Of a stretch of 51,590 nucleotides of DNA, positions 1 to 51,590 are shown in pieces. Positions within the stretch are counted from its first letter, which is position 1; each line of letters opens with the position of its first letter. Both the position numbers and the translations under genes were made by a program. The stretch comes from a virus (Duplodnaviria > Caudoviricetes), in the IMG/VR virus record IMGVR_UViG_3300044822_000051, positions 1-51,590 of that record. One strand, given 5' to 3'. The notes beneath the pieces were generated by a model, which did no database searches, was not told the DNA's origin, and saw only the letters and a list, made by a program, of their open reading frames with translations.

Positions 1-127
1 TTCCAACCCCCGAGGGGGTGGCCGTCTGCCACGTGGTCTAAGAGGTGCCATGGTTGATTGTTGCCGATTATCAGCGGCTCACCTCCATCACCTATTTTAA
101 AGGTTTCGGCATTCGGCACCCAGTGCT
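1..127. repeat. Terminal direct repeat (assembly overlap), copy 1
   Basis: 1-127 is identical to 51464-51590 and the polymerase ORF reads through the join. Confidence 0.97.
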
Positions 128-452
128 GCCGGCCGCGACCGTCCAACAGATCGTAAACGAGGGATAGAATTTCGAATGTTGGATGTTGTACGTAGTTGCG
201 GACGCCTACGGCGCTAAGGCCCTTATTATCCCCGTTCAATCCGGGCAGGTTATCCAGCTCAACCTTTGGCTCAACCCATTTTGGCACGGGCGGGAGCTGG
301 ATGGGGTTCTTACGGCTGATTCGTTGTTTGACCCATTTGTAGTACCCAGGCACCTGTATCCAACGGTAACCCGCTTCAGAGTAGGTCTCGAAGTCACAGG
401 ATGGTACCAGCGTGCTCCATCCGTGCAACGCGGCGCGACGTGGGTAATTCAT
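1..452 (-). CDS. DNA polymerase family A, N-terminal 3'-5' exonuclease part (continues at 51463->49561; ~784 aa total)
   Basis: Manual translation from ATG at 452: MNYPRR...PSCDFETYSEAG (ExoI DxET)...YVQHPTFEILSLVYD, in frame with 49561..51582; ATGA overlap with the upstream gene. Confidence 0.93.
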   Translation of the reverse strand, partial: MNYPRRAALHGWSTLVPSCDFETYSEAGYRWIQVPGYYKWVKQRISRKNPIQLPPVPKWVEPKVELDNLPGLNGDNKGLSAVGVRNYVQHPTFEILSLVYDLLDGRGRQHWVPNAETFKIGDGGEPLIIGNNQPWHLLDHVADGHPLGGW

Positions 453-649
453 GGGTTCCAATTGCCGATTTCTAACACGTCATCAGCGTGGCTCATGATG
501 TGAATCTTGCTCAACTCCTCCTTGACCGTCGTACGCATCGGGTTTTTAAACCGCTCCATTGCCGTGTTGAATTTGCGCACATATTCCAACACTTCGGCAG
601 AAGGCTCTGTCTCCGTGACTTCAACCCCACACAACGCGCATTTCGTCAT
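449..649 (-). CDS. Hypothetical protein, 66 aa (MTKCALCG...)
   Basis: AGGAG RBS before ATG 649; stop overlaps the polymerase start. Confidence 0.75.
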   Translation of the reverse strand: MTKCALCGVEVTETEPSAEVLEYVRKFNTAMERFKNPMRTTVKEELSKIHIMSHADDVLEIGNWNP

Positions 650-658
650 TCGAATCTC

Positions 659-859
659 CTGTTTATAAACAGACAAATTGGAGAGGGTTCTGTTCAAAGG
701 CTTCCCAGATCCCCGCGATGCCTATACCGCGTTACCCTGTTTTATATTTCAGGGTCCCTCTCCAATTCGCCCATTTCCCGCAAGCTGCCCCGGTCATTAA
801 CCCAGGTTAAGAGTGAGCAACAGCTTGCGGGCGGGACGCGGTCAGTGTGTGAAATGACC
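659..859 (-). ncRNA. Candidate structured RNA (hairpin, long hairpin, multi-way junction, RBS-adjacent palindrome)
   Basis: Stems 676-687/756-767 (12 bp), 777-787/821-831 (11 bp), 734-739/750-755, 714-719/726-731, 797-802/805-810, 840-844/855-859; mismatches become G-U pairs on the minus strand. Confidence 0.6.
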
Positions 860-1930
860 TTACTGAATATACCCCTCAGCGCGTAGTTGCGCATCTGTCC
901 ATTTGTTGGCGACGAATGTCGCGTACGGGATATTCCCCGCCTTCGGCAACATCACCGGGCCGGCCGCTGCAGGTGGTGCAGGTGCCGCGGGCGGTGGCGG
1001 TGGTGGCGCAGCTCCTTGATTGAGGAACGACGGCGCAGGCGTCACATACGTGGGCGTGGCGGCCGGCCCAGGCGGGGGCGGTGGGCTAGAAGGGTATGCT
1101 ACACCCGCTGTCGTCGGGGCCGGGGCACCCGGTAAAGCAGGGGGTGCCGGTGGCGGGGCAAATCCCCCTGGTGCAGGCGCAGGGGGCAGAGCTGCACCGG
1201 GCACACCAGGGTATCCACCCAGAGCCGCCCCAGGCGTAGGGAAAGCTGCACTTGGCTGCGCAATGGCCGGCGCTCCCACGGCCTGTACGCCACTCGGCAG
1301 CGCGGCACGACCGAAACCGGCCACCGTGCGCGGGTCGGTGCCGCCACTATGGATTTCCTTATCGATACCACGAAGCATGATGAACTCGGCGCCAACGTAG
1401 ATGCCGGGGTTACGCTGAGTCTCGTTTGTGTCGATCTGAGCAATAACCTCAACCCAAAATCCGCACTTGACCGCGCCGGGCTCCATCAGTGGCATAAAGT
1501 TGGTATCGATCATCTTGGGCGGGATCGGGCTGGACAGCTTCACAATCCAATTGCCCTTGAAGCCTTCCGTGTTCGCGTTTATACGGTTGTTTTTATTGGG
1601 TTTGGTGCTGTCACCATCCTCAATTTTCCATGAGAAATCGTCGCGCGCCATTTGGCCCGTCTGCGGGTTGATCAGTGTTGGCCACACTGCGTGCCCAAAC
1701 TGCCAAATGACTGTGCCCCACTCCGTTTGCGCCCAGTGTGTGTGCCCGGCGATTTTCGGCACCGCCAGCGCAATGTAGTAGGTGATCTTGGGTTGACCGG
1801 CTTTCGGATGGCCCGCCGGGAATACCCGCTTTTGCTTCGTTTCGTAGTCGGTATCATTCGCCTTGTACGGATCGCCTTGGACGACGCGCCCAAAGATGCC
1901 TACTTTGATTTTATCGACCATGTGTTGCAT
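860..1930 (-). CDS. Single-stranded DNA-binding protein (DUF2815/T7 gp2.5-like) with Pro-rich C-terminal region
   Basis: GRVVQG...WKIEDGD...VKCGFWV...NPGIYV motifs; located between nuclease and polymerase. Confidence 0.75.
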   Translation of the reverse strand: MQHMVDKIKVGIFGRVVQGDPYKANDTDYETKQKRVFPAGHPKAGQPKITYYIALAVPKIAGHTHWAQTEWGTVIWQFGHAVWPTLINPQTGQMARDDFSWKIEDGDSTKPNKNNRINANTEGFKGNWIVKLSSPIPPKMIDTNFMPLMEPGAVKCGFWVEVIAQIDTNETQRNPGIYVGAEFIMLRGIDKEIHSGGTDPRTVAGFGRAALPSGVQAVGAPAIAQPSAAFPTPGAALGGYPGVPGAALPPAPAPGGFAPPPAPPALPGAPAPTTAGVAYPSSPPPPPGPAATPTYVTPAPSFLNQGAAPPPPPPAAPAPPAAAGPVMLPKAGNIPYATFVANKWTDAQLRAEGYIQ

Positions 1931-1938
1931 TTCTCCAG

Positions 1939-3123
1939 TTAGGATTTTTCAGGGGTTGATGCGTACCCAAACGCCTTGCGGAATTGGGTTTCATCGTCGG
2001 GTATCAGTTTCATACCTCCTGAGGGGCGGTGAGAGTATAACTTCACCGTTGCCTCGTCAATGCCCGCTTTAATGGCCTGCGTGGGAGTAACCAATTGCTG
2101 CGGCTTACGCACATCAACACCTAACATGTGGCCCATAGCAACCAAGTGTTGTATAGGCGTATCCTTGTTCCACGTGCGCCGGCCTTCTACGGGCGCATAC
2201 CGCCAAAACGGTACTTGTTGGCCCGCGTTGATGGATGCCTCAGCCCGAGCACGTAGGCCGTCGTAACGCCCTTCTAACATTTTGAGCGCCCATTTCACAA
2301 GGCGCAGCTCTACGCCCACGGCTGCGGGTGTCATGGCGTCAGGCTCGGCTTTGCCAACGTACTGCAGTACGTTACTGATGGATCGGCGATAAGTGCCGCA
2401 GTCGGCGTTTGCCCGGCAATCAACACAGTGCGGGCCACTGATGGTGCGCGGTGATTCAGATAAGGCTTCGACCACGGCGGGTACGATCACCGTCACCGCG
2501 TACCGATACAGGTCCGCCAGCATCAACGGCCGATTGTCTAATGTGCGCCACTCACGCACGGGCCCCTCGTGGTGAAACGCGCGCGGTTGGACGATGGTAA
2601 GGCATACAGGCGTTTCCCACGCGAGCTGTAGCCGCTCCTGTACGCCCAGCGCATAGGCAATGAGCTGCGGGTTTTCGAATACCTCCACGTGTCGATAGCC
2701 GTATTTGTAGTCTACGACTTTGAGTAATCGGACTGTCGGGGCACCTAGATCGTGTGAAGTTGGTATGTCTACAACACGCCAATAGTCCGGCGTACCCCAA
2801 CACTCCGGTATGATGTGCTTGGCGCTCACTGGTTCCTCAAATTGGCCATTGCCGGTAAACTGAGCCTCCCCAGCGTACATAATGGCGCCGTCTAACATGT
2901 CATCATCAATTTCCCATGTGCGGCCGGCGTGTATGAACCTGTCGCCAACCTTGGGCTCCCACTTGCGCGACGCGACTCCCATAGCCACGAGGTGGGCCGC
3001 CTGACCTTCTAACTCTTCATCGGTGTCAGGCAGCGCGGGTACTAACTCCTGCATCTTGACGGAACCGGGGCACGCGACCGTCAAGTGCAGACCGCTGGGC
3101 GCAATTCTCGCGTGTGCGCCCAT
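1939..3123 (-). CDS. Cas4-like PD-(D/E)XK exonuclease (DUF2800)
   Basis: HARIAPS...CPGS, GTPD, VVDYKYG, NPQLIAYALG, GPHCVDCRA...C. Confidence 0.88.
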   Translation of the reverse strand: MGAHARIAPSGLHLTVACPGSVKMQELVPALPDTDEELEGQAAHLVAMGVASRKWEPKVGDRFIHAGRTWEIDDDMLDGAIMYAGEAQFTGNGQFEEPVSAKHIIPECWGTPDYWRVVDIPTSHDLGAPTVRLLKVVDYKYGYRHVEVFENPQLIAYALGVQERLQLAWETPVCLTIVQPRAFHHEGPVREWRTLDNRPLMLADLYRYAVTVIVPAVVEALSESPRTISGPHCVDCRANADCGTYRRSISNVLQYVGKAEPDAMTPAAVGVELRLVKWALKMLEGRYDGLRARAEASINAGQQVPFWRYAPVEGRRTWNKDTPIQHLVAMGHMLGVDVRKPQQLVTPTQAIKAGIDEATVKLYSHRPSGGMKLIPDDETQFRKAFGYASTPEKS

Positions 3124-3126
3124 ACG

Positions 3127-4236
3127 TCACAGCCCTATCATCAAATCGAAAGCAGCCTCGATCTGAGGGATAAGTGCCTCGTATTGCGACGTCCCCAGCG
3201 CGTTCAAGTTGGGAGCGCCGTACTCCTGCACCGTGGGCTGTACTCGGCGCGGGTCCAACCTGCCATTAGTCGTAGCAGCCATCAACTTGTCCATCAGCCT
3301 TTTGTATGCGGATACAGCGCCAACGGCGGCGTTACCGGCGGGTTGTGCAGGTGGTGCAACGGGTGCGAGTGCAGAAACCGGCACTGTTGGGAGTGGAGAC
3401 GGTGCAGGCACGGCAAAGCTAAGGGGAACTCCCGGCGGCGGGGGCGTAGGCACGGGACCGGGGGGAGGCGGCACCGTTTGTGCTGGCCGGTTCGGATCAC
3501 TGGGCAAATAGCCGAGGGTTGGATTGTGCGCGTCGGAATATGTTGGCGCGGGGCTGCTAACAATCAACTTAGGCGGTGGCGGCGGGGGCGGCATCAGCCC
3601 AGCAACGGCATTCAACTGTGCGGCATTGTCAGCAGTAGGGCTGTATCCCGCGTGAGACGCAACGCGGCGCGCACTCAGCTCTTGGATGACTTGTTGCGCG
3701 AAGGCCGGATCTAGGCCCTTTTGCAGTTTCCAAGTACCGTCTCTCTTCTGGCCCTTGCCCTTTTGATGGATGCGCGCATCCCACGGCAGGCCGGAACGGT
3801 CAATTTCAGCCGCAGCTGCCACAGGTCTCGCCGTCGGGGTCGCGGGGGCCGATGTAACCGCGGTAGGGGCACTCGCACGGGGTGCGGGCGACGGGGCGGG
3901 TCCTGGGGGTCCCGGAAAGGGCGGTGCCGGCGGAAAAGGGACAACGTTTCCGTTACGTTCTTCAATGCCTGCCACGGCGGGTGGCGTAAGAGGTTGAGGC
4001 ACCGCGGGCGGCAACGGCGCGACCGGCGTCGAATACAACACCGTATCAGGCGGTGGCGGCGGGGGCACCTCGAATTTAGGCGCGCGCTCTTTCACTGGCA
4101 CCGGAGCTGCTTTCACAGTTCCGGCCGGAACTGAAGCCTCGAACTCGGGAATGTCACCGGCTAACATCAGGAGCGCGGCGGCGCCAGCGCGAAACTGCTG
4201 CGGGCCATCGGTAGTAGTATCGAACTCAATTTTCAT
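3127..4236 (-). CDS. Pro-rich hypothetical replication-module protein
   Basis: Long ORF with GAGG RBS; core DRSGLPWDARIH..K..DGTWK..KG flanked by Pro-rich tracts. Confidence 0.8.
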   Translation of the reverse strand: MKIEFDTTTDGPQQFRAGAAALLMLAGDIPEFEASVPAGTVKAAPVPVKERAPKFEVPPPPPPDTVLYSTPVAPLPPAVPQPLTPPAVAGIEERNGNVVPFPPAPPFPGPPGPAPSPAPRASAPTAVTSAPATPTARPVAAAAEIDRSGLPWDARIHQKGKGQKRDGTWKLQKGLDPAFAQQVIQELSARRVASHAGYSPTADNAAQLNAVAGLMPPPPPPPKLIVSSPAPTYSDAHNPTLGYLPSDPNRPAQTVPPPPGPVPTPPPPGVPLSFAVPAPSPLPTVPVSALAPVAPPAQPAGNAAVGAVSAYKRLMDKLMAATTNGRLDPRRVQPTVQEYGAPNLNALGTSQYEALIPQIEAAFDLMIGL

Positions 4237-4262
4237 TTTTCAGCCTCTTGGTAGGCGTGGGG

Positions 4263-4306
4263 TTGACGGGAGGCGGACCTTACGCCAGACTGACGCCCCC
4301 GTCAAC
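4263..4306. promoter_or_regulatory. Overlapping divergent sigma70 promoters with TGAC-N6-GTCA operator
   Basis: Rightward TTGACG-17-CAGACT; leftward TTGACG-17-TAAGGT; ACTGACGCCCCCGTCAAC at 4289-4306. Confidence 0.7.
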
Positions 4307-4320
4307 TGTGGAGATGGGAC

Positions 4321-4542
4321 ATGAAAGTCCAGCGCTACGTCGTGTTGCACGAGCCTCGCCAAAATTGGGCATGGGTAGTCACTGATCACGGCGGCCCGTC
4401 AGTTGCCAGATGTAAAACAGAGAAAGAAGCCGAACGCGTAGCCGACGCTCTCAATCTGGCACGTCGCGTAGCCGCTTTCAAAGCGCCGGGCGTTCATTGG
4501 TTCGAGAGCCTTCAGGATGATGCGAGAGAGCTACTTAAATAA
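4321..4542 (+). CDS. Hypothetical protein
   Basis: GGAG RBS; TAATG coupling to the helicase. Confidence 0.75.
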   Translation: MKVQRYVVLHEPRQNWAWVVTDHGGPSVARCKTEKEAERVADALNLARRVAAFKAPGVHWFESLQDDARELLK

Positions 4543-6248
4543 TGCCACTCTACGATTTCCAAGAGCAAGTCAAGAACGAGACCTACGCGCGTTGGCAGGA
4601 GCCGGACGTGTTTAACGTCATTGCCTCCATGGCCACGGGCGGCGGGAAAACGGTCACGTTTTGTCAAATCGTCCAAGATTTCAATGCCCCCGCGTGTATC
4701 ATCGCCCACCGTCAGGAGCTAGTCTCTCAGGCGTCCCTAGCACTCAACCGGGCAGGCATACAACATGACATCATTGCGCAGTCGGCTACTCGACAGGCTA
4801 TTATTCGCGTTCATTACGATACTGATGGCGATAGTCATTTTCGTCGCGGCGCTCCAATACGTGTTGCAGGCGTGGATACCCTGCTTAACCACGATCTTAC
4901 AGACCGATGGCTGTCGCAGGTTGGCCTTGTCGTGCCTGATGAAGGGCACCATGTGCAGCGCGAGAATAAGTGGGGAAAAACCATCGGGATGCTCCCGAAT
5001 GCCCGAGGATTTTTTCCTACCGCTCACCCCCTACGTGCTGACGGCCGTGGCCTGGGTCGCAACAGCGATGGGTTGGGGGACGCTATTGTTGTGGGGCCGC
5101 ATGCTCGCCTACTCATCAACCGAGGTTTTCTTACTGACTATCGCCTGTTCTGCCCATCTAGTGACATTGATTTTCATAACCTTGATGTCGGTCCAAGCGG
5201 TGAGTACAGCGCACCGAAGCTGCAAGCCGTTACCCACGCGTCCAACACCATTGTGGGGGACGTTGTTAAATCATACCTCAAGCTTGCCCCCGGTAAGTTA
5301 GGTGTCACGTTCGCGGTTGATGTCAAAGGCAAAAACGGCGCACAAGCCATCGCAGCGGCGTACAACGCGGCGGGCGTGCCCGCGCAGGTCATTACGGCAA
5401 ATACGCCCATCGCTGTTAGGGCCGACTACATGCGCCAATTTCGGGCCCGTCTTTTGCTTCAGCTCGTATCCGTGGATTGCTTGGGTGAGGGTGTTGACGT
5501 GCCTGCAATTGAGGTTGTCAGCATGGTCCGCAAAACCGCCAGTTTCCAACTGTACGCACAGCAATTTGGCCGCGCGCTGCGCGTTATGGTCGGCGACGAA
5601 CACCAAAGGAACTGGGGTAGTTACACAGATGAACAACGACTTATTGTCATTGCTAATTCAGCTAAGCCGAAAGCGATAATTATTGACCATGTTGGAAACT
5701 ACGCGTTTCATGGACTTCCTGACGTTCCTCGCACTTACAGCTTGGATCGCGCTGAGTGTCGCGCGCGCCCGAAGGCCGGCCCGGAATCCCTTAAGGCGTG
5801 TCCTCAATGCACACAGGCGTTCGAGAGATTTTTGTCCACATGTCCCTATTGCGGTTTCGCGCCCGAGCCCCGTGGCCGAGGCACGCCCGAGCAAGTTGAA
5901 GGCGATATCATCGAATTATCTCCTGAGGTGCTGGCTAGTCTGCGTGGTGAAATTGCGCTTTTGGATGGCTCGGCGCCTGATTACGGTCGCGATGTGGTTG
6001 GAAACTCTGTCCGCAAAAATCATCACAACAAACAGTCGGCGCAATTGACTCTTCGGGGCGTGATGGCCATATGGGCGGGCTGGCGTTTCAAGCTTGGTGA
6101 GAATATGAAGGACGCCAACCGCCGATTTTGGTATACCTACGGCATGGACGTTCTAACTGCGCAAACGTTAGGTGTTAAAGATGCCGCCGAGCTGCAGGCC
6201 CGAATACAGACCGAGTTACAACAGAATTACGTAGAGGTGAGAACATGA
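4542..6248 (+). CDS. Superfamily 2 DEAD/DEAH-box helicase with C-terminal Zn ribbon
   Basis: ATGGGKT, DEGHH, EGVDVP, QQFGRALR, IIDHVGN, CPQC..CPYCG. Confidence 0.93.
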   Translation: MPLYDFQEQVKNETYARWQEPDVFNVIASMATGGGKTVTFCQIVQDFNAPACIIAHRQELVSQASLALNRAGIQHDIIAQSATRQAIIRVHYDTDGDSHFRRGAPIRVAGVDTLLNHDLTDRWLSQVGLVVPDEGHHVQRENKWGKTIGMLPNARGFFPTAHPLRADGRGLGRNSDGLGDAIVVGPHARLLINRGFLTDYRLFCPSSDIDFHNLDVGPSGEYSAPKLQAVTHASNTIVGDVVKSYLKLAPGKLGVTFAVDVKGKNGAQAIAAAYNAAGVPAQVITANTPIAVRADYMRQFRARLLLQLVSVDCLGEGVDVPAIEVVSMVRKTASFQLYAQQFGRALRVMVGDEHQRNWGSYTDEQRLIVIANSAKPKAIIIDHVGNYAFHGLPDVPRTYSLDRAECRARPKAGPESLKACPQCTQAFERFLSTCPYCGFAPEPRGRGTPEQVEGDIIELSPEVLASLRGEIALLDGSAPDYGRDVVGNSVRKNHHNKQSAQLTLRGVMAIWAGWRFKLGENMKDANRRFWYTYGMDVLTAQTLGVKDAAELQARIQTELQQNYVEVRT

Positions 6249-6343
6249 GCAGTCAAGTCAGGTGCAACGGGTGCGGGAAACTATCGCCCATCGTGGCGCC
6301 CTGTTGCCCGCACTGCGCGGTAGCACGTAAGGGCGGCCTATGA
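6245..6343 (+). CDS. 32-aa Zn-ribbon microprotein
   Basis: MSSQVRCNGCGKLSPIVAPCCPHCAVARKGGL; GAGG RBS; ATGA overlaps at both ends. Confidence 0.6.
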   Translation: MSSQVRCNGCGKLSPIVAPCCPHCAVARKGGL

Positions 6344-6831
6344 CTCTCATAGAGTGGGCTGAGAAATGGCGCATCCCTGATGCCGCCATTGCCGAGCTGT
6401 GCCGTTCTACGCTCCATGAGGGGCCGCGCGAGCCTGGTGACAAAGAGGGTGTTGTACAGTCTGATATTCGTTTGAAGGCTGGGCGCACGTCTCTGCTACC
6501 GTGGGGACAGCACACGTACTTGTATCGGAATAACCGGGGGGCCGGCAAACTCACAAACGGCTCATACGTGCGTTGGGGCTTGGCGAATGATTCGGAACGG
6601 CTTGGCGCATCGGTTAAATCAGCCGATTTGATCGGATGGGAGCAGGTGCGCATTACGCAAGAGCACGTGGGCTCAGTCATTGCCCGGTTTCTCTCCATCG
6701 AAGTCAAACGGCGCAATTGGAAGTTTGCGGCATCTTTGGAGGAGTGTGCACAAGTGCATTGGGCGTCTGTTGTGAACGCCCAGGGCGGCCGGGCCGTTAT
6801 TACCAACACTGACGGGAGTGTGTCAACATGA
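6340..6831 (+). CDS. VRR-NUC nuclease / Holliday junction resolvase
   Basis: RNNRGA, VRWGL, SADLIG, FLSIEVK, GGRA. Confidence 0.88.
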   Translation: MTLIEWAEKWRIPDAAIAELCRSTLHEGPREPGDKEGVVQSDIRLKAGRTSLLPWGQHTYLYRNNRGAGKLTNGSYVRWGLANDSERLGASVKSADLIGWEQVRITQEHVGSVIARFLSIEVKRRNWKFAASLEECAQVHWASVVNAQGGRAVITNTDGSVST

Positions 6832-7145
6832 GTTTTAAGTGGATAATACTAAACACCATTTTAATAGCAGGTTTGGTGTGCGGCTTGGATTACGCCGCAT
6901 GGGAATTGGGTAAAACCGTTTCCAAACCAAATCATTCGGCCGTGCTCGCAAGCGATGCTAGCGGGCAATGCGAAAAACCTGACGGTCGCGGTGAATACAA
7001 CGTAAAGGCTAACTCAGGCTGCGACGCCAAGTTATCGGAGGTGGAGGGGTTTCTCATGAAAAACGGCACCGTGTGCGTCGTTCCAAGTACCCAAAAAGCC
7101 GGCGACTACGGGAATTGGCACTGTTACATCAAGGCGGCGTTGTGA
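6828..7145 (+). CDS. Hypothetical protein with N-terminal membrane anchor
   Basis: Hydrophobic N-terminus; translationally coupled. Confidence 0.7.
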   Translation: MSFKWIILNTILIAGLVCGLDYAAWELGKTVSKPNHSAVLASDASGQCEKPDGRGEYNVKANSGCDAKLSEVEGFLMKNGTVCVVPSTQKAGDYGNWHCYIKAAL

Positions 7146-7360
7146 GCGATTTTCACATTGAGGTTATATGCCACGTCGATCCACCAAAGGATAAACCTTG
7201 GATGCGGCCAAAGCCGGAAACCGTGTGGGTTGGTATCGTGCCTTGGATACCGCGCATGGGTGATACCGTGGCGTGGAATGACTGCGGCTATGACAGAGCT
7301 GTTAAATACGTCTGCTACGATTTAGACAACCGAAAGGTAACCGTGGAGTTAGAGCCATGA
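7142..7360 (+). CDS. Hypothetical protein
   Basis: GTGA/ATGA coupling to neighbours. Confidence 0.65.
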   Translation: MSDFHIEVICHVDPPKDKPWMRPKPETVWVGIVPWIPRMGDTVAWNDCGYDRAVKYVCYDLDNRKVTVELEP

Positions 7361-7620
7361 AAATCCTGAAGCAAGGCGAGCCGGCCAAGCTGTACGGCTG
7401 CTGCACTAGGTGCAGGACTGTGGTGGAGACTGATGCGAGGGAGGCAACCAAGGACGGTCCGAGTCAATACATGGTGAAGTGCCCAACATGCGGCACGTAT
7501 TTCCCCGTGTGGGGGCAGGCGGTGCACGTTGATGGTGTTAGGTATCCCCCCGCAAAGCCTGAACCGACGACCACGCGCCTCTGCGGCGCTGGCTTGACAC
7601 TCCCGTCAGTTAAGTCTTAG
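7357..7620 (+). CDS. Zn-finger hypothetical protein
   Basis: CTRC and CPTC pairs. Confidence 0.7.
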   Translation: MKILKQGEPAKLYGCCTRCRTVVETDAREATKDGPSQYMVKCPTCGTYFPVWGQAVHVDGVRYPPAKPEPTTTRLCGAGLTLPSVKS

Positions 7621-7623
7621 AGT
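7593..7623 (+). promoter_or_regulatory. Promoter with operator overlapping -35, upstream of TetR-like gene
   Basis: TTGACA-18-TAGAGT; TGAC-ACTCCC-GTCAGT. Confidence 0.65.
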
Positions 7624-7647
7624 GCAGACTCAGCCGAAGATTTTACT

Positions 7648-7938
7648 ATGTTAAAACAAGACATTCTTGCCGCCGCTACCCGTCTCGCCCAGGTGAAGGG
7701 CTATCGTCGCGTGACTCGCGAAGAGGTGGCCGAGTCGGCTGGGTGCGTAGAGTCCACGGTGAGCTACCATTTCGGCGACATGGATGCTTTTCGCACGGCG
7801 GTTGTTGAGTACGCCGTCGCGAACGAAGTACTAGACGTGCTCGCCGATGCACTCGCATCAAGGCATCCGGCGGCTATCGCGGCCCCTGAGCCGCTGCGGC
7901 GCAAGGCCGTCCGATACCTCGCCGACTCCCTGCGCTAA
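7648..7938 (+). CDS. TetR/AcrR-type HTH transcriptional regulator (short)
   Basis: ILAAATRL...GYRRVTREEVAESAGCVESTVSYHFGDMD matches the TetR N-terminal HTH. Confidence 0.88.
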   Translation: MLKQDILAAATRLAQVKGYRRVTREEVAESAGCVESTVSYHFGDMDAFRTAVVEYAVANEVLDVLADALASRHPAAIAAPEPLRRKAVRYLADSLR

Positions 7939-7956
7939 CTCGGCGTCCCGCACGCC

Positions 7957-10452
7957 ATGCAAGACACACGCTTACTGCGTGAGCTTTCGCACCTTCGCGC
8001 TTTCGTAGTCTGGCGGTTTATTGTCAAGCCAGATAAGCCGAAACCCGACAAGGTTCCGATAGATCCACGCAGCGGCTACCCCATCGACTGGATGGAGTCT
8101 GCCACATGGATGTTGCCATTTGAGGCGCTGGCTGCAGCCGATGCGCTGGGCCCGCAGTTCGGGGTGGGACTCGTGGCCGCGCCGGGCTCAGGCCTGTTCT
8201 TCGTGGATCTGGACAGCGCCCGGGATCCCAACGGCGGCTGGTATCCCCACGTGCGGGCGTTCGAAGGTCTGTTTCGCGGCGGGTATACCGAAACCTCGGT
8301 GTCACTGACTGGGCGGCACATCGTGGTCCGGGTGCAAACAGCGCTCCTGCCGGCACATGGCACCCGCAATTCCGATTTCCGCATGGAGGCTTATTCGCAG
8401 GCCCGGTTTCTGGCTTTAACGGGCATAGATGCTGCAGGCTCCCTCGAGCACGATTTTACCGCGGTAGCTCAGCGGTTCCTGACCCAGTATTTCGCGCCGG
8501 CTCAGAATCGTCTGACGGATTGGCAGGACGGCCCTGTAGACGAATGGGACGGCCCCGACGACGACCAAGAGCTGATACGCCGCGCTTGTCGATCCCACGG
8601 GGCTCGAGGCGCTTACGGCCGTTCTGCACTGTTTGTGGACCTGTGGAACGCGACCCCCGAGATTCTAGAGCGCCAGTTTCCGCCCCAGTCCGCCGGTAAA
8701 GCCTACGACGCATCAGCGGCCGACATGGCGCTCCTGAACCATCTGGCTTTCTGGACAGGCAACGACTGCCCGCGCATGGAGAGGCTCCTGAAAGCTTCAG
8801 GTCTCGCGCGGCCGAAGCATGACCGGCCGGACTACATGCGTCGCTCGATCCTGGCCGCTTGCGCCTCACAGACCGAGTGGTATAGTGGCGGCGACCGGCA
8901 TGCGGCGCCCGCCTCCGATCTTGCCGAGACGGACCGTGACGGCCCAGGGTGTGAGCCCCTACCGCATGCGCCTTATTCGGTGCCTGACCCGCCCCAGGCG
9001 TCTCCGCCGTCAACGTCAGTTATGGTGAGTGCGGGGCCACCTACCGCCCCCGAACATAAGGCGCCGGCTCTTGCGTCAATCGGAGGCGGTAGGACGGCGC
9101 CACTGCCCGCGCTTGGTCCGCTCCCGGCGGTTGGAACGTTTCTCAACATCGTCATGGCGCTCCAACATTTTGAAGGCTGTTGCTACGTGGCCGATATCAA
9201 CCGCATTCAATTACCGGACGGCACCACGCAGGGTAAGGACCAATTTGACAACCTGCGCGGCAATTGGATGTGGCCAATGGAGCCGGATGGATCTAATCCC
9301 ACCAACAGCGCGTGGGAGTGTTTCTTGAAGAACCAAATCCACGAGTTCCATAAGGCTGCGGCTCAATACTTCAACCCACGCGAGGCGACTGGCGCAACAC
9401 GCGTCCGTGATGGACGCACCGAGGTTAATTGTTATGCCCCACTTGATATACGCCGAATTCAAGGGGACCCAGCCCCCTTCGTGCGACACATTCAGCGTTT
9501 GCTTCCCCGAGACTGGGAACTCATGCTTTACACACTCGCCGCTAGGGTCCAGTTCCGAGGCATCAAGTTCATGTGGTCACCCTTCCTGCAAGGAACAAAG
9601 GGAAACGGCAAAACGCTACTTGCAAAGATACTCGAATACTCTATTGGCCAGCGTTATACGCACTGGCCCAAACCGGAACAACTGGACGAGAAATTCAACC
9701 TTGTCCTTACGGATAAAATTATAATTATTGTTGATGAGCTGCCACGCAATGGACTGGAGATAGAGCCCACGCTCAACACACTGGTAACTGCGACACGGTT
9801 GGAAATTCGCCCGATGTACGGCGAAAAGATCATGCGGGACGTATGTTTCAACCCGTTCTTTATTTCCAACTACCGCGGTAGCCTGCAGTGCGATCCCGAC
9901 CAACGCCGCTACGCGCCGTTTTTCTGCGCCCAGCAACACAAGGCGGATCTGGCTCGCGACGGACTCACGAACGACTACTTTCAACAACTACGGCATTGGC
10001 TGGAGAATGAGGATGGATATGCCATCAGCGCTTGGTATCTTAGCACCGTCGATATTCCCAGGGCTCATCATCCTGACGTATCTATACGTGCACCGGAAAC
10101 TACTTCTACGACCGCGGCCTATCGTGCTAGCTACTCGCCAGCCGAGCAAGAGGTTTTGGAGGCAATTGAGGCGGGGCGCGTTGGCTTCCGCAACGGCTGG
10201 ATATCTTCTCATGCGCTTGATGTTGAATTCAGTCGCGCGGGCCGTGCGAAACAGCTGCCGTTGAACGTGCGCCGGGGTATCGTGGAGGGGTTGGGCTACG
10301 TACCCCATCCATCCCTAGCGGACGGGCTGCTGCATACGGTCCTACCGGACGGTACGCGGCCACGGCTGTACATTCGCGAAGAACACGCCTGGAATGTCAA
10401 TTACCTAACACCGGACCAAGTTAAGGCCGGCTACTTGGAGGCGCAGAAATGA
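7957..10452 (+). CDS. NrS-1-type primase-polymerase / helical bundle / SF3 (DUF5906) helicase
   Basis: VDLD, ETSVSLTGRH, ARFLALTG; SAADMAL..LAFWTG..MERL..SGL.R.K..RPDY; Walker A GTKGNGKT, IIVDE, RRY. Confidence 0.9.
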   Translation: MQDTRLLRELSHLRAFVVWRFIVKPDKPKPDKVPIDPRSGYPIDWMESATWMLPFEALAAADALGPQFGVGLVAAPGSGLFFVDLDSARDPNGGWYPHVRAFEGLFRGGYTETSVSLTGRHIVVRVQTALLPAHGTRNSDFRMEAYSQARFLALTGIDAAGSLEHDFTAVAQRFLTQYFAPAQNRLTDWQDGPVDEWDGPDDDQELIRRACRSHGARGAYGRSALFVDLWNATPEILERQFPPQSAGKAYDASAADMALLNHLAFWTGNDCPRMERLLKASGLARPKHDRPDYMRRSILAACASQTEWYSGGDRHAAPASDLAETDRDGPGCEPLPHAPYSVPDPPQASPPSTSVMVSAGPPTAPEHKAPALASIGGGRTAPLPALGPLPAVGTFLNIVMALQHFEGCCYVADINRIQLPDGTTQGKDQFDNLRGNWMWPMEPDGSNPTNSAWECFLKNQIHEFHKAAAQYFNPREATGATRVRDGRTEVNCYAPLDIRRIQGDPAPFVRHIQRLLPRDWELMLYTLAARVQFRGIKFMWSPFLQGTKGNGKTLLAKILEYSIGQRYTHWPKPEQLDEKFNLVLTDKIIIIVDELPRNGLEIEPTLNTLVTATRLEIRPMYGEKIMRDVCFNPFFISNYRGSLQCDPDQRRYAPFFCAQQHKADLARDGLTNDYFQQLRHWLENEDGYAISAWYLSTVDIPRAHHPDVSIRAPETTSTTAAYRASYSPAEQEVLEAIEAGRVGFRNGWISSHALDVEFSRAGRAKQLPLNVRRGIVEGLGYVPHPSLADGLLHTVLPDGTRPRLYIREEHAWNVNYLTPDQVKAGYLEAQK

Positions 10453-10670
10453 GTGACGGTAAAATATGGCCACGTCCCGATGGTACTTACTCCTGTGCCA
10501 ACATCATGTTGGTAGCTGTATATATGCATGTGGCGTGCCAGCGTATAAAAGCCGGGTTGCGTAAGTCGAAACGAACGCCACGAAGCGCGTCGTTGGCCGG
10601 TCAGTTGAAACGGCTCAAGGTGCCGGCTGAGATGAATCCAGCCCGCGCGCCCCTGCCTAGCCATCACTGA
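10449..10670 (+). CDS. Hypothetical basic protein (carries a 62-bp duplicated segment)
   Basis: GGAGG RBS and ATGA overlap with the primase. Confidence 0.5.
   Translation: MSDGKIWPRPDGTYSCANIMLVAVYMHVACQRIKAGLRKSKRTPRSASLAGQLKRLKVPAEMNPARAPLPSHH
10484..10545. repeat. 62-bp direct repeat, copy 1
   Basis: Identical to 12726-12787. Confidence 0.95.
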
Positions 10671-10720
10671 GCCTAAGGCTAGGCGCGGACAAAACACGCT
10701 TGCGGCGCGCGGGCCGAAAT

Positions 10721-10805
10721 TGGTGGACTAGCCTGGATTCGAACCAGGGAACCCGAAGGACCAGATTTACAGTCTGGCGGCTTTATCCATCTCACCAACT
10801 AGCCC
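10721..10805 (-). tRNA. tRNA-Tyr(GTA)
   Basis: GGGCTAG acceptor, CCAGA-CTGTAAA-TCTGG anticodon arm, long variable arm, GGTTCGAATCC, ACCA end. Confidence 0.93.
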
Positions 10806-10812
10806 AAACTGA

Positions 10813-10886
10813 CTGGGGGCGGCTGGGCTCGAACCAGCGACAAGCGGCGTAACAGGCCGCTGCTCTACCAACTGAGCTACATCCCA
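10813..10886 (-). tRNA. tRNA-Asn(GTT), imperfect acceptor stem
   Basis: TAGCTCAGTTGGTAGAGC D-arm, GCGGC-CTGTTAC-GCCGC, GCTGG-TTCGAGC-CCAGC; acceptor has mismatch/bulge and is followed by TCA rather than CCA. Confidence 0.8.
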
Positions 10887-11006
10887 AAAACCTTAAATTG
10901 AGCCAGACACTGCCGGTCCGAATAAGCCTATCGTTTGTGCGACATACCAGAGCCAGCTCATGGACGGGCCTACGACAGTGTCTGGGTCACCATGGACGGT
11001 ACAGAC

Positions 11007-11336
11007 TCAAGTAAACGTAACTACAGTACTGCGCGCCGTATGGCGCCGGACCACTCTGCTCTTGACTCGGGCGTCCCGTAGGTTGTGCTCGAAACGCCCG
11101 ATATACACATTCTCTAAAGCATACGGGCCAACATCACCGCGGCGGCACATCACGTATTCGCCGGGCCTGTTGCCCCGTTCGCTCCAATAGCCGCTCAAGC
11201 TCCATACGGCCCACCACTGCTCGAAACTGAGCTCGAACGCGATACCGCGCCTACGTGCGTTGGTCCTGTGGACCGAGTAAGCCCCGCGGGGCGTCGCGTG
11301 GTACCGCTTGTTTCGCTCCACCTGTGACAACGGCAT
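11007..11336 (-). CDS. HNH-like (NHN) endonuclease
   Basis: NARRRGIAFELSFEQWW..W...YVMCRRGDVGPYALENV..N pattern. Confidence 0.7.
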   Translation of the reverse strand: MPLSQVERNKRYHATPRGAYSVHRTNARRRGIAFELSFEQWWAVWSLSGYWSERGNRPGEYVMCRRGDVGPYALENVYIGRFEHNLRDARVKSRVVRRHTARSTVVTFT

Positions 11337-11418
11337 CGTTAAACCTTTCGGGCCACATCAGGCGGAATGCCAAAACCTCCCACCATTGAATCAATCGTCG
11401 CATGTAAGTCCCCTTGGG

Positions 11419-11724
11419 TCAACGCAGGTTGATCACAACGCCTGACACGGTGCCATAGCCGTGCGAATTGGCGCGGATTACGGTGCCATCCATCTGGCGG
11501 AAAACCAACCCATTGCTCGGACGCAGCGTGCACGCTTCAATCTGGCGCATGCGGCGCGCACGCTCTTGGGCGCCATTGGGTGTATACGCCTTGCGCGGCA
11601 TCATCCATCGTGGGATTTGTGCCTCACTGCCTCCTCCCGTTAGCACGCGGAATGACGAGCCAAATGATGCCAGTATCGCAGCCAGCGTAGCCCACTGCGA
11701 CCTGTGTACGTTCCCGAATTTCAT
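11419..11724 (-). CDS. Hypothetical protein
   Basis: AACTGGAGA RBS and a promoter directly upstream. Confidence 0.75.
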   Translation of the reverse strand: MKFGNVHRSQWATLAAILASFGSSFRVLTGGGSEAQIPRWMMPRKAYTPNGAQERARRMRQIEACTLRPSNGLVFRQMDGTVIRANSHGYGTVSGVVINLR

Positions 11725-11751
11725 TTTTGTCTCCAGTTACCAAGTGAACCG

Positions 11752-11780
11752 ACTATACTGACGATTACGTCAGTGCACAA
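11752..11780 (-). promoter_or_regulatory. Operator-spacer promoter
   Basis: TTGTGC-ACTGACGTAATCGTCAG-TATAGT. Confidence 0.75.
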
Positions 11781-11818
11781 GGGGTCACGTGCGCGATGAT
11801 ACACGCACATGAACCGCA

Positions 11819-12013
11819 TCACAGCCCGCGCCGGTCCAGCTCAGCGCGCAAGAGCGCGGCTGCTGCGTCCAGCCTGCAATCGAGCGCCTCCATGAGCTCC
11901 CTACAGGCCCAGCCAAACGCCGCCGCACTCTCAGGGCCTTGGCATGCGGCCACGGTCAGATAGGCCGTCACTGAGCGTTCTATGGCCATCGTGACGTAGG
12001 AGCCACCGCTCAT
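11819..12013 (-). CDS. Hypothetical protein
   Basis: ATGA-coupled to the upstream gene. Confidence 0.6.
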   Translation of the reverse strand: MSGGSYVTMAIERSVTAYLTVAACQGPESAAAFGWACRELMEALDCRLDAAAALLRAELDRRGL

Positions 12014-12723
12014 GCTGGCGCACTCGGGCTATTGAGCACCGCGGCTCCAGTACGACGCCCACGTCCCGCCGCCGGCTTAAACGTGGGAATACCGACTCGG
12101 GTACGCGTGTGCGCTCGGCCGGCTGACCCATCCAACGGGATGCCGTCTAACAATATCTGTAGGCTTTCCATGAGCCCTTCAATCGCCTCACGAGCCATAT
12201 CAGCATCGAAGCGTATTTGCCGCTGTAACGCCCGCTGTAGTGCGGCAGATGTGCGCGCGATCTGGCGTGCGGTCTTATCGGTGGGTTCGGGCGGTTGGGA
12301 CATTTTACGCAGACCATCCTTGGTTACCGTTTCAGGCTCCAAGGTGCGCAAATCAACACCACTACGGGCCGCTTCAGCCAATGTGGCCTTAGCGCTACGG
12401 GCAAACCCCGAACGGCTGTTGCGCGCCAGCATGCGTAGATGCCTCACCTCCTTAGGCAGTGAGACATCGTCCACCACATCATCAGTGAGGACTCCACGTA
12501 GAACGGCGGCGTACAAGGGGGTTTCTGCGGTATTGAGCGCCTCCAGCTGCGCTTCCGCAGCCAAAGGCTTGCGCCCACGTGGCGACCCTAACCTCGCTTG
12601 CGTGGCCACCAGCAGCACGCGCAAATAAGTTATTCCTGTGCCTTGCGCCCCATTCAAATGCACTACATGCTCGCGAGCCAATTGCTCAACCTGACTCTCA
12701 GACATAACGTACGGGTTCTTCAT
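12010..12723 (-). CDS. Hypothetical helical, basic protein
   Basis: AGGAG RBS before ATG 12723. Confidence 0.8.
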   Translation of the reverse strand: MKNPYVMSESQVEQLAREHVVHLNGAQGTGITYLRVLLVATQARLGSPRGRKPLAAEAQLEALNTAETPLYAAVLRGVLTDDVVDDVSLPKEVRHLRMLARNSRSGFARSAKATLAEAARSGVDLRTLEPETVTKDGLRKMSQPPEPTDKTARQIARTSAALQRALQRQIRFDADMAREAIEGLMESLQILLDGIPLDGSAGRAHTRTRVGIPTFKPAAGRGRRTGAAVLNSPSAPA

Positions 12724-12725
12724 GA

Positions 12726-12787
12726 TACTTACTCCTGTGCCAACATCATGTTGGTAGCTGTATATATGCATGTGGCGTGCCAGCGTA
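12726..12787. repeat. 62-bp direct repeat, copy 2 (leader and RBS of the 12723 gene)
   Basis: Identical to 10484-10545. Confidence 0.95.
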
Positions 12788-12819
12788 AAACCTCAATATT
12801 CGTGCTGCTACGCTGAAAA

Positions 12820-12837
12820 ACTGACGCGTTCGTCAGT
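12820..12837. promoter_or_regulatory. TGAC-N6-GTCA operator
   Basis: ACTGAC-GCGTTC-GTCAGT in intergenic DNA. Confidence 0.7.
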
Positions 12838-12863
12838 ATGGCGTGTGTAAGGCAAACAACGTG

Positions 12864-12904
12864 CCCGGCTACGCTCCCGTTTGGACCCGGCTACGCTCCC
12901 GTTT
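12864..12904. repeat. Two tandem copies of 19-bp CCCGGCTACGCTCCCGTTT
   Basis: 12864-12882 and 12886-12904. Confidence 0.9.
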
Positions 12905-12909
12905 CAGCC

Positions 12910-12939
12910 AAAAAAAAAGCCCCAGCTTACGCCAGGGCT
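12910..12939 (-). terminator. Rho-independent terminator
   Basis: AGCCCTGGC-GTAA-GCTGGGGCT stem followed by a T-run. Confidence 0.9.
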
Positions 12940-13001
12940 GCGGCCACTAGGGCCAGGGACGCGCTGAGCCATATCTAGGGCTCGCGTGTCGGGGGTTCAG
13001 T

Positions 13002-13262
13002 TCATCGCTGATGCTCCGGGCGCGGCTCGCCGCAAGCTATCTCATCATGCGCGGCCCACACCTCCACCGTTTTCTCGGCGCAGTACAACGCCACCGCGTT
13101 GCGCGTGGTCTCTATCATCATACCGGGGTGAATCTCTGTGCCGTTGCGCTGCATCTCCGACAGGTAGTCCATAACCGCGTTAGCGATGCAGGCGTATTCA
13201 ACAACGGACAGGACGGCGCGCTTTTGGATGCGCTCATGTTGATCAACAGTTATTTCGGGCAT
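13002..13262 (-). CDS. Hypothetical protein
   Basis: ORF within the leftward operon ending before the terminator. Confidence 0.65.
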   Translation of the reverse strand: MPEITVDQHERIQKRAVLSVVEYACIANAVMDYLSEMQRNGTEIHPGMMIETTRNAVALYCAEKTVEVWAAHDEIACGEPRPEHQR

Positions 13263-13422
13263 GTTTGTTTACTCGTACAATTTAAAGGGTGGGGCGACTG
13301 ATACGGGCGGGGTAAATAACCTTTAGCGTATACTCGCTCAATTTCAACATGGTGAGCCAACGTGCGAAGAAACCGCGCATGGCGCTTGTGTCTCGACCCC
13401 CGCAGTGGGGCTCGAGGCGCTG

Positions 13423-13704
13423 TTACTTTACGCGGCACAGATCATCCCAACGCGGCAACACGACGCATGCGGCACACCAGTCCGAGGGATTCTTACTCAG
13501 CGCATCCACCACGGAACAGCGCACATCGAAACGTAACAGCGGCGGGTGGTCTTGGGGCACGTGCTCAACCATCTTACCGGCCCCTCGCATGATACGGCCT
13601 ATGCGCTGATTCTGGTACGCGTAGGAGTGCGAGGCGCGAGATGGCCACATGGTGCGTGCTTCCGCCGGGGCGTCAATTTGATGGCCGCGTAAGTCTTCAG
13701 TCAC
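13423..13704 (-). CDS. Hypothetical protein
   Basis: First ORF after the promoter at 13734-13762. Confidence 0.55.
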   Translation of the reverse strand: MTEDLRGHQIDAPAEARTMWPSRASHSYAYQNQRIGRIMRGAGKMVEHVPQDHPPLLRFDVRCSVVDALSKNPSDWCAACVVLPRWDDLCRVK

Positions 13705-13733
13705 ATTCCACCCCGTTCATTATCGTGCCCAGG

Positions 13734-13762
13734 ACTATACTGACGCTCACGTCAGCAGTCAA
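13734..13762 (-). promoter_or_regulatory. Operator-spacer promoter
   Basis: TTGACT-GCTGACGTGAGCGTCAG-TATAGT. Confidence 0.8.
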
Positions 13763-13765
13763 GCC

Positions 13766-14152
13766 TCATTCGCTCTTGTTTCTTGGATCGTCAATTTCAG
13801 CTTGCAGCACCCGGGCATCGTAGTAGTCGGCCGCCATTTGGGCACCTTCCGGGAGCGTGCCCCCGCGCCGGTGTTTCCAAAACTCGAATATGCAACGCTG
13901 CAGATAAAGCCTCAATTCCACGCGCTCGGAGTGGGTGGTGTCCTTCAGCGTGAGCAGCTTATCCCCGGCGTACCCAGTCACCCCCTCGAAAGACTCGTAC
14001 TTCGGCGAGACGGCCACTCTGAGGCACTGAATGCACCCTCCCGTTGAAACGTAACGCGGCGAGTGGTGCCCGTATTTGCACGGCTTCCCCGTGTTAACGG
14101 TTGTCTCGCCGCGGGCCGCAGCTTGCACCCGCAACTGGTATATAGATGTCAT
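13766..14152 (-). CDS. Hypothetical protein with N-terminal Cys/His motif typical of phage HNH-associated domains
   Basis: TGKPCKYGH.SPRYVSTGGCIQC; AAGGA RBS. Confidence 0.75.
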   Translation of the reverse strand: MTSIYQLRVQAAARGETTVNTGKPCKYGHHSPRYVSTGGCIQCLRVAVSPKYESFEGVTGYAGDKLLTLKDTTHSERVELRLYLQRCIFEFWKHRRGGTLPEGAQMAADYYDARVLQAEIDDPRNKSE

Positions 14153-14180
14153 AGCTATTCCTTATTTAGTGTGATTCGCT

Positions 14181-14209
14181 AGACTACCTTGCAAGAGCCA
14201 CGACGTCAA
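14181..14209 (-). promoter_or_regulatory. sigma70-like promoter
   Basis: TTGACG-17-TAGTCT. Confidence 0.6.
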
Positions 14210-14442
14210 ATTCCTACTTTTCTCCCCCATAGTAATCATTATTGATACTATACTTAATTCTGTTTATTACCCGCGTTAAAAGGTAGGAAAACCGATATCG
14301 CAAGCTCTAGATGCAGCTTGCAAGGTGCAAGGCGCTGGTTACGGCATCGGTGGGCCACCCGTGGAATTCATAACCATGTGGTTATACATAAGCATTTGAG
14401 GCCCTTGCGCTCTAAGTGGTTGTTTGTAATAGTGTGGGCACT

Positions 14443-15369
14443 ATGGAAATTGCGACAGTTCCCGCGGGATCAGCCGTTGCGGCGCCCGCCGACGCCCTCG
14501 AGCCGACCCGCGCCGAAAAAACCGTGGAGTTTGCTCGCGCCAAGTGCAACGCTGCAGAACAGGCGTTTGCAGAGCACTGGGCATCATGCGGCAACAAGGC
14601 CAAGGCGTACAGGTTGGCGATGGGCTACGGCCAGAAGCCTAACGATGAAGTACGTGGGCGCAAGCCGCCGTTCCGCATGTATGCTTCAGCCATTGAGTAC
14701 AGCTTTCGGCCGCACGTCATGGCCTACTTCAACGCGCTGAAATCCCTGGCTGCAGAACGTGCACTGATAGACGTGCAACGCATCCTGCAACACGACGCAG
14801 CAATTGTGACCGCGTGGGAGCAAGGCGCCGCGAATGACCTAACCAGTTATGTTTGGATGAATTGCCGCCGTTGCTGGGGCATAGATGGCGAATACCAGTG
14901 GATTGATGAGAAGGAGTTCGCTGATGCGGGCGCGGCGTGGTTCGCCCAGGTAGCAACGACGTCGGCCGACAATCCCACTCCAGCTCAGCCTACAGATAAA
15001 GGCGGCTACGGGTTTCATGACTGGAATGAGCCCAATCCTGATTGTCGGGCGTGTAAGGGACTGGGTGATCAGCGCAGCATCGTGGCAGATACCACGAAGT
15101 TGGAAGGTGCCGCCGCCGTGCTCTATCGCGGGATAAAGCAAACGGCGAACGGCATTGAAGTGCTAACTCACGACGTAGACAAGGCCAAAGAGCGGCTGCT
15201 CAAGGCTTCGCGCGTTTACGGCGACTCGGCAACCGATGTAGCTCGAGGGGCTGCTGCAGGGGCTGCTGCGGGGGCTGCGGCAGCTCAGGCAGCAAGCCGT
15301 ACAGCTGTCGTCGCCGAGACCATGACGGACGAACAGGCAGCACGGGCGTATTTGGAGCTGGCGGGTTAA
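14443..15369 (+). CDS. terS: Terminase small subunit with Zn-finger insertion
   Basis: EQAFAEHW..GNKAKAYRLA N-terminus; CRRCWG..YQW...GGYGF..PNPDCRACKGLG; LYRGIKQTANGIEV..HD..KA. Confidence 0.85.
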   Translation: MEIATVPAGSAVAAPADALEPTRAEKTVEFARAKCNAAEQAFAEHWASCGNKAKAYRLAMGYGQKPNDEVRGRKPPFRMYASAIEYSFRPHVMAYFNALKSLAAERALIDVQRILQHDAAIVTAWEQGAANDLTSYVWMNCRRCWGIDGEYQWIDEKEFADAGAAWFAQVATTSADNPTPAQPTDKGGYGFHDWNEPNPDCRACKGLGDQRSIVADTTKLEGAAAVLYRGIKQTANGIEVLTHDVDKAKERLLKASRVYGDSATDVARGAAAGAAAGAAAAQAASRTAVVAETMTDEQAARAYLELAG

Positions 15370-15498
15370 ACAGCAGCAGCCCTCCTACGTGCGACGAATT
15401 GCGCACTTTGTAGAGTTTCCAGCACAGCGAGCAATCGTTATCCACCGGCACCGAAAGGCCCGCGTAGGTAGGATGCAGGGGGCATGCTAGTGTGATGC

Positions 15499-15627
15499 TC
15501 ATTTGAAATCCTGACAGACTATCAAGTAGGTTCCGTTAGTGAAACCGAGCGATGGCGTCTTGTTCAAGTATGTTACTGAGCGCACCGTTTTGCCCAGCAG
15601 TTGGGTTGCGTCGCCGAGGATACTCAT
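15499..15627 (-). CDS. Small hypothetical protein, 42 aa
   Basis: Manual ORF MSILGDATQLLGKTVRSVTY...; lies in a coupled leftward run. Confidence 0.5.
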   Translation of the reverse strand: MSILGDATQLLGKTVRSVTYLNKTPSLGFTNGTYLIVCQDFK

Positions 15628-15633
15628 GTTGCC

Positions 15634-15840
15634 CTACTCCCAAACGTCGCCATTATCACAATGCCAAAGTATGTCATCCTGTAGGATTGGCCCAGCCCAC
15701 CGAGGGCGCACTTGATCAGTTGGAACGCAATGATGTGTTACGTTAAAGGCGTGTCGGGCTATTAGATACGATACGATAAACCCCACCAATCCAACACAGA
15801 GCATCAGTATGAGCGACATAAGCCATTCCCAGTGTTTCAT
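15634..15840 (-). CDS. Small membrane protein
   Basis: GGAG RBS, ATGA overlap, one TM helix. Confidence 0.65.
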   Translation of the reverse strand: MKHWEWLMSLILMLCVGLVGFIVSYLIARHAFNVTHHCVPTDQVRPRWAGPILQDDILWHCDNGDVWE

Positions 15841-16208
15841 ACCAGCACTCCTTCGTAGCCCCGTTCGCGTTGGTTGAGCCAGTCGCACACAGCTTGTGCG
15901 TCGTTGTCGTTGTACGCGCTGCGGTGCGAGCCGCAAAAATCCGCGTAGCTGAACAGTGACCCGTATGCCCATACTAGCTCGCCGCATATGGCCGGAAACA
16001 CCCCTGCGACCTTTTTCGTCAGGTACGTCTTGGGCGGCGCGGGGTCCACTATAGCGACTAGGATTCTAGGCTCACTCTTGGCCCAAACTTCGACAGGCGC
16101 GCGAAATCGGTTGGCCAGATTCGCCGCCGCGTCTAGATACGGCCTGAGTATTGAATCATCGCCTTGCGCGTAGCGACGTGATTTAGCTTCAGACATCAGA
16201 ATGTGCAT
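15837..16208 (-). CDS. Hypothetical protein
   Basis: AGGAG RBS. Confidence 0.7.
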   Translation of the reverse strand: MHILMSEAKSRRYAQGDDSILRPYLDAAANLANRFRAPVEVWAKSEPRILVAIVDPAPPKTYLTKKVAGVFPAICGELVWAYGSLFSYADFCGSHRSAYNDNDAQAVCDWLNQRERGYEGVLV

Positions 16209-16274
16209 GGTTGGGCTCCTACTTTAGTAAATCGCGTCGGGTGCGTTACAATGCTCGCACGGCTACCGTATCGT

Positions 16275-16400
16275 TCACGGTAGATCCGTTTCAATCTGTT
16301 CGGCGCGGAAGTTCAAATCTTCGATGGCTTCCCGCGTATCTTCGCCGAGTTCTTTAAATGCCTCCGTTTCGATGAAATTGCGCAGTTCAAGGCAGATGTG
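16275..16400 (-). pseudogene. Headless 3' gene fragment
   Basis: ...LELRNFIETEAFKELGEDTREAIEDLNFRAEQIETDLP* with no RBS/ATG between it and the promoter cassette. Confidence 0.4.
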
Positions 16401-16405
16401 AGCCC

Positions 16406-16434
16406 AGTATACTGACGGCGCCGTCAGTTTGCAA
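16406..16434 (-). promoter_or_regulatory. Operator-spacer promoter (consensus copy)
   Basis: TTGCAA-ACTGACGGCGCCGTCAG-TATACT; 16398-16434 identical to 32551-32587. Confidence 0.85.
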
Positions 16435-16719
16435 CTAGTAAATCGCGTTAGGTGTGTCAGTGATCCCGTGAGCCATCATGAAATAAATGCGCTTGCTTAC
16501 CTGCGTTGCCACGGGCTCGCCAAAGCGGAACATCCCCACGATGAATATTCCAGGCGTGGGTATGGGCTCACCTACCCACTTGATAAATTCGGCCTGCAGA
16601 AACAAGCGCGCCTCGGTTTGTTCGGGGCTGCGGTCTGGCGCTTGCACCATATCGACAAGGCGCCGTACTTGGCGCATAGCCTCGGCGTGCTGCACTCGGG
16701 CGAAGTTGAGGGTTGGCAT
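16435..16719 (-). CDS. Hypothetical protein
   Basis: GGAG RBS before ATG 16719; stop abuts the next promoter cassette. Confidence 0.65.
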   Translation of the reverse strand: MPTLNFARVQHAEAMRQVRRLVDMVQAPDRSPEQTEARLFLQAEFIKWVGEPIPTPGIFIVGMFRFGEPVATQVSKRIYFMMAHGITDTPNAIY

Positions 16720-16771
16720 GGGGCGCTGCTCCGTGTTAGGCGCGCTGGCATTATCGCCAGGGGTTGATATA

Positions 16772-16800
16772 CTCATACTGACGGCGCCGTCAGTTTGCAA
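16772..16800 (-). promoter_or_regulatory. Operator-spacer promoter (weaker -10)
   Basis: TTGCAA-ACTGACGGCGCCGTCAG-TATGAG; 16775-16811 identical to 17185-17221. Confidence 0.75.
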
Positions 16801-16814
16801 GCTTTATTTGCGAG

Positions 16815-16958
16815 TCAAAAATGCCAACTTATGGCTTGGACGGCTTCCGCGCGCGTACGGTGCAGCGAGTGCGTCACACTGGTTTGACCATGCTTTGTCT
16901 CATAGTAGGCTGTAGCCTTCCACAACGCGCCGTGGCGGCTGATAATGGCCGCAAACAT
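16815..16958 (-). CDS. Small hypothetical protein, 47 aa
   Basis: Manual ORF MFAAIISRHGALWKATAYY...; ATG directly follows the upstream TAG. Confidence 0.5.
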   Translation of the reverse strand: MFAAIISRHGALWKATAYYETKHGQTSVTHSLHRTRAEAVQAISWHF

Positions 16959-25451: not shown

Positions 25452-26204
25452 GTGAAGCTAGCCGCTGTTATCGACGTGATTGCGCCGTTTTTGGCGACGG
25501 ACAAGAAACCGGCTGATGTACAAAAGGCCATCTTGGCGGCAGACAAAAAGGCGAAGGATGCAGCGGGTTCGGGCCTGGGCTCACGTGAGCTCGAGGAGAG
25601 TGACCGGCCCGGCGCGAAGGATGCCGCCATGGACGCGCGTGAAGCAGCGTGTGATGAGCGCGAAGAGACCATGGACGCGGCTGAGGAAAAGGCTGACGCG
25701 GGCAAGGAAGACAAGGAAGCCAAGGACCGCAAAGCGGCCCGCGACAAGCGCGCCAAAGACCGCGCTGACCGGAAAATGGGCCGTGATAAGGCCGCAAGGG
25801 ACCGCAATGACGATCCCGAACACACAAATGATGAGAATTTTATGGAAGGAGCCAACCCGTCCACGCCCGGCGGTAGCCGCGCAGGTGGCAAGACTGCGAT
25901 TGACTCGGGCGAGGCTGACCGGCGCATTGCGGCGGCGATTGCCGCGCGTGACGCGCTCCATGCGGCTCGCACCGATGTGCAGTCGATTCTCGGCGTGACT
26001 GCATTCGACAGCGCGGGCGCGACGTACGCCGCTGCGCTGAAGCACCTTGGCGTAGCGACGGACGGCATTCCCGAGAGTGCCTACGGCGCCATGCTCGCGC
26101 TGGCGCGCAAGAGCGCGGCCCAGGCGCAGCCTACCGGCGCATCGGATGCCGCCACCGTGGCGACCATGTCCACCCTTATTCCCGGCTACGGCCGACTGCG
26201 TTAA
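25452..26204 (+). CDS. Capsid scaffolding protein
   Basis: Charged low-complexity helical protein; C-terminal AR.DV..ILG..AFDSA..Y..ALKHLGV; precedes decoration and capsid genes. Confidence 0.8.
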   Translation: MKLAAVIDVIAPFLATDKKPADVQKAILAADKKAKDAAGSGLGSRELEESDRPGAKDAAMDAREAACDEREETMDAAEEKADAGKEDKEAKDRKAARDKRAKDRADRKMGRDKAARDRNDDPEHTNDENFMEGANPSTPGGSRAGGKTAIDSGEADRRIAAAIAARDALHAARTDVQSILGVTAFDSAGATYAAALKHLGVATDGIPESAYGAMLALARKSAAQAQPTGASDAATVATMSTLIPGYGRLR

Positions 26205-26219
26205 TCGGAGCTGCTCTAC

Positions 26220-27359
26220 ATGCCTTTTCAAAGCGTAATCAACAATCAGCAGGCTCCCGCCGTACAGGGCGATTTCGCCAGCACTAACCCGTTTGCCTCA
26301 GTGCTCGCTGGCCAAGGTGCGCTTGTTGCGCCGGCTGGTGGTTTGATTGTAGGCAACTTTTTCTGGGTTGGCCCCACTGGCCAGTGCTCGCAGTCCTACG
26401 TCGCCGGCTACCAAATCGCGTTCTTAGGCCGCAACGAACAGGCCCTGATTACCGCGTTCCTGGGCGAGACCAGCCTCGTGGTCCCGGCGGGATTTATGAT
26501 CACAGGTTTCAATGAGGGTGACTTTTGGGCCAAGTTCCCGAATGGCGCCACTGTTGGGCAGAATGTGTACGCGGATCCGAACGACGGCACGCCGCTGGCT
26601 GGCGCGACTGCGCCCGGTCTGGCGTCGGGCACTGCTACGGGCGGATTCACTGGCACGGCGACAGTCGTAGCGGCATCCACCACGCTAACGGTTGCATCTG
26701 CTACGTCGGGCATTTTGTCGCCCGGCGACACGGTTACCCTGACCGGCGTTCCCGCAAACACCACAATTGTACAGCAGCTTACCGGCACGCCGGGCAAAGT
26801 TGGCACCTATCAAATGTCCGTGGCGGCTACCACGACGGAAGCTAGTGCGGAAGCCATCACTGGTAGCTCGTCACTGATCCTAGTGGGTACGGTTACTCAG
26901 GCAGGTTTCACGGCTGGCGACTCGGTCACGGGTACCGGTGTTGGGGCGGGCACTACTCTGACAGGTCAGGCTACCCCGTTCTCGGGCGTCGCAACACTGG
27001 CCACCAACACTACGTTGGTTATTACGTCGGTGCAGCCGAATACGGACTTGCTGCGCGTAGGCGCCACCGTGGTTGCGGCGGGCATTCCCTCGGGTACCAC
27101 GATTATTGCGCAGACTGCAGGCACCCCCGGCGGCATAGGCACATACACCCTTAGTGCGGCGTCCACGGTCACCGGTGCGGGTATCCCGATTACTACGGCT
27201 GACAGTGCGGGCGGCACAGGGCTGTATTCCGCCAACATCACTCAGGAATTTACCTCGGCGACGATTACAGCCGCGGGTACCGCCCAGACGACGCCCTTTA
27301 AGGTCCGTGGCACGTACAGCCCGCTCGCGAATGAGCTGGGCATCATCAGCACGAACTAA
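26220..27359 (+). CDS. Head decoration/cement protein with inserted Thr/Gly-rich domains
   Basis: FQ..IN.QQAPAVQGDFASTNP, GDFWA, G..VYA; repeated TGTPG..GTY units. Confidence 0.8.
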   Translation: MPFQSVINNQQAPAVQGDFASTNPFASVLAGQGALVAPAGGLIVGNFFWVGPTGQCSQSYVAGYQIAFLGRNEQALITAFLGETSLVVPAGFMITGFNEGDFWAKFPNGATVGQNVYADPNDGTPLAGATAPGLASGTATGGFTGTATVVAASTTLTVASATSGILSPGDTVTLTGVPANTTIVQQLTGTPGKVGTYQMSVAATTTEASAEAITGSSSLILVGTVTQAGFTAGDSVTGTGVGAGTTLTGQATPFSGVATLATNTTLVITSVQPNTDLLRVGATVVAAGIPSGTTIIAQTAGTPGGIGTYTLSAASTVTGAGIPITTADSAGGTGLYSANITQEFTSATITAAGTAQTTPFKVRGTYSPLANELGIISTN

Positions 27360-27397
27360 CACCGGCCAATAGCACCCGAGAGATTACGGAACTCATT

Positions 27398-28435
27398 ATG
27401 CAGCGAATCGCACTCGATCACGTGGACCTTGGCCGGCGATACGGCATTCACTTTATGCAGGACGGCGTCCGGGAATTGTCCGGCCTGTCCTTCATGGACC
27501 CGAGTTCCGCGTATGACGCACAGCCCGCATTGGTGACCACGGCCAACAGCGGCGTGCCCAGCCTGTTCACCACGTACGTAGATCCGCGGGTGATCGAAGT
27601 ATTGGTGCGCCCGACCAAGGCAGCCGAGCTGTATGGTGAGCAGAAAAAGGGCACGTGGGTATCCGACACCATCATGTTCCTGATGGCTGAGCGGACGGGC
27701 TTGGTCTCCAGTTACGGTGACTTCAGCAACGATGGCATGTCAAATGCCAACGTGCAATTCCCGCAGCGCCAGAGCTACCACTATCAGACCAACACTCGTT
27801 GGGGCCAGCGCGAACTTGCGCGCATGGCTGAAGCCAAGATTGACTGGGCCAATCAGGTCAACATGGGCTCGGTGCTGGCACTGAATAAGTACCAGAATTT
27901 GACCTACCTGTACGGCGTGGCCGGTTTGCAGTGCTACGGTGGCACTAATGACCCGTCGCTGCCTGCGCCTATCGCGCCCACGAGCTCGTGGTTTGGCGCC
28001 GACGCGGCGGTCATCTATGGCGACATGCTCCGTCTGGTGCAGGAAGCGATTGCCCAGGGCAACGGCCTGATTGACGCGGAGTCGCCGTTCCGATTGGGTA
28101 TCAGCCCCGGCAACGTGACCAACTTCAACAACACGACCCAGTACAACGTCAACGTGTTCGACCAGTTGAAAAAGAATTTTCCGAACATGAAAATCATCAC
28201 CATTCCCGAGTTCGCGGTGAATGGCGGTGGTGGCGTAACGGGCGGCACTGAGCTGGTACAGCTTATTTGCGAAGGTATCGAAGGCCAGCCGACGTGTACG
28301 GCGGCGTTTACCGAAAAAATGCGCTCGCATGCGATGATTACGAAAACCAGCTCGTGGGAACAGAAGAAGTCTCAGGGCACCTGGGGCGTTATTATCTGGC
28401 TGCCTGTCGCCATCGCGCAAATGTACGGAGCGTAA
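27398..28435 (+). CDS. Major capsid protein (DUF2184 / encapsulin-like)
   Basis: AYDAQPALVT..NSGVP..TTYVDP.VI, KKGTW, YGDFS, RQSYHYQT..WG..EL, FTEKMRSH. Confidence 0.93.
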   Translation: MQRIALDHVDLGRRYGIHFMQDGVRELSGLSFMDPSSAYDAQPALVTTANSGVPSLFTTYVDPRVIEVLVRPTKAAELYGEQKKGTWVSDTIMFLMAERTGLVSSYGDFSNDGMSNANVQFPQRQSYHYQTNTRWGQRELARMAEAKIDWANQVNMGSVLALNKYQNLTYLYGVAGLQCYGGTNDPSLPAPIAPTSSWFGADAAVIYGDMLRLVQEAIAQGNGLIDAESPFRLGISPGNVTNFNNTTQYNVNVFDQLKKNFPNMKIITIPEFAVNGGGGVTGGTELVQLICEGIEGQPTCTAAFTEKMRSHAMITKTSSWEQKKSQGTWGVIIWLPVAIAQMYGA

Positions 28436-28436
28436 C

Positions 28437-29000
28437 ATGTTGGCCCGCTACGGCGGGACGTTATACGAAGGCGCGTTTGCCTCACGGGTTCTAGGGCAGA
28501 ATCTTGAGACGCTCGCGCCTTTTGCGTCTTGTCCAGCCGGCGAAGGTGCGTGGCGGGCCGGCCAGGGCGGCATTTTGCAAGGCCGGTTTGGTTGGGGTGA
28601 TCCCAACACCGGCCTTGTGCTCAACACACAAATTACGCCGGCTGACGCATTAGGCATAATTATCCCCTTGCAGTCAGTCAATGGCGCCAATGGTGGCGTA
28701 GTAGGCGGCCCTGAGGCTTTAGGCGGCCGACAAGCTCAATGGACGTGGCAAACGTGGGATGCCGCCAACCGCGCGTGGAGGTTGCGAGCCGGGCTCGTGG
28801 CGACGCTGATGAGTGGTGGCAACTTCTGGCTGCGTTTTCCCGGTGGCGCAAATTACGGTGATCAGGTATATGTATCGTTGGCGGACGGTTCCGCCATTTC
28901 CGGGGGTCCTGCAACTGGGAGCCTGCCTACCCCATGGTGGGTTTGCGGAGATGGCAGTCCGGGCGCACTGACAGTTGTTTCATCAACCGCTTCATTCTGA
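28437..29000 (+). CDS. Head-decoration paralog
   Basis: GRFGW, GNFWLRFPGGA..GDQVY...DG similar to the 26220 protein. Confidence 0.6.
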   Translation: MLARYGGTLYEGAFASRVLGQNLETLAPFASCPAGEGAWRAGQGGILQGRFGWGDPNTGLVLNTQITPADALGIIIPLQSVNGANGGVVGGPEALGGRQAQWTWQTWDAANRAWRLRAGLVATLMSGGNFWLRFPGGANYGDQVYVSLADGSAISGGPATGSLPTPWWVCGDGSPGALTVVSSTASF

Positions 29001-29010
29001 GGTAAAAGTT

Positions 29011-29466
29011 ATGGCGGATGTAAGAGATGAAGTTATCACGATTGGGTGCCGATTGCCCAGCGGTTATAAGTTGGAAGTTGGGTACGAAGTCGCCACGAAG
29101 GTGGGTAACGGCCTTGCGACTCAGGTCCGTAAGTTGGACAGCTACCGGACATTTAAGCTCAAGGGTACCCACGAGCACACACGTGCGCAGCGATTGGCCA
29201 ACATCCAAGTGCCGTCCCTGCTGCGCCCCAAGCCGTTCATCAATCGTGACGTACCCAAGGCCTTGTGGGACGAGTGGAAACGCGTTCACGCCCGTTCGCC
29301 ATTGCTCACCAATGGCACACTGTTCGAGGTGAAACAGACCGACGACCGCGGCATTGCTGCCGCGACGCTGGACGCCATGGCGCACGACGCGCCGTTTGAG
29401 CCAATCGACCCATCAGTGCAAATGAAGGTTGGCGCCAAGGTCGAAAAAGCCAATTTCGAAGAGTAA
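29011..29466 (+). CDS. Virion-associated hypothetical protein
   Basis: TIGCRLPSG..L...VPKALWDEW..H...FEPIDP; follows the capsid genes. Confidence 0.75.
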   Translation: MADVRDEVITIGCRLPSGYKLEVGYEVATKVGNGLATQVRKLDSYRTFKLKGTHEHTRAQRLANIQVPSLLRPKPFINRDVPKALWDEWKRVHARSPLLTNGTLFEVKQTDDRGIAAATLDAMAHDAPFEPIDPSVQMKVGAKVEKANFEE

Positions 29467-29471
29467 GGCCC

Positions 29472-29981
29472 ATGCCCGTAATTCCGTGCCCATCGCCTTG
29501 CCCTCAGCCTGTAATTGGCGTTGTTCAATTTTCAGCTCCTGAGTTCGTGGCGATTTGGCCGGAATTCGCAGGTATCGCCAACCCGGTAATGGCGAATCAG
29601 TTTACCGGTGCGCAGCTACTACTGAATAACTCGTGCGGCTCGCGCGTGCGGGATGCCAACACGCGGTTGTATCTGTTGTATCTGTTGACTGCGCATTTGA
29701 CGTTCTTGAACGCGGGCACAAATGACGGTGCGGGCAATGTTACGCCTGCGCCGGGCATTGTGGGCCGTATAGATAACGCTGCCGAGGGGTCGGTTAGCGT
29801 CGGTGCGGCGTATTCGTCCCAGGTGAGCCAGAGTGAAGCGTTTTTTATCCAAACGAAATATGGGGCGCAGTTTTGGCAGGAGACGGCGCAGTATCGCACG
29901 TTCCACTATGTTGGCGCTCCCGCATATGGACCCAATGCCCCCGGCTCACCTTGGCCTGGGGTGGGCGACTATGGATGGTAA
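29472..29981 (+). CDS. Head-tail adaptor (DUF4054)
   Basis: F...WPEF, LYLLTAHL, VGRI..A.EGSVSV, QTKYGAQFW..TAQYR. Confidence 0.88.
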   Translation: MPVIPCPSPCPQPVIGVVQFSAPEFVAIWPEFAGIANPVMANQFTGAQLLLNNSCGSRVRDANTRLYLLYLLTAHLTFLNAGTNDGAGNVTPAPGIVGRIDNAAEGSVSVGAAYSSQVSQSEAFFIQTKYGAQFWQETAQYRTFHYVGAPAYGPNAPGSPWPGVGDYGW

Positions 29982-30454
29982 ATTACTCTTTCAGCGGCGG
30001 CTCGAAAATGAAGCTGGCTCTGCAACGAATTCAATCCAAGGTTGCGGGTGAAAGCCTCGTTCGTGTTGGGTTTCTTGAGAACGCCACTTATCCCGTAACC
30101 AGCGCAGTTAAGCAGGCGTTAGGCACCGCAACGCCGTTGCACGTGGCCACGGTGGCTTGGATGAATAACTTCGGCACAAGCCGCGCGAAGGCGCGTCCGT
30201 TTTTCTCCGACATGATTGACGAACAGTCCCCCACGTGGGGCAGTAAGATTGCCAACGGACTACGTGCTACAAATTACAACACAACTAAGACGCTCAGGCT
30301 GTTAGGTATTGATATAAGCGATGCGTTAGTGACCAAGATTCAAACTTGGCCCGCAGACAACGCACCGGCCACGGTGGCCAAAAAAGGATTTAACAAAGGT
30401 CTGATAGAGAGTGCCGTGATGGAGCGTAACGTCGATTACGAGGTGATCCGGTGA
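29975..30454 (+). CDS. Neck / tail-completion protein
   Basis: VRVGFLENATYP, VA..NNFGT...RPFF, NAPATVAKKGFNK.LI. Confidence 0.8.
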   Translation: MVNYSFSGGSKMKLALQRIQSKVAGESLVRVGFLENATYPVTSAVKQALGTATPLHVATVAWMNNFGTSRAKARPFFSDMIDEQSPTWGSKIANGLRATNYNTTKTLRLLGIDISDALVTKIQTWPADNAPATVAKKGFNKGLIESAVMERNVDYEVIR

Positions 30455-30852
30455 ATTTACACGGTACTGTACGTGGCGCGATTACCTCAGTGAACCCTGA
30501 TAAGCCAGTGCAGTGGCTTGCGTCCGCGGGTCCTAGTGTTGCGCCGGGCGGCAAACAGACAGCTACCTTCGCTGCCGCCGTTACTTTGCAAGGTCAGATC
30601 CAAGCGGCTCCTACTTCGATGTTGAAGCGGTATAATCTCCTGTCAGGCAATGAGATTTATCGCACGGTGTATTTCTACGGCCAGCGTCAGGCGATCAATC
30701 GCGCGGCCCAGCTTGGCGGGGATTTGTTGCAGTTCCCTGAAGTTCCTAACGGAACTACCCGCACGTGGCTGATTATCAAAGTGCCCGAGCAATGGCCCGA
30801 CTGGTGTTGTGTATTGTGCGTTATGCAATTGGACCCGAATAACCCGCCATGA
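30451..30852 (+). CDS. Head-closure protein
   Basis: MNLHG.VRGAI..VNP, GQIQA, GGDLL.F, WL...V.EQWPDWC. Confidence 0.75.
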   Translation: MNLHGTVRGAITSVNPDKPVQWLASAGPSVAPGGKQTATFAAAVTLQGQIQAAPTSMLKRYNLLSGNEIYRTVYFYGQRQAINRAAQLGGDLLQFPEVPNGTTRTWLIIKVPEQWPDWCCVLCVMQLDPNNPP

Positions 30853-31385
30853 GCTACTCTGTCAGTATCACACTTCAGAATGTGTATGAAGTGGTGCAAC
30901 CGCTGGTCATGGCGGTGACCGGGCTCGGGCAGAGTTTGGTGATACAGGACGCGCCGAATCGCAGCGCTATGCCGCCGGCATCGCCCGGATTCGTGGTCAT
31001 GCAGCTCACGCGGCAAAAACGCCTGCGCACGAATGTGGACACGACTCCGCCGGGTGCGAATCCTACCACTCAGTCGATTGAACAAGGGACGGAGCTTACG
31101 CTGCAGTTGGATTGTTATGGCGCCAGCTCAGGCGACTGGGCACAGATGTTGTCCGCGATCCTACGTGACGAACAGGGCTGCAATGCGCTAGAGCCCACGT
31201 GTGACCCACTTTATTGCGACGACCCCATGTGGGCGCCATTGGATGATTCAGAGCTGCAGTACGAGCAACATTGGATGCTATTTGCGAAACTGCAGTACAA
31301 TCCGATAACCACGGTGGGCCAGCAGTACGCCGACATCGTGGATTTTACACCGGTCAGCGTCAATCAGAAATTTCCTCCGGGTTGA
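30849..31385 (+). CDS. Tail terminator / neck protein
   Basis: NR..MP, RLRTN, QLDCYG, PLYCDDP, QYE..W...LQYNP. Confidence 0.75.
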   Translation: MSYSVSITLQNVYEVVQPLVMAVTGLGQSLVIQDAPNRSAMPPASPGFVVMQLTRQKRLRTNVDTTPPGANPTTQSIEQGTELTLQLDCYGASSGDWAQMLSAILRDEQGCNALEPTCDPLYCDDPMWAPLDDSELQYEQHWMLFAKLQYNPITTVGQQYADIVDFTPVSVNQKFPPG

Positions 31386-31638
31386 CCGGTGGGACGCCCG
31401 CGCACGATTTGAACTCGGGCGGCTTGTCGCACAGTTTCTTAAACTCCTTCCGATGTTGTTCTACAGTCTGCCATTCGCGCCAAATCACGTGAATGACTTG
31501 GCGTTCATCGTCACAGCATTCGGTGAGCTGTGCCGCGAGTGACCAAACCATGTCCATAAGCGCGGCCTTGCTCAATTTCCCCAGTTCCCCGGTATGTTTG
31601 TAAGGGACCAAGGCGGGCGGAATATTTTTAAGATGCAT
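31360..31638 (-). CDS. Hypothetical moron protein
   Basis: AGGA RBS; part of an antisense cassette. Confidence 0.65.
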   Translation of the reverse strand: MHLKNIPPALVPYKHTGELGKLSKAALMDMVWSLAAQLTECCDDERQVIHVIWREWQTVEQHRKEFKKLCDKPPEFKSCAGVPPVNPEEISD

Positions 31639-31686
31639 GTTTAGTTCCTGTTAGTTGAGCTGCTAGATCGATTTGCTGGCAGTTGG

Positions 31687-32145
31687 TCAGCGAACGGTCC
31701 CGCCTTGGTTGTACAATCGCACGAATGCCAGCGCAAGGGTGCGCCTGTATTCGGTCCGCGCCGATGCGCTAACGCGGTCGTACTCGGCCCATGCGGCGGC
31801 GCGAACGCGGTCAAACTCGGCCTGTGCGGCGGCGCAAACGCGGTCGTACTCAGCCAGCGCCGGTGCGCGAACGCGGTTGTACTCAGCCAGCGCCGATGCG
31901 TAAACGCGGTCGTACTCGGCCCATGCGGCGGCGCAAACGCGGTCGTACTCAGCCAGCGCCGGTGCGCAAACGCGGTCGTACTCAGCCCGCGCGGTTAGGG
32001 GGAGAAGCTCACCGACCCAACTCCGACGGAACTTATCGACTACCTTTAGGGCGACTTCCTCGGTGACTTCCACAGAGTCGCCAAACAGCGCGCGTTGGCC
32101 TTCGCATGCGCCGGCATCAATTAATTGTTGCAGTGTTAGTTTCAC
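31687..32145 (-). CDS. Protein with 11-aa tandem repeats (AEYDRVCAPAL/AAAW)
   Basis: AGGAG RBS; about seven 33-nt repeats at 31747-31987. Confidence 0.85.
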   Translation of the reverse strand: MKLTLQQLIDAGACEGQRALFGDSVEVTEEVALKVVDKFRRSWVGELLPLTARAEYDRVCAPALAEYDRVCAAAWAEYDRVYASALAEYNRVRAPALAEYDRVCAAAQAEFDRVRAAAWAEYDRVSASARTEYRRTLALAFVRLYNQGGTVR

Positions 32146-32267
32146 GTTTCTAGCTCCTGTTTGGTTGTAAGGCGTCGCTGGTGCCTGTCGGCATCGGGTT
32201 GCGCCCGTGTGGACAGGCGCAACCGCGTTGACTACAGTTCCAAGTTATGTTTGTCCGATGCTCAAGG

Positions 32268-32531
32268 TTAGGTCAGATCGTATCCGGTGATAGTCCACTC
32301 AAGGTCGCTCAAGTCCTCAACCCCCTCCAGATCGGCGGCCGACTGGTAGTAGTACGCGGTCAACACAGCATCGCCGTTATCCGAAATTGACGCTGAGTAT
32401 TCCACGCTATCGTCACCATCAGTCTGCAGGCGACCCGTGGGCGCGCAGTTGACGCTATCCAGCATGTTTACCAGCTCGGCGCCAATCGCCTGAATTGCCT
32501 GCTCGCGAGTCATTATGCCTTTGGTGCTCAT
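32268..32531 (-). CDS. Small acidic hypothetical protein
   Basis: AACTGGAGA RBS; first gene after an operator promoter. Confidence 0.8.
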   Translation of the reverse strand: MSTKGIMTREQAIQAIGAELVNMLDSVNCAPTGRLQTDGDDSVEYSASISDNGDAVLTAYYYQSAADLEGVEDLSDLEWTITGYDLT

Positions 32532-32558
32532 TGTCGTGTCTCTCCAGTTGGTGAGCCC

Positions 32559-32587
32559 AGTATACTGACGGCGCCGTCAGTTTGCAA
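32559..32587 (-). promoter_or_regulatory. Operator-spacer promoter (consensus copy)
   Basis: TTGCAA-ACTGACGGCGCCGTCAG-TATACT. Confidence 0.85.
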
Positions 32588-32662
32588 GCTCTAATTGGCA
32601 TTTAACATAATCCCGTGCAATACTCTGGCGAGCATTAACCCTCGCTGGGGACTATTACGCAC

Positions 32663-34291
32663 ATGCGCTTACGACTTTTTGCCGCCCTGGCGCTCGCCTT
32701 GTTTGCAACCGCCGGCCACGCGCAACAGCTCATCAATTGCGCTACCGCCACCCCTTGCGCTAACAACGGCCCCACGAATACCGGCACCGGCGACCAGCTT
32801 CCTACCGCCGGCACCAAGATAAACGCGAATTTTCTGGCGCTGCCTAGTGAGCTGTTTAACGGGTTACCTTTGACGGTGGCTCATGGCGGCACGGGCACCG
32901 CGAGTCCCACCGTCACGCAAGGCTCGGGTATCACAATTACGGGCACGTGGCCCAATCTGACCATTAGCGCCACGGGTGGCAGTACGCCTCCGTCACCGGC
33001 TTACGGCACGATTTACAACAACAACGGCTCCTACGGCAGTCTCCTTCCGGGGTCAACTGGCGTGTATTGTCTCAATTGGGGCAGTTTAACCGCGGCGCCC
33101 ACCTTGACGACTTCGTGCGGCGGCTCGGGTGGCGCAGGGTTCGCGGCCATCACCAGCGGCACGAATACGACGGCGACCATGACCGTGGGATCTGGCGGCA
33201 CGGTCACCTATGCCGGCTCGGGCGTAGTCAATGCCAATGAGATAGCTGGGCTAGTCTGGCCAAGTTTGGTCAACGGCGACTGTCTCACCAATAACGGGAC
33301 TGCTCTTTCGTGGGGCGCATGTGGCTCGGGTTCGAACGCGTTTAGCAGCCTCACTAGCGGCACCAATACAGCCATGGCGGCACTGTGCGGCACTGGCTGC
33401 AGTATCGGCGCTACAGGCTCGGGAACGATTACGGCGACCGCTGCGCCCGTGGCCGGCATTACCGGGTTTGGCACCGGCATTGAGACGTTCCTCGCCACTC
33501 CGAGCAGTGCCAACCTGCTGAGCGCACTGACGACCAAAACCGGCACCGGCGTGGCCGTATTCGGCACATCGCCCACGCTGACCACTCCCGCCCTGGCCGG
33601 CTCGTCCACGGGTACCACGACTTTCGCCAGTGCGAACGCCAGCGCTACGAACTACACCATCACATTCCCGGCCGCGACGGGCACGTTGCCGTACTGGGCC
33701 ACTACCCCGGTCAGCGGCGACTGTCTGCAGTATTCCGGCACTGCGGGACTCGTGGTCTCTGTGGCGTGCTCGGGCGGCGCAGTCTCCAGTGTCACCGCCG
33801 GCACATCAGGATCCGTGTCCGCATCGCCCACCACGGGCGCGGTTGTAGTCGATTTGGCGAGTCAATCGGCGGGCACCATGTGCGCCAATTTGACCGGTTC
33901 GGCGGGCGCTCCCACATGCGGCAATACAATGGCGTCGTTACAATCCGCATTGACTGCGGCAAACGCGCTAGAAGTCTCGGCTACTTTGTCGAGTGGCGCG
34001 ACCAACAATTACTCGCCTACCGGCTACGGCACCACTACGGCGATTCTGAATTTGACGCCCGCCTCGGGGGGCTCATCACTGACGGGACTTGCGGCCGGTT
34101 CGGCGATGCAACAGATTTTCATCATTAACGCCGAGGCTGCGGGCGGCACGGATAACATTACGCTTACCAATCAATCCAGCAGCTCTACCGCGGCGAATCG
34201 GTTCTTAGCTTCCGGAAACCTTGTAATTCCCCCAGGTGGTGGAGTGCAGTGTCTTTACCGGTCATCGGTTTCTTACTGGTGGTGTCACTAA
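32663..34291 (+). CDS. Signal-peptide-bearing fibre-like protein
   Basis: MRLRLFAALALALFATAGHA signal; GTGD.L.TAG.KINANF virion-anchor motif; Thr/Gly/Ser-rich; 14 Cys. Confidence 0.8.
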   Translation: MRLRLFAALALALFATAGHAQQLINCATATPCANNGPTNTGTGDQLPTAGTKINANFLALPSELFNGLPLTVAHGGTGTASPTVTQGSGITITGTWPNLTISATGGSTPPSPAYGTIYNNNGSYGSLLPGSTGVYCLNWGSLTAAPTLTTSCGGSGGAGFAAITSGTNTTATMTVGSGGTVTYAGSGVVNANEIAGLVWPSLVNGDCLTNNGTALSWGACGSGSNAFSSLTSGTNTAMAALCGTGCSIGATGSGTITATAAPVAGITGFGTGIETFLATPSSANLLSALTTKTGTGVAVFGTSPTLTTPALAGSSTGTTTFASANASATNYTITFPAATGTLPYWATTPVSGDCLQYSGTAGLVVSVACSGGAVSSVTAGTSGSVSASPTTGAVVVDLASQSAGTMCANLTGSAGAPTCGNTMASLQSALTAANALEVSATLSSGATNNYSPTGYGTTTAILNLTPASGGSSLTGLAAGSAMQQIFIINAEAAGGTDNITLTNQSSSSTAANRFLASGNLVIPPGGGVQCLYRSSVSYWWCH

Positions 34292-34292
34292 A

Positions 34293-35738
34293 ATGAGCCG
34301 TATTTTAGCTCTGCTCGCCGCTCTCGTATTTGCCGCCAGTGCGGCCGGTTCGGGTTTGGTTCCGCTGGGCGGCAGTACGTCTAGTAGCGGCGGGAGCGGG
34401 TTTACTCCGCAGACAGGGTTTGCTTATTCGGGCTCTACCGCATCAGGCGGCGTGATGACTATCACTAGCAGCAGCTCCGTGTTTGGTTCCAAGCCATACG
34501 GCGGCGGCCCCCCGTTGGTATGGGCGCCCATGACAACCGACATGAACGGATCCTCTTTGGGCCGTATCAGCGGGTCGGGCACCTGGTCAGTCGTAACCAA
34601 TCTAGTGTGGCAATCAGGCTGTGGTCCTACGGGCGCGGCGGGCTGCGCGTACGGCGGCACGACCAAGGGTGATGGTGTCATAGGTGGCCCCGGATCGGTC
34701 TATCAAGCGGTGGCCGCAGTTGACTTGAGTGAGTGGTCGGGCTGGGCGAGTCAAAATGCCGGTGCGGGCTATTACGTCAATGACCCAGGCCAGGGTTTCT
34801 ATATCTGGCGACAGGAGTATCATTCCGGCTTTGGCCATTTGGATGCTACATCATCCAACAGTTATAACAGTGTTGGTAATTACAATTACAAAAACATACG
34901 CTGGTTCAGCCTTTATAGCAGCGGGACGGCCGAGGGTTATCCCGACATTTACTACCCGACGCACAATCAGCGGTTCGCCGTCGATTCGTGCGAAACGCCT
35001 TATTGCTTCCCAGGTGTCCCGAATGGAGCGCCTACGCAGTACACCAATGCAACAACTACGGGGTCGCCTGACGTAAACGGCTCGGTTACCGTCCAACAGG
35101 CTTTTGATGGCATGACTTCAGGCAGTGGCGCATACAATAATTGGGTTACGGCCGAATTCGGACTGTTGACGAACACGTGCCTGAGCGGTGCAACCTGCTA
35201 TGCGAGCGGCGGTGCGCCCAATTCGCAATTTTCATATGTGGTAGTAGGCAAAAACAGTAACGCGCCCATTGAGACATGGCCGGTTAGTAACTATCAGAAC
35301 AGCAGCCCCGGCGTCGCTTGGATGTTCGTTGATAGCAGCTCACTGCAAACCAATGGGCACGGCACAATTATTCGCACGTTCGCACTCCAGGCCGTAGTTG
35401 ACGGTACGTCGGGTTGCCCGAGCTGCAGCGATTTGCCACTAAATGCGTACGTCAACTATGGGCCAACGTATGTAGACGACTGCCTGTGCCATGTGGTCGT
35501 ACAGGACACGTCAACCTACAACGCGGCTACGGCGCGTGAAATTCAAATTCCCAGCTCGTGGAGTTCAGGGTCTATAACCCTGACGCTTCGTGTTGGAGCA
35601 TTTTCGAATTTCCACGGTAAGTATTTGTTTGTCATCGATCCGTCTAATACGGCGCATTTGATCGGTAGCTTCACGACGCTGTTTGATGTGAAGGACGCCG
35701 TTAACGATGATTATTTTGACGTGAGGGAAGTCGCGTGA
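34293..35738 (+). CDS. Signal-peptide-bearing beta-rich (lectin/adhesin-like) protein
   Basis: MSRILALLAALVFAASAA signal; aromatic/Gly/Ser-rich; 10 Cys. Confidence 0.75.
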   Translation: MSRILALLAALVFAASAAGSGLVPLGGSTSSSGGSGFTPQTGFAYSGSTASGGVMTITSSSSVFGSKPYGGGPPLVWAPMTTDMNGSSLGRISGSGTWSVVTNLVWQSGCGPTGAAGCAYGGTTKGDGVIGGPGSVYQAVAAVDLSEWSGWASQNAGAGYYVNDPGQGFYIWRQEYHSGFGHLDATSSNSYNSVGNYNYKNIRWFSLYSSGTAEGYPDIYYPTHNQRFAVDSCETPYCFPGVPNGAPTQYTNATTTGSPDVNGSVTVQQAFDGMTSGSGAYNNWVTAEFGLLTNTCLSGATCYASGGAPNSQFSYVVVGKNSNAPIETWPVSNYQNSSPGVAWMFVDSSSLQTNGHGTIIRTFALQAVVDGTSGCPSCSDLPLNAYVNYGPTYVDDCLCHVVVQDTSTYNAATAREIQIPSSWSSGSITLTLRVGAFSNFHGKYLFVIDPSNTAHLIGSFTTLFDVKDAVNDDYFDVREVA

Positions 35739-36553
35739 GGCACTTTTTGCTGTACGTTGTCACGGCTTTCTTAGGGATTGTTGGGCTGCAGCCCAACGCA
35801 TTCGCCACCGCGTCTGTGCGTCAAGAATCCCATACGGCATGGACTGCCGCGGGAGCGACCACGGTTACTACACCCGCGTTTGGCTCGGCTGTGCTTACAG
35901 GCGACACTATAGAAACGTGGGTAATCTGCAGTTGCACCACGACGCCCACGGGTGTTACGGATTCTGGTAGTCAGACATATACTCTGCGCACGTCGGTGCA
36001 CGATAACAATACAGGCGTGACAATCTATCTATATACGCACGTCAATAATTCCAGTGCTACGGCGTTGACCGTCACGGCCACGTGGGGTGCTGCGGAAACA
36101 TACAACGGAATATGGGCGAAGGATATTACAGGCGTCTCATCTAGCCCGTACCAGACAGCCGGCGGTCAGTCGCAGGCTAACCCCGGTACTACTACGGGTT
36201 TGATTAGCAGCGGCAATGTGACGCCCACGGGCCAACCTGCCCTCATTTCATCTTTGTCCTGGGATTCTGCGGGTAATGCATCCAGCATAGTGGCCGGATC
36301 ACAGACTGCAGGCTCCAACGGCTGGCTGCTGAGCGGCGGCACGGCACCTACAGGGAGTTCGGGCTCTCAGCGTGTGACCAGCACGTCTGCCATTGCCATG
36401 ACGTACTCAAATAGTACGGACGGCGGTTCTGCTGACTTTGTCACAATGGCGGCTATTTATACTGAGGCTACCGCCACAGGATCGCCCAACCAACATATGC
36501 CGCTGACCGGCGTCGCAAAAGTTATTCGTCCGCAATTCAAGAAGGCTGCCTAA
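35735..36553 (+). CDS. Signal-peptide-bearing beta-rich protein
   Basis: MRHFLLYVVTAFLGIVGLQPNAFA signal; GTGA coupling. Confidence 0.75.
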   Translation: MRHFLLYVVTAFLGIVGLQPNAFATASVRQESHTAWTAAGATTVTTPAFGSAVLTGDTIETWVICSCTTTPTGVTDSGSQTYTLRTSVHDNNTGVTIYLYTHVNNSSATALTVTATWGAAETYNGIWAKDITGVSSSPYQTAGGQSQANPGTTTGLISSGNVTPTGQPALISSLSWDSAGNASSIVAGSQTAGSNGWLLSGGTAPTGSSGSQRVTSTSAIAMTYSNSTDGGSADFVTMAAIYTEATATGSPNQHMPLTGVAKVIRPQFKKAA

Positions 36554-36982
36554 ATGCGCTCCATTATGAAGTTTGTTGTCTGCACTGTCGCACTATTGGC
36601 GTGGGGCCTGTCGGGCGCGCAGTCTGTCTACAACCAGATCCCGTTTTCTACCAACAGCAAGGGTGTGCTGATAGCCCCCGCTACGCCGGCTGCGACTCAA
36701 GTTAAAGCTAGCGCGGGCACGCTGCTAAGTATCACATGCTTTAACCTGTTGGCTACGCCGGTGTACGTCAAGTTTTTCGATGCCACTTCGGTGACGTTGG
36801 GCACCACGAGTGCATCACTCGACTTGATGTGCCCTGGCAACACTGCCGGCACTGGCTTTGTGTTGGCTACACCGTTCACGTTCGCGACCGGCATTGAGGT
36901 GGCGGTAACGGGCGGCATTTCACTGACCGACAACACCTCAATTACGGCCAGCAGCGTGGTCATTAATTACACGTATCAGTAA
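36554..36982 (+). CDS. Signal-peptide-bearing small beta protein
   Basis: MKFVVCTVALLAWGLSGA signal; VKASAG.L....N....YVKFFD..F.TGI pattern. Confidence 0.75.
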   Translation: MRSIMKFVVCTVALLAWGLSGAQSVYNQIPFSTNSKGVLIAPATPAATQVKASAGTLLSITCFNLLATPVYVKFFDATSVTLGTTSASLDLMCPGNTAGTGFVLATPFTFATGIEVAVTGGISLTDNTSITASSVVINYTYQ

Positions 36983-37008
36983 TAGCCCGTGGGAGCTTTG
37001 AGGCAACA

Positions 37009-38613
37009 ATGGGTATTACGTTCGATAACCCTAATATCACGTTTGACGAACTTATCACGTTCGATACGACGGGCCTGAGTACTGGAGTTCACATGGGCGG
37101 CGTTTCCGCAAAACGGTTTGTAAGTTCGATCCCTAGCGTATTAGCGGCCGGCGGTGCCGCGTTGGGAATGAACGCGATTATTCTTACCGCGAATACCGCG
37201 GTGCCGATTGGCGCTCTACTGAGATTCGGCAGTGCTACAGCGGTGGCCAATTTCTTCGGTAGCAGCTCGCTTGAAGCCGAACTTGCCGCAACCTATTTTG
37301 CAGGCTTCGTAGGCGCGACACAGATCCCCAGTGCGCTATATTTCGCTCAATACAACACGACGGCAGTGGCGGGATACTTGCGCGGTGCGGCTTTGACGGG
37401 TGTTACTCCCGCGTCGCTGCAATCGCTGTCGGGTACCATCACGTTAGTAATCGACGGCGTGTCTCACACCTCGGCCAATATCAACCTTGCCTCAGCGTCT
37501 AGCTTCTCTGCGGCGGCTGCGTTGATTCAGACGGGTATCCAAGCGGGCACGCCGTCCAGCACGGCAACGTGCTCATACGACTCCACGCGCAACGCATTCG
37601 TGATTACATCCAGTACTACAGGCGGCTCATCCGCCGTCGCATATCCCACTGTAGGAACCCTCGCGAACGGCTTGTTGCTGACTCAGGCGGCCGGTGCGGT
37701 GCTGTCGCCGGGAGCTGCAGCGGCTACCCCAAGCGGGCTCATGACGCCGCTGACTACGATTTCTCAGGACTGGGCAACATTCATGCTGTCCTTCGATCCT
37801 GATGGAGGCGCGGACGGCGGTCCGATCAAAGTGCAGTTCGCCGAGTGGAATGCCGGCCAAGGCGATTACTACGCATTCGTCGCGTGGGATGCCGCCACGT
37901 TGCCGTCAACTGAGTCGGACGATAGCTCGTGTTTCGCACAGGCAGTGTCCGCTCTAGACGGCACAATAGCGATTTGGAGCGCTACTCAAGGCGCCCAAAA
38001 TGCCGCGTTCGTATGCGGCTACGCGGCGTCAATCAACTTCCAATCTCCGGGCGGTAGAACCAATGCGGCGTATCGCGCGAGTCCCGCACTTACGCCTGAT
38101 GTCACTAGCGACACGATTTACGGGAATATCACTGCCAACGGGTATAATTGCTACGCGGATGTAGCGACCCGCACGCAGGCATTCCAATGGTTTCAGCCCG
38201 GCACTATCAGCGGCAGTTGGGACTTCATTGACTCCTATCTGAATCAGATTTACTGGAATTCGCAGTTCCAGACTGATTACGCGGTGTACCTGAGCAACAC
38301 CCCGAGCATTCCGTATAACCAGGAAGGTTATGCAGGCGTTCGCGGCGCCATCTCATCTGACATTACATCAATGGGATCCTTCGGGGCGTACGTGGCCGGC
38401 GGCAACCTGTCGGGCGCACAACAGGCGGAGATTAACGCGGCGTGCGGCGGCATAAACGCGGCGGCCACGGTTATCTCCCAAGGCTGGTATCAGTACGTGG
38501 CTGATCCAGGCCCCACGGTTCGAGCCGCGCGTGGGTCGCCAATCAACAAGTTTTTCTATTTCGACGGCGGCTCGGTGCAAATCATTGACATGTCGTCCAC
38601 GGATGTCCAATAA
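37009..38613 (+). CDS. Tail sheath protein (DUF3383); second start at 37093
   Basis: V...PSVLAAGG, V.NFFG..S.EA..A..YF.GF, P.ALYFAQYN, QDWATF, SIPYNQEGY, R.SP...F.Y.DGGSVQ. Confidence 0.92.
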   Translation: MGITFDNPNITFDELITFDTTGLSTGVHMGGVSAKRFVSSIPSVLAAGGAALGMNAIILTANTAVPIGALLRFGSATAVANFFGSSSLEAELAATYFAGFVGATQIPSALYFAQYNTTAVAGYLRGAALTGVTPASLQSLSGTITLVIDGVSHTSANINLASASSFSAAAALIQTGIQAGTPSSTATCSYDSTRNAFVITSSTTGGSSAVAYPTVGTLANGLLLTQAAGAVLSPGAAAATPSGLMTPLTTISQDWATFMLSFDPDGGADGGPIKVQFAEWNAGQGDYYAFVAWDAATLPSTESDDSSCFAQAVSALDGTIAIWSATQGAQNAAFVCGYAASINFQSPGGRTNAAYRASPALTPDVTSDTIYGNITANGYNCYADVATRTQAFQWFQPGTISGSWDFIDSYLNQIYWNSQFQTDYAVYLSNTPSIPYNQEGYAGVRGAISSDITSMGSFGAYVAGGNLSGAQQAEINAACGGINAAATVISQGWYQYVADPGPTVRAARGSPINKFFYFDGGSVQIIDMSSTDVQ

Positions 38614-38615
38614 CC

Positions 38616-39047
38616 ATGGCTACGCTAACAGTCGCAAACAGCGCATTCACTCTGATTGTTCCGGGAGTATTCGCGGTGCCCGTCCCGATGAAAGGCTACT
38701 CCGCGGATGACGCATTCGACACAGACAACGTTGCGCCCAACGAAGTGCTCATGGGCGTGGACGCCATTTTGTCCGGCGGCTACGTGCCGTACCCGGTCAA
38801 ACTGAAATTTGTCCTGCAGGCTGACTCGCCGTCCAACTATTTTATGGACGCGTGGCGTCAGGCCATGGATGCGGCAAGGGATGCCTACCCGGCGAATGCG
38901 ACCATAGTGTCTCCGTCTGTTGGTAAAATCTGGACCTTTACCAAGGGGTTTTTGACAGGCGCCATGCCCACGCCTCCGGGCAAAAAGCTGTATCAGCCGC
39001 AGCCCTATGAAGTGACGTTTCAGAGCATAACCACGGCGGCGGCGTAA
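38616..39047 (+). CDS. Tail tube protein
   Basis: GYSADDAF, MGVDAILSGG, LQADSPS, FTKGFLT; follows the sheath. Confidence 0.85.
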   Translation: MATLTVANSAFTLIVPGVFAVPVPMKGYSADDAFDTDNVAPNEVLMGVDAILSGGYVPYPVKLKFVLQADSPSNYFMDAWRQAMDAARDAYPANATIVSPSVGKIWTFTKGFLTGAMPTPPGKKLYQPQPYEVTFQSITTAAA

Positions 39048-39048
39048 C

Positions 39049-39396
39049 ATGTCTAGAAAAGTTTGGAAGGAAACTATCTCCATCGAAGGCCGCGATAAGG
39101 GCAAGACCTTCGAAATTACGGAGATGCCTGCAACGGCAGGTAAGAAGTGGGTCATGGAGCTGTATTCACTCGGTGAGGGTAAGAGCGCCGGGTATTTGAC
39201 AACCCTCATGGACCGGCCCGAGTTTATCGGTTGGCGCGATTGTGTGAAATATCGGCCGCCGGATGCAAAACTCGCAGCTCAAGTAATATCGTGGGATGAT
39301 GATGCCTGTCAGATAGAAGAGATACCCACGGTGCTATTTCTGCAGGGCAAAGTGCTGGAGATGCACACCGGTTTTTTTCAAAACGTCAGTTCGTAG
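39049..39396 (+). CDS. Tail assembly chaperone (gpG-like)
   Basis: GRDKGKTFEITEMPA, IEEI.T..L....L..H.GFF. Confidence 0.85.
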   Translation: MSRKVWKETISIEGRDKGKTFEITEMPATAGKKWVMELYSLGEGKSAGYLTTLMDRPEFIGWRDCVKYRPPDAKLAAQVISWDDDACQIEEIPTVLFLQGKVLEMHTGFFQNVSS

Positions 39397-39608
39397 ACTA
39401 CGGGCTGACGTTCGCCAACGATACGCCGGGGCTCCTAAGTTATCTCAACGTCCCGTCTGACGTAGGCGCTGTGGTGTCCGCAGGTCTCGCCACCTTACAC
39501 GAGTTAGATACCGTGTATGGGTTGGAGGATTTATGCAACCTGCTGGAAATTGTGATGGTGGACGCCTACAATCGGCGCAAATTGGCGGAACTCTCACATG
39601 CCCGGTAA
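39049..39608 (+). CDS. Tail assembly chaperone, -1 frameshift product (gpGT-like)
   Basis: T TTT TTT at 39372-39378; the -1 frame is open to TAA 39608 and encodes ATLHELDTVYGLEDLCNLLEIVMVDAYN. Confidence 0.85.
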
Positions 39609-41004
39609 CGTAATAGATTCTCTAGTTGTCACTTTGGGCCTAAACGCCAAGGGTTTCACTTCGGGCATTGACGGCGCCACTAAGTCTTTGGCCAATTTTA
39701 CGACCCGCGTCGCCGGGATGTTCGTTGCCTTCCGCGGCATCGAAGGCGTAGTTGACTACTTTAAAGACCTTCACCAGCGGCTTGCGGATATCGGTTTTGC
39801 TGCACATCGGTTAGGCGAATCCTCATCTGAGCTTTCCCGTTGGGGCGAAGTGTCCAGGCTCGTGGGCGGTGATGCTCATGACGCCATGGACAGCATCGAA
39901 GGATTTCAGAACGCGATATTTAATCTGCAGTACCGCGGCCAGTTGTCGGACCAGCTAGCCATGCTGCAGCGGTTCGGTATCGCCTACTTGGATGCTGCGG
40001 GCCACGCGCGCAACTTCCGCGACATCGCCCGCGATGCCGCTAAGGTCATAGACCGACAGGCTACGATTACCGGAGCCGACCAGGGCCAGCGCCAACAGCT
40101 CGCACAAGCATTTGGTTTTAGCGGCGGTATAGCCACGGCTGTAGCCCGCGGGGGTGAAAGTCTTGAACTCGCGCTCAAGAAGGCCGCTGAGGACCAACGC
40201 AACATAACCGACAAGGCTATTGACGCTAACGTCGCATTTGAGCAACGCCAGATAAGCCGTGAGGCGCGGCGCGATTCGGCCAACACAGCGCTACTCAACA
40301 AGTTGTTGCCCAGCGTGGACGCCGTCCAGGAGAAAATTACAGAGCTAATTGAAAAGGCCATCCCGCAGTTAATACACGCTATGGACGTGTTGGGCAACTT
40401 CATACAACACCCCCCTTCGTGGCTTACTGACATAACCAACCTGCTGGGGCCGGGAGGCAGTTTAGTCGCAGGGCTGTTAGGCGTCACTGCGGCTGTTGGC
40501 GTGGGTAGCACTCTTGTTACAGGAATAACCGCTTTGACTGGCGCGCTGTTGCGCCAAGCGGGCGTGGCTAGCGCGGTTGTAAGCGCGGGCATTGCGACGG
40601 GTATTGGCCTAGATTGGTTGGATGAGAAGTTTAATAAAGGCCGCATCTTAGGCACAACTGCACCTGTGCCGGAAGTGTTGGGGGGTATGTTAGAATGGCT
40701 CAGTGGGACGCGATACAACCCTAACTCTGGGTCACGTAACTTTACCAGCGCCCAGCTACAGCAATCGTGGGGTATTCCCACGCCGGCGGCTGCGCGGCCC
40801 GTGGAGAATTTTGACCCGCTTACGTTGCCCGGTACTGAATCCGACCATAAATGGCTAGGCCCTACAACGGGCGCGGGTTCGGTGCGTATTGATAGTATAG
40901 TAATTAGCACGCAAGCCACGGATGCGAACGGTATTGCCGGTAGCATCAGTGACGCCTTGCGCCGCAAGTTGAATGTTGCGAATGCTGACGGGGGCCAGGG
41001 GTGA
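39598..41004 (+). CDS. Tape measure protein (short)
   Basis: VIDSLVVTLGL..GF N-terminus; helical Ala/Gly-rich; follows the chaperones. Confidence 0.85.
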   Translation: MPGNVIDSLVVTLGLNAKGFTSGIDGATKSLANFTTRVAGMFVAFRGIEGVVDYFKDLHQRLADIGFAAHRLGESSSELSRWGEVSRLVGGDAHDAMDSIEGFQNAIFNLQYRGQLSDQLAMLQRFGIAYLDAAGHARNFRDIARDAAKVIDRQATITGADQGQRQQLAQAFGFSGGIATAVARGGESLELALKKAAEDQRNITDKAIDANVAFEQRQISREARRDSANTALLNKLLPSVDAVQEKITELIEKAIPQLIHAMDVLGNFIQHPPSWLTDITNLLGPGGSLVAGLLGVTAAVGVGSTLVTGITALTGALLRQAGVASAVVSAGIATGIGLDWLDEKFNKGRILGTTAPVPEVLGGMLEWLSGTRYNPNSGSRNFTSAQLQQSWGIPTPAAARPVENFDPLTLPGTESDHKWLGPTTGAGSVRIDSIVISTQATDANGIAGSISDALRRKLNVANADGGQG

Positions 41005-41621
41005 GCACTCCCGCACTCGCGCTCATAAGTTCTGGAGCTATCAGCTCCCTGCTATGGACGGCATCCCAAGTGCCGCCAGCGTGGGGCGTGTTTGACTCCA
41101 ATAACAATCAGCCCATAATACCTGACTCGATTCTCGAGTTTAGCTACCGTAAGGCATTTAGTTTGCCTACCTTTCCGGTGCAGCAGGGCCAATTTGCGGA
41201 TTACAACAAGGTAAGCCAGCCGGCTGAGATACGCCTAAGGATGGTTAAGGTTGGATCAGTGCAGGACCGTACCACATTCCTACTGCAGTACAAGGCGCTC
41301 TTACAGTCTATAGCGCTATACAACATCATTGTGCCAGAGGGATCTTACGACGGATTCAACTGCTCACGTGGTGAGATTGTACGGCGGGGCGCGCAGGGCG
41401 CGTTCATGCTGACTGAGGTGGACTTATTCTTCACCGAAATAGCTGAAATTTCCCCGCAGTACACCAACACCGGAGTTTACCTACCTGACGCGCAGAGCAC
41501 GTCAGCGCAGCCCGTGGCGAATCAGGGAAACGTGCTGCCTCAAGCTCCTTCATCCGCGTATGCTGCCGCGGCTAGCAATGGGATCAATTCCGCAATAGTT
41601 GGCGGCGGGTTTAGCTGGTGA
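41001..41621 (+). CDS. Baseplate hub / tube initiator protein
   Basis: WGVFD, PDS...F.Y, FPVQQG.FA.YNKV..P. Confidence 0.7.
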   Translation: MSTPALALISSGAISSLLWTASQVPPAWGVFDSNNNQPIIPDSILEFSYRKAFSLPTFPVQQGQFADYNKVSQPAEIRLRMVKVGSVQDRTTFLLQYKALLQSIALYNIIVPEGSYDGFNCSRGEIVRRGAQGAFMLTEVDLFFTEIAEISPQYTNTGVYLPDAQSTSAQPVANQGNVLPQAPSSAYAAAASNGINSAIVGGGFSW

Positions 41622-41998
41622 ACATTGTTCAATTATCTGCCGTTCCGTCGCAAACCATATCCATAGCGTTGGGCGGCCAAGCTGTACAAATAAACCTGTA
41701 CCAACTGGGTGCGGGTGCTGTCGCGGCGATGTACATGGATCTGATCAGCAACGGGGTGCAGATACTGACGTGCCGCAAGATAAAGGCTTACGTTAACCTA
41801 CCCAACACGCGAGCGCCATTCATGTTGGCTGGACGGCGCTACTTGGGGTTTCAAGGCGATTTCATGTTCTTGGACACGCAGGCGTCCACGTCTCAACTTG
41901 AGATTGCCCCGCAGTTTTCCGGGTTTGGCGTTGATGGCCGATGGCAATTGATGTACCTGTCTGTGGTTGACTTGCAGGCGGCAGGGTTAGATGAGTAG
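41618..41998 (+). CDS. Baseplate protein
   Basis: L.AVPSQT..I.LGGQ, YLGFQGD.MF.DTQ. Confidence 0.7.
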   Translation: MNIVQLSAVPSQTISIALGGQAVQINLYQLGAGAVAAMYMDLISNGVQILTCRKIKAYVNLPNTRAPFMLAGRRYLGFQGDFMFLDTQASTSQLEIAPQFSGFGVDGRWQLMYLSVVDLQAAGLDE

Positions 41999-42875
41999 CT
42001 TTACTCAAAAACTACTGCGCGTCTCGCTGGTGCTGCCTGTCGGAAATTTCTCAGGCACCAACGGCAACACGCTTGTACTCAACGGTTTCCGTACGGTCGC
42101 GCATTTCGAGCGCACAGGCAATTTTACCAATCAATGTACTTTGTCCATTTTTGGCATGCGCCAAGTTGACATGAATTCCGTAACCGTGTTTTTCGGGGCC
42201 GGCGGCAACATACAGTCGATAAACAACCGCGCTATTATCATCGTAGAAAGCAATGACGGCTCGGGCTGGCTGCAGATATTCGAGGGGCAATGCCAACAGG
42301 CTCAGCCTGACTATCGGAACGCGCCGGACGTGTGTTTGACGATACAGGCGTCCACGGGTGCCGCCCAACAGTATCTCACTGCGAGCCCCACCTCGGTCCG
42401 CGGGCCGGCGGATGTGGCCGGGTTGGCTGCGCAGCTCGCGAATCAAATGGGGTTCCCGTTTGAAGATAATGGCGTGAGTGGCACGGTAGACTCGCCCTAC
42501 CTCGTGGGAACTGCCATGGATCAATTCCGGGCGTTGGCGGCAGCGGCTAACTTTGATTTTTATTTCGACTCGAAAAGTACCTTGATCATTTGCCCAGCGA
42601 ATACGGGCCGTGCGGGCAAAGTGCCAATACCCGTCAATGCTCAGTCGGGGGAAATGGGCTACGTGACCATAGAACAATATGGCATTCACGTGGACGTACT
42701 ATTTTCCCCGTCCATAGCTCTTGGCTGGCCTATCCAGATATCTGGGTCTGATGTACCCGGCACCAATGGCGTGTGGTTCCCATTCGCCGCCGTGGATGAC
42801 TTAGAGGCGGTCAAGCCGGGCGGCATGTGGCGCTCGAGGCTGCAGTGCTCGCCGAATTCGGCAAGTGCGCCATGA
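41991..42875 (+). CDS. Baseplate hub protein (gp27/gpD-like)
   Basis: MSSFTQK.L.V, IFGM, IFEG...A.PDY..APDV, FEDNGV. Confidence 0.78.
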   Translation: MSSFTQKLLRVSLVLPVGNFSGTNGNTLVLNGFRTVAHFERTGNFTNQCTLSIFGMRQVDMNSVTVFFGAGGNIQSINNRAIIIVESNDGSGWLQIFEGQCQQAQPDYRNAPDVCLTIQASTGAAQQYLTASPTSVRGPADVAGLAAQLANQMGFPFEDNGVSGTVDSPYLVGTAMDQFRALAAAANFDFYFDSKSTLIICPANTGRAGKVPIPVNAQSGEMGYVTIEQYGIHVDVLFSPSIALGWPIQISGSDVPGTNGVWFPFAAVDDLEAVKPGGMWRSRLQCSPNSASAP

Positions 42876-43507
42876 GTATCAATATCTCCACGCCGCTGCA
42901 GAAACCTACCTCGGCCGCGACCGAGTACCAAATGCTGCAGTTTCTCATAAGCCAACGCTTATTAAAGGTACAGACCGTCACCCTGGTTGAAGTGACTGCG
43001 GTTTACGGCGGTGGCGTAGCTCCGGTGGGAACTTTAGACGTTTTACCCCTCGTGGACCAAATTGACGGCGCGGGCAACGCTATAGCGCATGAAACGCTAT
43101 TCAACCGGCCCTACGTGCGCGCTCAGGGCGGCCAAAATGCCGTTATTGTCGATCCCGTGATAGGCGATATAGGCGTCATGGTTTTCGGCTCACGAGACTT
43201 ATCCGCGGTGCTGGCATCCGGTCAGGAAGGGCCGCCGGCATCCCGAAGGAGCTTTGATTACGCGGATGGCCTATACTTGTATTCGATACCTCGGGTTGCC
43301 CCGACCACATACATTCAGGTGTCGAGTGCGGGAATTGTGATGCATGCGTCCACGGTCAATATCAACGGCGCTGTGATCAGCAACAGCGGCGAAGTCACAG
43401 ATGGGGCCGGCGTTGTCCTGGGTACCCACGTGCATCCCGGCCAGGGCTCGCTCGAGGCGCCTAGCAGCGGCGGCCCGGTCACTGGCGACACAGGCCCTCC
43501 CACATGA
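42872..43507 (+). CDS. Baseplate spike (gpV / gp138-like)
   Basis: DVLPLV.Q.DG, R.QGG.NAVIVDP..GDIG, R.FDYADGLY, C-terminal HVH. Confidence 0.85.
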   Translation: MSINISTPLQKPTSAATEYQMLQFLISQRLLKVQTVTLVEVTAVYGGGVAPVGTLDVLPLVDQIDGAGNAIAHETLFNRPYVRAQGGQNAVIVDPVIGDIGVMVFGSRDLSAVLASGQEGPPASRRSFDYADGLYLYSIPRVAPTTYIQVSSAGIVMHASTVNINGAVISNSGEVTDGAGVVLGTHVHPGQGSLEAPSSGGPVTGDTGPPT

Positions 43508-43869
43508 GTGCGCCTTACAGCAGCCTTTTACTGGATATAGACACGTGGGATATCGTATTCGACGCGTCCGGCAACCTGGCTGTCGCTACGCCGCCCTATT
43601 CGGTCGCTCAGGACGTAGCTTGCGCGATTCGCACGTTTCTCGGTGAGGTTTACTATGATTCATCGGTTGGGGTGCCGTATGGAGAAATCCTTGGGAAACA
43701 ACCGCCCCTGAGCGTGGTTATAGCGGGCATACAGGCTGCGGCAATGTCAGTCCCTAGTGTAACGGATGCCATTGCTGCGATATCAAGTTTTGACGCCGCC
43801 ACGAGGGGCGTAGTGGGGCAAGTTACATTCACTGACACAGCCGGCAACGTGCAAATCGTGGGTATATGA
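43504..43869 (+). CDS. Baseplate wedge / sheath initiator (gp25/gp46-like)
   Basis: LLLD..TWD...DASGNLA, AQDVACAIRTFLGE.YYD..GVPY. Confidence 0.8.
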   Translation: MSAPYSSLLLDIDTWDIVFDASGNLAVATPPYSVAQDVACAIRTFLGEVYYDSSVGVPYGEILGKQPPLSVVIAGIQAAAMSVPSVTDAIAAISSFDAATRGVVGQVTFTDTAGNVQIVGI

Positions 43870-45374
43870 ACGTTATCCTAGCTCAGATTCAGGCACTATT
43901 GAGCCAGTTGGGTTTTCCAACTGCGGGCACTACGAACGTGCCGCAAATTCAGTGGACAACTACAGGGCTGGTTATTCCGTCTGAGGCGGCGGTGCTTGCG
44001 GGCGTGTTGTTGGATTGGAACGCGGTAGCCAATAATAACTTTAACCCCGCATTCAACACGCCGCAAGGTACGCTGATTTCCGCGCAGGCTGCGGCTATTT
44101 CGAATTGCTACGCGCAGATAGCGCTGATTGTGGCCGGCATGGACCCGGATCAAAATTACGGGTTCATGCAGGACGTTATAGGCCGGATCTATTATCAGAA
44201 TCGCAGTCCCGGTACGCCCACGGTTGTGTCATGCGTGGTCAATGGGCTCAACGGAACCGCTGTCCCCTACAACACTCCGATAGCAGAAGATACGTCCGGT
44301 AATGAGTACGTGTGCCAGGTCTCGGGCGCGTCGATACCGATTTCAGGCAACATCACGTTGACATTCGCCAACACGGTAAACGGTCCGATAGCTTGCGCGG
44401 CGAATTCCATCAAGTTGATTCAGGCCATCACCGGTATTGACTCCATATCCAACCCGGCCGTAGGCATTCCGGGCACCCTCGTGGAGTCTAGCGAAGCGTT
44501 TGAGTTCCAGCGTGAGCAATCCGTGGGCTCAAATTCGCAGGGCCTTACCGCATCCATCCAAGGGCAGGTGATCGGATTGCCGGGGGTAATTGACTGTTAC
44601 ACGATCGACAACCCCTCAACATCGGCGGTGCTGGTAGGGTCTACCAATTTTTCAGTAGCCGCAAAATCGGTCTACGTGGGCGTTATTGGCGGCACAGCAA
44701 CAGCCATAGCTAAAGCCATTTGGACCAAGAAAAGTTTGGGCTGCGGTTACAATGGTAACACTACAATTACCGTTACCGATACCAGCGTATCTACGAATCC
44801 GACGTATTCGGTTAGTTTCAACAACAACGCCGAAAACCCGGTTACGTACAACCTAACTATAAACATCAAGACCAACACCCTCCTGCCGTCCACGATAGTG
44901 ACGGATGTGCAAGCCGCGGCAAGTGGCGCGTTTTTGGGCACACTACCCGGCACGCAGCGAATTCGCATCGGGTCCACGTTTACCCCGATATCCTCCATTG
45001 CGCCATCTGTTACGACGTGCGAGGGGCCGGACATACCGGTGCAGATAGAGTCAATTTACATCGGCTCGGCATTCTCAGGCCAAGGCACCCTGACGAACGG
45101 CTCCAACGTGTTGACCATCAGCACGGCCAGCTCCGGTACTCTAACTGCGGGCACACCTGTAAAAGATGCCGCAAGCGCGATCCCTGCAGGTGCGTATATT
45201 GTGCAACAGCTTACGGGCACGGTTGGCGGGGTAGGTACGTATCAATTATCCATGAATGCGACGGCTACGGAGAGCACTGAGGCTATAACCGGCACTGCGA
45301 CAGGCACCGCCGCTACGATTGGCATAGACCAGAGCCCCGTGCTGGGCACTGTGACAGTTAACCTCGTATCATGA
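43866..45374 (+). CDS. Baseplate J-like wedge protein
   Basis: TPQG.L, G.MQD.IGRIY..R, ES..AFE..R..SV, IAKAIWTKK..GC.YNGNT. Confidence 0.88.
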   Translation: MNVILAQIQALLSQLGFPTAGTTNVPQIQWTTTGLVIPSEAAVLAGVLLDWNAVANNNFNPAFNTPQGTLISAQAAAISNCYAQIALIVAGMDPDQNYGFMQDVIGRIYYQNRSPGTPTVVSCVVNGLNGTAVPYNTPIAEDTSGNEYVCQVSGASIPISGNITLTFANTVNGPIACAANSIKLIQAITGIDSISNPAVGIPGTLVESSEAFEFQREQSVGSNSQGLTASIQGQVIGLPGVIDCYTIDNPSTSAVLVGSTNFSVAAKSVYVGVIGGTATAIAKAIWTKKSLGCGYNGNTTITVTDTSVSTNPTYSVSFNNNAENPVTYNLTINIKTNTLLPSTIVTDVQAAASGAFLGTLPGTQRIRIGSTFTPISSIAPSVTTCEGPDIPVQIESIYIGSAFSGQGTLTNGSNVLTISTASSGTLTAGTPVKDAASAIPAGAYIVQQLTGTVGGVGTYQLSMNATATESTEAITGTATGTAATIGIDQSPVLGTVTVNLVS

Positions 45375-45958
45375 GCGCGTCGTTTCCAACATTTGACGTT
45401 GATCAAGTGAATATTTCGCAGTTCGCGAATTCGCCCAAAGTGTCCGCATTGATAAGCGATTTTAACGCATGGTTTGATACTTCACCAAACCTGCTGCAGT
45501 TTTATAACTTGGTTTGGAACATCCTAACGGCCAAAGGATTCGGGCTGGACATTTGGGGCCGCATTTTGGGCGTCACGCGCAACATAACATTGTCGGGCAC
45601 CGGTACCTATTTCGGGTTTGTGAACGACGGCGCCGGAGATTTCACGGGGTTCGGGCAAGCGCCGTTTTACAGCGGCGCGACAGATACGACAACATACACG
45701 TTATCCGATACTCAGTATTTACCCGTGCTGCTGGCGAAGGCATTGGCCAACATATCCGTATGCACGGCCCCGTTGTTGAATCAACTGCTAGCCATTCTTT
45801 TCGCAGGCTACGGCCCCGTGTGGACGCAAGACAACGGCAATATGTCCATGTCTTACGTATTCTCGTTTACCCCGACCAACGTGCAAGAGGCAATGGTCAC
45901 GCAGCTCGGCATTCTCCCACATCCGGACGGCGTAGCCGTTAACATCGTCATAGTTTGA
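45371..45958 (+). CDS. Baseplate wedge protein (DUF2612)
   Basis: ISQFANSP, VWNILTAKGFGLDIWGRILGV.R, KALANI, LP.P.GV. Confidence 0.88.
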   Translation: MSASFPTFDVDQVNISQFANSPKVSALISDFNAWFDTSPNLLQFYNLVWNILTAKGFGLDIWGRILGVTRNITLSGTGTYFGFVNDGAGDFTGFGQAPFYSGATDTTTYTLSDTQYLPVLLAKALANISVCTAPLLNQLLAILFAGYGPVWTQDNGNMSMSYVFSFTPTNVQEAMVTQLGILPHPDGVAVNIVIV

Positions 45959-45965
45959 GGCAATC

Positions 45966-46670
45966 ATGGCAGGCGCACCCGCACCCGTAGACATTTATCT
46001 CCCTTGGGCCGCTAGTGCTTCAAGCTCCTATGTTAATTCGCCCATGCCTGTGCCGTCGCAGTTGCCCGGTAGCCCTGGGCGCGCAAGTTACACGGATGGG
46101 TTTCCGCCTCAAACATTCGAATCAATTGTGTCAGGAGGAACGGGGCCTGACGGGCGCGATATGAACGGGGTGATAAAGGATATCACTACCAACATAGTCG
46201 CTTGGGGCGGCGGCCAGCGCCCACAGTTCAATTCCACGTTTGCCAGTGAGTACGGCGGTTACGCCGTGGGCGCTATTGTGGCAATGGCGAACGGTACTGG
46301 CGAATGGATCAATACTGTATCAGGCAACACAAACAACCCTGATACTGCTGCGGCGGCTACGTCTGGTTGGTTCGCGTTGACTCGATCCGGCCAAAATAGC
46401 ATATCTGTAACGGGCGCCAGCACCATATTAACGGCTGTTCAAGCGGCGTGTAACATACTGAGCCTGACTGGCTCTGTAGGCACTACGGTGCAATTGCCCC
46501 CATGGCCTGGAATGTGGCTTGTGTATAACAACATAACTGCCGGTTCCGTGGCGATAGAGTCAACTGGCTCCGGTTCGTTTTTATTACCCGTGGGTATATT
46601 TACCATAGTAATCGTATCTCAAGGCGGTAATTGTTACGGTACGCTGTCTCAGCCTTCCTTTAACACGTGA
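45966..46670 (+). CDS. Tail fibre protein (proximal)
   Basis: ASYTDGFPP.T...GG..P.G.DMNG, GGYAVGA, NTNNPD. Confidence 0.8.
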   Translation: MAGAPAPVDIYLPWAASASSSYVNSPMPVPSQLPGSPGRASYTDGFPPQTFESIVSGGTGPDGRDMNGVIKDITTNIVAWGGGQRPQFNSTFASEYGGYAVGAIVAMANGTGEWINTVSGNTNNPDTAAAATSGWFALTRSGQNSISVTGASTILTAVQAACNILSLTGSVGTTVQLPPWPGMWLVYNNITAGSVAIESTGSGSFLLPVGIFTIVIVSQGGNCYGTLSQPSFNT

Positions 46671-46673
46671 CGT

Positions 46674-47606
46674 ATGCCGTCTAATTTTTACGTCAATAGC
46701 GTTGATCTGGACAGCATTTTCGCGCCCATCCAGTCCGGTATGACGCCCACGGCGCCTACGGGGTACACGGTCAACGGCGCTGACTTAAATTCCCGCTACG
46801 CGCCGTTAACTTACGGTTCTGCCGCGGGTGTAACCAATTATAAAGTTAACAGTGCGGACCTAAACACGCTGTTCGCAGCCTTTGGCTCAACCAACATCGT
46901 TATTTTGGTTGGCCCCTCCAACGTATCTGGCTCGGCTGCGGCGGGCTCACCATCTGGCACAGTTACCAGCTCAATCCCTATGACGGTGTCTGTGTCCGGC
47001 GGCCATCCGCCCTACACATACACGTGGGTAGTTTCCGGGGGCGCAGTGGCTAATAGCCCGAATTCGCCTACCACTTTCATAAGCGCGACGGTCAATGCCA
47101 GCTCCACGCTCTCGGGAACGGCGTACTGCACTATATACGACTCTACCGGACGGTCTGTAAACACCAGTTCAGCAAGTTGGCTGTTGAGTAACACGTCGGT
47201 CAATGAGATGGTATTTAGCTTTAGGGCGCAAAATACCGGTGGAGCAATAGGTTATGGTAGCCCCACTTTTTACGGTTCTGGTAACCCGGCCACGCCTGAG
47301 CCCGTGGAGTCTGCAAGCGGTGGCCAGCAGCTCATTGGCCTAGTGTGGGAGCCAGTACCTAACGCGTCCGTGGGGAGTATTGTGCTCACCATGTATGCGT
47401 TAAATGGTGTTGAAATACCCGCATCGTTTGTAACGACGTTAACATTGCCCAACACATTTGGCGGTAGCACCATTACGTTGTCGGGCGCCAGTGCAGCCAT
47501 ATCCCGCAATCCCAACACGAACTATACCCAGTGGACTTGGGAAGGATATGCGCAATGCTTTGTATCGGGTACTACCTATAACGCAACTGTAGTTTACAGC
47601 CCATAG
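46674..47606 (+). CDS. Tail fibre / receptor-binding protein with Ig-like segment
   Basis: Three N-terminal Y.VN..DL...[FY]A repeats; SGG.PPYTYTW. Confidence 0.7.
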   Translation: MPSNFYVNSVDLDSIFAPIQSGMTPTAPTGYTVNGADLNSRYAPLTYGSAAGVTNYKVNSADLNTLFAAFGSTNIVILVGPSNVSGSAAAGSPSGTVTSSIPMTVSVSGGHPPYTYTWVVSGGAVANSPNSPTTFISATVNASSTLSGTAYCTIYDSTGRSVNTSSASWLLSNTSVNEMVFSFRAQNTGGAIGYGSPTFYGSGNPATPEPVESASGGQQLIGLVWEPVPNASVGSIVLTMYALNGVEIPASFVTTLTLPNTFGGSTITLSGASAAISRNPNTNYTQWTWEGYAQCFVSGTTYNATVVYSP

Positions 47607-47622
47607 GTATAGCGGGGATTAC

Positions 47623-47838
47623 ATGAGCCTTGATGAGACCAGCCGCATGATTGGCCAACTTGAAGCAAAGGTTGCGGATCTACAGAAACGCACGGTCAGC
47701 ATGGATTCAAAGTTAGATAGACTACTCGCTCGATCTGTGAAAACGCAGTTGTCTATAAAACATTGGACAATGTTGATAGCGGGCGGTTCCTTGGGTGGTG
47801 GCGGGATCACTCACCTATTGCGGAGATTGTTCGAATGA
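47623..47838 (+). CDS. Coiled-coil plus TM small protein (holin/antiholin candidate)
   Basis: IGQLEAKV..L coil with C-terminal hydrophobic segment; coupled to the endolysin. Confidence 0.6.
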   Translation: MSLDETSRMIGQLEAKVADLQKRTVSMDSKLDRLLARSVKTQLSIKHWTMLIAGGSLGGGGITHLLRRLFE

Positions 47839-48353
47839 CTCGTAATGAAGCCATTGCGCTAATGATCCGTCTGGAGGGTGGCTTCACCGATAATCCGAAA
47901 GATCCAGGCGGCGCGACAAAGTTTGGTATCACTCAGCGCACATTGGGCTATTGGCGGTCACTGATGACCGGCCCAGCCGATGTAAAAGATCTAACCATTG
48001 CGCAAGCCACCCGTATATATGAGCTGGTGGACTGGGCACAAATTCACGGTGATCAGCTCCCGGCCGCTCTCGCCGTGCTGGTGCTCAACAGCGCCGTTAA
48101 CCAAGGTGAGCCCACGGCTGTTCGGCTGCTTCAAGCCGCGCTGAAGTTGCCGCAGACGGGGGTGATGGGTGCACCGGAACTCGCGGCAATCGCCACGTGG
48201 CATTCCCCTTACATGCCCGAGCAGACGCTTGCCGAGGAGTATTGCGCCCAAGTTGCCGTGCGGTATGCCCATTTAGATAGCACTGAGGCGGTTTTCGAAT
48301 TGGGCTGGTTTCGGCGGCTAATGCGGGTGTATACTGCCGCAGTTAAAGCCTGA
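47835..48353 (+). CDS. Endolysin, glycoside hydrolase family 108
   Basis: EGGF.DNPKDPGGATKFGIT, AVNQG, LQ.AL, F..GW..R. Confidence 0.93.
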   Translation: MTRNEAIALMIRLEGGFTDNPKDPGGATKFGITQRTLGYWRSLMTGPADVKDLTIAQATRIYELVDWAQIHGDQLPAALAVLVLNSAVNQGEPTAVRLLQAALKLPQTGVMGAPELAAIATWHSPYMPEQTLAEEYCAQVAVRYAHLDSTEAVFELGWFRRLMRVYTAAVKA

Positions 48354-48354
48354 G

Positions 48355-48573
48355 GTGCCTATGACGAGTGCCGAGCTGCGCATGCGGTTAATTCTGGCGA
48401 GCGTTGTCCTAAAGACTTTAGAGCCCTACGCCAAAAGATACGGCGTGGATCTGAGTCTAGATGATGTCATCAACCTATTCATCGTGGCGGGCAGTGCATG
48501 GCATTTCGTAACACCTTATTTAAAGCGTTTTTTCCCTACAGAGCCGGTAGCACCGGCGAAGGTAAACCCATGA
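48355..48573 (+). CDS. Holin candidate
   Basis: Small protein with 1-2 hydrophobic helices after the endolysin. Confidence 0.55.
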   Translation: MPMTSAELRMRLILASVVLKTLEPYAKRYGVDLSLDDVINLFIVAGSAWHFVTPYLKRFFPTEPVAPAKVNP

Positions 48574-48857
48574 ACACTGCCGAGACCCAAGTTGTTGCCG
48601 CAGCGGTACCCGAATTGGTCGCCGCCCTTCAAGCGTTCAGTCAGTTCGAGACGGACGTTGGTACCGATCCGACCCAGTGGCCTGTCCGGTTCCCCGCCGC
48701 AAAACTCAAATTCCTGGGCACCGTGGGGTTGCAGCTTCAGCCCCTAATCGGCGCCGAGGTGACCGCTGGGGAAGGTATCATCAATTCCACCACGGCTGGT
48801 TGGATCGCGAAGCTTCAGTCATTGGCGGCATCGGCGACGGCTCCCAAAACAGCGTAG
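48570..48857 (+). CDS. Hypothetical protein in the lysis cassette
   Basis: ATGA-coupled ORF MNTAETQVV... Confidence 0.65.
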   Translation: MNTAETQVVAAAVPELVAALQAFSQFETDVGTDPTQWPVRFPAAKLKFLGTVGLQLQPLIGAEVTAGEGIINSTTAGWIAKLQSLAASATAPKTA

Positions 48858-48864
48858 CTGATTA

Positions 48865-49437
48865 GTGATTCATTTCCTGCATGGGATTCGAACCGGCGCC
48901 CGCACCGAGGTAAAAGGGCTCATCCCCTACCTTATGGGCGCCGGTTTCGATGTAGCGTATCCCGACTACGGCTACGAATTGGAGCTTGAGACGCGCTTTG
49001 TCAACCCTATGATCGTGGGATCTATCCTCCCCTATATCAAGCCGGGTGACATCCTGGTAGGCCACAGCAACGGCTGTGCGCTCATTCTGGACCTATTGGA
49101 CGCAGGTGCGCCCGCTACCCGACTCGCACTCATCAACCCGGCCCTGGAAACGTGTCCAGTGTTCCCTGAGCGGATTATCGCCGTAGACGTGTATTTCAAC
49201 CCAGGCGATACGATCACCGAAGCTGCAGCCATTGCTGAGCGACTGGGCTGGGTTGACCACGTGTGGGGCGAAATGGGTCACGCGGGGTATCAAGGGAGTG
49301 ACCCACGCGTGGAGAATATCAATTGCGGACAGCAAACACTGCTTCCCAGCGTTCATGGGCATTCAGATATTTTCACGCCCGACAAACTTAAGGACTGGGG
49401 TCCTTATATTGCACATCGGCTGGCGGCACTTGTTTAG
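48865..49437 (+). CDS. Alpha/beta hydrolase (esterase/lipase-like)
   Basis: LHG oxyanion region, GHSNG nucleophile elbow, NPGD, GHSD. Confidence 0.85.
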   Translation: MIHFLHGIRTGARTEVKGLIPYLMGAGFDVAYPDYGYELELETRFVNPMIVGSILPYIKPGDILVGHSNGCALILDLLDAGAPATRLALINPALETCPVFPERIIAVDVYFNPGDTITEAAAIAERLGWVDHVWGEMGHAGYQGSDPRVENINCGQQTLLPSVHGHSDIFTPDKLKDWGPYIAHRLAALV

Positions 49438-49564
49438 CCATAGCTTTTAACTGCCGTTTCGTACATCCCCCTAGTTTTGCCCTATATCGCGCCCGAGCTG
49501 CGGCTTTCAGTTTTTCCCGATTGGCCGCGTAATACTTCGCCGAGGCGCGCTGTTTAGCGGTCAT
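49388..49564 (-). CDS. Small basic protein (resembles an HNH N-terminal helix)
   Basis: MTAKQRASAKYYAANREKLKAAARARY; ATGA overlap with the polymerase stop. Confidence 0.5.
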   Translation of the reverse strand: MTAKQRASAKYYAANREKLKAAARARYRAKLGGCTKRQLKAMAKQVPPADVQYKDPSP

Positions 49565-51590
49565 TCCCATTTCCCGTGCATGTAGGTTTCCTCGGCGCCT
49601 GGGGCATATACGGGCCATGGGCGGCCCCAATCGTCAATAGCCCAGGGTTTGCCAGCGTTCACAATGCTCAAGTACTCCTCCTTGCTGCCGCGCCCTTCCT
49701 CAACTTCAGCCACGATTTCGTCATGGGTTTGCATCACCGGTAAGTATATGCCGGTTTCATCCAACGCGCAAAGTGCGTCAGCCTGGAACTCGCGCGCCAC
49801 TTTGGCCACTACGTTCTGCGTCTCCACTCCGCCATAGAGGAACATTTTTATCCAACCCGGTGCGCCTTTCTTCGGGTTAGAGTTCCAGCCGTAGTAACTA
49901 AGCTCAAGTTCCCACGGGCTCGCATACGGCCTATCAGACGGGCGCAATTCAGGCTGATGATATATCAGCGGGTCTCCATCACCGGGGGGCATGCAGTAGA
50001 GAGCGTCACCGAAGCACATGAATCTAACTCCACGATACGCGTAGCACTGCCCGCGATCGAGGACCGCGGAGATAGCCGCACCCTCAAGGCCGTACAGCTC
50101 TGGTCGCTCATTATCCGTAAACTTTCCTCGAGTTTGGCCGCCCCAAAACTCGGTGATTGCGGGTTGCTTGTCTCGAACCAACTTGATGATGCGTTTGATG
50201 TTTTCATCGCTACCTAATAGCTTATCGGCCCCGAATCGTTTCCAGCCGTCTATCCACGCGCCGAAGTCAGCCGAGAGCACAGCCAGTTTCCCTAGTTGCC
50301 TATCGTCATGATGCTTGTGGTGTTTCTCGGCGTAATCGATATAAAACTGCATTGGCGTCCCAGTGATTTGAGATGCCATAGCGAGATAGATTGATTCGCG
50401 CGCGTGGAATACGTCCAGGCGCCATTTCTCGCCGGCTAGGGCTGACGTAACAACAGCCTGGATGGCACTGTAGTCACTAGCAATAAGCCTGCAGCCAGGA
50501 CGGGCAATCACCAGAGACCGGAGACAGTCGGCGATAACCTCAAGCGCATCGCCATAGGCAGATTCAACAAACTCAAGGCTGCGGCTAGCAATAACACTAA
50601 GTGCGCGTTCCACCTTTTCGGGTTTGTCTAACCTACCTTTCCATAGGTTGGCCATCTGGACGCCTTGACCGTTCCACAGAAACGTGTGAGCGGCAGCGTA
50701 GGCATATTGGTGGCGCAGACGACCATCTGCACATACCTGGGCGCGCATGGCGTACAGCTTCGCAACTGAGCTGAAAGCCATCGTCTGGCGGATCTTGGCC
50801 ACGCGGCGCACTGCGTCCGGTAAACCCTTGTCGTCAATGGCAGCGGCTACGATATCTTTATCAAACTTGTCGAAGTGCACCCCGTGGGCGCTGCGGAACC
50901 ATTTGAGCATCTTGGCGCTCTCGGCGCCTTTCTGCACTGCGCCGTTGGTGATTACGCACAACTCCGCATTATACTTTTCGAACACCTGTTCCATGACGGC
51001 TATGCAATCGTCCATAGCCTTGGTGTTGATCTGCATGCCGCGCTCATTCATCCGGGCAGACATTCCTGACACACGCCGCTCTCGCGGCGATAGATCCGGT
51101 ATGAGTGCGTTAGCGCCCATTTCAGACACTACGTCAGTATCGTTATATCGATACAGCCTTGCAAAATCCTCAGCCGCGGTTTGAGGCGTCCAACGTAGCG
51201 CAGGGTTCGCATTCGTCGGATTTTGAGGCACTGTTAGCTTGCGTATCAGCTCATCACCGGCAGCGTCCTTTTGCACCATTTTAAGTGGTTGCCCCGGCAA
51301 TACGTTCCGGTTCAATACTTTGCCAACATTCTTCAGAGCGCGGGGATAGCCTGCTACCGCGGCCTTGTCCATGGTGTCTTGACATTGCTCCATGCGCAAC
51401 ACGGGCCAGTTCCACTTAGGCACACAGTAAAAATTCCACACTTCCCACTCGAAACCTAAAATATTCCAACCCCCGAGGGGGTGGCCGTCTGCCACGTGGT
51501 CTAAGAGGTGCCATGGTTGATTGTTGCCGATTATCAGCGGCTCACCTCCATCACCTATTTTAAAGGTTTCGGCATTCGGCACCCAGTGCT
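49561..51590 (-). CDS. DNA polymerase family A, C-terminal part (continues from 452->1)
   Basis: WNILGFE (ExoII), YNDTDV (ExoIII), SDYSAIQA (motif A), RQLGKLAVLSADFG (motif B), THDEIV (motif C). Confidence 0.95.
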   Translation of the reverse strand, partial: HWVPNAETFKIGDGGEPLIIGNNQPWHLLDHVADGHPLGGWNILGFEWEVWNFYCVPKWNWPVLRMEQCQDTMDKAAVAGYPRALKNVGKVLNRNVLPGQPLKMVQKDAAGDELIRKLTVPQNPTNANPALRWTPQTAAEDFARLYRYNDTDVVSEMGANALIPDLSPRERRVSGMSARMNERGMQINTKAMDDCIAVMEQVFEKYNAELCVITNGAVQKGAESAKMLKWFRSAHGVHFDKFDKDIVAAAIDDKGLPDAVRRVAKIRQTMAFSSVAKLYAMRAQVCADGRLRHQYAYAAAHTFLWNGQGVQMANLWKGRLDKPEKVERALSVIASRSLEFVESAYGDALEVIADCLRSLVIARPGCRLIASDYSAIQAVVTSALAGEKWRLDVFHARESIYLAMASQITGTPMQFYIDYAEKHHKHHDDRQLGKLAVLSADFGAWIDGWKRFGADKLLGSDENIKRIIKLVRDKQPAITEFWGGQTRGKFTDNERPELYGLEGAAISAVLDRGQCYAYRGVRFMCFGDALYCMPPGDGDPLIYHQPELRPSDRPYASPWELELSYYGWNSNPKKGAPGWIKMFLYGGVETQNVVAKVAREFQADALCALDETGIYLPVMQTHDEIVAEVEEGRGSKEEYLSIVNAGKPWAIDDWGRPWPVYAPGAEETYMHGKWE
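51464..51590. repeat. Terminal direct repeat (assembly overlap), copy 2
   Basis: Identical to 1-127. Confidence 0.97.

Follow-up and report, generated by a model that had tools for sequence, protein, structure and literature searches.

A phage from peat carries four plus-strand genes, g1 to g4, directly 5' of its tail sheath gene (32663-36982 of the 51,590-nt stretch analysed here, the window). Their products begin with predicted export signals and contain paired cysteines, which suggests that they probably fold outside the cytoplasm, an unusual behaviour for tailed-phage proteins of the tail-fibre or sugar-binding type. The block is, judging from the sequence, an accessory insert, and is tentatively read as an exported, disulfide-stabilised glycan module of receptor-binding type, which would mature in the periplasm and act outside the cytoplasm after lysis.

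The insert and its surroundings

An earlier note on this DNA had placed four coupled genes between neck and sheath, and both the coupling and the position hold. The insert is bordered on the left by a tail/neck terminator gene (30849-31385, plus strand; PF23961, E=6.5e-20) and on the right by the tail sheath gene (37009-38613, plus strand; DUF3383, E=4.7e-102). Spacing is tight throughout, with 1 nt between g1 (32663-34291; 542 aa) and g2 (34293-35738; 481 aa), a 4-nt overlap between g2 and g3 (35735-36553; 272 aa), 0 nt between g3 and g4 (36554-36982; 142 aa) and 26 nt between g4 and the sheath gene, in which no transcription terminator was seen. The ATG of g2 at 34293 was preferred over the GTG at 34236 of the longer ORF, and g3 starts with a GTG preceded by a GAGGGAAG Shine-Dalgarno. 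That g1-g4 open the run of tail genes and are closely packed with the sheath gene suggests that they are probably made together with the tail proteins.

Three minus-strand genes share the gap between terminator and sheath, encoding 92 aa (31360-31638), 152 aa (31687-32145, with a 33-bp tandem array at 31758-31992) and 87 aa (32268-32531). None has a Pfam match at E<=0.01, their NCBIfam matches lie far under the cut-offs, and PHROG gave just two weak function-unknown matches, both to the 152-aa ORF. The divergent intergenic region (32532-32662) contains sigma-70-like hexamer pairs in both directions (plus strand 32582-32611 and 32595-32624; minus strand 32587-32559), six being observed against 3.3 +/- 1.8 in shuffles, counted as matches to consensus only. 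Elsewhere the phage has its usual tail-fibre locus (45371-47606), 3' of the baseplate genes, and encodes its own helicase and primase-polymerase, with a weak, below-cut-off match to DNA polymerase A; no integrase or lysogeny gene was present among the roughly 40 ORFs scanned.

In all three relatives examined (phiE131, L072 and L073), the block is absent and the terminator gene adjoins the sheath gene. The block nevertheless appears to recur elsewhere as a set. A metagenomic relative with a 67% identical sheath, L018, has a g1-like and a g4-like gene, separated by two others, directly 5' of its sheath gene, and the glycan-protein (g2) position is occupied by a GH5 and Ig protein in the L019 cassette and by a CHB_HEX_C/Fn3_assoc protein in that of L032. 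The latter comprises four consecutive signal-bearing genes, for fibre-like, g4-like, glycan-domain and g3-like proteins, with P0021 (E=1e-11) linking the first of them to the g1 family. In five cases g1-like and g4-like proteins were found on contigs of equal size (52295, 49901, 45694, 39527 and 8481 bp).

Export signals and paired cysteines

All four N-termini fit a Sec-type signal (a basic n-region followed by a stretch of 10 or more uncharged hydrophobic residues and a small-x-small site), as judged by a home-made heuristic and direct reading, in agreement with the earlier note. The signals span residues 1-20 of g1, about 1-19 of g2 and 1-22 of g4, and no lipobox, nor any membrane anchor other than the signals, was found in g1-g4. 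The heuristic is permissive, with a false positive seen in the sheath of L072; it flagged six of the 67 proxy genes of the window, four of which are the consecutive g1-g4, a run with p ~1.3e-3 for six random placements, by arithmetic from the heuristic counts. The mature chains contain 14, 10, 2 and 2 cysteines, again as claimed, forming seven close pairs in g1 (26/32, 136/152, 207/220, 242/246, 354/369, 407/419 and 530/541), five close pairs in g2 and a CxC in g3; g4 has three in total, one of them within the signal.

Among the 120 g1 matches listed, 22 of the 24 homologues having the C-terminal domain carry a signal, the negatives being P0051 and P0104, the latter with a hydrophobic segment behind a probable mis-start. 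By the same heuristic, 76 of 100 g4 homologues carry one, and the N-terminal segments are conserved at the protein level among distant homologues. Cysteines per 100 aa number 1.73 in g1 matches with a signal (n=44) against 0.44 in those without (n=75; p=3e-17). An even, non-zero cysteine count was found in 76/76 g4 matches with a signal, against a median of 1.04 without (n=24; p=1e-8), and six long signal-less forms in the g4 alignment lack C62, C93 or both. The g2 homologues did not differ (1.03 with a signal, 0.89 without; p=0.35), leaving signal-cysteine co-variation in two of the three families tested. Extra cysteine-pair loops are present in g2 and its signal-bearing relative P0222, and absent from signal-less g2 relatives. 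At the g2 position, L018 has a protein with an RRxFL Tat-like leader and no detectable homology to g2; a similar leader occurs in P0225, from the g2 search. The L018 gene in place of g3 lacks a signal. The retention of signals in homologues, their co-variation with cysteine pairs in two families and the Tat-like leader of L018 indicate that export of the block proteins looks to be under selection, which supports the export signals described in the earlier note.

Fold and relatives of the products

The earlier note had described all four proteins as fibres or adhesins. Their sequences support a fibre or receptor-binding type for the set, but g2 is closer in appearance to a lectin or lyase than to a fibre. 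The GTGD-type motif claimed after the g1 signal is present as GTGDQLPTAGTKINANF at residues 41-57, within a gp9/10_N-like region (residues 38-103; 32774-32971). Its proposed link to T4 gp9/gp10 stands in part: PF07880 is the sole Pfam match to residues 21-120, but with E=0.038 and 14.5 bits it falls below the 25-bit cut-off, and although the attachment-like motif occurs in g1, it lies in the variable N-terminal part of the family. The constant part is a C-terminal beta-sandwich (residues 425-542; 33935-34288) with an invariant C530/C541 pair, whose structural look-alikes come from clusters with T4_gp9_10_N and Phage_depo_C. Residues about 258-344 (33434-33694) form a repeat common to tail fibres, and the g1 repeats are shared with fibres bearing S74, Mtd_N and Gp53-like_C. 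The g1 matches listed also include 23 further signal-bearing, Cys-rich, fibre-like proteins without the C-terminal domain of g1; one comes from a Terriglobia MAG.

The predicted structure of g2 (pLDDT 78.5, pTM 0.83) is ConA-like, with a jelly-roll core at about residues 67-420 (34491-35552) and a C-terminal domain, roughly 80 aa long and widespread (residues 380-460; 35430-35672). The Pfam search of g2 gave no match. The best structural matches are TtX122 (Z 13.3), PL20 glucuronan lyase (Z 13.2) and Cip1 (Z 12.4), followed by PL14 alginate lyases (Z 11-12), with Foldseek E-values of 4e-5 to 1e-3; the PL20, PL14 and TtX122 matches have an rmsd of 3.6-4.2 A over 203-223 residues and 9-12% identity. 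The margin for a lyase-type fold is small because generic legume lectins already reach Z about 10, about 3 Z units under the best matches, and a polysaccharide-lyase activity for g2 would be a guess from the model.

Weak relatives of g3 are neighbours in L032 (E=0.008) and L074 (E=0.005), and in other phages g3-like genes come after a g2-like or glycan-domain gene. The predicted jelly roll of g4, with its conserved C62/C93 pair, mostly occurs as the C-terminal part of larger phage proteins; signal-less proteins of 220-1100 aa end in it at about 40 IMG/VR loci. Against solved structures the g4 model gave no decisive match (best Z 8.3). Signal-less phage relatives exist for all four proteins and are probably virion-borne in part, one (L036) matching the PHROG 'virion structural protein'. 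In L074, g2-like followed by g3-like sequence, without signals, forms part of a 1306-aa protein.

Possible roles and known systems

Under the tentatively favoured reading, g1-g4 would be phage receptor-binding hardware re-targeted to the cell envelope as a horizontally shuffled module, with g1 as the fibre, g2 as a lectin- or lyase-like glycan protein, g3 as the partner of g2 and g4 as a small jelly-roll domain. Each product would be exported by Sec (with a Tat-like signal instead in the L018 protein), fold in the periplasm with its paired cysteines as disulfides, as sequence and co-variation suggest, and be held there until lysis releases it along with the virions. The proteins would then act free, rather than as components of the virion assembled in the cytoplasm, binding and, in the case of g2, possibly cleaving host envelope or matrix polysaccharide, which may clear a path for progeny or prevent them from sticking to cell debris. 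This reading is favoured by the accessory insert, conserved export, signal-cysteine co-variation, the glycan theme, recurrence as a set, the separate fibre locus and the precedents of PBSX XepA and signal-bearing prophage CAZymes. Counted against it are the permissive heuristic, the signal-less L018 gene at the g3 position, the lack of a signal-cysteine difference in the g2 family, the small g2 fold margin and the indecisive g4 matches. The signal-less relatives of all four proteins and the weak gp9/10_N-like motif of g1 equally fit a virion role, receptor-binding proteins set free alongside progeny could take up receptors needed by the phage itself, and the surface would be out of reach before lysis for a periplasmic protein with no further secretion step, none having been found for g1-g4. 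No published description of such an exported fibre and glycan block was found in the literature searched.

The earlier note had chiefly proposed a virion appendage, with a host-surface modification as the alternative. It is somewhat unlikely that the proteins form such an appendage, with g2-g4 as tip, enzyme or adaptor of g1, which, once exported, would be oxidised and form trimers in the periplasm and attach to finished particles at lysis as disulfide-hardened accessory fibres. T4 tail fibres can attach to particles in lysates, and the fibre build of g1, the motif directly after its signal, its repeats and its C-terminal look-alikes all agree with such a role, as do the g4 domains ending signal-less phage proteins, the signal-less L074 arrangement and the packing against tail genes. 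However, the absence of the block from three relatives sharing the neck and tail of this phage implies no conserved docking site, the variable N-terminus and constant C-terminus of the g1 family are the opposite of virion-anchored fibres, docking would be inefficient owing to dilution at lysis, an ordinary fibre locus is present, and a precedent was not found in the literature searched.

Retention in the envelope of the infected cell, within the periplasm or at the outer membrane, where the proteins would bind or trim receptor glycan during its synthesis and so block superinfection or keep progeny off debris, is quite improbable. Surface polysaccharides transit the periplasm, some lyases (AlgL, for example) reside there and T5 uses Llp to mask its receptor, and predicted export, receptor-binding type and a lyase- or lectin-like g2 would suit this role. 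Known exclusion proteins, however, are small and early or prophage-made, whereas here four proteins of 142-542 aa, about 1,440 aa in all, are encoded in a block packed with tail genes, lacking lipobox and anchor, in a phage with its own replication genes and no integrase among the ORFs scanned.

Moron-type cargo with its own promoter, providing the host with an adhesive fibre or matrix-modifying set, is a more doubtful proposal still. It draws on the sigma-70-like hexamers preceding the insert, on the 23 fibre-like proteins lacking the g1 C-terminal domain and on Bdellovibrio MAT (mosaic adhesive trimer) fibres, described as signal-bearing, tail-fibre-like surface trimers with modular tips (PMC10769870). 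Against it, no lysogeny genes were seen, no terminator separates g4 from the sheath gene and no outer-membrane translocation part was found for g1-g4. That the hydrophobic N-termini are untranslated or non-functional as signals and the cysteine pairs incidental is hardly credible: the heuristic has false positives and an in-frame TTG lies within the g1 h-region, but the segments are conserved in distant homologues and co-vary with cysteine pairs, L018 has a Tat-type leader, four signals stand in a row (p ~1e-3) and g3 has a good Shine-Dalgarno.

By described architecture rather than sequence, g1 shares with MAT fibres a signal followed by a fibre-like chain; the S74 chaperone type also occurs in some g1 matches (P0010), and the Bd2133 tip gave a weak alignment to the g4 model (Z 6.6). 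MATs are cellular genes of a predator, whereas g1 is phage-borne, and their N-terminal domain (about 130 aa) is conserved while the C-terminus varies, the reverse of the g1 family. Canonical T4 gp9/gp10-type (PF07880) fibres and depolymerases with a C-terminal beta-sandwich (PF25692, PF21882) have central repeats in common with g1 and supply the clusters of its C-terminal look-alikes, but the g1 match to PF07880 is below cut-off, and they differ in having no signal, few cysteines, a fibre-locus position and cytoplasmic assembly. Lambda Lom and Bor are morons, accessory exported proteins of phage late regions. The late protein XepA of phage PBSX is exported and does not occur in particles (PMC6834076). 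Like g1-g4, these accessory genes lie among those for virion or lysis functions and encode products that exit the cytoplasm, and XepA has a beta-sandwich fold (Z 7.6 to g4, tied with many others); the present block differs in comprising four coupled, Cys-paired genes of receptor-binding or glycan type that recur as a set, with no closing terminator and no sign of lysogeny. At about residues 67-420, g2 resembles PL20 and PL14 beta-jelly-roll lyases and TtX122 in fold (Z 11-13.3), but with just 9-12% identity, no Pfam match and legume lectins nearly as close. SignalP signals occur on 5% (3261/64,678) of prophage CAZymes (PMC13507307), a likeness to the lyase- or lectin-like g2 and the GH5 of L019. 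Those CAZymes are single enzyme genes read there as metabolic cargo, whereas the glycan protein of the present block is accompanied by exported partners of fibre type, next to tail genes.

The gene block and its place in the phage genome

The four tightly spaced plus-strand genes claimed at 32663-36982 by the earlier note were borne out by ORF reading, which gives g1 (32663-34291, 542 aa), g2 (34293-35738, 481 aa), g3 (35735-36553, 272 aa) and g4 (36554-36982, 142 aa), with ATG 34293, one base past the g1 stop, judged a sensible start for g2. Only 26 nt separate g4 from the DUF3383 tail sheath gene (37009-38613), with no terminator-like site between them. Together with three small minus-strand genes (31360-32531), the block fills a 5.6-kb gap between the sheath gene and the neck terminator gene (PF23961, 30849-31385). 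The 131-bp region between the minus-strand genes and g1 to g4 contains sigma-70-like hexamers facing both ways, which are consensus matches only, those ahead of g1 lying at 32582-32624. A 152-aa minus-strand ORF in the insert (31687-32145) rests on a 33-bp tandem array (31758-31992, minus strand; 7.1 copies, 79% matches), which encodes repeated 11-residue units of the AEYDRV type. This ORF has no Pfam match at E<=0.01, and its PHROG matches are two weak families of unknown function only.

The terminator homologue of the Burkholderia phage phiE131 stops 4 nt upstream of the sheath gene, and the pair overlaps or is separated by 80 nt in the IMG/VR relatives L072 and L073, whose sheaths are 59% and 42% identical. 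Since the terminator gene adjoins the sheath gene in each of them, the gap content is missing from all three relatives examined. Such a block does lie directly before the sheath gene of L018, a metagenomic fragment whose sheath is 67% identical, in the order g1-like gene, 325-aa gene with a Tat-like RRxFL leader, 231-aa signal-less gene, signal-bearing g4-like gene and sheath gene; its two middle genes are without detectable homology to g2 or g3. Absent in phiE131, L072 and L073 and present in L018 between conserved flanks, the block has the distribution of a moron-type insert. The sheath N-terminus has a threefold short repeat of the ITFD/VTFD type ahead of the DUF3383 part (from about residue 35), which is present in this phage (37009-37080) and L018 (3348-3420) and absent from L072 at its predicted start.

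The whole virus record, bounded by direct terminal repeats, is contained in the 51,590-bp window, whose genes mark the phage as a myophage. A peat metagenome, the one run listed for this record, may be where it came from. The virion genes comprise a portal, a Mu-F-like protein, a cement protein, the neck terminator, the DUF3383 sheath and a tape measure, and the window also encodes an E217 gp32-type tube, a baseplate hub, DUF2612 and a GH108 endolysin, with an E217-type collar match that scores below its Pfam cut-off. The phage has its own helicase, primase-polymerase, PD-(D/E)XK nuclease and single-strand-binding protein; a DNA polymerase A match is weak and below cut-off, and no integrase was found among about 40 ORFs scanned. 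The closest named relatives by sheath are phiE131-group Burkholderia phages (43% identity). An ordinary fibre locus is present separately at 45371-47606. Downstream of the endolysin gene (47763-48353), past a 119-aa ORF, lies a 190-aa ORF (48865-49437) without Pfam or NCBIfam match; no holin or spanin gene was recognised. Two tRNA genes, Tyr(GTA) and Asn(GTT), are adjacent at 10721-10887 on the minus strand; the predicted exported proteins of the phage are rather Asn/Tyr-rich.

Export signals and cysteine pairs

The earlier note had also claimed signal peptides and even Cys counts for all four products, and both claims held. Sec type I signals were defined by a basic n-region, an uncharged hydrophobic h-region and a small-x-small site within about 15-30 residues, and direct reading together with an in-house heuristic found a basic, hydrophobic, small-x-small leader on each protein. 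The mature chains of g1 to g4 contain 14, 10, 2 and 2 Cys, and almost every one of these has a partner close by in the chain. The heuristic, which is permissive and also flagged one sheath homologue, picked out 6 of 67 proxy genes in the window, four of them the neighbouring g1 to g4 (p ~1.3e-3 for a run of four, by our own arithmetic from these counts). The only two other flagged ORFs are 6828-7145, which lies in the early region and resembles a small membrane protein, and 11419-11724 (minus strand). A lipoprotein reading of the block proteins was rejected, as the cleavage sites are without Cys, and so was C-terminal sorting of g1 by a T9SS or other route, for which neither a Pfam match nor a hydrophobic stretch at the terminus was found.

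Signals and Cys content co-vary in the homologues of g1 and g4. Among 8,000 candidates scored, g1 has 1,108 matches at E<=1e-3. The g1 C-terminal domain is present in 24 of the 120 matches listed, 22 of which have a predicted signal; the exceptions are P0051 and P0104, the latter with a probably mis-called start followed by a hydrophobic segment. The rest of the listed matches divide into 23 with a signal and a different C-terminus and 73 with neither. The median Cys content among the listed g1 matches is 1.73 per 100 aa in signal-bearing proteins (n=44, none with zero Cys) vs 0.44 in signal-less proteins (n=75; p=3e-17). For g4, with 101 matches including g4 itself, a signal is predicted on 76 of the 100 others, and the Cys count is even and non-zero in all 76; the signal-less matches (n=24) have a median of 1.04 Cys per 100 aa, differing from the signal-bearing ones at p=1e-8. 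In the g4 alignment, one or both of C62 and C93 are missing in six long signal-less forms. Cys density is alike in g2 matches with and without a signal (1.03 vs 0.89, p=0.35); extra Cys-pair loops are found in g2 and its signal-bearing relative P0222 and are missing from signal-less relatives. Leader type varies as well: it is Tat-like in the L018 protein at the g2 position (without detectable g2 homology) and similar in P0225, a homologue of g2. Taken together, signal conservation, Cys co-variation and varied leader types make export followed by disulfide formation the best-fitting reading of these predicted signals. Whichever role holds, signal-Cys co-variation offers a simple sequence rule for finding further such modules.

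Domains of the four proteins and recurrence of the set

Pfam, PHROGs and NCBIfam have no family for any of g1 to g4. With g1 as query, phmmer found no PDB sequence at E<=1 and tblastn against 50,697 phage records gave no match; genome contigs scanned with a g1 alignment yielded no relative. The central repeat of g1 (about residues 258-344) is common to ordinary signal-less fibres with Peptidase_S74, Mtd_N or Gp53-like_C, and g1 thus shares sequence modules with known virion fibres. Conservation within the signal-bearing family is strongest in the g1 C-terminal domain (about 115 aa), where the pair C530/C541 is invariant: in 15 aligned members the N-terminal part is variable and the C-terminal 110-170 aa are conserved. 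Structure-atlas look-alikes of this domain are viral, and their clusters include T4_gp9_10_N with Phage_depo_C, Gp53-like_C and a tail-like trimerisation region. The attachment motif of T4 gp9/gp10 type noted earlier is present at g1 residues 41-57, and the family assignment fell short: residues 21-120 alone match only PF07880 (14.5 bits, E=0.038, profile positions 10-68 of 175), below the gathering cut-off of 25 bits that sets membership, and full-length g1 has no PF07880 match at E<=0.1. A word-based search with residues 21-80, a method whose reach does not extend to the breadth of the motif, returned four close relatives only, and a regex scan found KINSNF at the N-terminus of one signal-less phage ORF in the phage locus L048.

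The core of g2 is predicted to be a ConA-like jelly roll (pLDDT 78.5, pTM 0.83), the beta-jelly-roll fold that characterises PL14 and PL20 lyases. The model is closest to TtX122 domains (Z 13.3), followed by PL20 glucuronan lyase (2zzj, Z 13.2), Cip1 (Z 12.4), PL14 alginate lyases (Z 11-12; 5gmt Z 11.9, 3a0n/3gne Z 11.2-11.4) and legume lectins (about Z 10), so that lyase activity of g2 is a guess from a predicted fold. Its C-terminal domain of about 80 residues is common to roughly a thousand proteins. In the phage locus L074 the g2-like region is the C-terminus of a 1,306-aa signal-less protein, followed by a weak and likewise signal-less g3 relative. A scan of viral contigs with g2 alone returned nothing, and none of 10 signal-less g2 relatives matched PHROG. 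Proteins at the g2 position share a post-leader motif, (L/I)xPLGGS or SLGGS, and then a Ser/Gly-rich run, despite an unrelated remainder; the motif, seen in g2 (about residues 20-35), L018 (1235-2212), L019 (4009-7515) and P0222, could be a linker or a sorting cue. Look-alikes of g3 are viral hypothetical proteins only.

A jelly roll is also predicted for g4 (pLDDT 82), with no decisive structural match: Ena1B (7a02) is the top fold match at Z 8.3, yet within the commonly seen score range, followed by a phage cement protein (Z 7.8), XepA (6i56, Z 7.6), the Bd2133 tip (Z 6.6) and YomS (6i5o, Z 6.3), the scores of XepA and YomS, exported proteins of lytic cassettes, being tied with those of many jelly rolls. 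An Ena-type pilus, an endospore appendage whose subunits have connector Cys that form disulfides between subunits, was rejected, as the mature N-terminal extension of g4 is without Cys and both Cys lie inside the roll. Against predicted viral structures, g4 gave 143 matches at E<=1e-3, nearly all unnamed. The g4 domain occurs in 46 IMG/VR loci, mostly as the C-terminus of signal-less proteins of 220-1100 aa, with signal-bearing forms in L032 and L063 only; an alignment scan of genome contigs found one small MAG contig. Nine fused g4-domain proteins gave one 'virion structural protein' and one family of unknown function in PHROG, and none of six long signal-less relatives matched it. A widespread signal-less phage family of 220-1100 aa starts with MADN..(D/N)PG.GG...ATD and ends in a g4-type jelly roll; its members in IMG/VR loci L025-L070 (e.g. 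L042 9224-10321, L054 9548-10324) are almost all without a PHROG or Pfam name.

Similar predicted exported sets are found again in two or more unrelated phage backbones, and g1-like and g4-like proteins were found on contigs of identical size in five cases. L032, whose phage backbone differs and whose available stretch shows no sheath match, has four consecutive signal-bearing genes: a fibre-like gene related to the g1-family member P0021 (E=1e-11), a g4-like gene, a gene with CHB_HEX_C and Fn3_assoc domains, and a weak g3 relative (E=0.008). In L019, a short g1-like exported protein is followed by a 1,168-aa signal-bearing protein with GH5 and Ig domains and a further signal-bearing protein without homology to g3. 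The second of these (4009-7515), on a phage-like contig, combines a GH5 cellulase with several Ig-like domains. As predicted from sequence, the sets have in common a small jelly roll, a protein of fibre type and a glycan-active partner that changes from set to set, each of them exported.

Possible roles and relation to known systems

The reducing cytoplasm is the accepted site where tailed phages fold and assemble their receptor-binding proteins, and to our knowledge no two-compartment assembly route is known for these phages. Here a complete receptor-binding-type set bears predicted export signals and matching Cys pairs. The favoured reading, held tentatively and at a little less than even likelihood, is an accessory exported module that derives from receptor-binding hardware and acts as free glycan-binding proteins. 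Its proteins would be made alongside tail proteins, exported and then oxidised in the periplasm, until lysis freed them to bind, and perhaps cut, envelope or matrix polysaccharide. This reading is favoured because of the accessory status of the block, the glycan character of its middle genes, the presence of an ordinary fibre locus elsewhere (45371-47606), the conserved C-terminus and variable N-terminus of g1, and the precedents of XepA and signal-bearing prophage CAZymes. Counting against it, the lyase activity is a guess, one L018 gene is signal-less, and released binders might compete with the phage progeny for the same receptors.

The route proposed by the earlier note, in which fibres mature in the periplasm and dock on particles at lysis, is a minority possibility. 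In its furthest form, a group of uncultured soil and peat phages would build part of their host-recognition apparatus outside the cytoplasm, exporting a fibre, a glycan enzyme or lectin, an adaptor and a tip by Sec or Tat and joining them, disulfide-bonded in the periplasm, to particles at lysis. Docking is favoured by the signal-less relatives that each of the four proteins has, which are probably linked to virions, and by the weak attachment-type motif retained in g1. Virion fibres would be expected to be signal-less and encoded in a fibre or baseplate locus; the block proteins have predicted signals, and their genes lie between the terminator and sheath genes. A complex prediction for g1 (21-542) and g4 (23-142) scored 0.00, which weighs neither way.

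Receptor masking within the envelope and, slightly below it, host-surface display akin to the MAT fibres of Bdellovibrio are both improbable. The block sits tightly among tail genes, the scan of about 40 ORFs turned up no lysogeny gene, and no component for export across the outer membrane was found.

If the products do act as free oxidised glycan binders or cleavers, they would represent a new class of phage accessory module, relevant to the passage of soil phages across matrices of polysaccharide and to the interpretation of virus-encoded carbohydrate genes. If they instead dock on virions, the assembly route would be new. The block proteins are also candidate stable, secretable glycan-binding tools.

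A full-text literature search found no case of exported tail fibres or signal-bearing virion proteins. XepA is an exported late phage protein absent from particles (PMC6834076), and signals are present on 5% of prophage CAZymes (PMC13507307). In MAT fibres the signal is followed by a beta-rich N-terminal domain of about 130 aa that is conserved, while the C-terminal tips vary (PMC10769870); by that description the g1 family is set apart, since its N-terminus varies and its C-terminus is conserved. The nearest known systems are MAT fibres, morons and XepA, and signal-bearing viral CAZymes, none of which has the whole set and each of which shares one trait with it.

Follow-up and report, generated by a model that had tools for sequence, protein, structure and literature searches.

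The tail sheath gene of this phage raises the question of why a conserved structural protein should begin with 28 codons ahead of the start that its family shares, and what the encoded peptide might do. Within the window, by which we mean the whole stretch of 51,590 bp that was analyzed, the gene is ORF 37009-38613, and its product is a DUF3383 (E217 gp31-type) tail sheath. PF11863 (DUF3383 in Pfam) matches it with 342.8 bits against a cut-off of 34.9 (4.7e-102), with profile positions 2-492 aligned to sheath residues 35-531, and it is also assigned to PHROG 205, tail sheath (5.2e-69). Solved sheaths in the PDB were matched as well (E217 gp31, 3.5e-22; 9b42 sheath, 2.9e-23), and sheath residue 33 was aligned to residue 3 of E217 gp31. 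These alignments agree with a first-pass annotation, made from the DNA letters alone, which had placed the beginning of the sheath-like sequence at ATG 37093. In all 21 related loci that were read, a stop codon lies 0-19 codons 5' of the equivalent start. Judged by these comparisons, Met29 (ATG 37093) is the family-conserved start and also the ancestral one.

The 28 residues ahead of Met29 are MGITFDNPNITFDELITFDTTGLSTGVH. The in-frame peptide with three ITFD repeats, which the first-pass annotation had described ahead of the sheath, can be read directly from the window, and its units occupy codons 3-6, 10-13 and 16-19 (37015-26, 37036-47 and 37054-65). Their spacing had been taken as regular and is corrected here to 7 and then 6 residues, an irregularity that is absent from P0005 and P0007, which have 7 and 7; the 7/6-spaced pattern was found at no other locus in IMG/VR. 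The three DNA units, ATTACGTTCGAT, ATCACGTTTGAC and ATCACGTTCGAT, differ at third codon positions only, and all of these differences are synonymous. A six-frame translation of the whole window contains eight TFD occurrences, and since three of them fall within these 17 codons, the clustering is not attributable to chance. Only two residues precede the first unit, so that the tag occupies a chain end, here the N-terminal one. In the AlphaFold2 (AF2) model, residues 1-28 have a pLDDT below 50 and no secondary structure, which is the disorder that a linear motif would predict.

Five homologues, 63-84% identical to the sheath, carry the extension, and the identities of extension and body to the window were 86/84, 86/81, 68/64, 56/73 and 62/65%. 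The extension is therefore conserved about as well as the body, which argues that it is translated. Among the six tagged proteins, which come from different samples, indels of one and three residues stay in frame, and every T-F position is kept across the tagged homologues. Folding of the RNA around the two starts gave a z-score of 0.00, and thus no RNA-level signal at the extension. By these comparisons, the extension is a real, conserved and translated peptide. It could alternatively never be made, with ATG 37093 alone in use and the upstream open frame an accident of the junction with the inserted cassette described below; the family-conserved protein does begin at Met29, and P0004 (77% identical) together with eight other members of the clade is called from this residue. 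This reading is already disfavoured and appears extremely improbable, as six proteins hold the frame through indels with an extension conserved like the body, they retain exactly the motif that recurs at the termini of phage tail proteins unrelated to the sheath, and ATG 37009 has its own Shine-Dalgarno (SD) core. The coordinates of all features are summarized in Table 1.

Table 1. Features at the sheath locus and in the adjoining insert, with positions in the window.
Feature	Coordinates	Strand	Basis
Insert of ~5.7 kb: spacer with one minus-strand ORF; four consecutive signal-peptide-like ORFs (32663, 34293, 35735, 36554); sheath extension at its right edge	31386..37092	+	tblastn synteny, signal-peptide heuristic
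Fibre-like protein 32663, 542 aa: signal-peptide-like residues 1-20, then T4 gp9/gp10-type N-terminal domain (GTGDQLPTAGTKINANF, with an 8-aa two-Cys insert); 14 Cys in total	32663..34291	+	hhalign, motif positions
Shine-Dalgarno-like core GAGG, 5 nt before ATG 37009 (37009-37011)	37000..37003	+	read from sequence
N-terminal sheath extension, 28 codons: TFD x3 tag (residues 3-19), then Thr/Gly/Ser-rich linker TTGLSTGVH	37009..37092	+	read from sequence; conserved in P0002, P0003, P0005, P0006, P0007
GGAG core, 5 nt before the internal in-frame ATG 37093 (37093-37095), inside codons Gly26-Val27	37084..37087	+	read from sequence
Tail sheath body, family-conserved, Met29 to stop	37093..38613	+	PF11863, PHROG 205, E217 gp31; AF2 mean pLDDT 86.2
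Tail tube gene, directly 3' of the sheath	38616..39047	+	Pfam PF22764 E217_Gp32, 2e-15

Further relatives were sought by several routes. A search with sheath residues 1-40 returned P0001-P0003 only, IMG/VR scans with P0001, P0006 and P0010 returned untagged relatives only (identities of up to 59%), and one metagenome scan for sheath relatives gave three loci, none of them tagged. Blastn of the sheath region against 50,697 phage records found no match, and a protein scan of genome contigs gave no loci. Among the sequencing runs listed, one DNA run, a peat metagenome that may be the source of this phage, contains the sequence, and none is an RNA run.

Both start codons named in the first-pass annotation, ATG 37009 with GAGG and the in-frame ATG 37093 with its own GGAG, are present, and the gene thus has two in-frame starts that each possess a ribosome-binding site. 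When an SD core was defined as 4 nt at a spacing of 4-9, such cores precede 7 of the 30 putative gene starts in this phage and 5 of the 134 internal in-frame ATGs of the 30 genes, ATG 37093 included. Initiation at both ATGs would yield a mixture of tagged and untagged sheath subunits, of which only a subset bears fibres. We consider this possible but somewhat doubtful. The two cores are of a kind that is rare in this phage and have identical spacing, a Met lies at or beside position 29 in all six tagged proteins, nine close relatives are called from the Met29 equivalent, and a trimeric fibre on every sheath subunit would apparently be costly sterically. However, the internal ATG with its core is the ancestral start, as seen in untagged relatives, and may persist unused. 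The Gly-Val codons that form the core also encode the conserved S-T-G linker, so either constraint could preserve them. Moreover, a promoter or a terminator between the ATGs had been considered and was rejected, as the interval contains no site resembling either. The two-isoform reading is a refinement of the docking explanation developed below and not an alternative to it. An in-frame dual-start phage gene is reportedly also found in the lambda S107/S105 holin-antiholin pair, where each of two closely spaced in-frame starts likewise has a ribosome-binding site of its own and two forms that behave differently result; in the present gene, by contrast, the starts are 28 codons apart, the second one is ancestral, and both products are predicted from the sequence.

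A possible partner for the tag emerged from its distribution in other phages. The first-pass annotation had suggested that TFD repeats often occur near GTGD..KIN.NF proteins, and this proved to be correct and the association strong. The motif TFDxxx[IV]TFDxxx[IV]TF was found at 22 IMG/VR loci; four low-complexity repeats were dropped and one of the remaining 18 was cut, leaving 17 usable loci. In 17 of these 17 metagenomic loci, the tagged gene is succeeded by one whose product starts with M..IN.G..NDGTGD.LR....KIN.NF. Conversely, a TFD lies within 300 nt upstream of 30 of 84 such genes, compared to 1 of 84 and 2 of 84 in the controls, and within the last 45 aa of 22 of 92 ORFs ending just before such a gene, compared to 21 of 2061 other ORFs. 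The GTGD..KIN.NF motif corresponds to PF07880 (T4_gp9_10_N), which recognizes 36 of the 37 members that were aligned (best 3.4e-14), and a profile of the motif retrieved T4 gp10 (1.2e-14) and gp9 (6.3e-8) from the PDB. Among the 37 N-terminal domain sequences, G22, D23, K31, I32, N33, N35 and F36 are invariant, and in 84 of 129 instances the flanks were long enough for the test and a start codon lies exactly 16 codons before GD.

The proteins that carry the tag comprise a PF06199 tail-tube-family protein, a PHROG 1302 distal tail protein, baseplate wedge proteins of PF23786 and PHROG 2885, and PHROG 38559 proteins. The tag sits mostly at the ends of its carriers and, in one carrier type, inside the distal tail protein. 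In the other tags, which are C-terminal, the chain runs on for 2-4 residues beyond the last unit, 56 and 113 residues being the exceptions. In an unrelated complete phage (G001/L028), a 52-aa TFD-tagged protein is followed by a gp9/10-N fibre with a predicted signal peptide. As a specificity control, prokaryote genomes were scanned for TFD x3; 42 loci were obtained, mostly 21-nt tandem repeats among those read, and the gp9/10-N motif was near none of the 42. A TFD profile gave only chance matches in the PDB (E >1), whose sequences lack the motif, and the tagged tube-family protein had no tblastn match among phage records. T4 gp7 was considered as a TFD carrier and rejected, as it has no TFD repeats, and the one solved system therefore does not use a TFD plug. 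A literature search on the TFD motif returned nothing about phages, and the available parts of structure papers do not mention it. A PTFD at the N-terminus of ORF 45371 in the window was rejected as a second tag, since P.FD[IV]D..ISQ[YF]ANSP is conserved there in relatives without the fibre.

The only GTGD..KIN.NF protein of the window is 32663, which shares the invariant G-D..K-I-N-x-N-F positions, and profile-profile comparison shows its domain to be homologous to the T4 gp9/gp10 attachment domain. With the window excluded from the 35 canonical N-termini, hhalign of the 32663 family (8 sequences) gave 94.1% and an E of 1.3e-7 over 38 columns. Against PF07880 itself, 32663 scored 13.2 bits (E 0.092), which is below the gathering cut-off of 25, and the domain is hence called gp9/10-N-like and not Pfam-certified. 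It is the sole match to this domain in the genome. The domain is preceded by 20 signal-peptide-like residues, and canonical position 2 corresponds to residue 20, at the predicted cleavage site; the signal-peptide calls derive from a crude heuristic and inspection by eye. On the basis of this domain, we propose 32663 as the socket for the tag.

The fibre gene and the tag form the opposite ends of an inserted cassette. In six syntenic relatives (L150, L154, L155, L003, L165 and L167), tblastn showed a homologue of 30849-31385 that is followed by the sheath gene, and 32663, 34293, 35735 and 36554 had no tblastn match in these relatives. Judged by this synteny, the cassette is an insertion in this lineage. 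Its composition profile carries no clear foreign signature.

Co-occurrence of the extension with the secreted operon had been put forward earlier as a check, and from the sequences the tag and the fibre gene appear to be jointly present or jointly absent in two lineages. In the first, the contigs of the tagged sheaths P0002 and P0003 measure 52,295 and 53,793 bp, sizes that recur for the contigs of the 32663 homologues P0124 and P0123, and the co-occurrence rests on this match in size. Near the untagged sheaths, the gp9/10-N-type motif was found in none of 20 distinct relatives within up to 10 kb on each side. The second lineage comprises a tagged wedge protein (L018), with a gp9/10-N gene after it, and the homologue of this wedge protein in Pelagibacter phage HTVC008M, which has no tag at its end; the HTVC008M genome gave no PF07880 match (two in the T4 control). 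The sheath tree counts against a docking role: the tagged rows fall within a 15-row clade in which nine rows are called from the internal Met, and at least three changes are needed to explain the pattern.

Finally, a complex was predicted from three copies of 32663 residues 22-120, for which a trimer was assumed, and sheath residues 1-60. The score was 0.45 (0.51, 0.21 and 0.45 in the individual runs), compared to 0.01 for the best of three controls; the runs shared at least 91% of their contacts, and the partner pLDDT was at least 46. The tool had been calibrated on 80 solved complexes and 110 mismatched pairs, of which 58 and 2, respectively, attained the mark; scores of 0.60 or less accounted for only 7 of the 80 solved complexes and for both of the passing mismatches. 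The complex of the peptide with the 32663 N-domain trimer, suggested in the first-pass annotation as a check, gives weak support to a contact.

With regards to these data, the TFD x3 tag probably docks a gp9/gp10-type fibre to the tail, the sheath carrying the plug for 32663. The translated 28 codons would give the sheath a flexible N-terminal tail, of which residues 3-19 would form the tag, a portable linear motif that tail platform proteins would carry at a free end or, in some cases, within a loop. This motif would act as a plug for fibres with a T4 gp9/gp10-type N-terminal attachment domain, and a single chain bearing three repeats would suit a fibre built of three subunits. Acquisition of the 5.7-kb cassette may have been the event that attached the plug to the N-terminal sheath arm, and the first gene of the cassette, 32663, would encode the matching socket-bearing fibre. 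We infer the binding itself, the trimer stoichiometry, the rings in which the tag would be exposed and the time at which the partners would meet. The docking-tag idea of the first-pass annotation is thereby strengthened by the conserved peptide, the pairing of TFD with gp9/10-N and the co-variation with the fibre gene, but not much by the complex prediction.

Several observations speak against docking. A cytoplasmic tail and an exported fibre would be kept in separate compartments until lysis. The arrangement is also atypical, as the tag is N-terminal and not C-terminal, the second spacer is 6 and not 7, and the only gp9/10-N-like gene lies 4.3 kb upstream of the tagged gene instead of directly downstream. 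Since the fibre and the three following proteins look Sec-exported and the fibre is Cys-rich, the partners would meet only once lysis mixes the compartments, and the tail would then be joined to the exported fibre after lysis. An exception would arise if the hydrophobic N-termini were not cleaved signals.

The tail could instead serve the sheath itself, by delaying polymerization, by acting as a longer handshake arm or by binding a chaperone or a host surface sugar, in which case the link to gp9/10-N would reflect shared modules and not contact. According to the E217 structure paper, the N-terminal arm of its sheath (residues 1-23) is a strand of an inter-subunit sheet (PMC10329688). The tail described here is joined directly to this arm and may consequently be buried in most rings, where it would fall short of the surface, and the structural support for fibre contact is the weak complex prediction. 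However, the same tag occurs on carriers whose folds and ways of assembling are unrelated, which a sheath-specific role fails to explain, the gp9/10-N gene adjoins the tagged gene at every usable locus (17/17), tag and fibre gene come and go together in two lineages, and untagged relatives build their sheaths without it. A role confined to the sheath is therefore very unlikely, and docking remains the preferred reading.

Docking of this type would have parallels in known systems. According to a T4 review, gp7 has a domain to which the N-domain of gp9 binds, and the trimer of gp10 N-domains is joined coaxially by the short fibre (PMC3004832). The N-terminal domain proposed here as the socket is the one by which T4 holds trimeric fibrous proteins on a monomeric platform protein, and several of the TFD-tagged carriers are wedge proteins that occupy the position of gp7. 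In contrast to T4, the platform would here be the sheath, and the domain follows a signal-peptide-like leader and contains a two-Cys insert; the comparison is made at the domain level. In E217, which likewise belongs to the DUF3383-sheath phage type, the fibre attachment loop of gp45 is lodged within the trimeric coiled coil at the N-terminus of gp46 (PMC10329688), so that a single platform chain is inserted at the three-fold interface of the fibre N-termini. There, the attaching element is a loop of a baseplate protein and lacks a repeat motif, and the fibre is a cytoplasmic one bound to the baseplate, whereas the present candidate is a terminal three-repeat peptide on the sheath.

The canonical pair is found in the cultured Nonlabens (Persicivirga) phage P12024S, where gp45 ends in ..KFDSTTITFDNTITTF and a gp9/10-type N-domain opens the product of the following gene, gp46. 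It differs from the present locus in that the tag lies at the C-terminus of a PHROG 38559 protein of 755 aa, encoded in a siphovirus-like genome, and gp46 has no visible signal peptide. The extended major tail proteins SPP1 gp17.1* and lambda gpV are said to decorate tail shafts sub-stoichiometrically, the SPP1 domain reportedly being added by frameshifting. Like the sheath discussed here, these proteins (gpV with its Ig-like domain) are repeating tail-shaft subunits with an optional exposed appendage; theirs are C-terminal folded domains, whereas the motif described here is linear and N-terminal and would serve to bring in a separate fibre.

A wider, tentative and rather unlikely generalization would be a shared phage plug-and-socket of TFD x3 and a gp9/gp10-type N-domain trimer, in which a fusion of ~20 codons adds a fibre to any tail platform. 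In the present phage, the plug would be on a contractile sheath, the socket fibre would be Sec-exported and disulfide-bonded, and the virion would be finished with periplasm-matured appendages after lysis, outside the cytoplasm. If TFD x3 is the ligand of the gp9/gp10-type N-domain, it would offer a simple sequence rule for finding anchor-fibre pairs in uncultured as well as cultured phages (e.g., P12024S), would account for fibres hopping among baseplate, tube and sheath platforms, and would provide a tag of ~20 residues for fixing receptor-binding proteins to phage tails in engineering. With the tag on the sheath and a Cys-rich partner that appears to be exported, completion of the virion would gain a post-lysis step, and we know of no described example of this kind. 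In P12024S, both gp45 and gp46 are annotated as hypothetical proteins.

The window (51,590 bp) is a phage genome from IMG/VR, complete and bounded by direct terminal repeats, and the sole DNA holder listed for it among sequencing runs is a peat metagenome run. Besides its Pfam match (see table), the sheath ORF matches PHROG 205 and aligns with E217 gp31 (3.5e-22), query residue 33 pairing with chain residue 3. Further downstream lie a tape measure and a conventional baseplate, the latter with tail-fibre genes of its own.

Features of the window genome discussed in the text
Feature	Coordinates	Strand	Size and remarks
Minus-strand ORF in left part of insert (31386-32662)	31687-32145	-	152 aa; PHROG hits faint only
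Promoter-like sites	32582-32624		just ahead of first cassette gene
Four consecutive signal-peptide-like ORFs (32663, 34293, 35735, 36554)	32663-36982		542, 481, 272, 142 aa; first two Cys-rich (14, 10 Cys)
gp9/10-N-type domain, within ORF 32663-34291	32720-32929
Tail sheath, DUF3383 / E217 gp31 type	37009-38613	+	534 aa; PF11863 4.7e-102, residues 35-531
Tail tube gene	starts 38616		PF22764; directly after sheath
PHROG 587 protein	45371-45958		195 aa

The sheath frame opens at ATG 37009, preceded by GAGG (37000-37003) with a 5-nt spacer, and contains an in-frame ATG at 37093, preceded by GGAG (37084-37087), again with a 5-nt spacer. The 28 residues added before Met29 read MGITFDNPNITFDELITFDTTGLSTGVH and hold three TFD units, confirming the two starts and the repeat extension described in the first-pass annotation. 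Six-frame translation of the whole genome yields eight TFD occurrences, three of them inside these 17 codons. Differences among the three 12-nt repeat units are confined to synonymous third positions, which suggests that selection acts on the peptide and not on a DNA site, and the RNA around the two starts was no more stably folded than its shuffled versions (z = 0.00).

Searching 5.8 billion proteins with the sheath gave 701 matches, of which the best 120 were listed and 16 retrieved. The extension was present in five of these 16 homologues (P0002, P0003, P0005, P0006 and P0007; 84-63% identical), and among the best 120 of 701 matches only these five cover 99-100% of the query. Their extension/body identities to the window sheath are 86/84, 86/81, 68/64, 56/73 and 62/65%, respectively. 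Indels of one and three residues preserve the frame and every TF position is conserved, the third unit of P0007 reading TFGGGD. Since an untranslated stretch would not show body-like identity, frame-keeping indels and retained TF positions, translation from ATG 37009 is established at the comparative level. The conserved N-terminal peptide is also unstructured: in the AF2 model, residues 1-28 lack structure (pLDDT <50), as expected of a linear motif, next to a body with a mean pLDDT of 86.2 and a pTM of 0.83.

In all 21 related sheath loci read (20 distinct contigs, 38-59% identical; L166, with a 5'-truncated match, was left out), a stop codon lies 0-19 codons ahead of the conserved start and the extension is absent. 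Judged by these sequences, the extension is a derived state. In a sheath tree computed with the extension removed, six tagged rows fall inside one 15-row clade, the remaining nine rows (P0004, P0008-P0014, P0016) being called from the internal Met. The tag label needs at least three changes on this tree, and loss, separate gain and gene-calling differences are all compatible with it.

The annotation had also proposed two isoforms, with ribosomes initiating at both ATG 37009 and ATG 37093. The Shine-Dalgarno core indeed stands at identical spacing before both ATGs, but the internal ATG and its core represent the ancestral start, and this core shares codons with the conserved S-T-G linker. While Met29 is conserved in the tagged proteins and the core is rare in the window (7/30 gene starts, some possibly mis-assigned, and 5/134 internal in-frame ATGs, ATG 37093 counted), no promoter-like or terminator-like site was found between the two ATGs. 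We consider the use of both starts plausible but less likely than not, and the two-isoform part of the proposal is hypothetical. Shine-Dalgarno use is weak in this phage altogether, with the 4-nt core at spacing 4-9 found at 7 of 30 putative starts, some of which may be mis-assigned.

Scanning IMG/VR for TFD-x3-[IV]TFD-x3-[IV]TF returned 22 loci, of which four low-complexity tandem repeats (L007, L010, L015, L027) were set aside. In the 18 kept loci, the motif mostly lies 2-4 residues before the C-terminus of a large protein; the exceptions are one family with the motif 56 residues from the end and a distal tail protein carrying it internally. As the L017 sequence ends at the stop of the tagged gene, 17 loci were usable, and in all 17 the next gene starts with M..IN.G...NDGTGD.LR....KIN.NF.E.Y or a near variant. 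These loci are not independent and represent about six carrier contexts, among them a PF06199 tail-tube-family protein (with a PHROG 1302 distal tail protein at the same loci), PF23786 baseplate wedge proteins, giant PHROG 2885 wedge proteins, PHROG 38559 proteins and a 52-aa protein.

The converse scan for GD-x7-KINxNF gave at least 129 instances on at least 120 stretches. Among the matches listed, 84 instances had a start codon exactly 16 codons upstream and sufficient flank, and TFD occurred within 300 nt upstream of 30 of them, compared with 1/84 downstream and 2/84 antisense. Likewise among the matches listed, TFD was found in the last 45 residues of 22/92 ORFs ending just ahead of a gp9/10-N-type gene versus 21/2061 other ORFs, and the heptad pair [TS][FYLW]D in 11/92 versus 2/2061. 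The statement in the first-pass annotation that TFD repeats often occur near GTGD..KIN.NF proteins was therefore accurate: tag and motif travel together across unrelated carriers. As a specificity control, prokaryote genomes were scanned with the same TFD DNA pattern. The 42 loci recovered are mostly 21-nt tandem repeats as far as read, and none (0/42) has an N-terminal GD-x7-KINxNF-type motif. A 21-nt tandem repeat reading ..TFD[KR]LRM.. in one frame was seen in MAGs of many phyla (L178, L179, L184, L195, L196, L198, L201, L204, L216 and others) and seems to be a repeat of the DNA rather than a protein motif.

In an alignment of 37 GD-x7-KINxNF N-termini, 36 members match Pfam PF07880 (T4_gp9_10_N; best 3.4e-14), and the derived profile finds T4 gp10 (1.2e-14) and gp9 (6.3e-8) among solved chains. 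According to the relevant sections of a T4 review, the N-domains of gp9 and gp10 are homologous, that of gp9 binds a domain of gp7, and the gp10 N-domain trimer is the coaxial attachment point of the short fibre (PMC3004832). Together, these matches and the review identify GTGD..KIN.NF as a module already known for attaching trimeric fibrous proteins. T4 gp7 itself contains no TFD repeats. A TFD x3 profile had no match among PDB sequences, and a full-text search on the motif returned nothing on phages; the plug thus appears undescribed in the literature searched, though papers beyond it, e.g., that on the 2016 T4 baseplate structure, may be relevant.

The window genome encodes exactly one gp9/10-N-type domain, located in the 32663 protein with a profile that includes the window's own row. 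Pfam alone gives 13.2 bits, under the 25-bit threshold, but a window-family profile (8 proteins) matched 35 canonical N-termini, window excluded, with 94.1% probability (E 1.3e-7). Residue 20 aligns with canonical position 2, so that the canonical N-terminus falls at the end of the signal-peptide-like leader (MRLRLFAALALALFATAGHA / QQLINC..). The domain has an 8-residue insert with two of the protein's 14 Cys. Leader-bearing domains of this type recur, as in L127 (IMG/VR, ~5102, minus strand), where a hydrophobic leader precedes the domain (..MFFLMFCSHAQ / NINLVNVG..). L101, L102, L125 and L126 show two tandem motifs ~100-140 residues apart or a single motif far from the N-terminus.

In six syntenic relatives compared by tblastn (L150, L154, L155, L003, L165, L167), a homologue of 30849-31385 is followed by the sheath gene after 4 to ~590 nt, and ORFs 32663, 34293, 35735 and 36554 have no match. 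This arrangement marks the ~5.7 kb at 31386-37092 as an insertion in the window, with the TFD extension as its right edge. A crude heuristic assigns signal-peptide-like N-termini to 5 of 54 window ORFs. Four of the five are the consecutive cassette ORFs, which lie within the structural module, flanked by a head-tail gene and the sheath, and have no match in Pfam or PHROGs.

Co-occurrence of tag and fibre gene was concordant in two lineages. P0002 and P0003, two of the tagged sheaths, come from contigs of 52,295 and 53,793 bp, and the contigs of the 32663 homologues P0124 and P0123, which share its leader and domain, have the same two lengths; from these equal lengths rather than from DNA, we infer that both genes reside in the same phages. 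For the 20 untagged sheath relatives, neither GD-x7-KINxNF nor a TFD pair was found in up to 10 kb of DNA on each side. In the second lineage, the L018/L009 wedge protein carries a terminal tag and the next gene is of the gp9/10-N type, whereas its homologue gp055 of Pelagibacter phage HTVC008M, which occupies the gp7 position downstream of gp25- and gp6-like genes, ends untagged (..IPAQIKTSLG) and precedes another wedge gene; PF07880 has no match in the HTVC008M genome (T4 control: 2). The RefSeq label of gp055 (L173 5001-8051), 'head closure Hc2' (PHROG 3465), is probably wrong, given the place of the gene directly behind gp25-/gp6-like wedge genes and the matches of its relatives to PF23786 (Baseplate_wedge). 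A cultured pair is found in Nonlabens phage P12024S, where gp45 ends ..KFDSTTITFDNTITTF and gp46 starts MAILNINLGTAPNDGTGDDLRSGGNKINKNF. In the complete 57.7-kb phage G001 (L028 1-773), which lacks a DUF3383 sheath, a 52-aa ORF downstream of capsid-module genes ends ITFDRPDITFDRPDITFDQEQE, and the next gene encodes a gp9/10-N-type fibre with a signal-peptide-like leader. Like the window, this phage pairs a cytoplasmic tag with a putatively exported fibre, which makes an artefact less likely.

For the docking itself, three copies of 32663 residues 22-120 and sheath residues 1-60 were modelled with custom alignments. The complex scored 0.45 (runs 0.51, 0.21 and 0.45; best of three controls 0.01), with runs agreeing in at least 91% of contacts and a partner pLDDT of at least 46. 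In calibration, the tool's mark was reached by 58/80 solved complexes and 2/110 mismatched pairs, yet at ≤0.60 by just 7 of those 80 and by both passing mismatches; the prediction hence lends weak support to tag-trimer docking and strengthens the comparative case slightly. The comparative evidence supports reading the extension as a docking tag, as first proposed, while the periplasm-matured fibre of that proposal is, like the isoforms, hypothetical. The three repeats of one sheath chain would engage the three subunits of the fibre N-domain, in analogy to E217, for which the structural report describes one gp45 loop inside the coiled coil that the three N-termini of fibre gp46 form (PMC10329688). 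The same report places the E217 sheath N-terminal arm (residues 1-23) as a strand in an inter-subunit sheet (PMC10329688), so that the tag, on a linker of ~9 residues, may be accessible only on arms that stay exposed. Speculatively, one candidate site is the ring nearest the baseplate, which is also the location of T4 gp9. A fibre that is exported, and probably disulfide-bonded, would come into contact with a cytoplasmic tail only once the cell has lysed. Fibre attachment via a gp9/gp10 N-domain is a known kind of system; the new elements are the TFD x3 plug with its portability and sheath location, and the putatively exported partner. Elsewhere in the window, the PHROG 587 protein matches no more than the C-terminal portion of far longer frames in relatives (several hundred codons further upstream in L150 and L154), by which comparison this baseplate-distal protein is variable or split in its N-terminal region.
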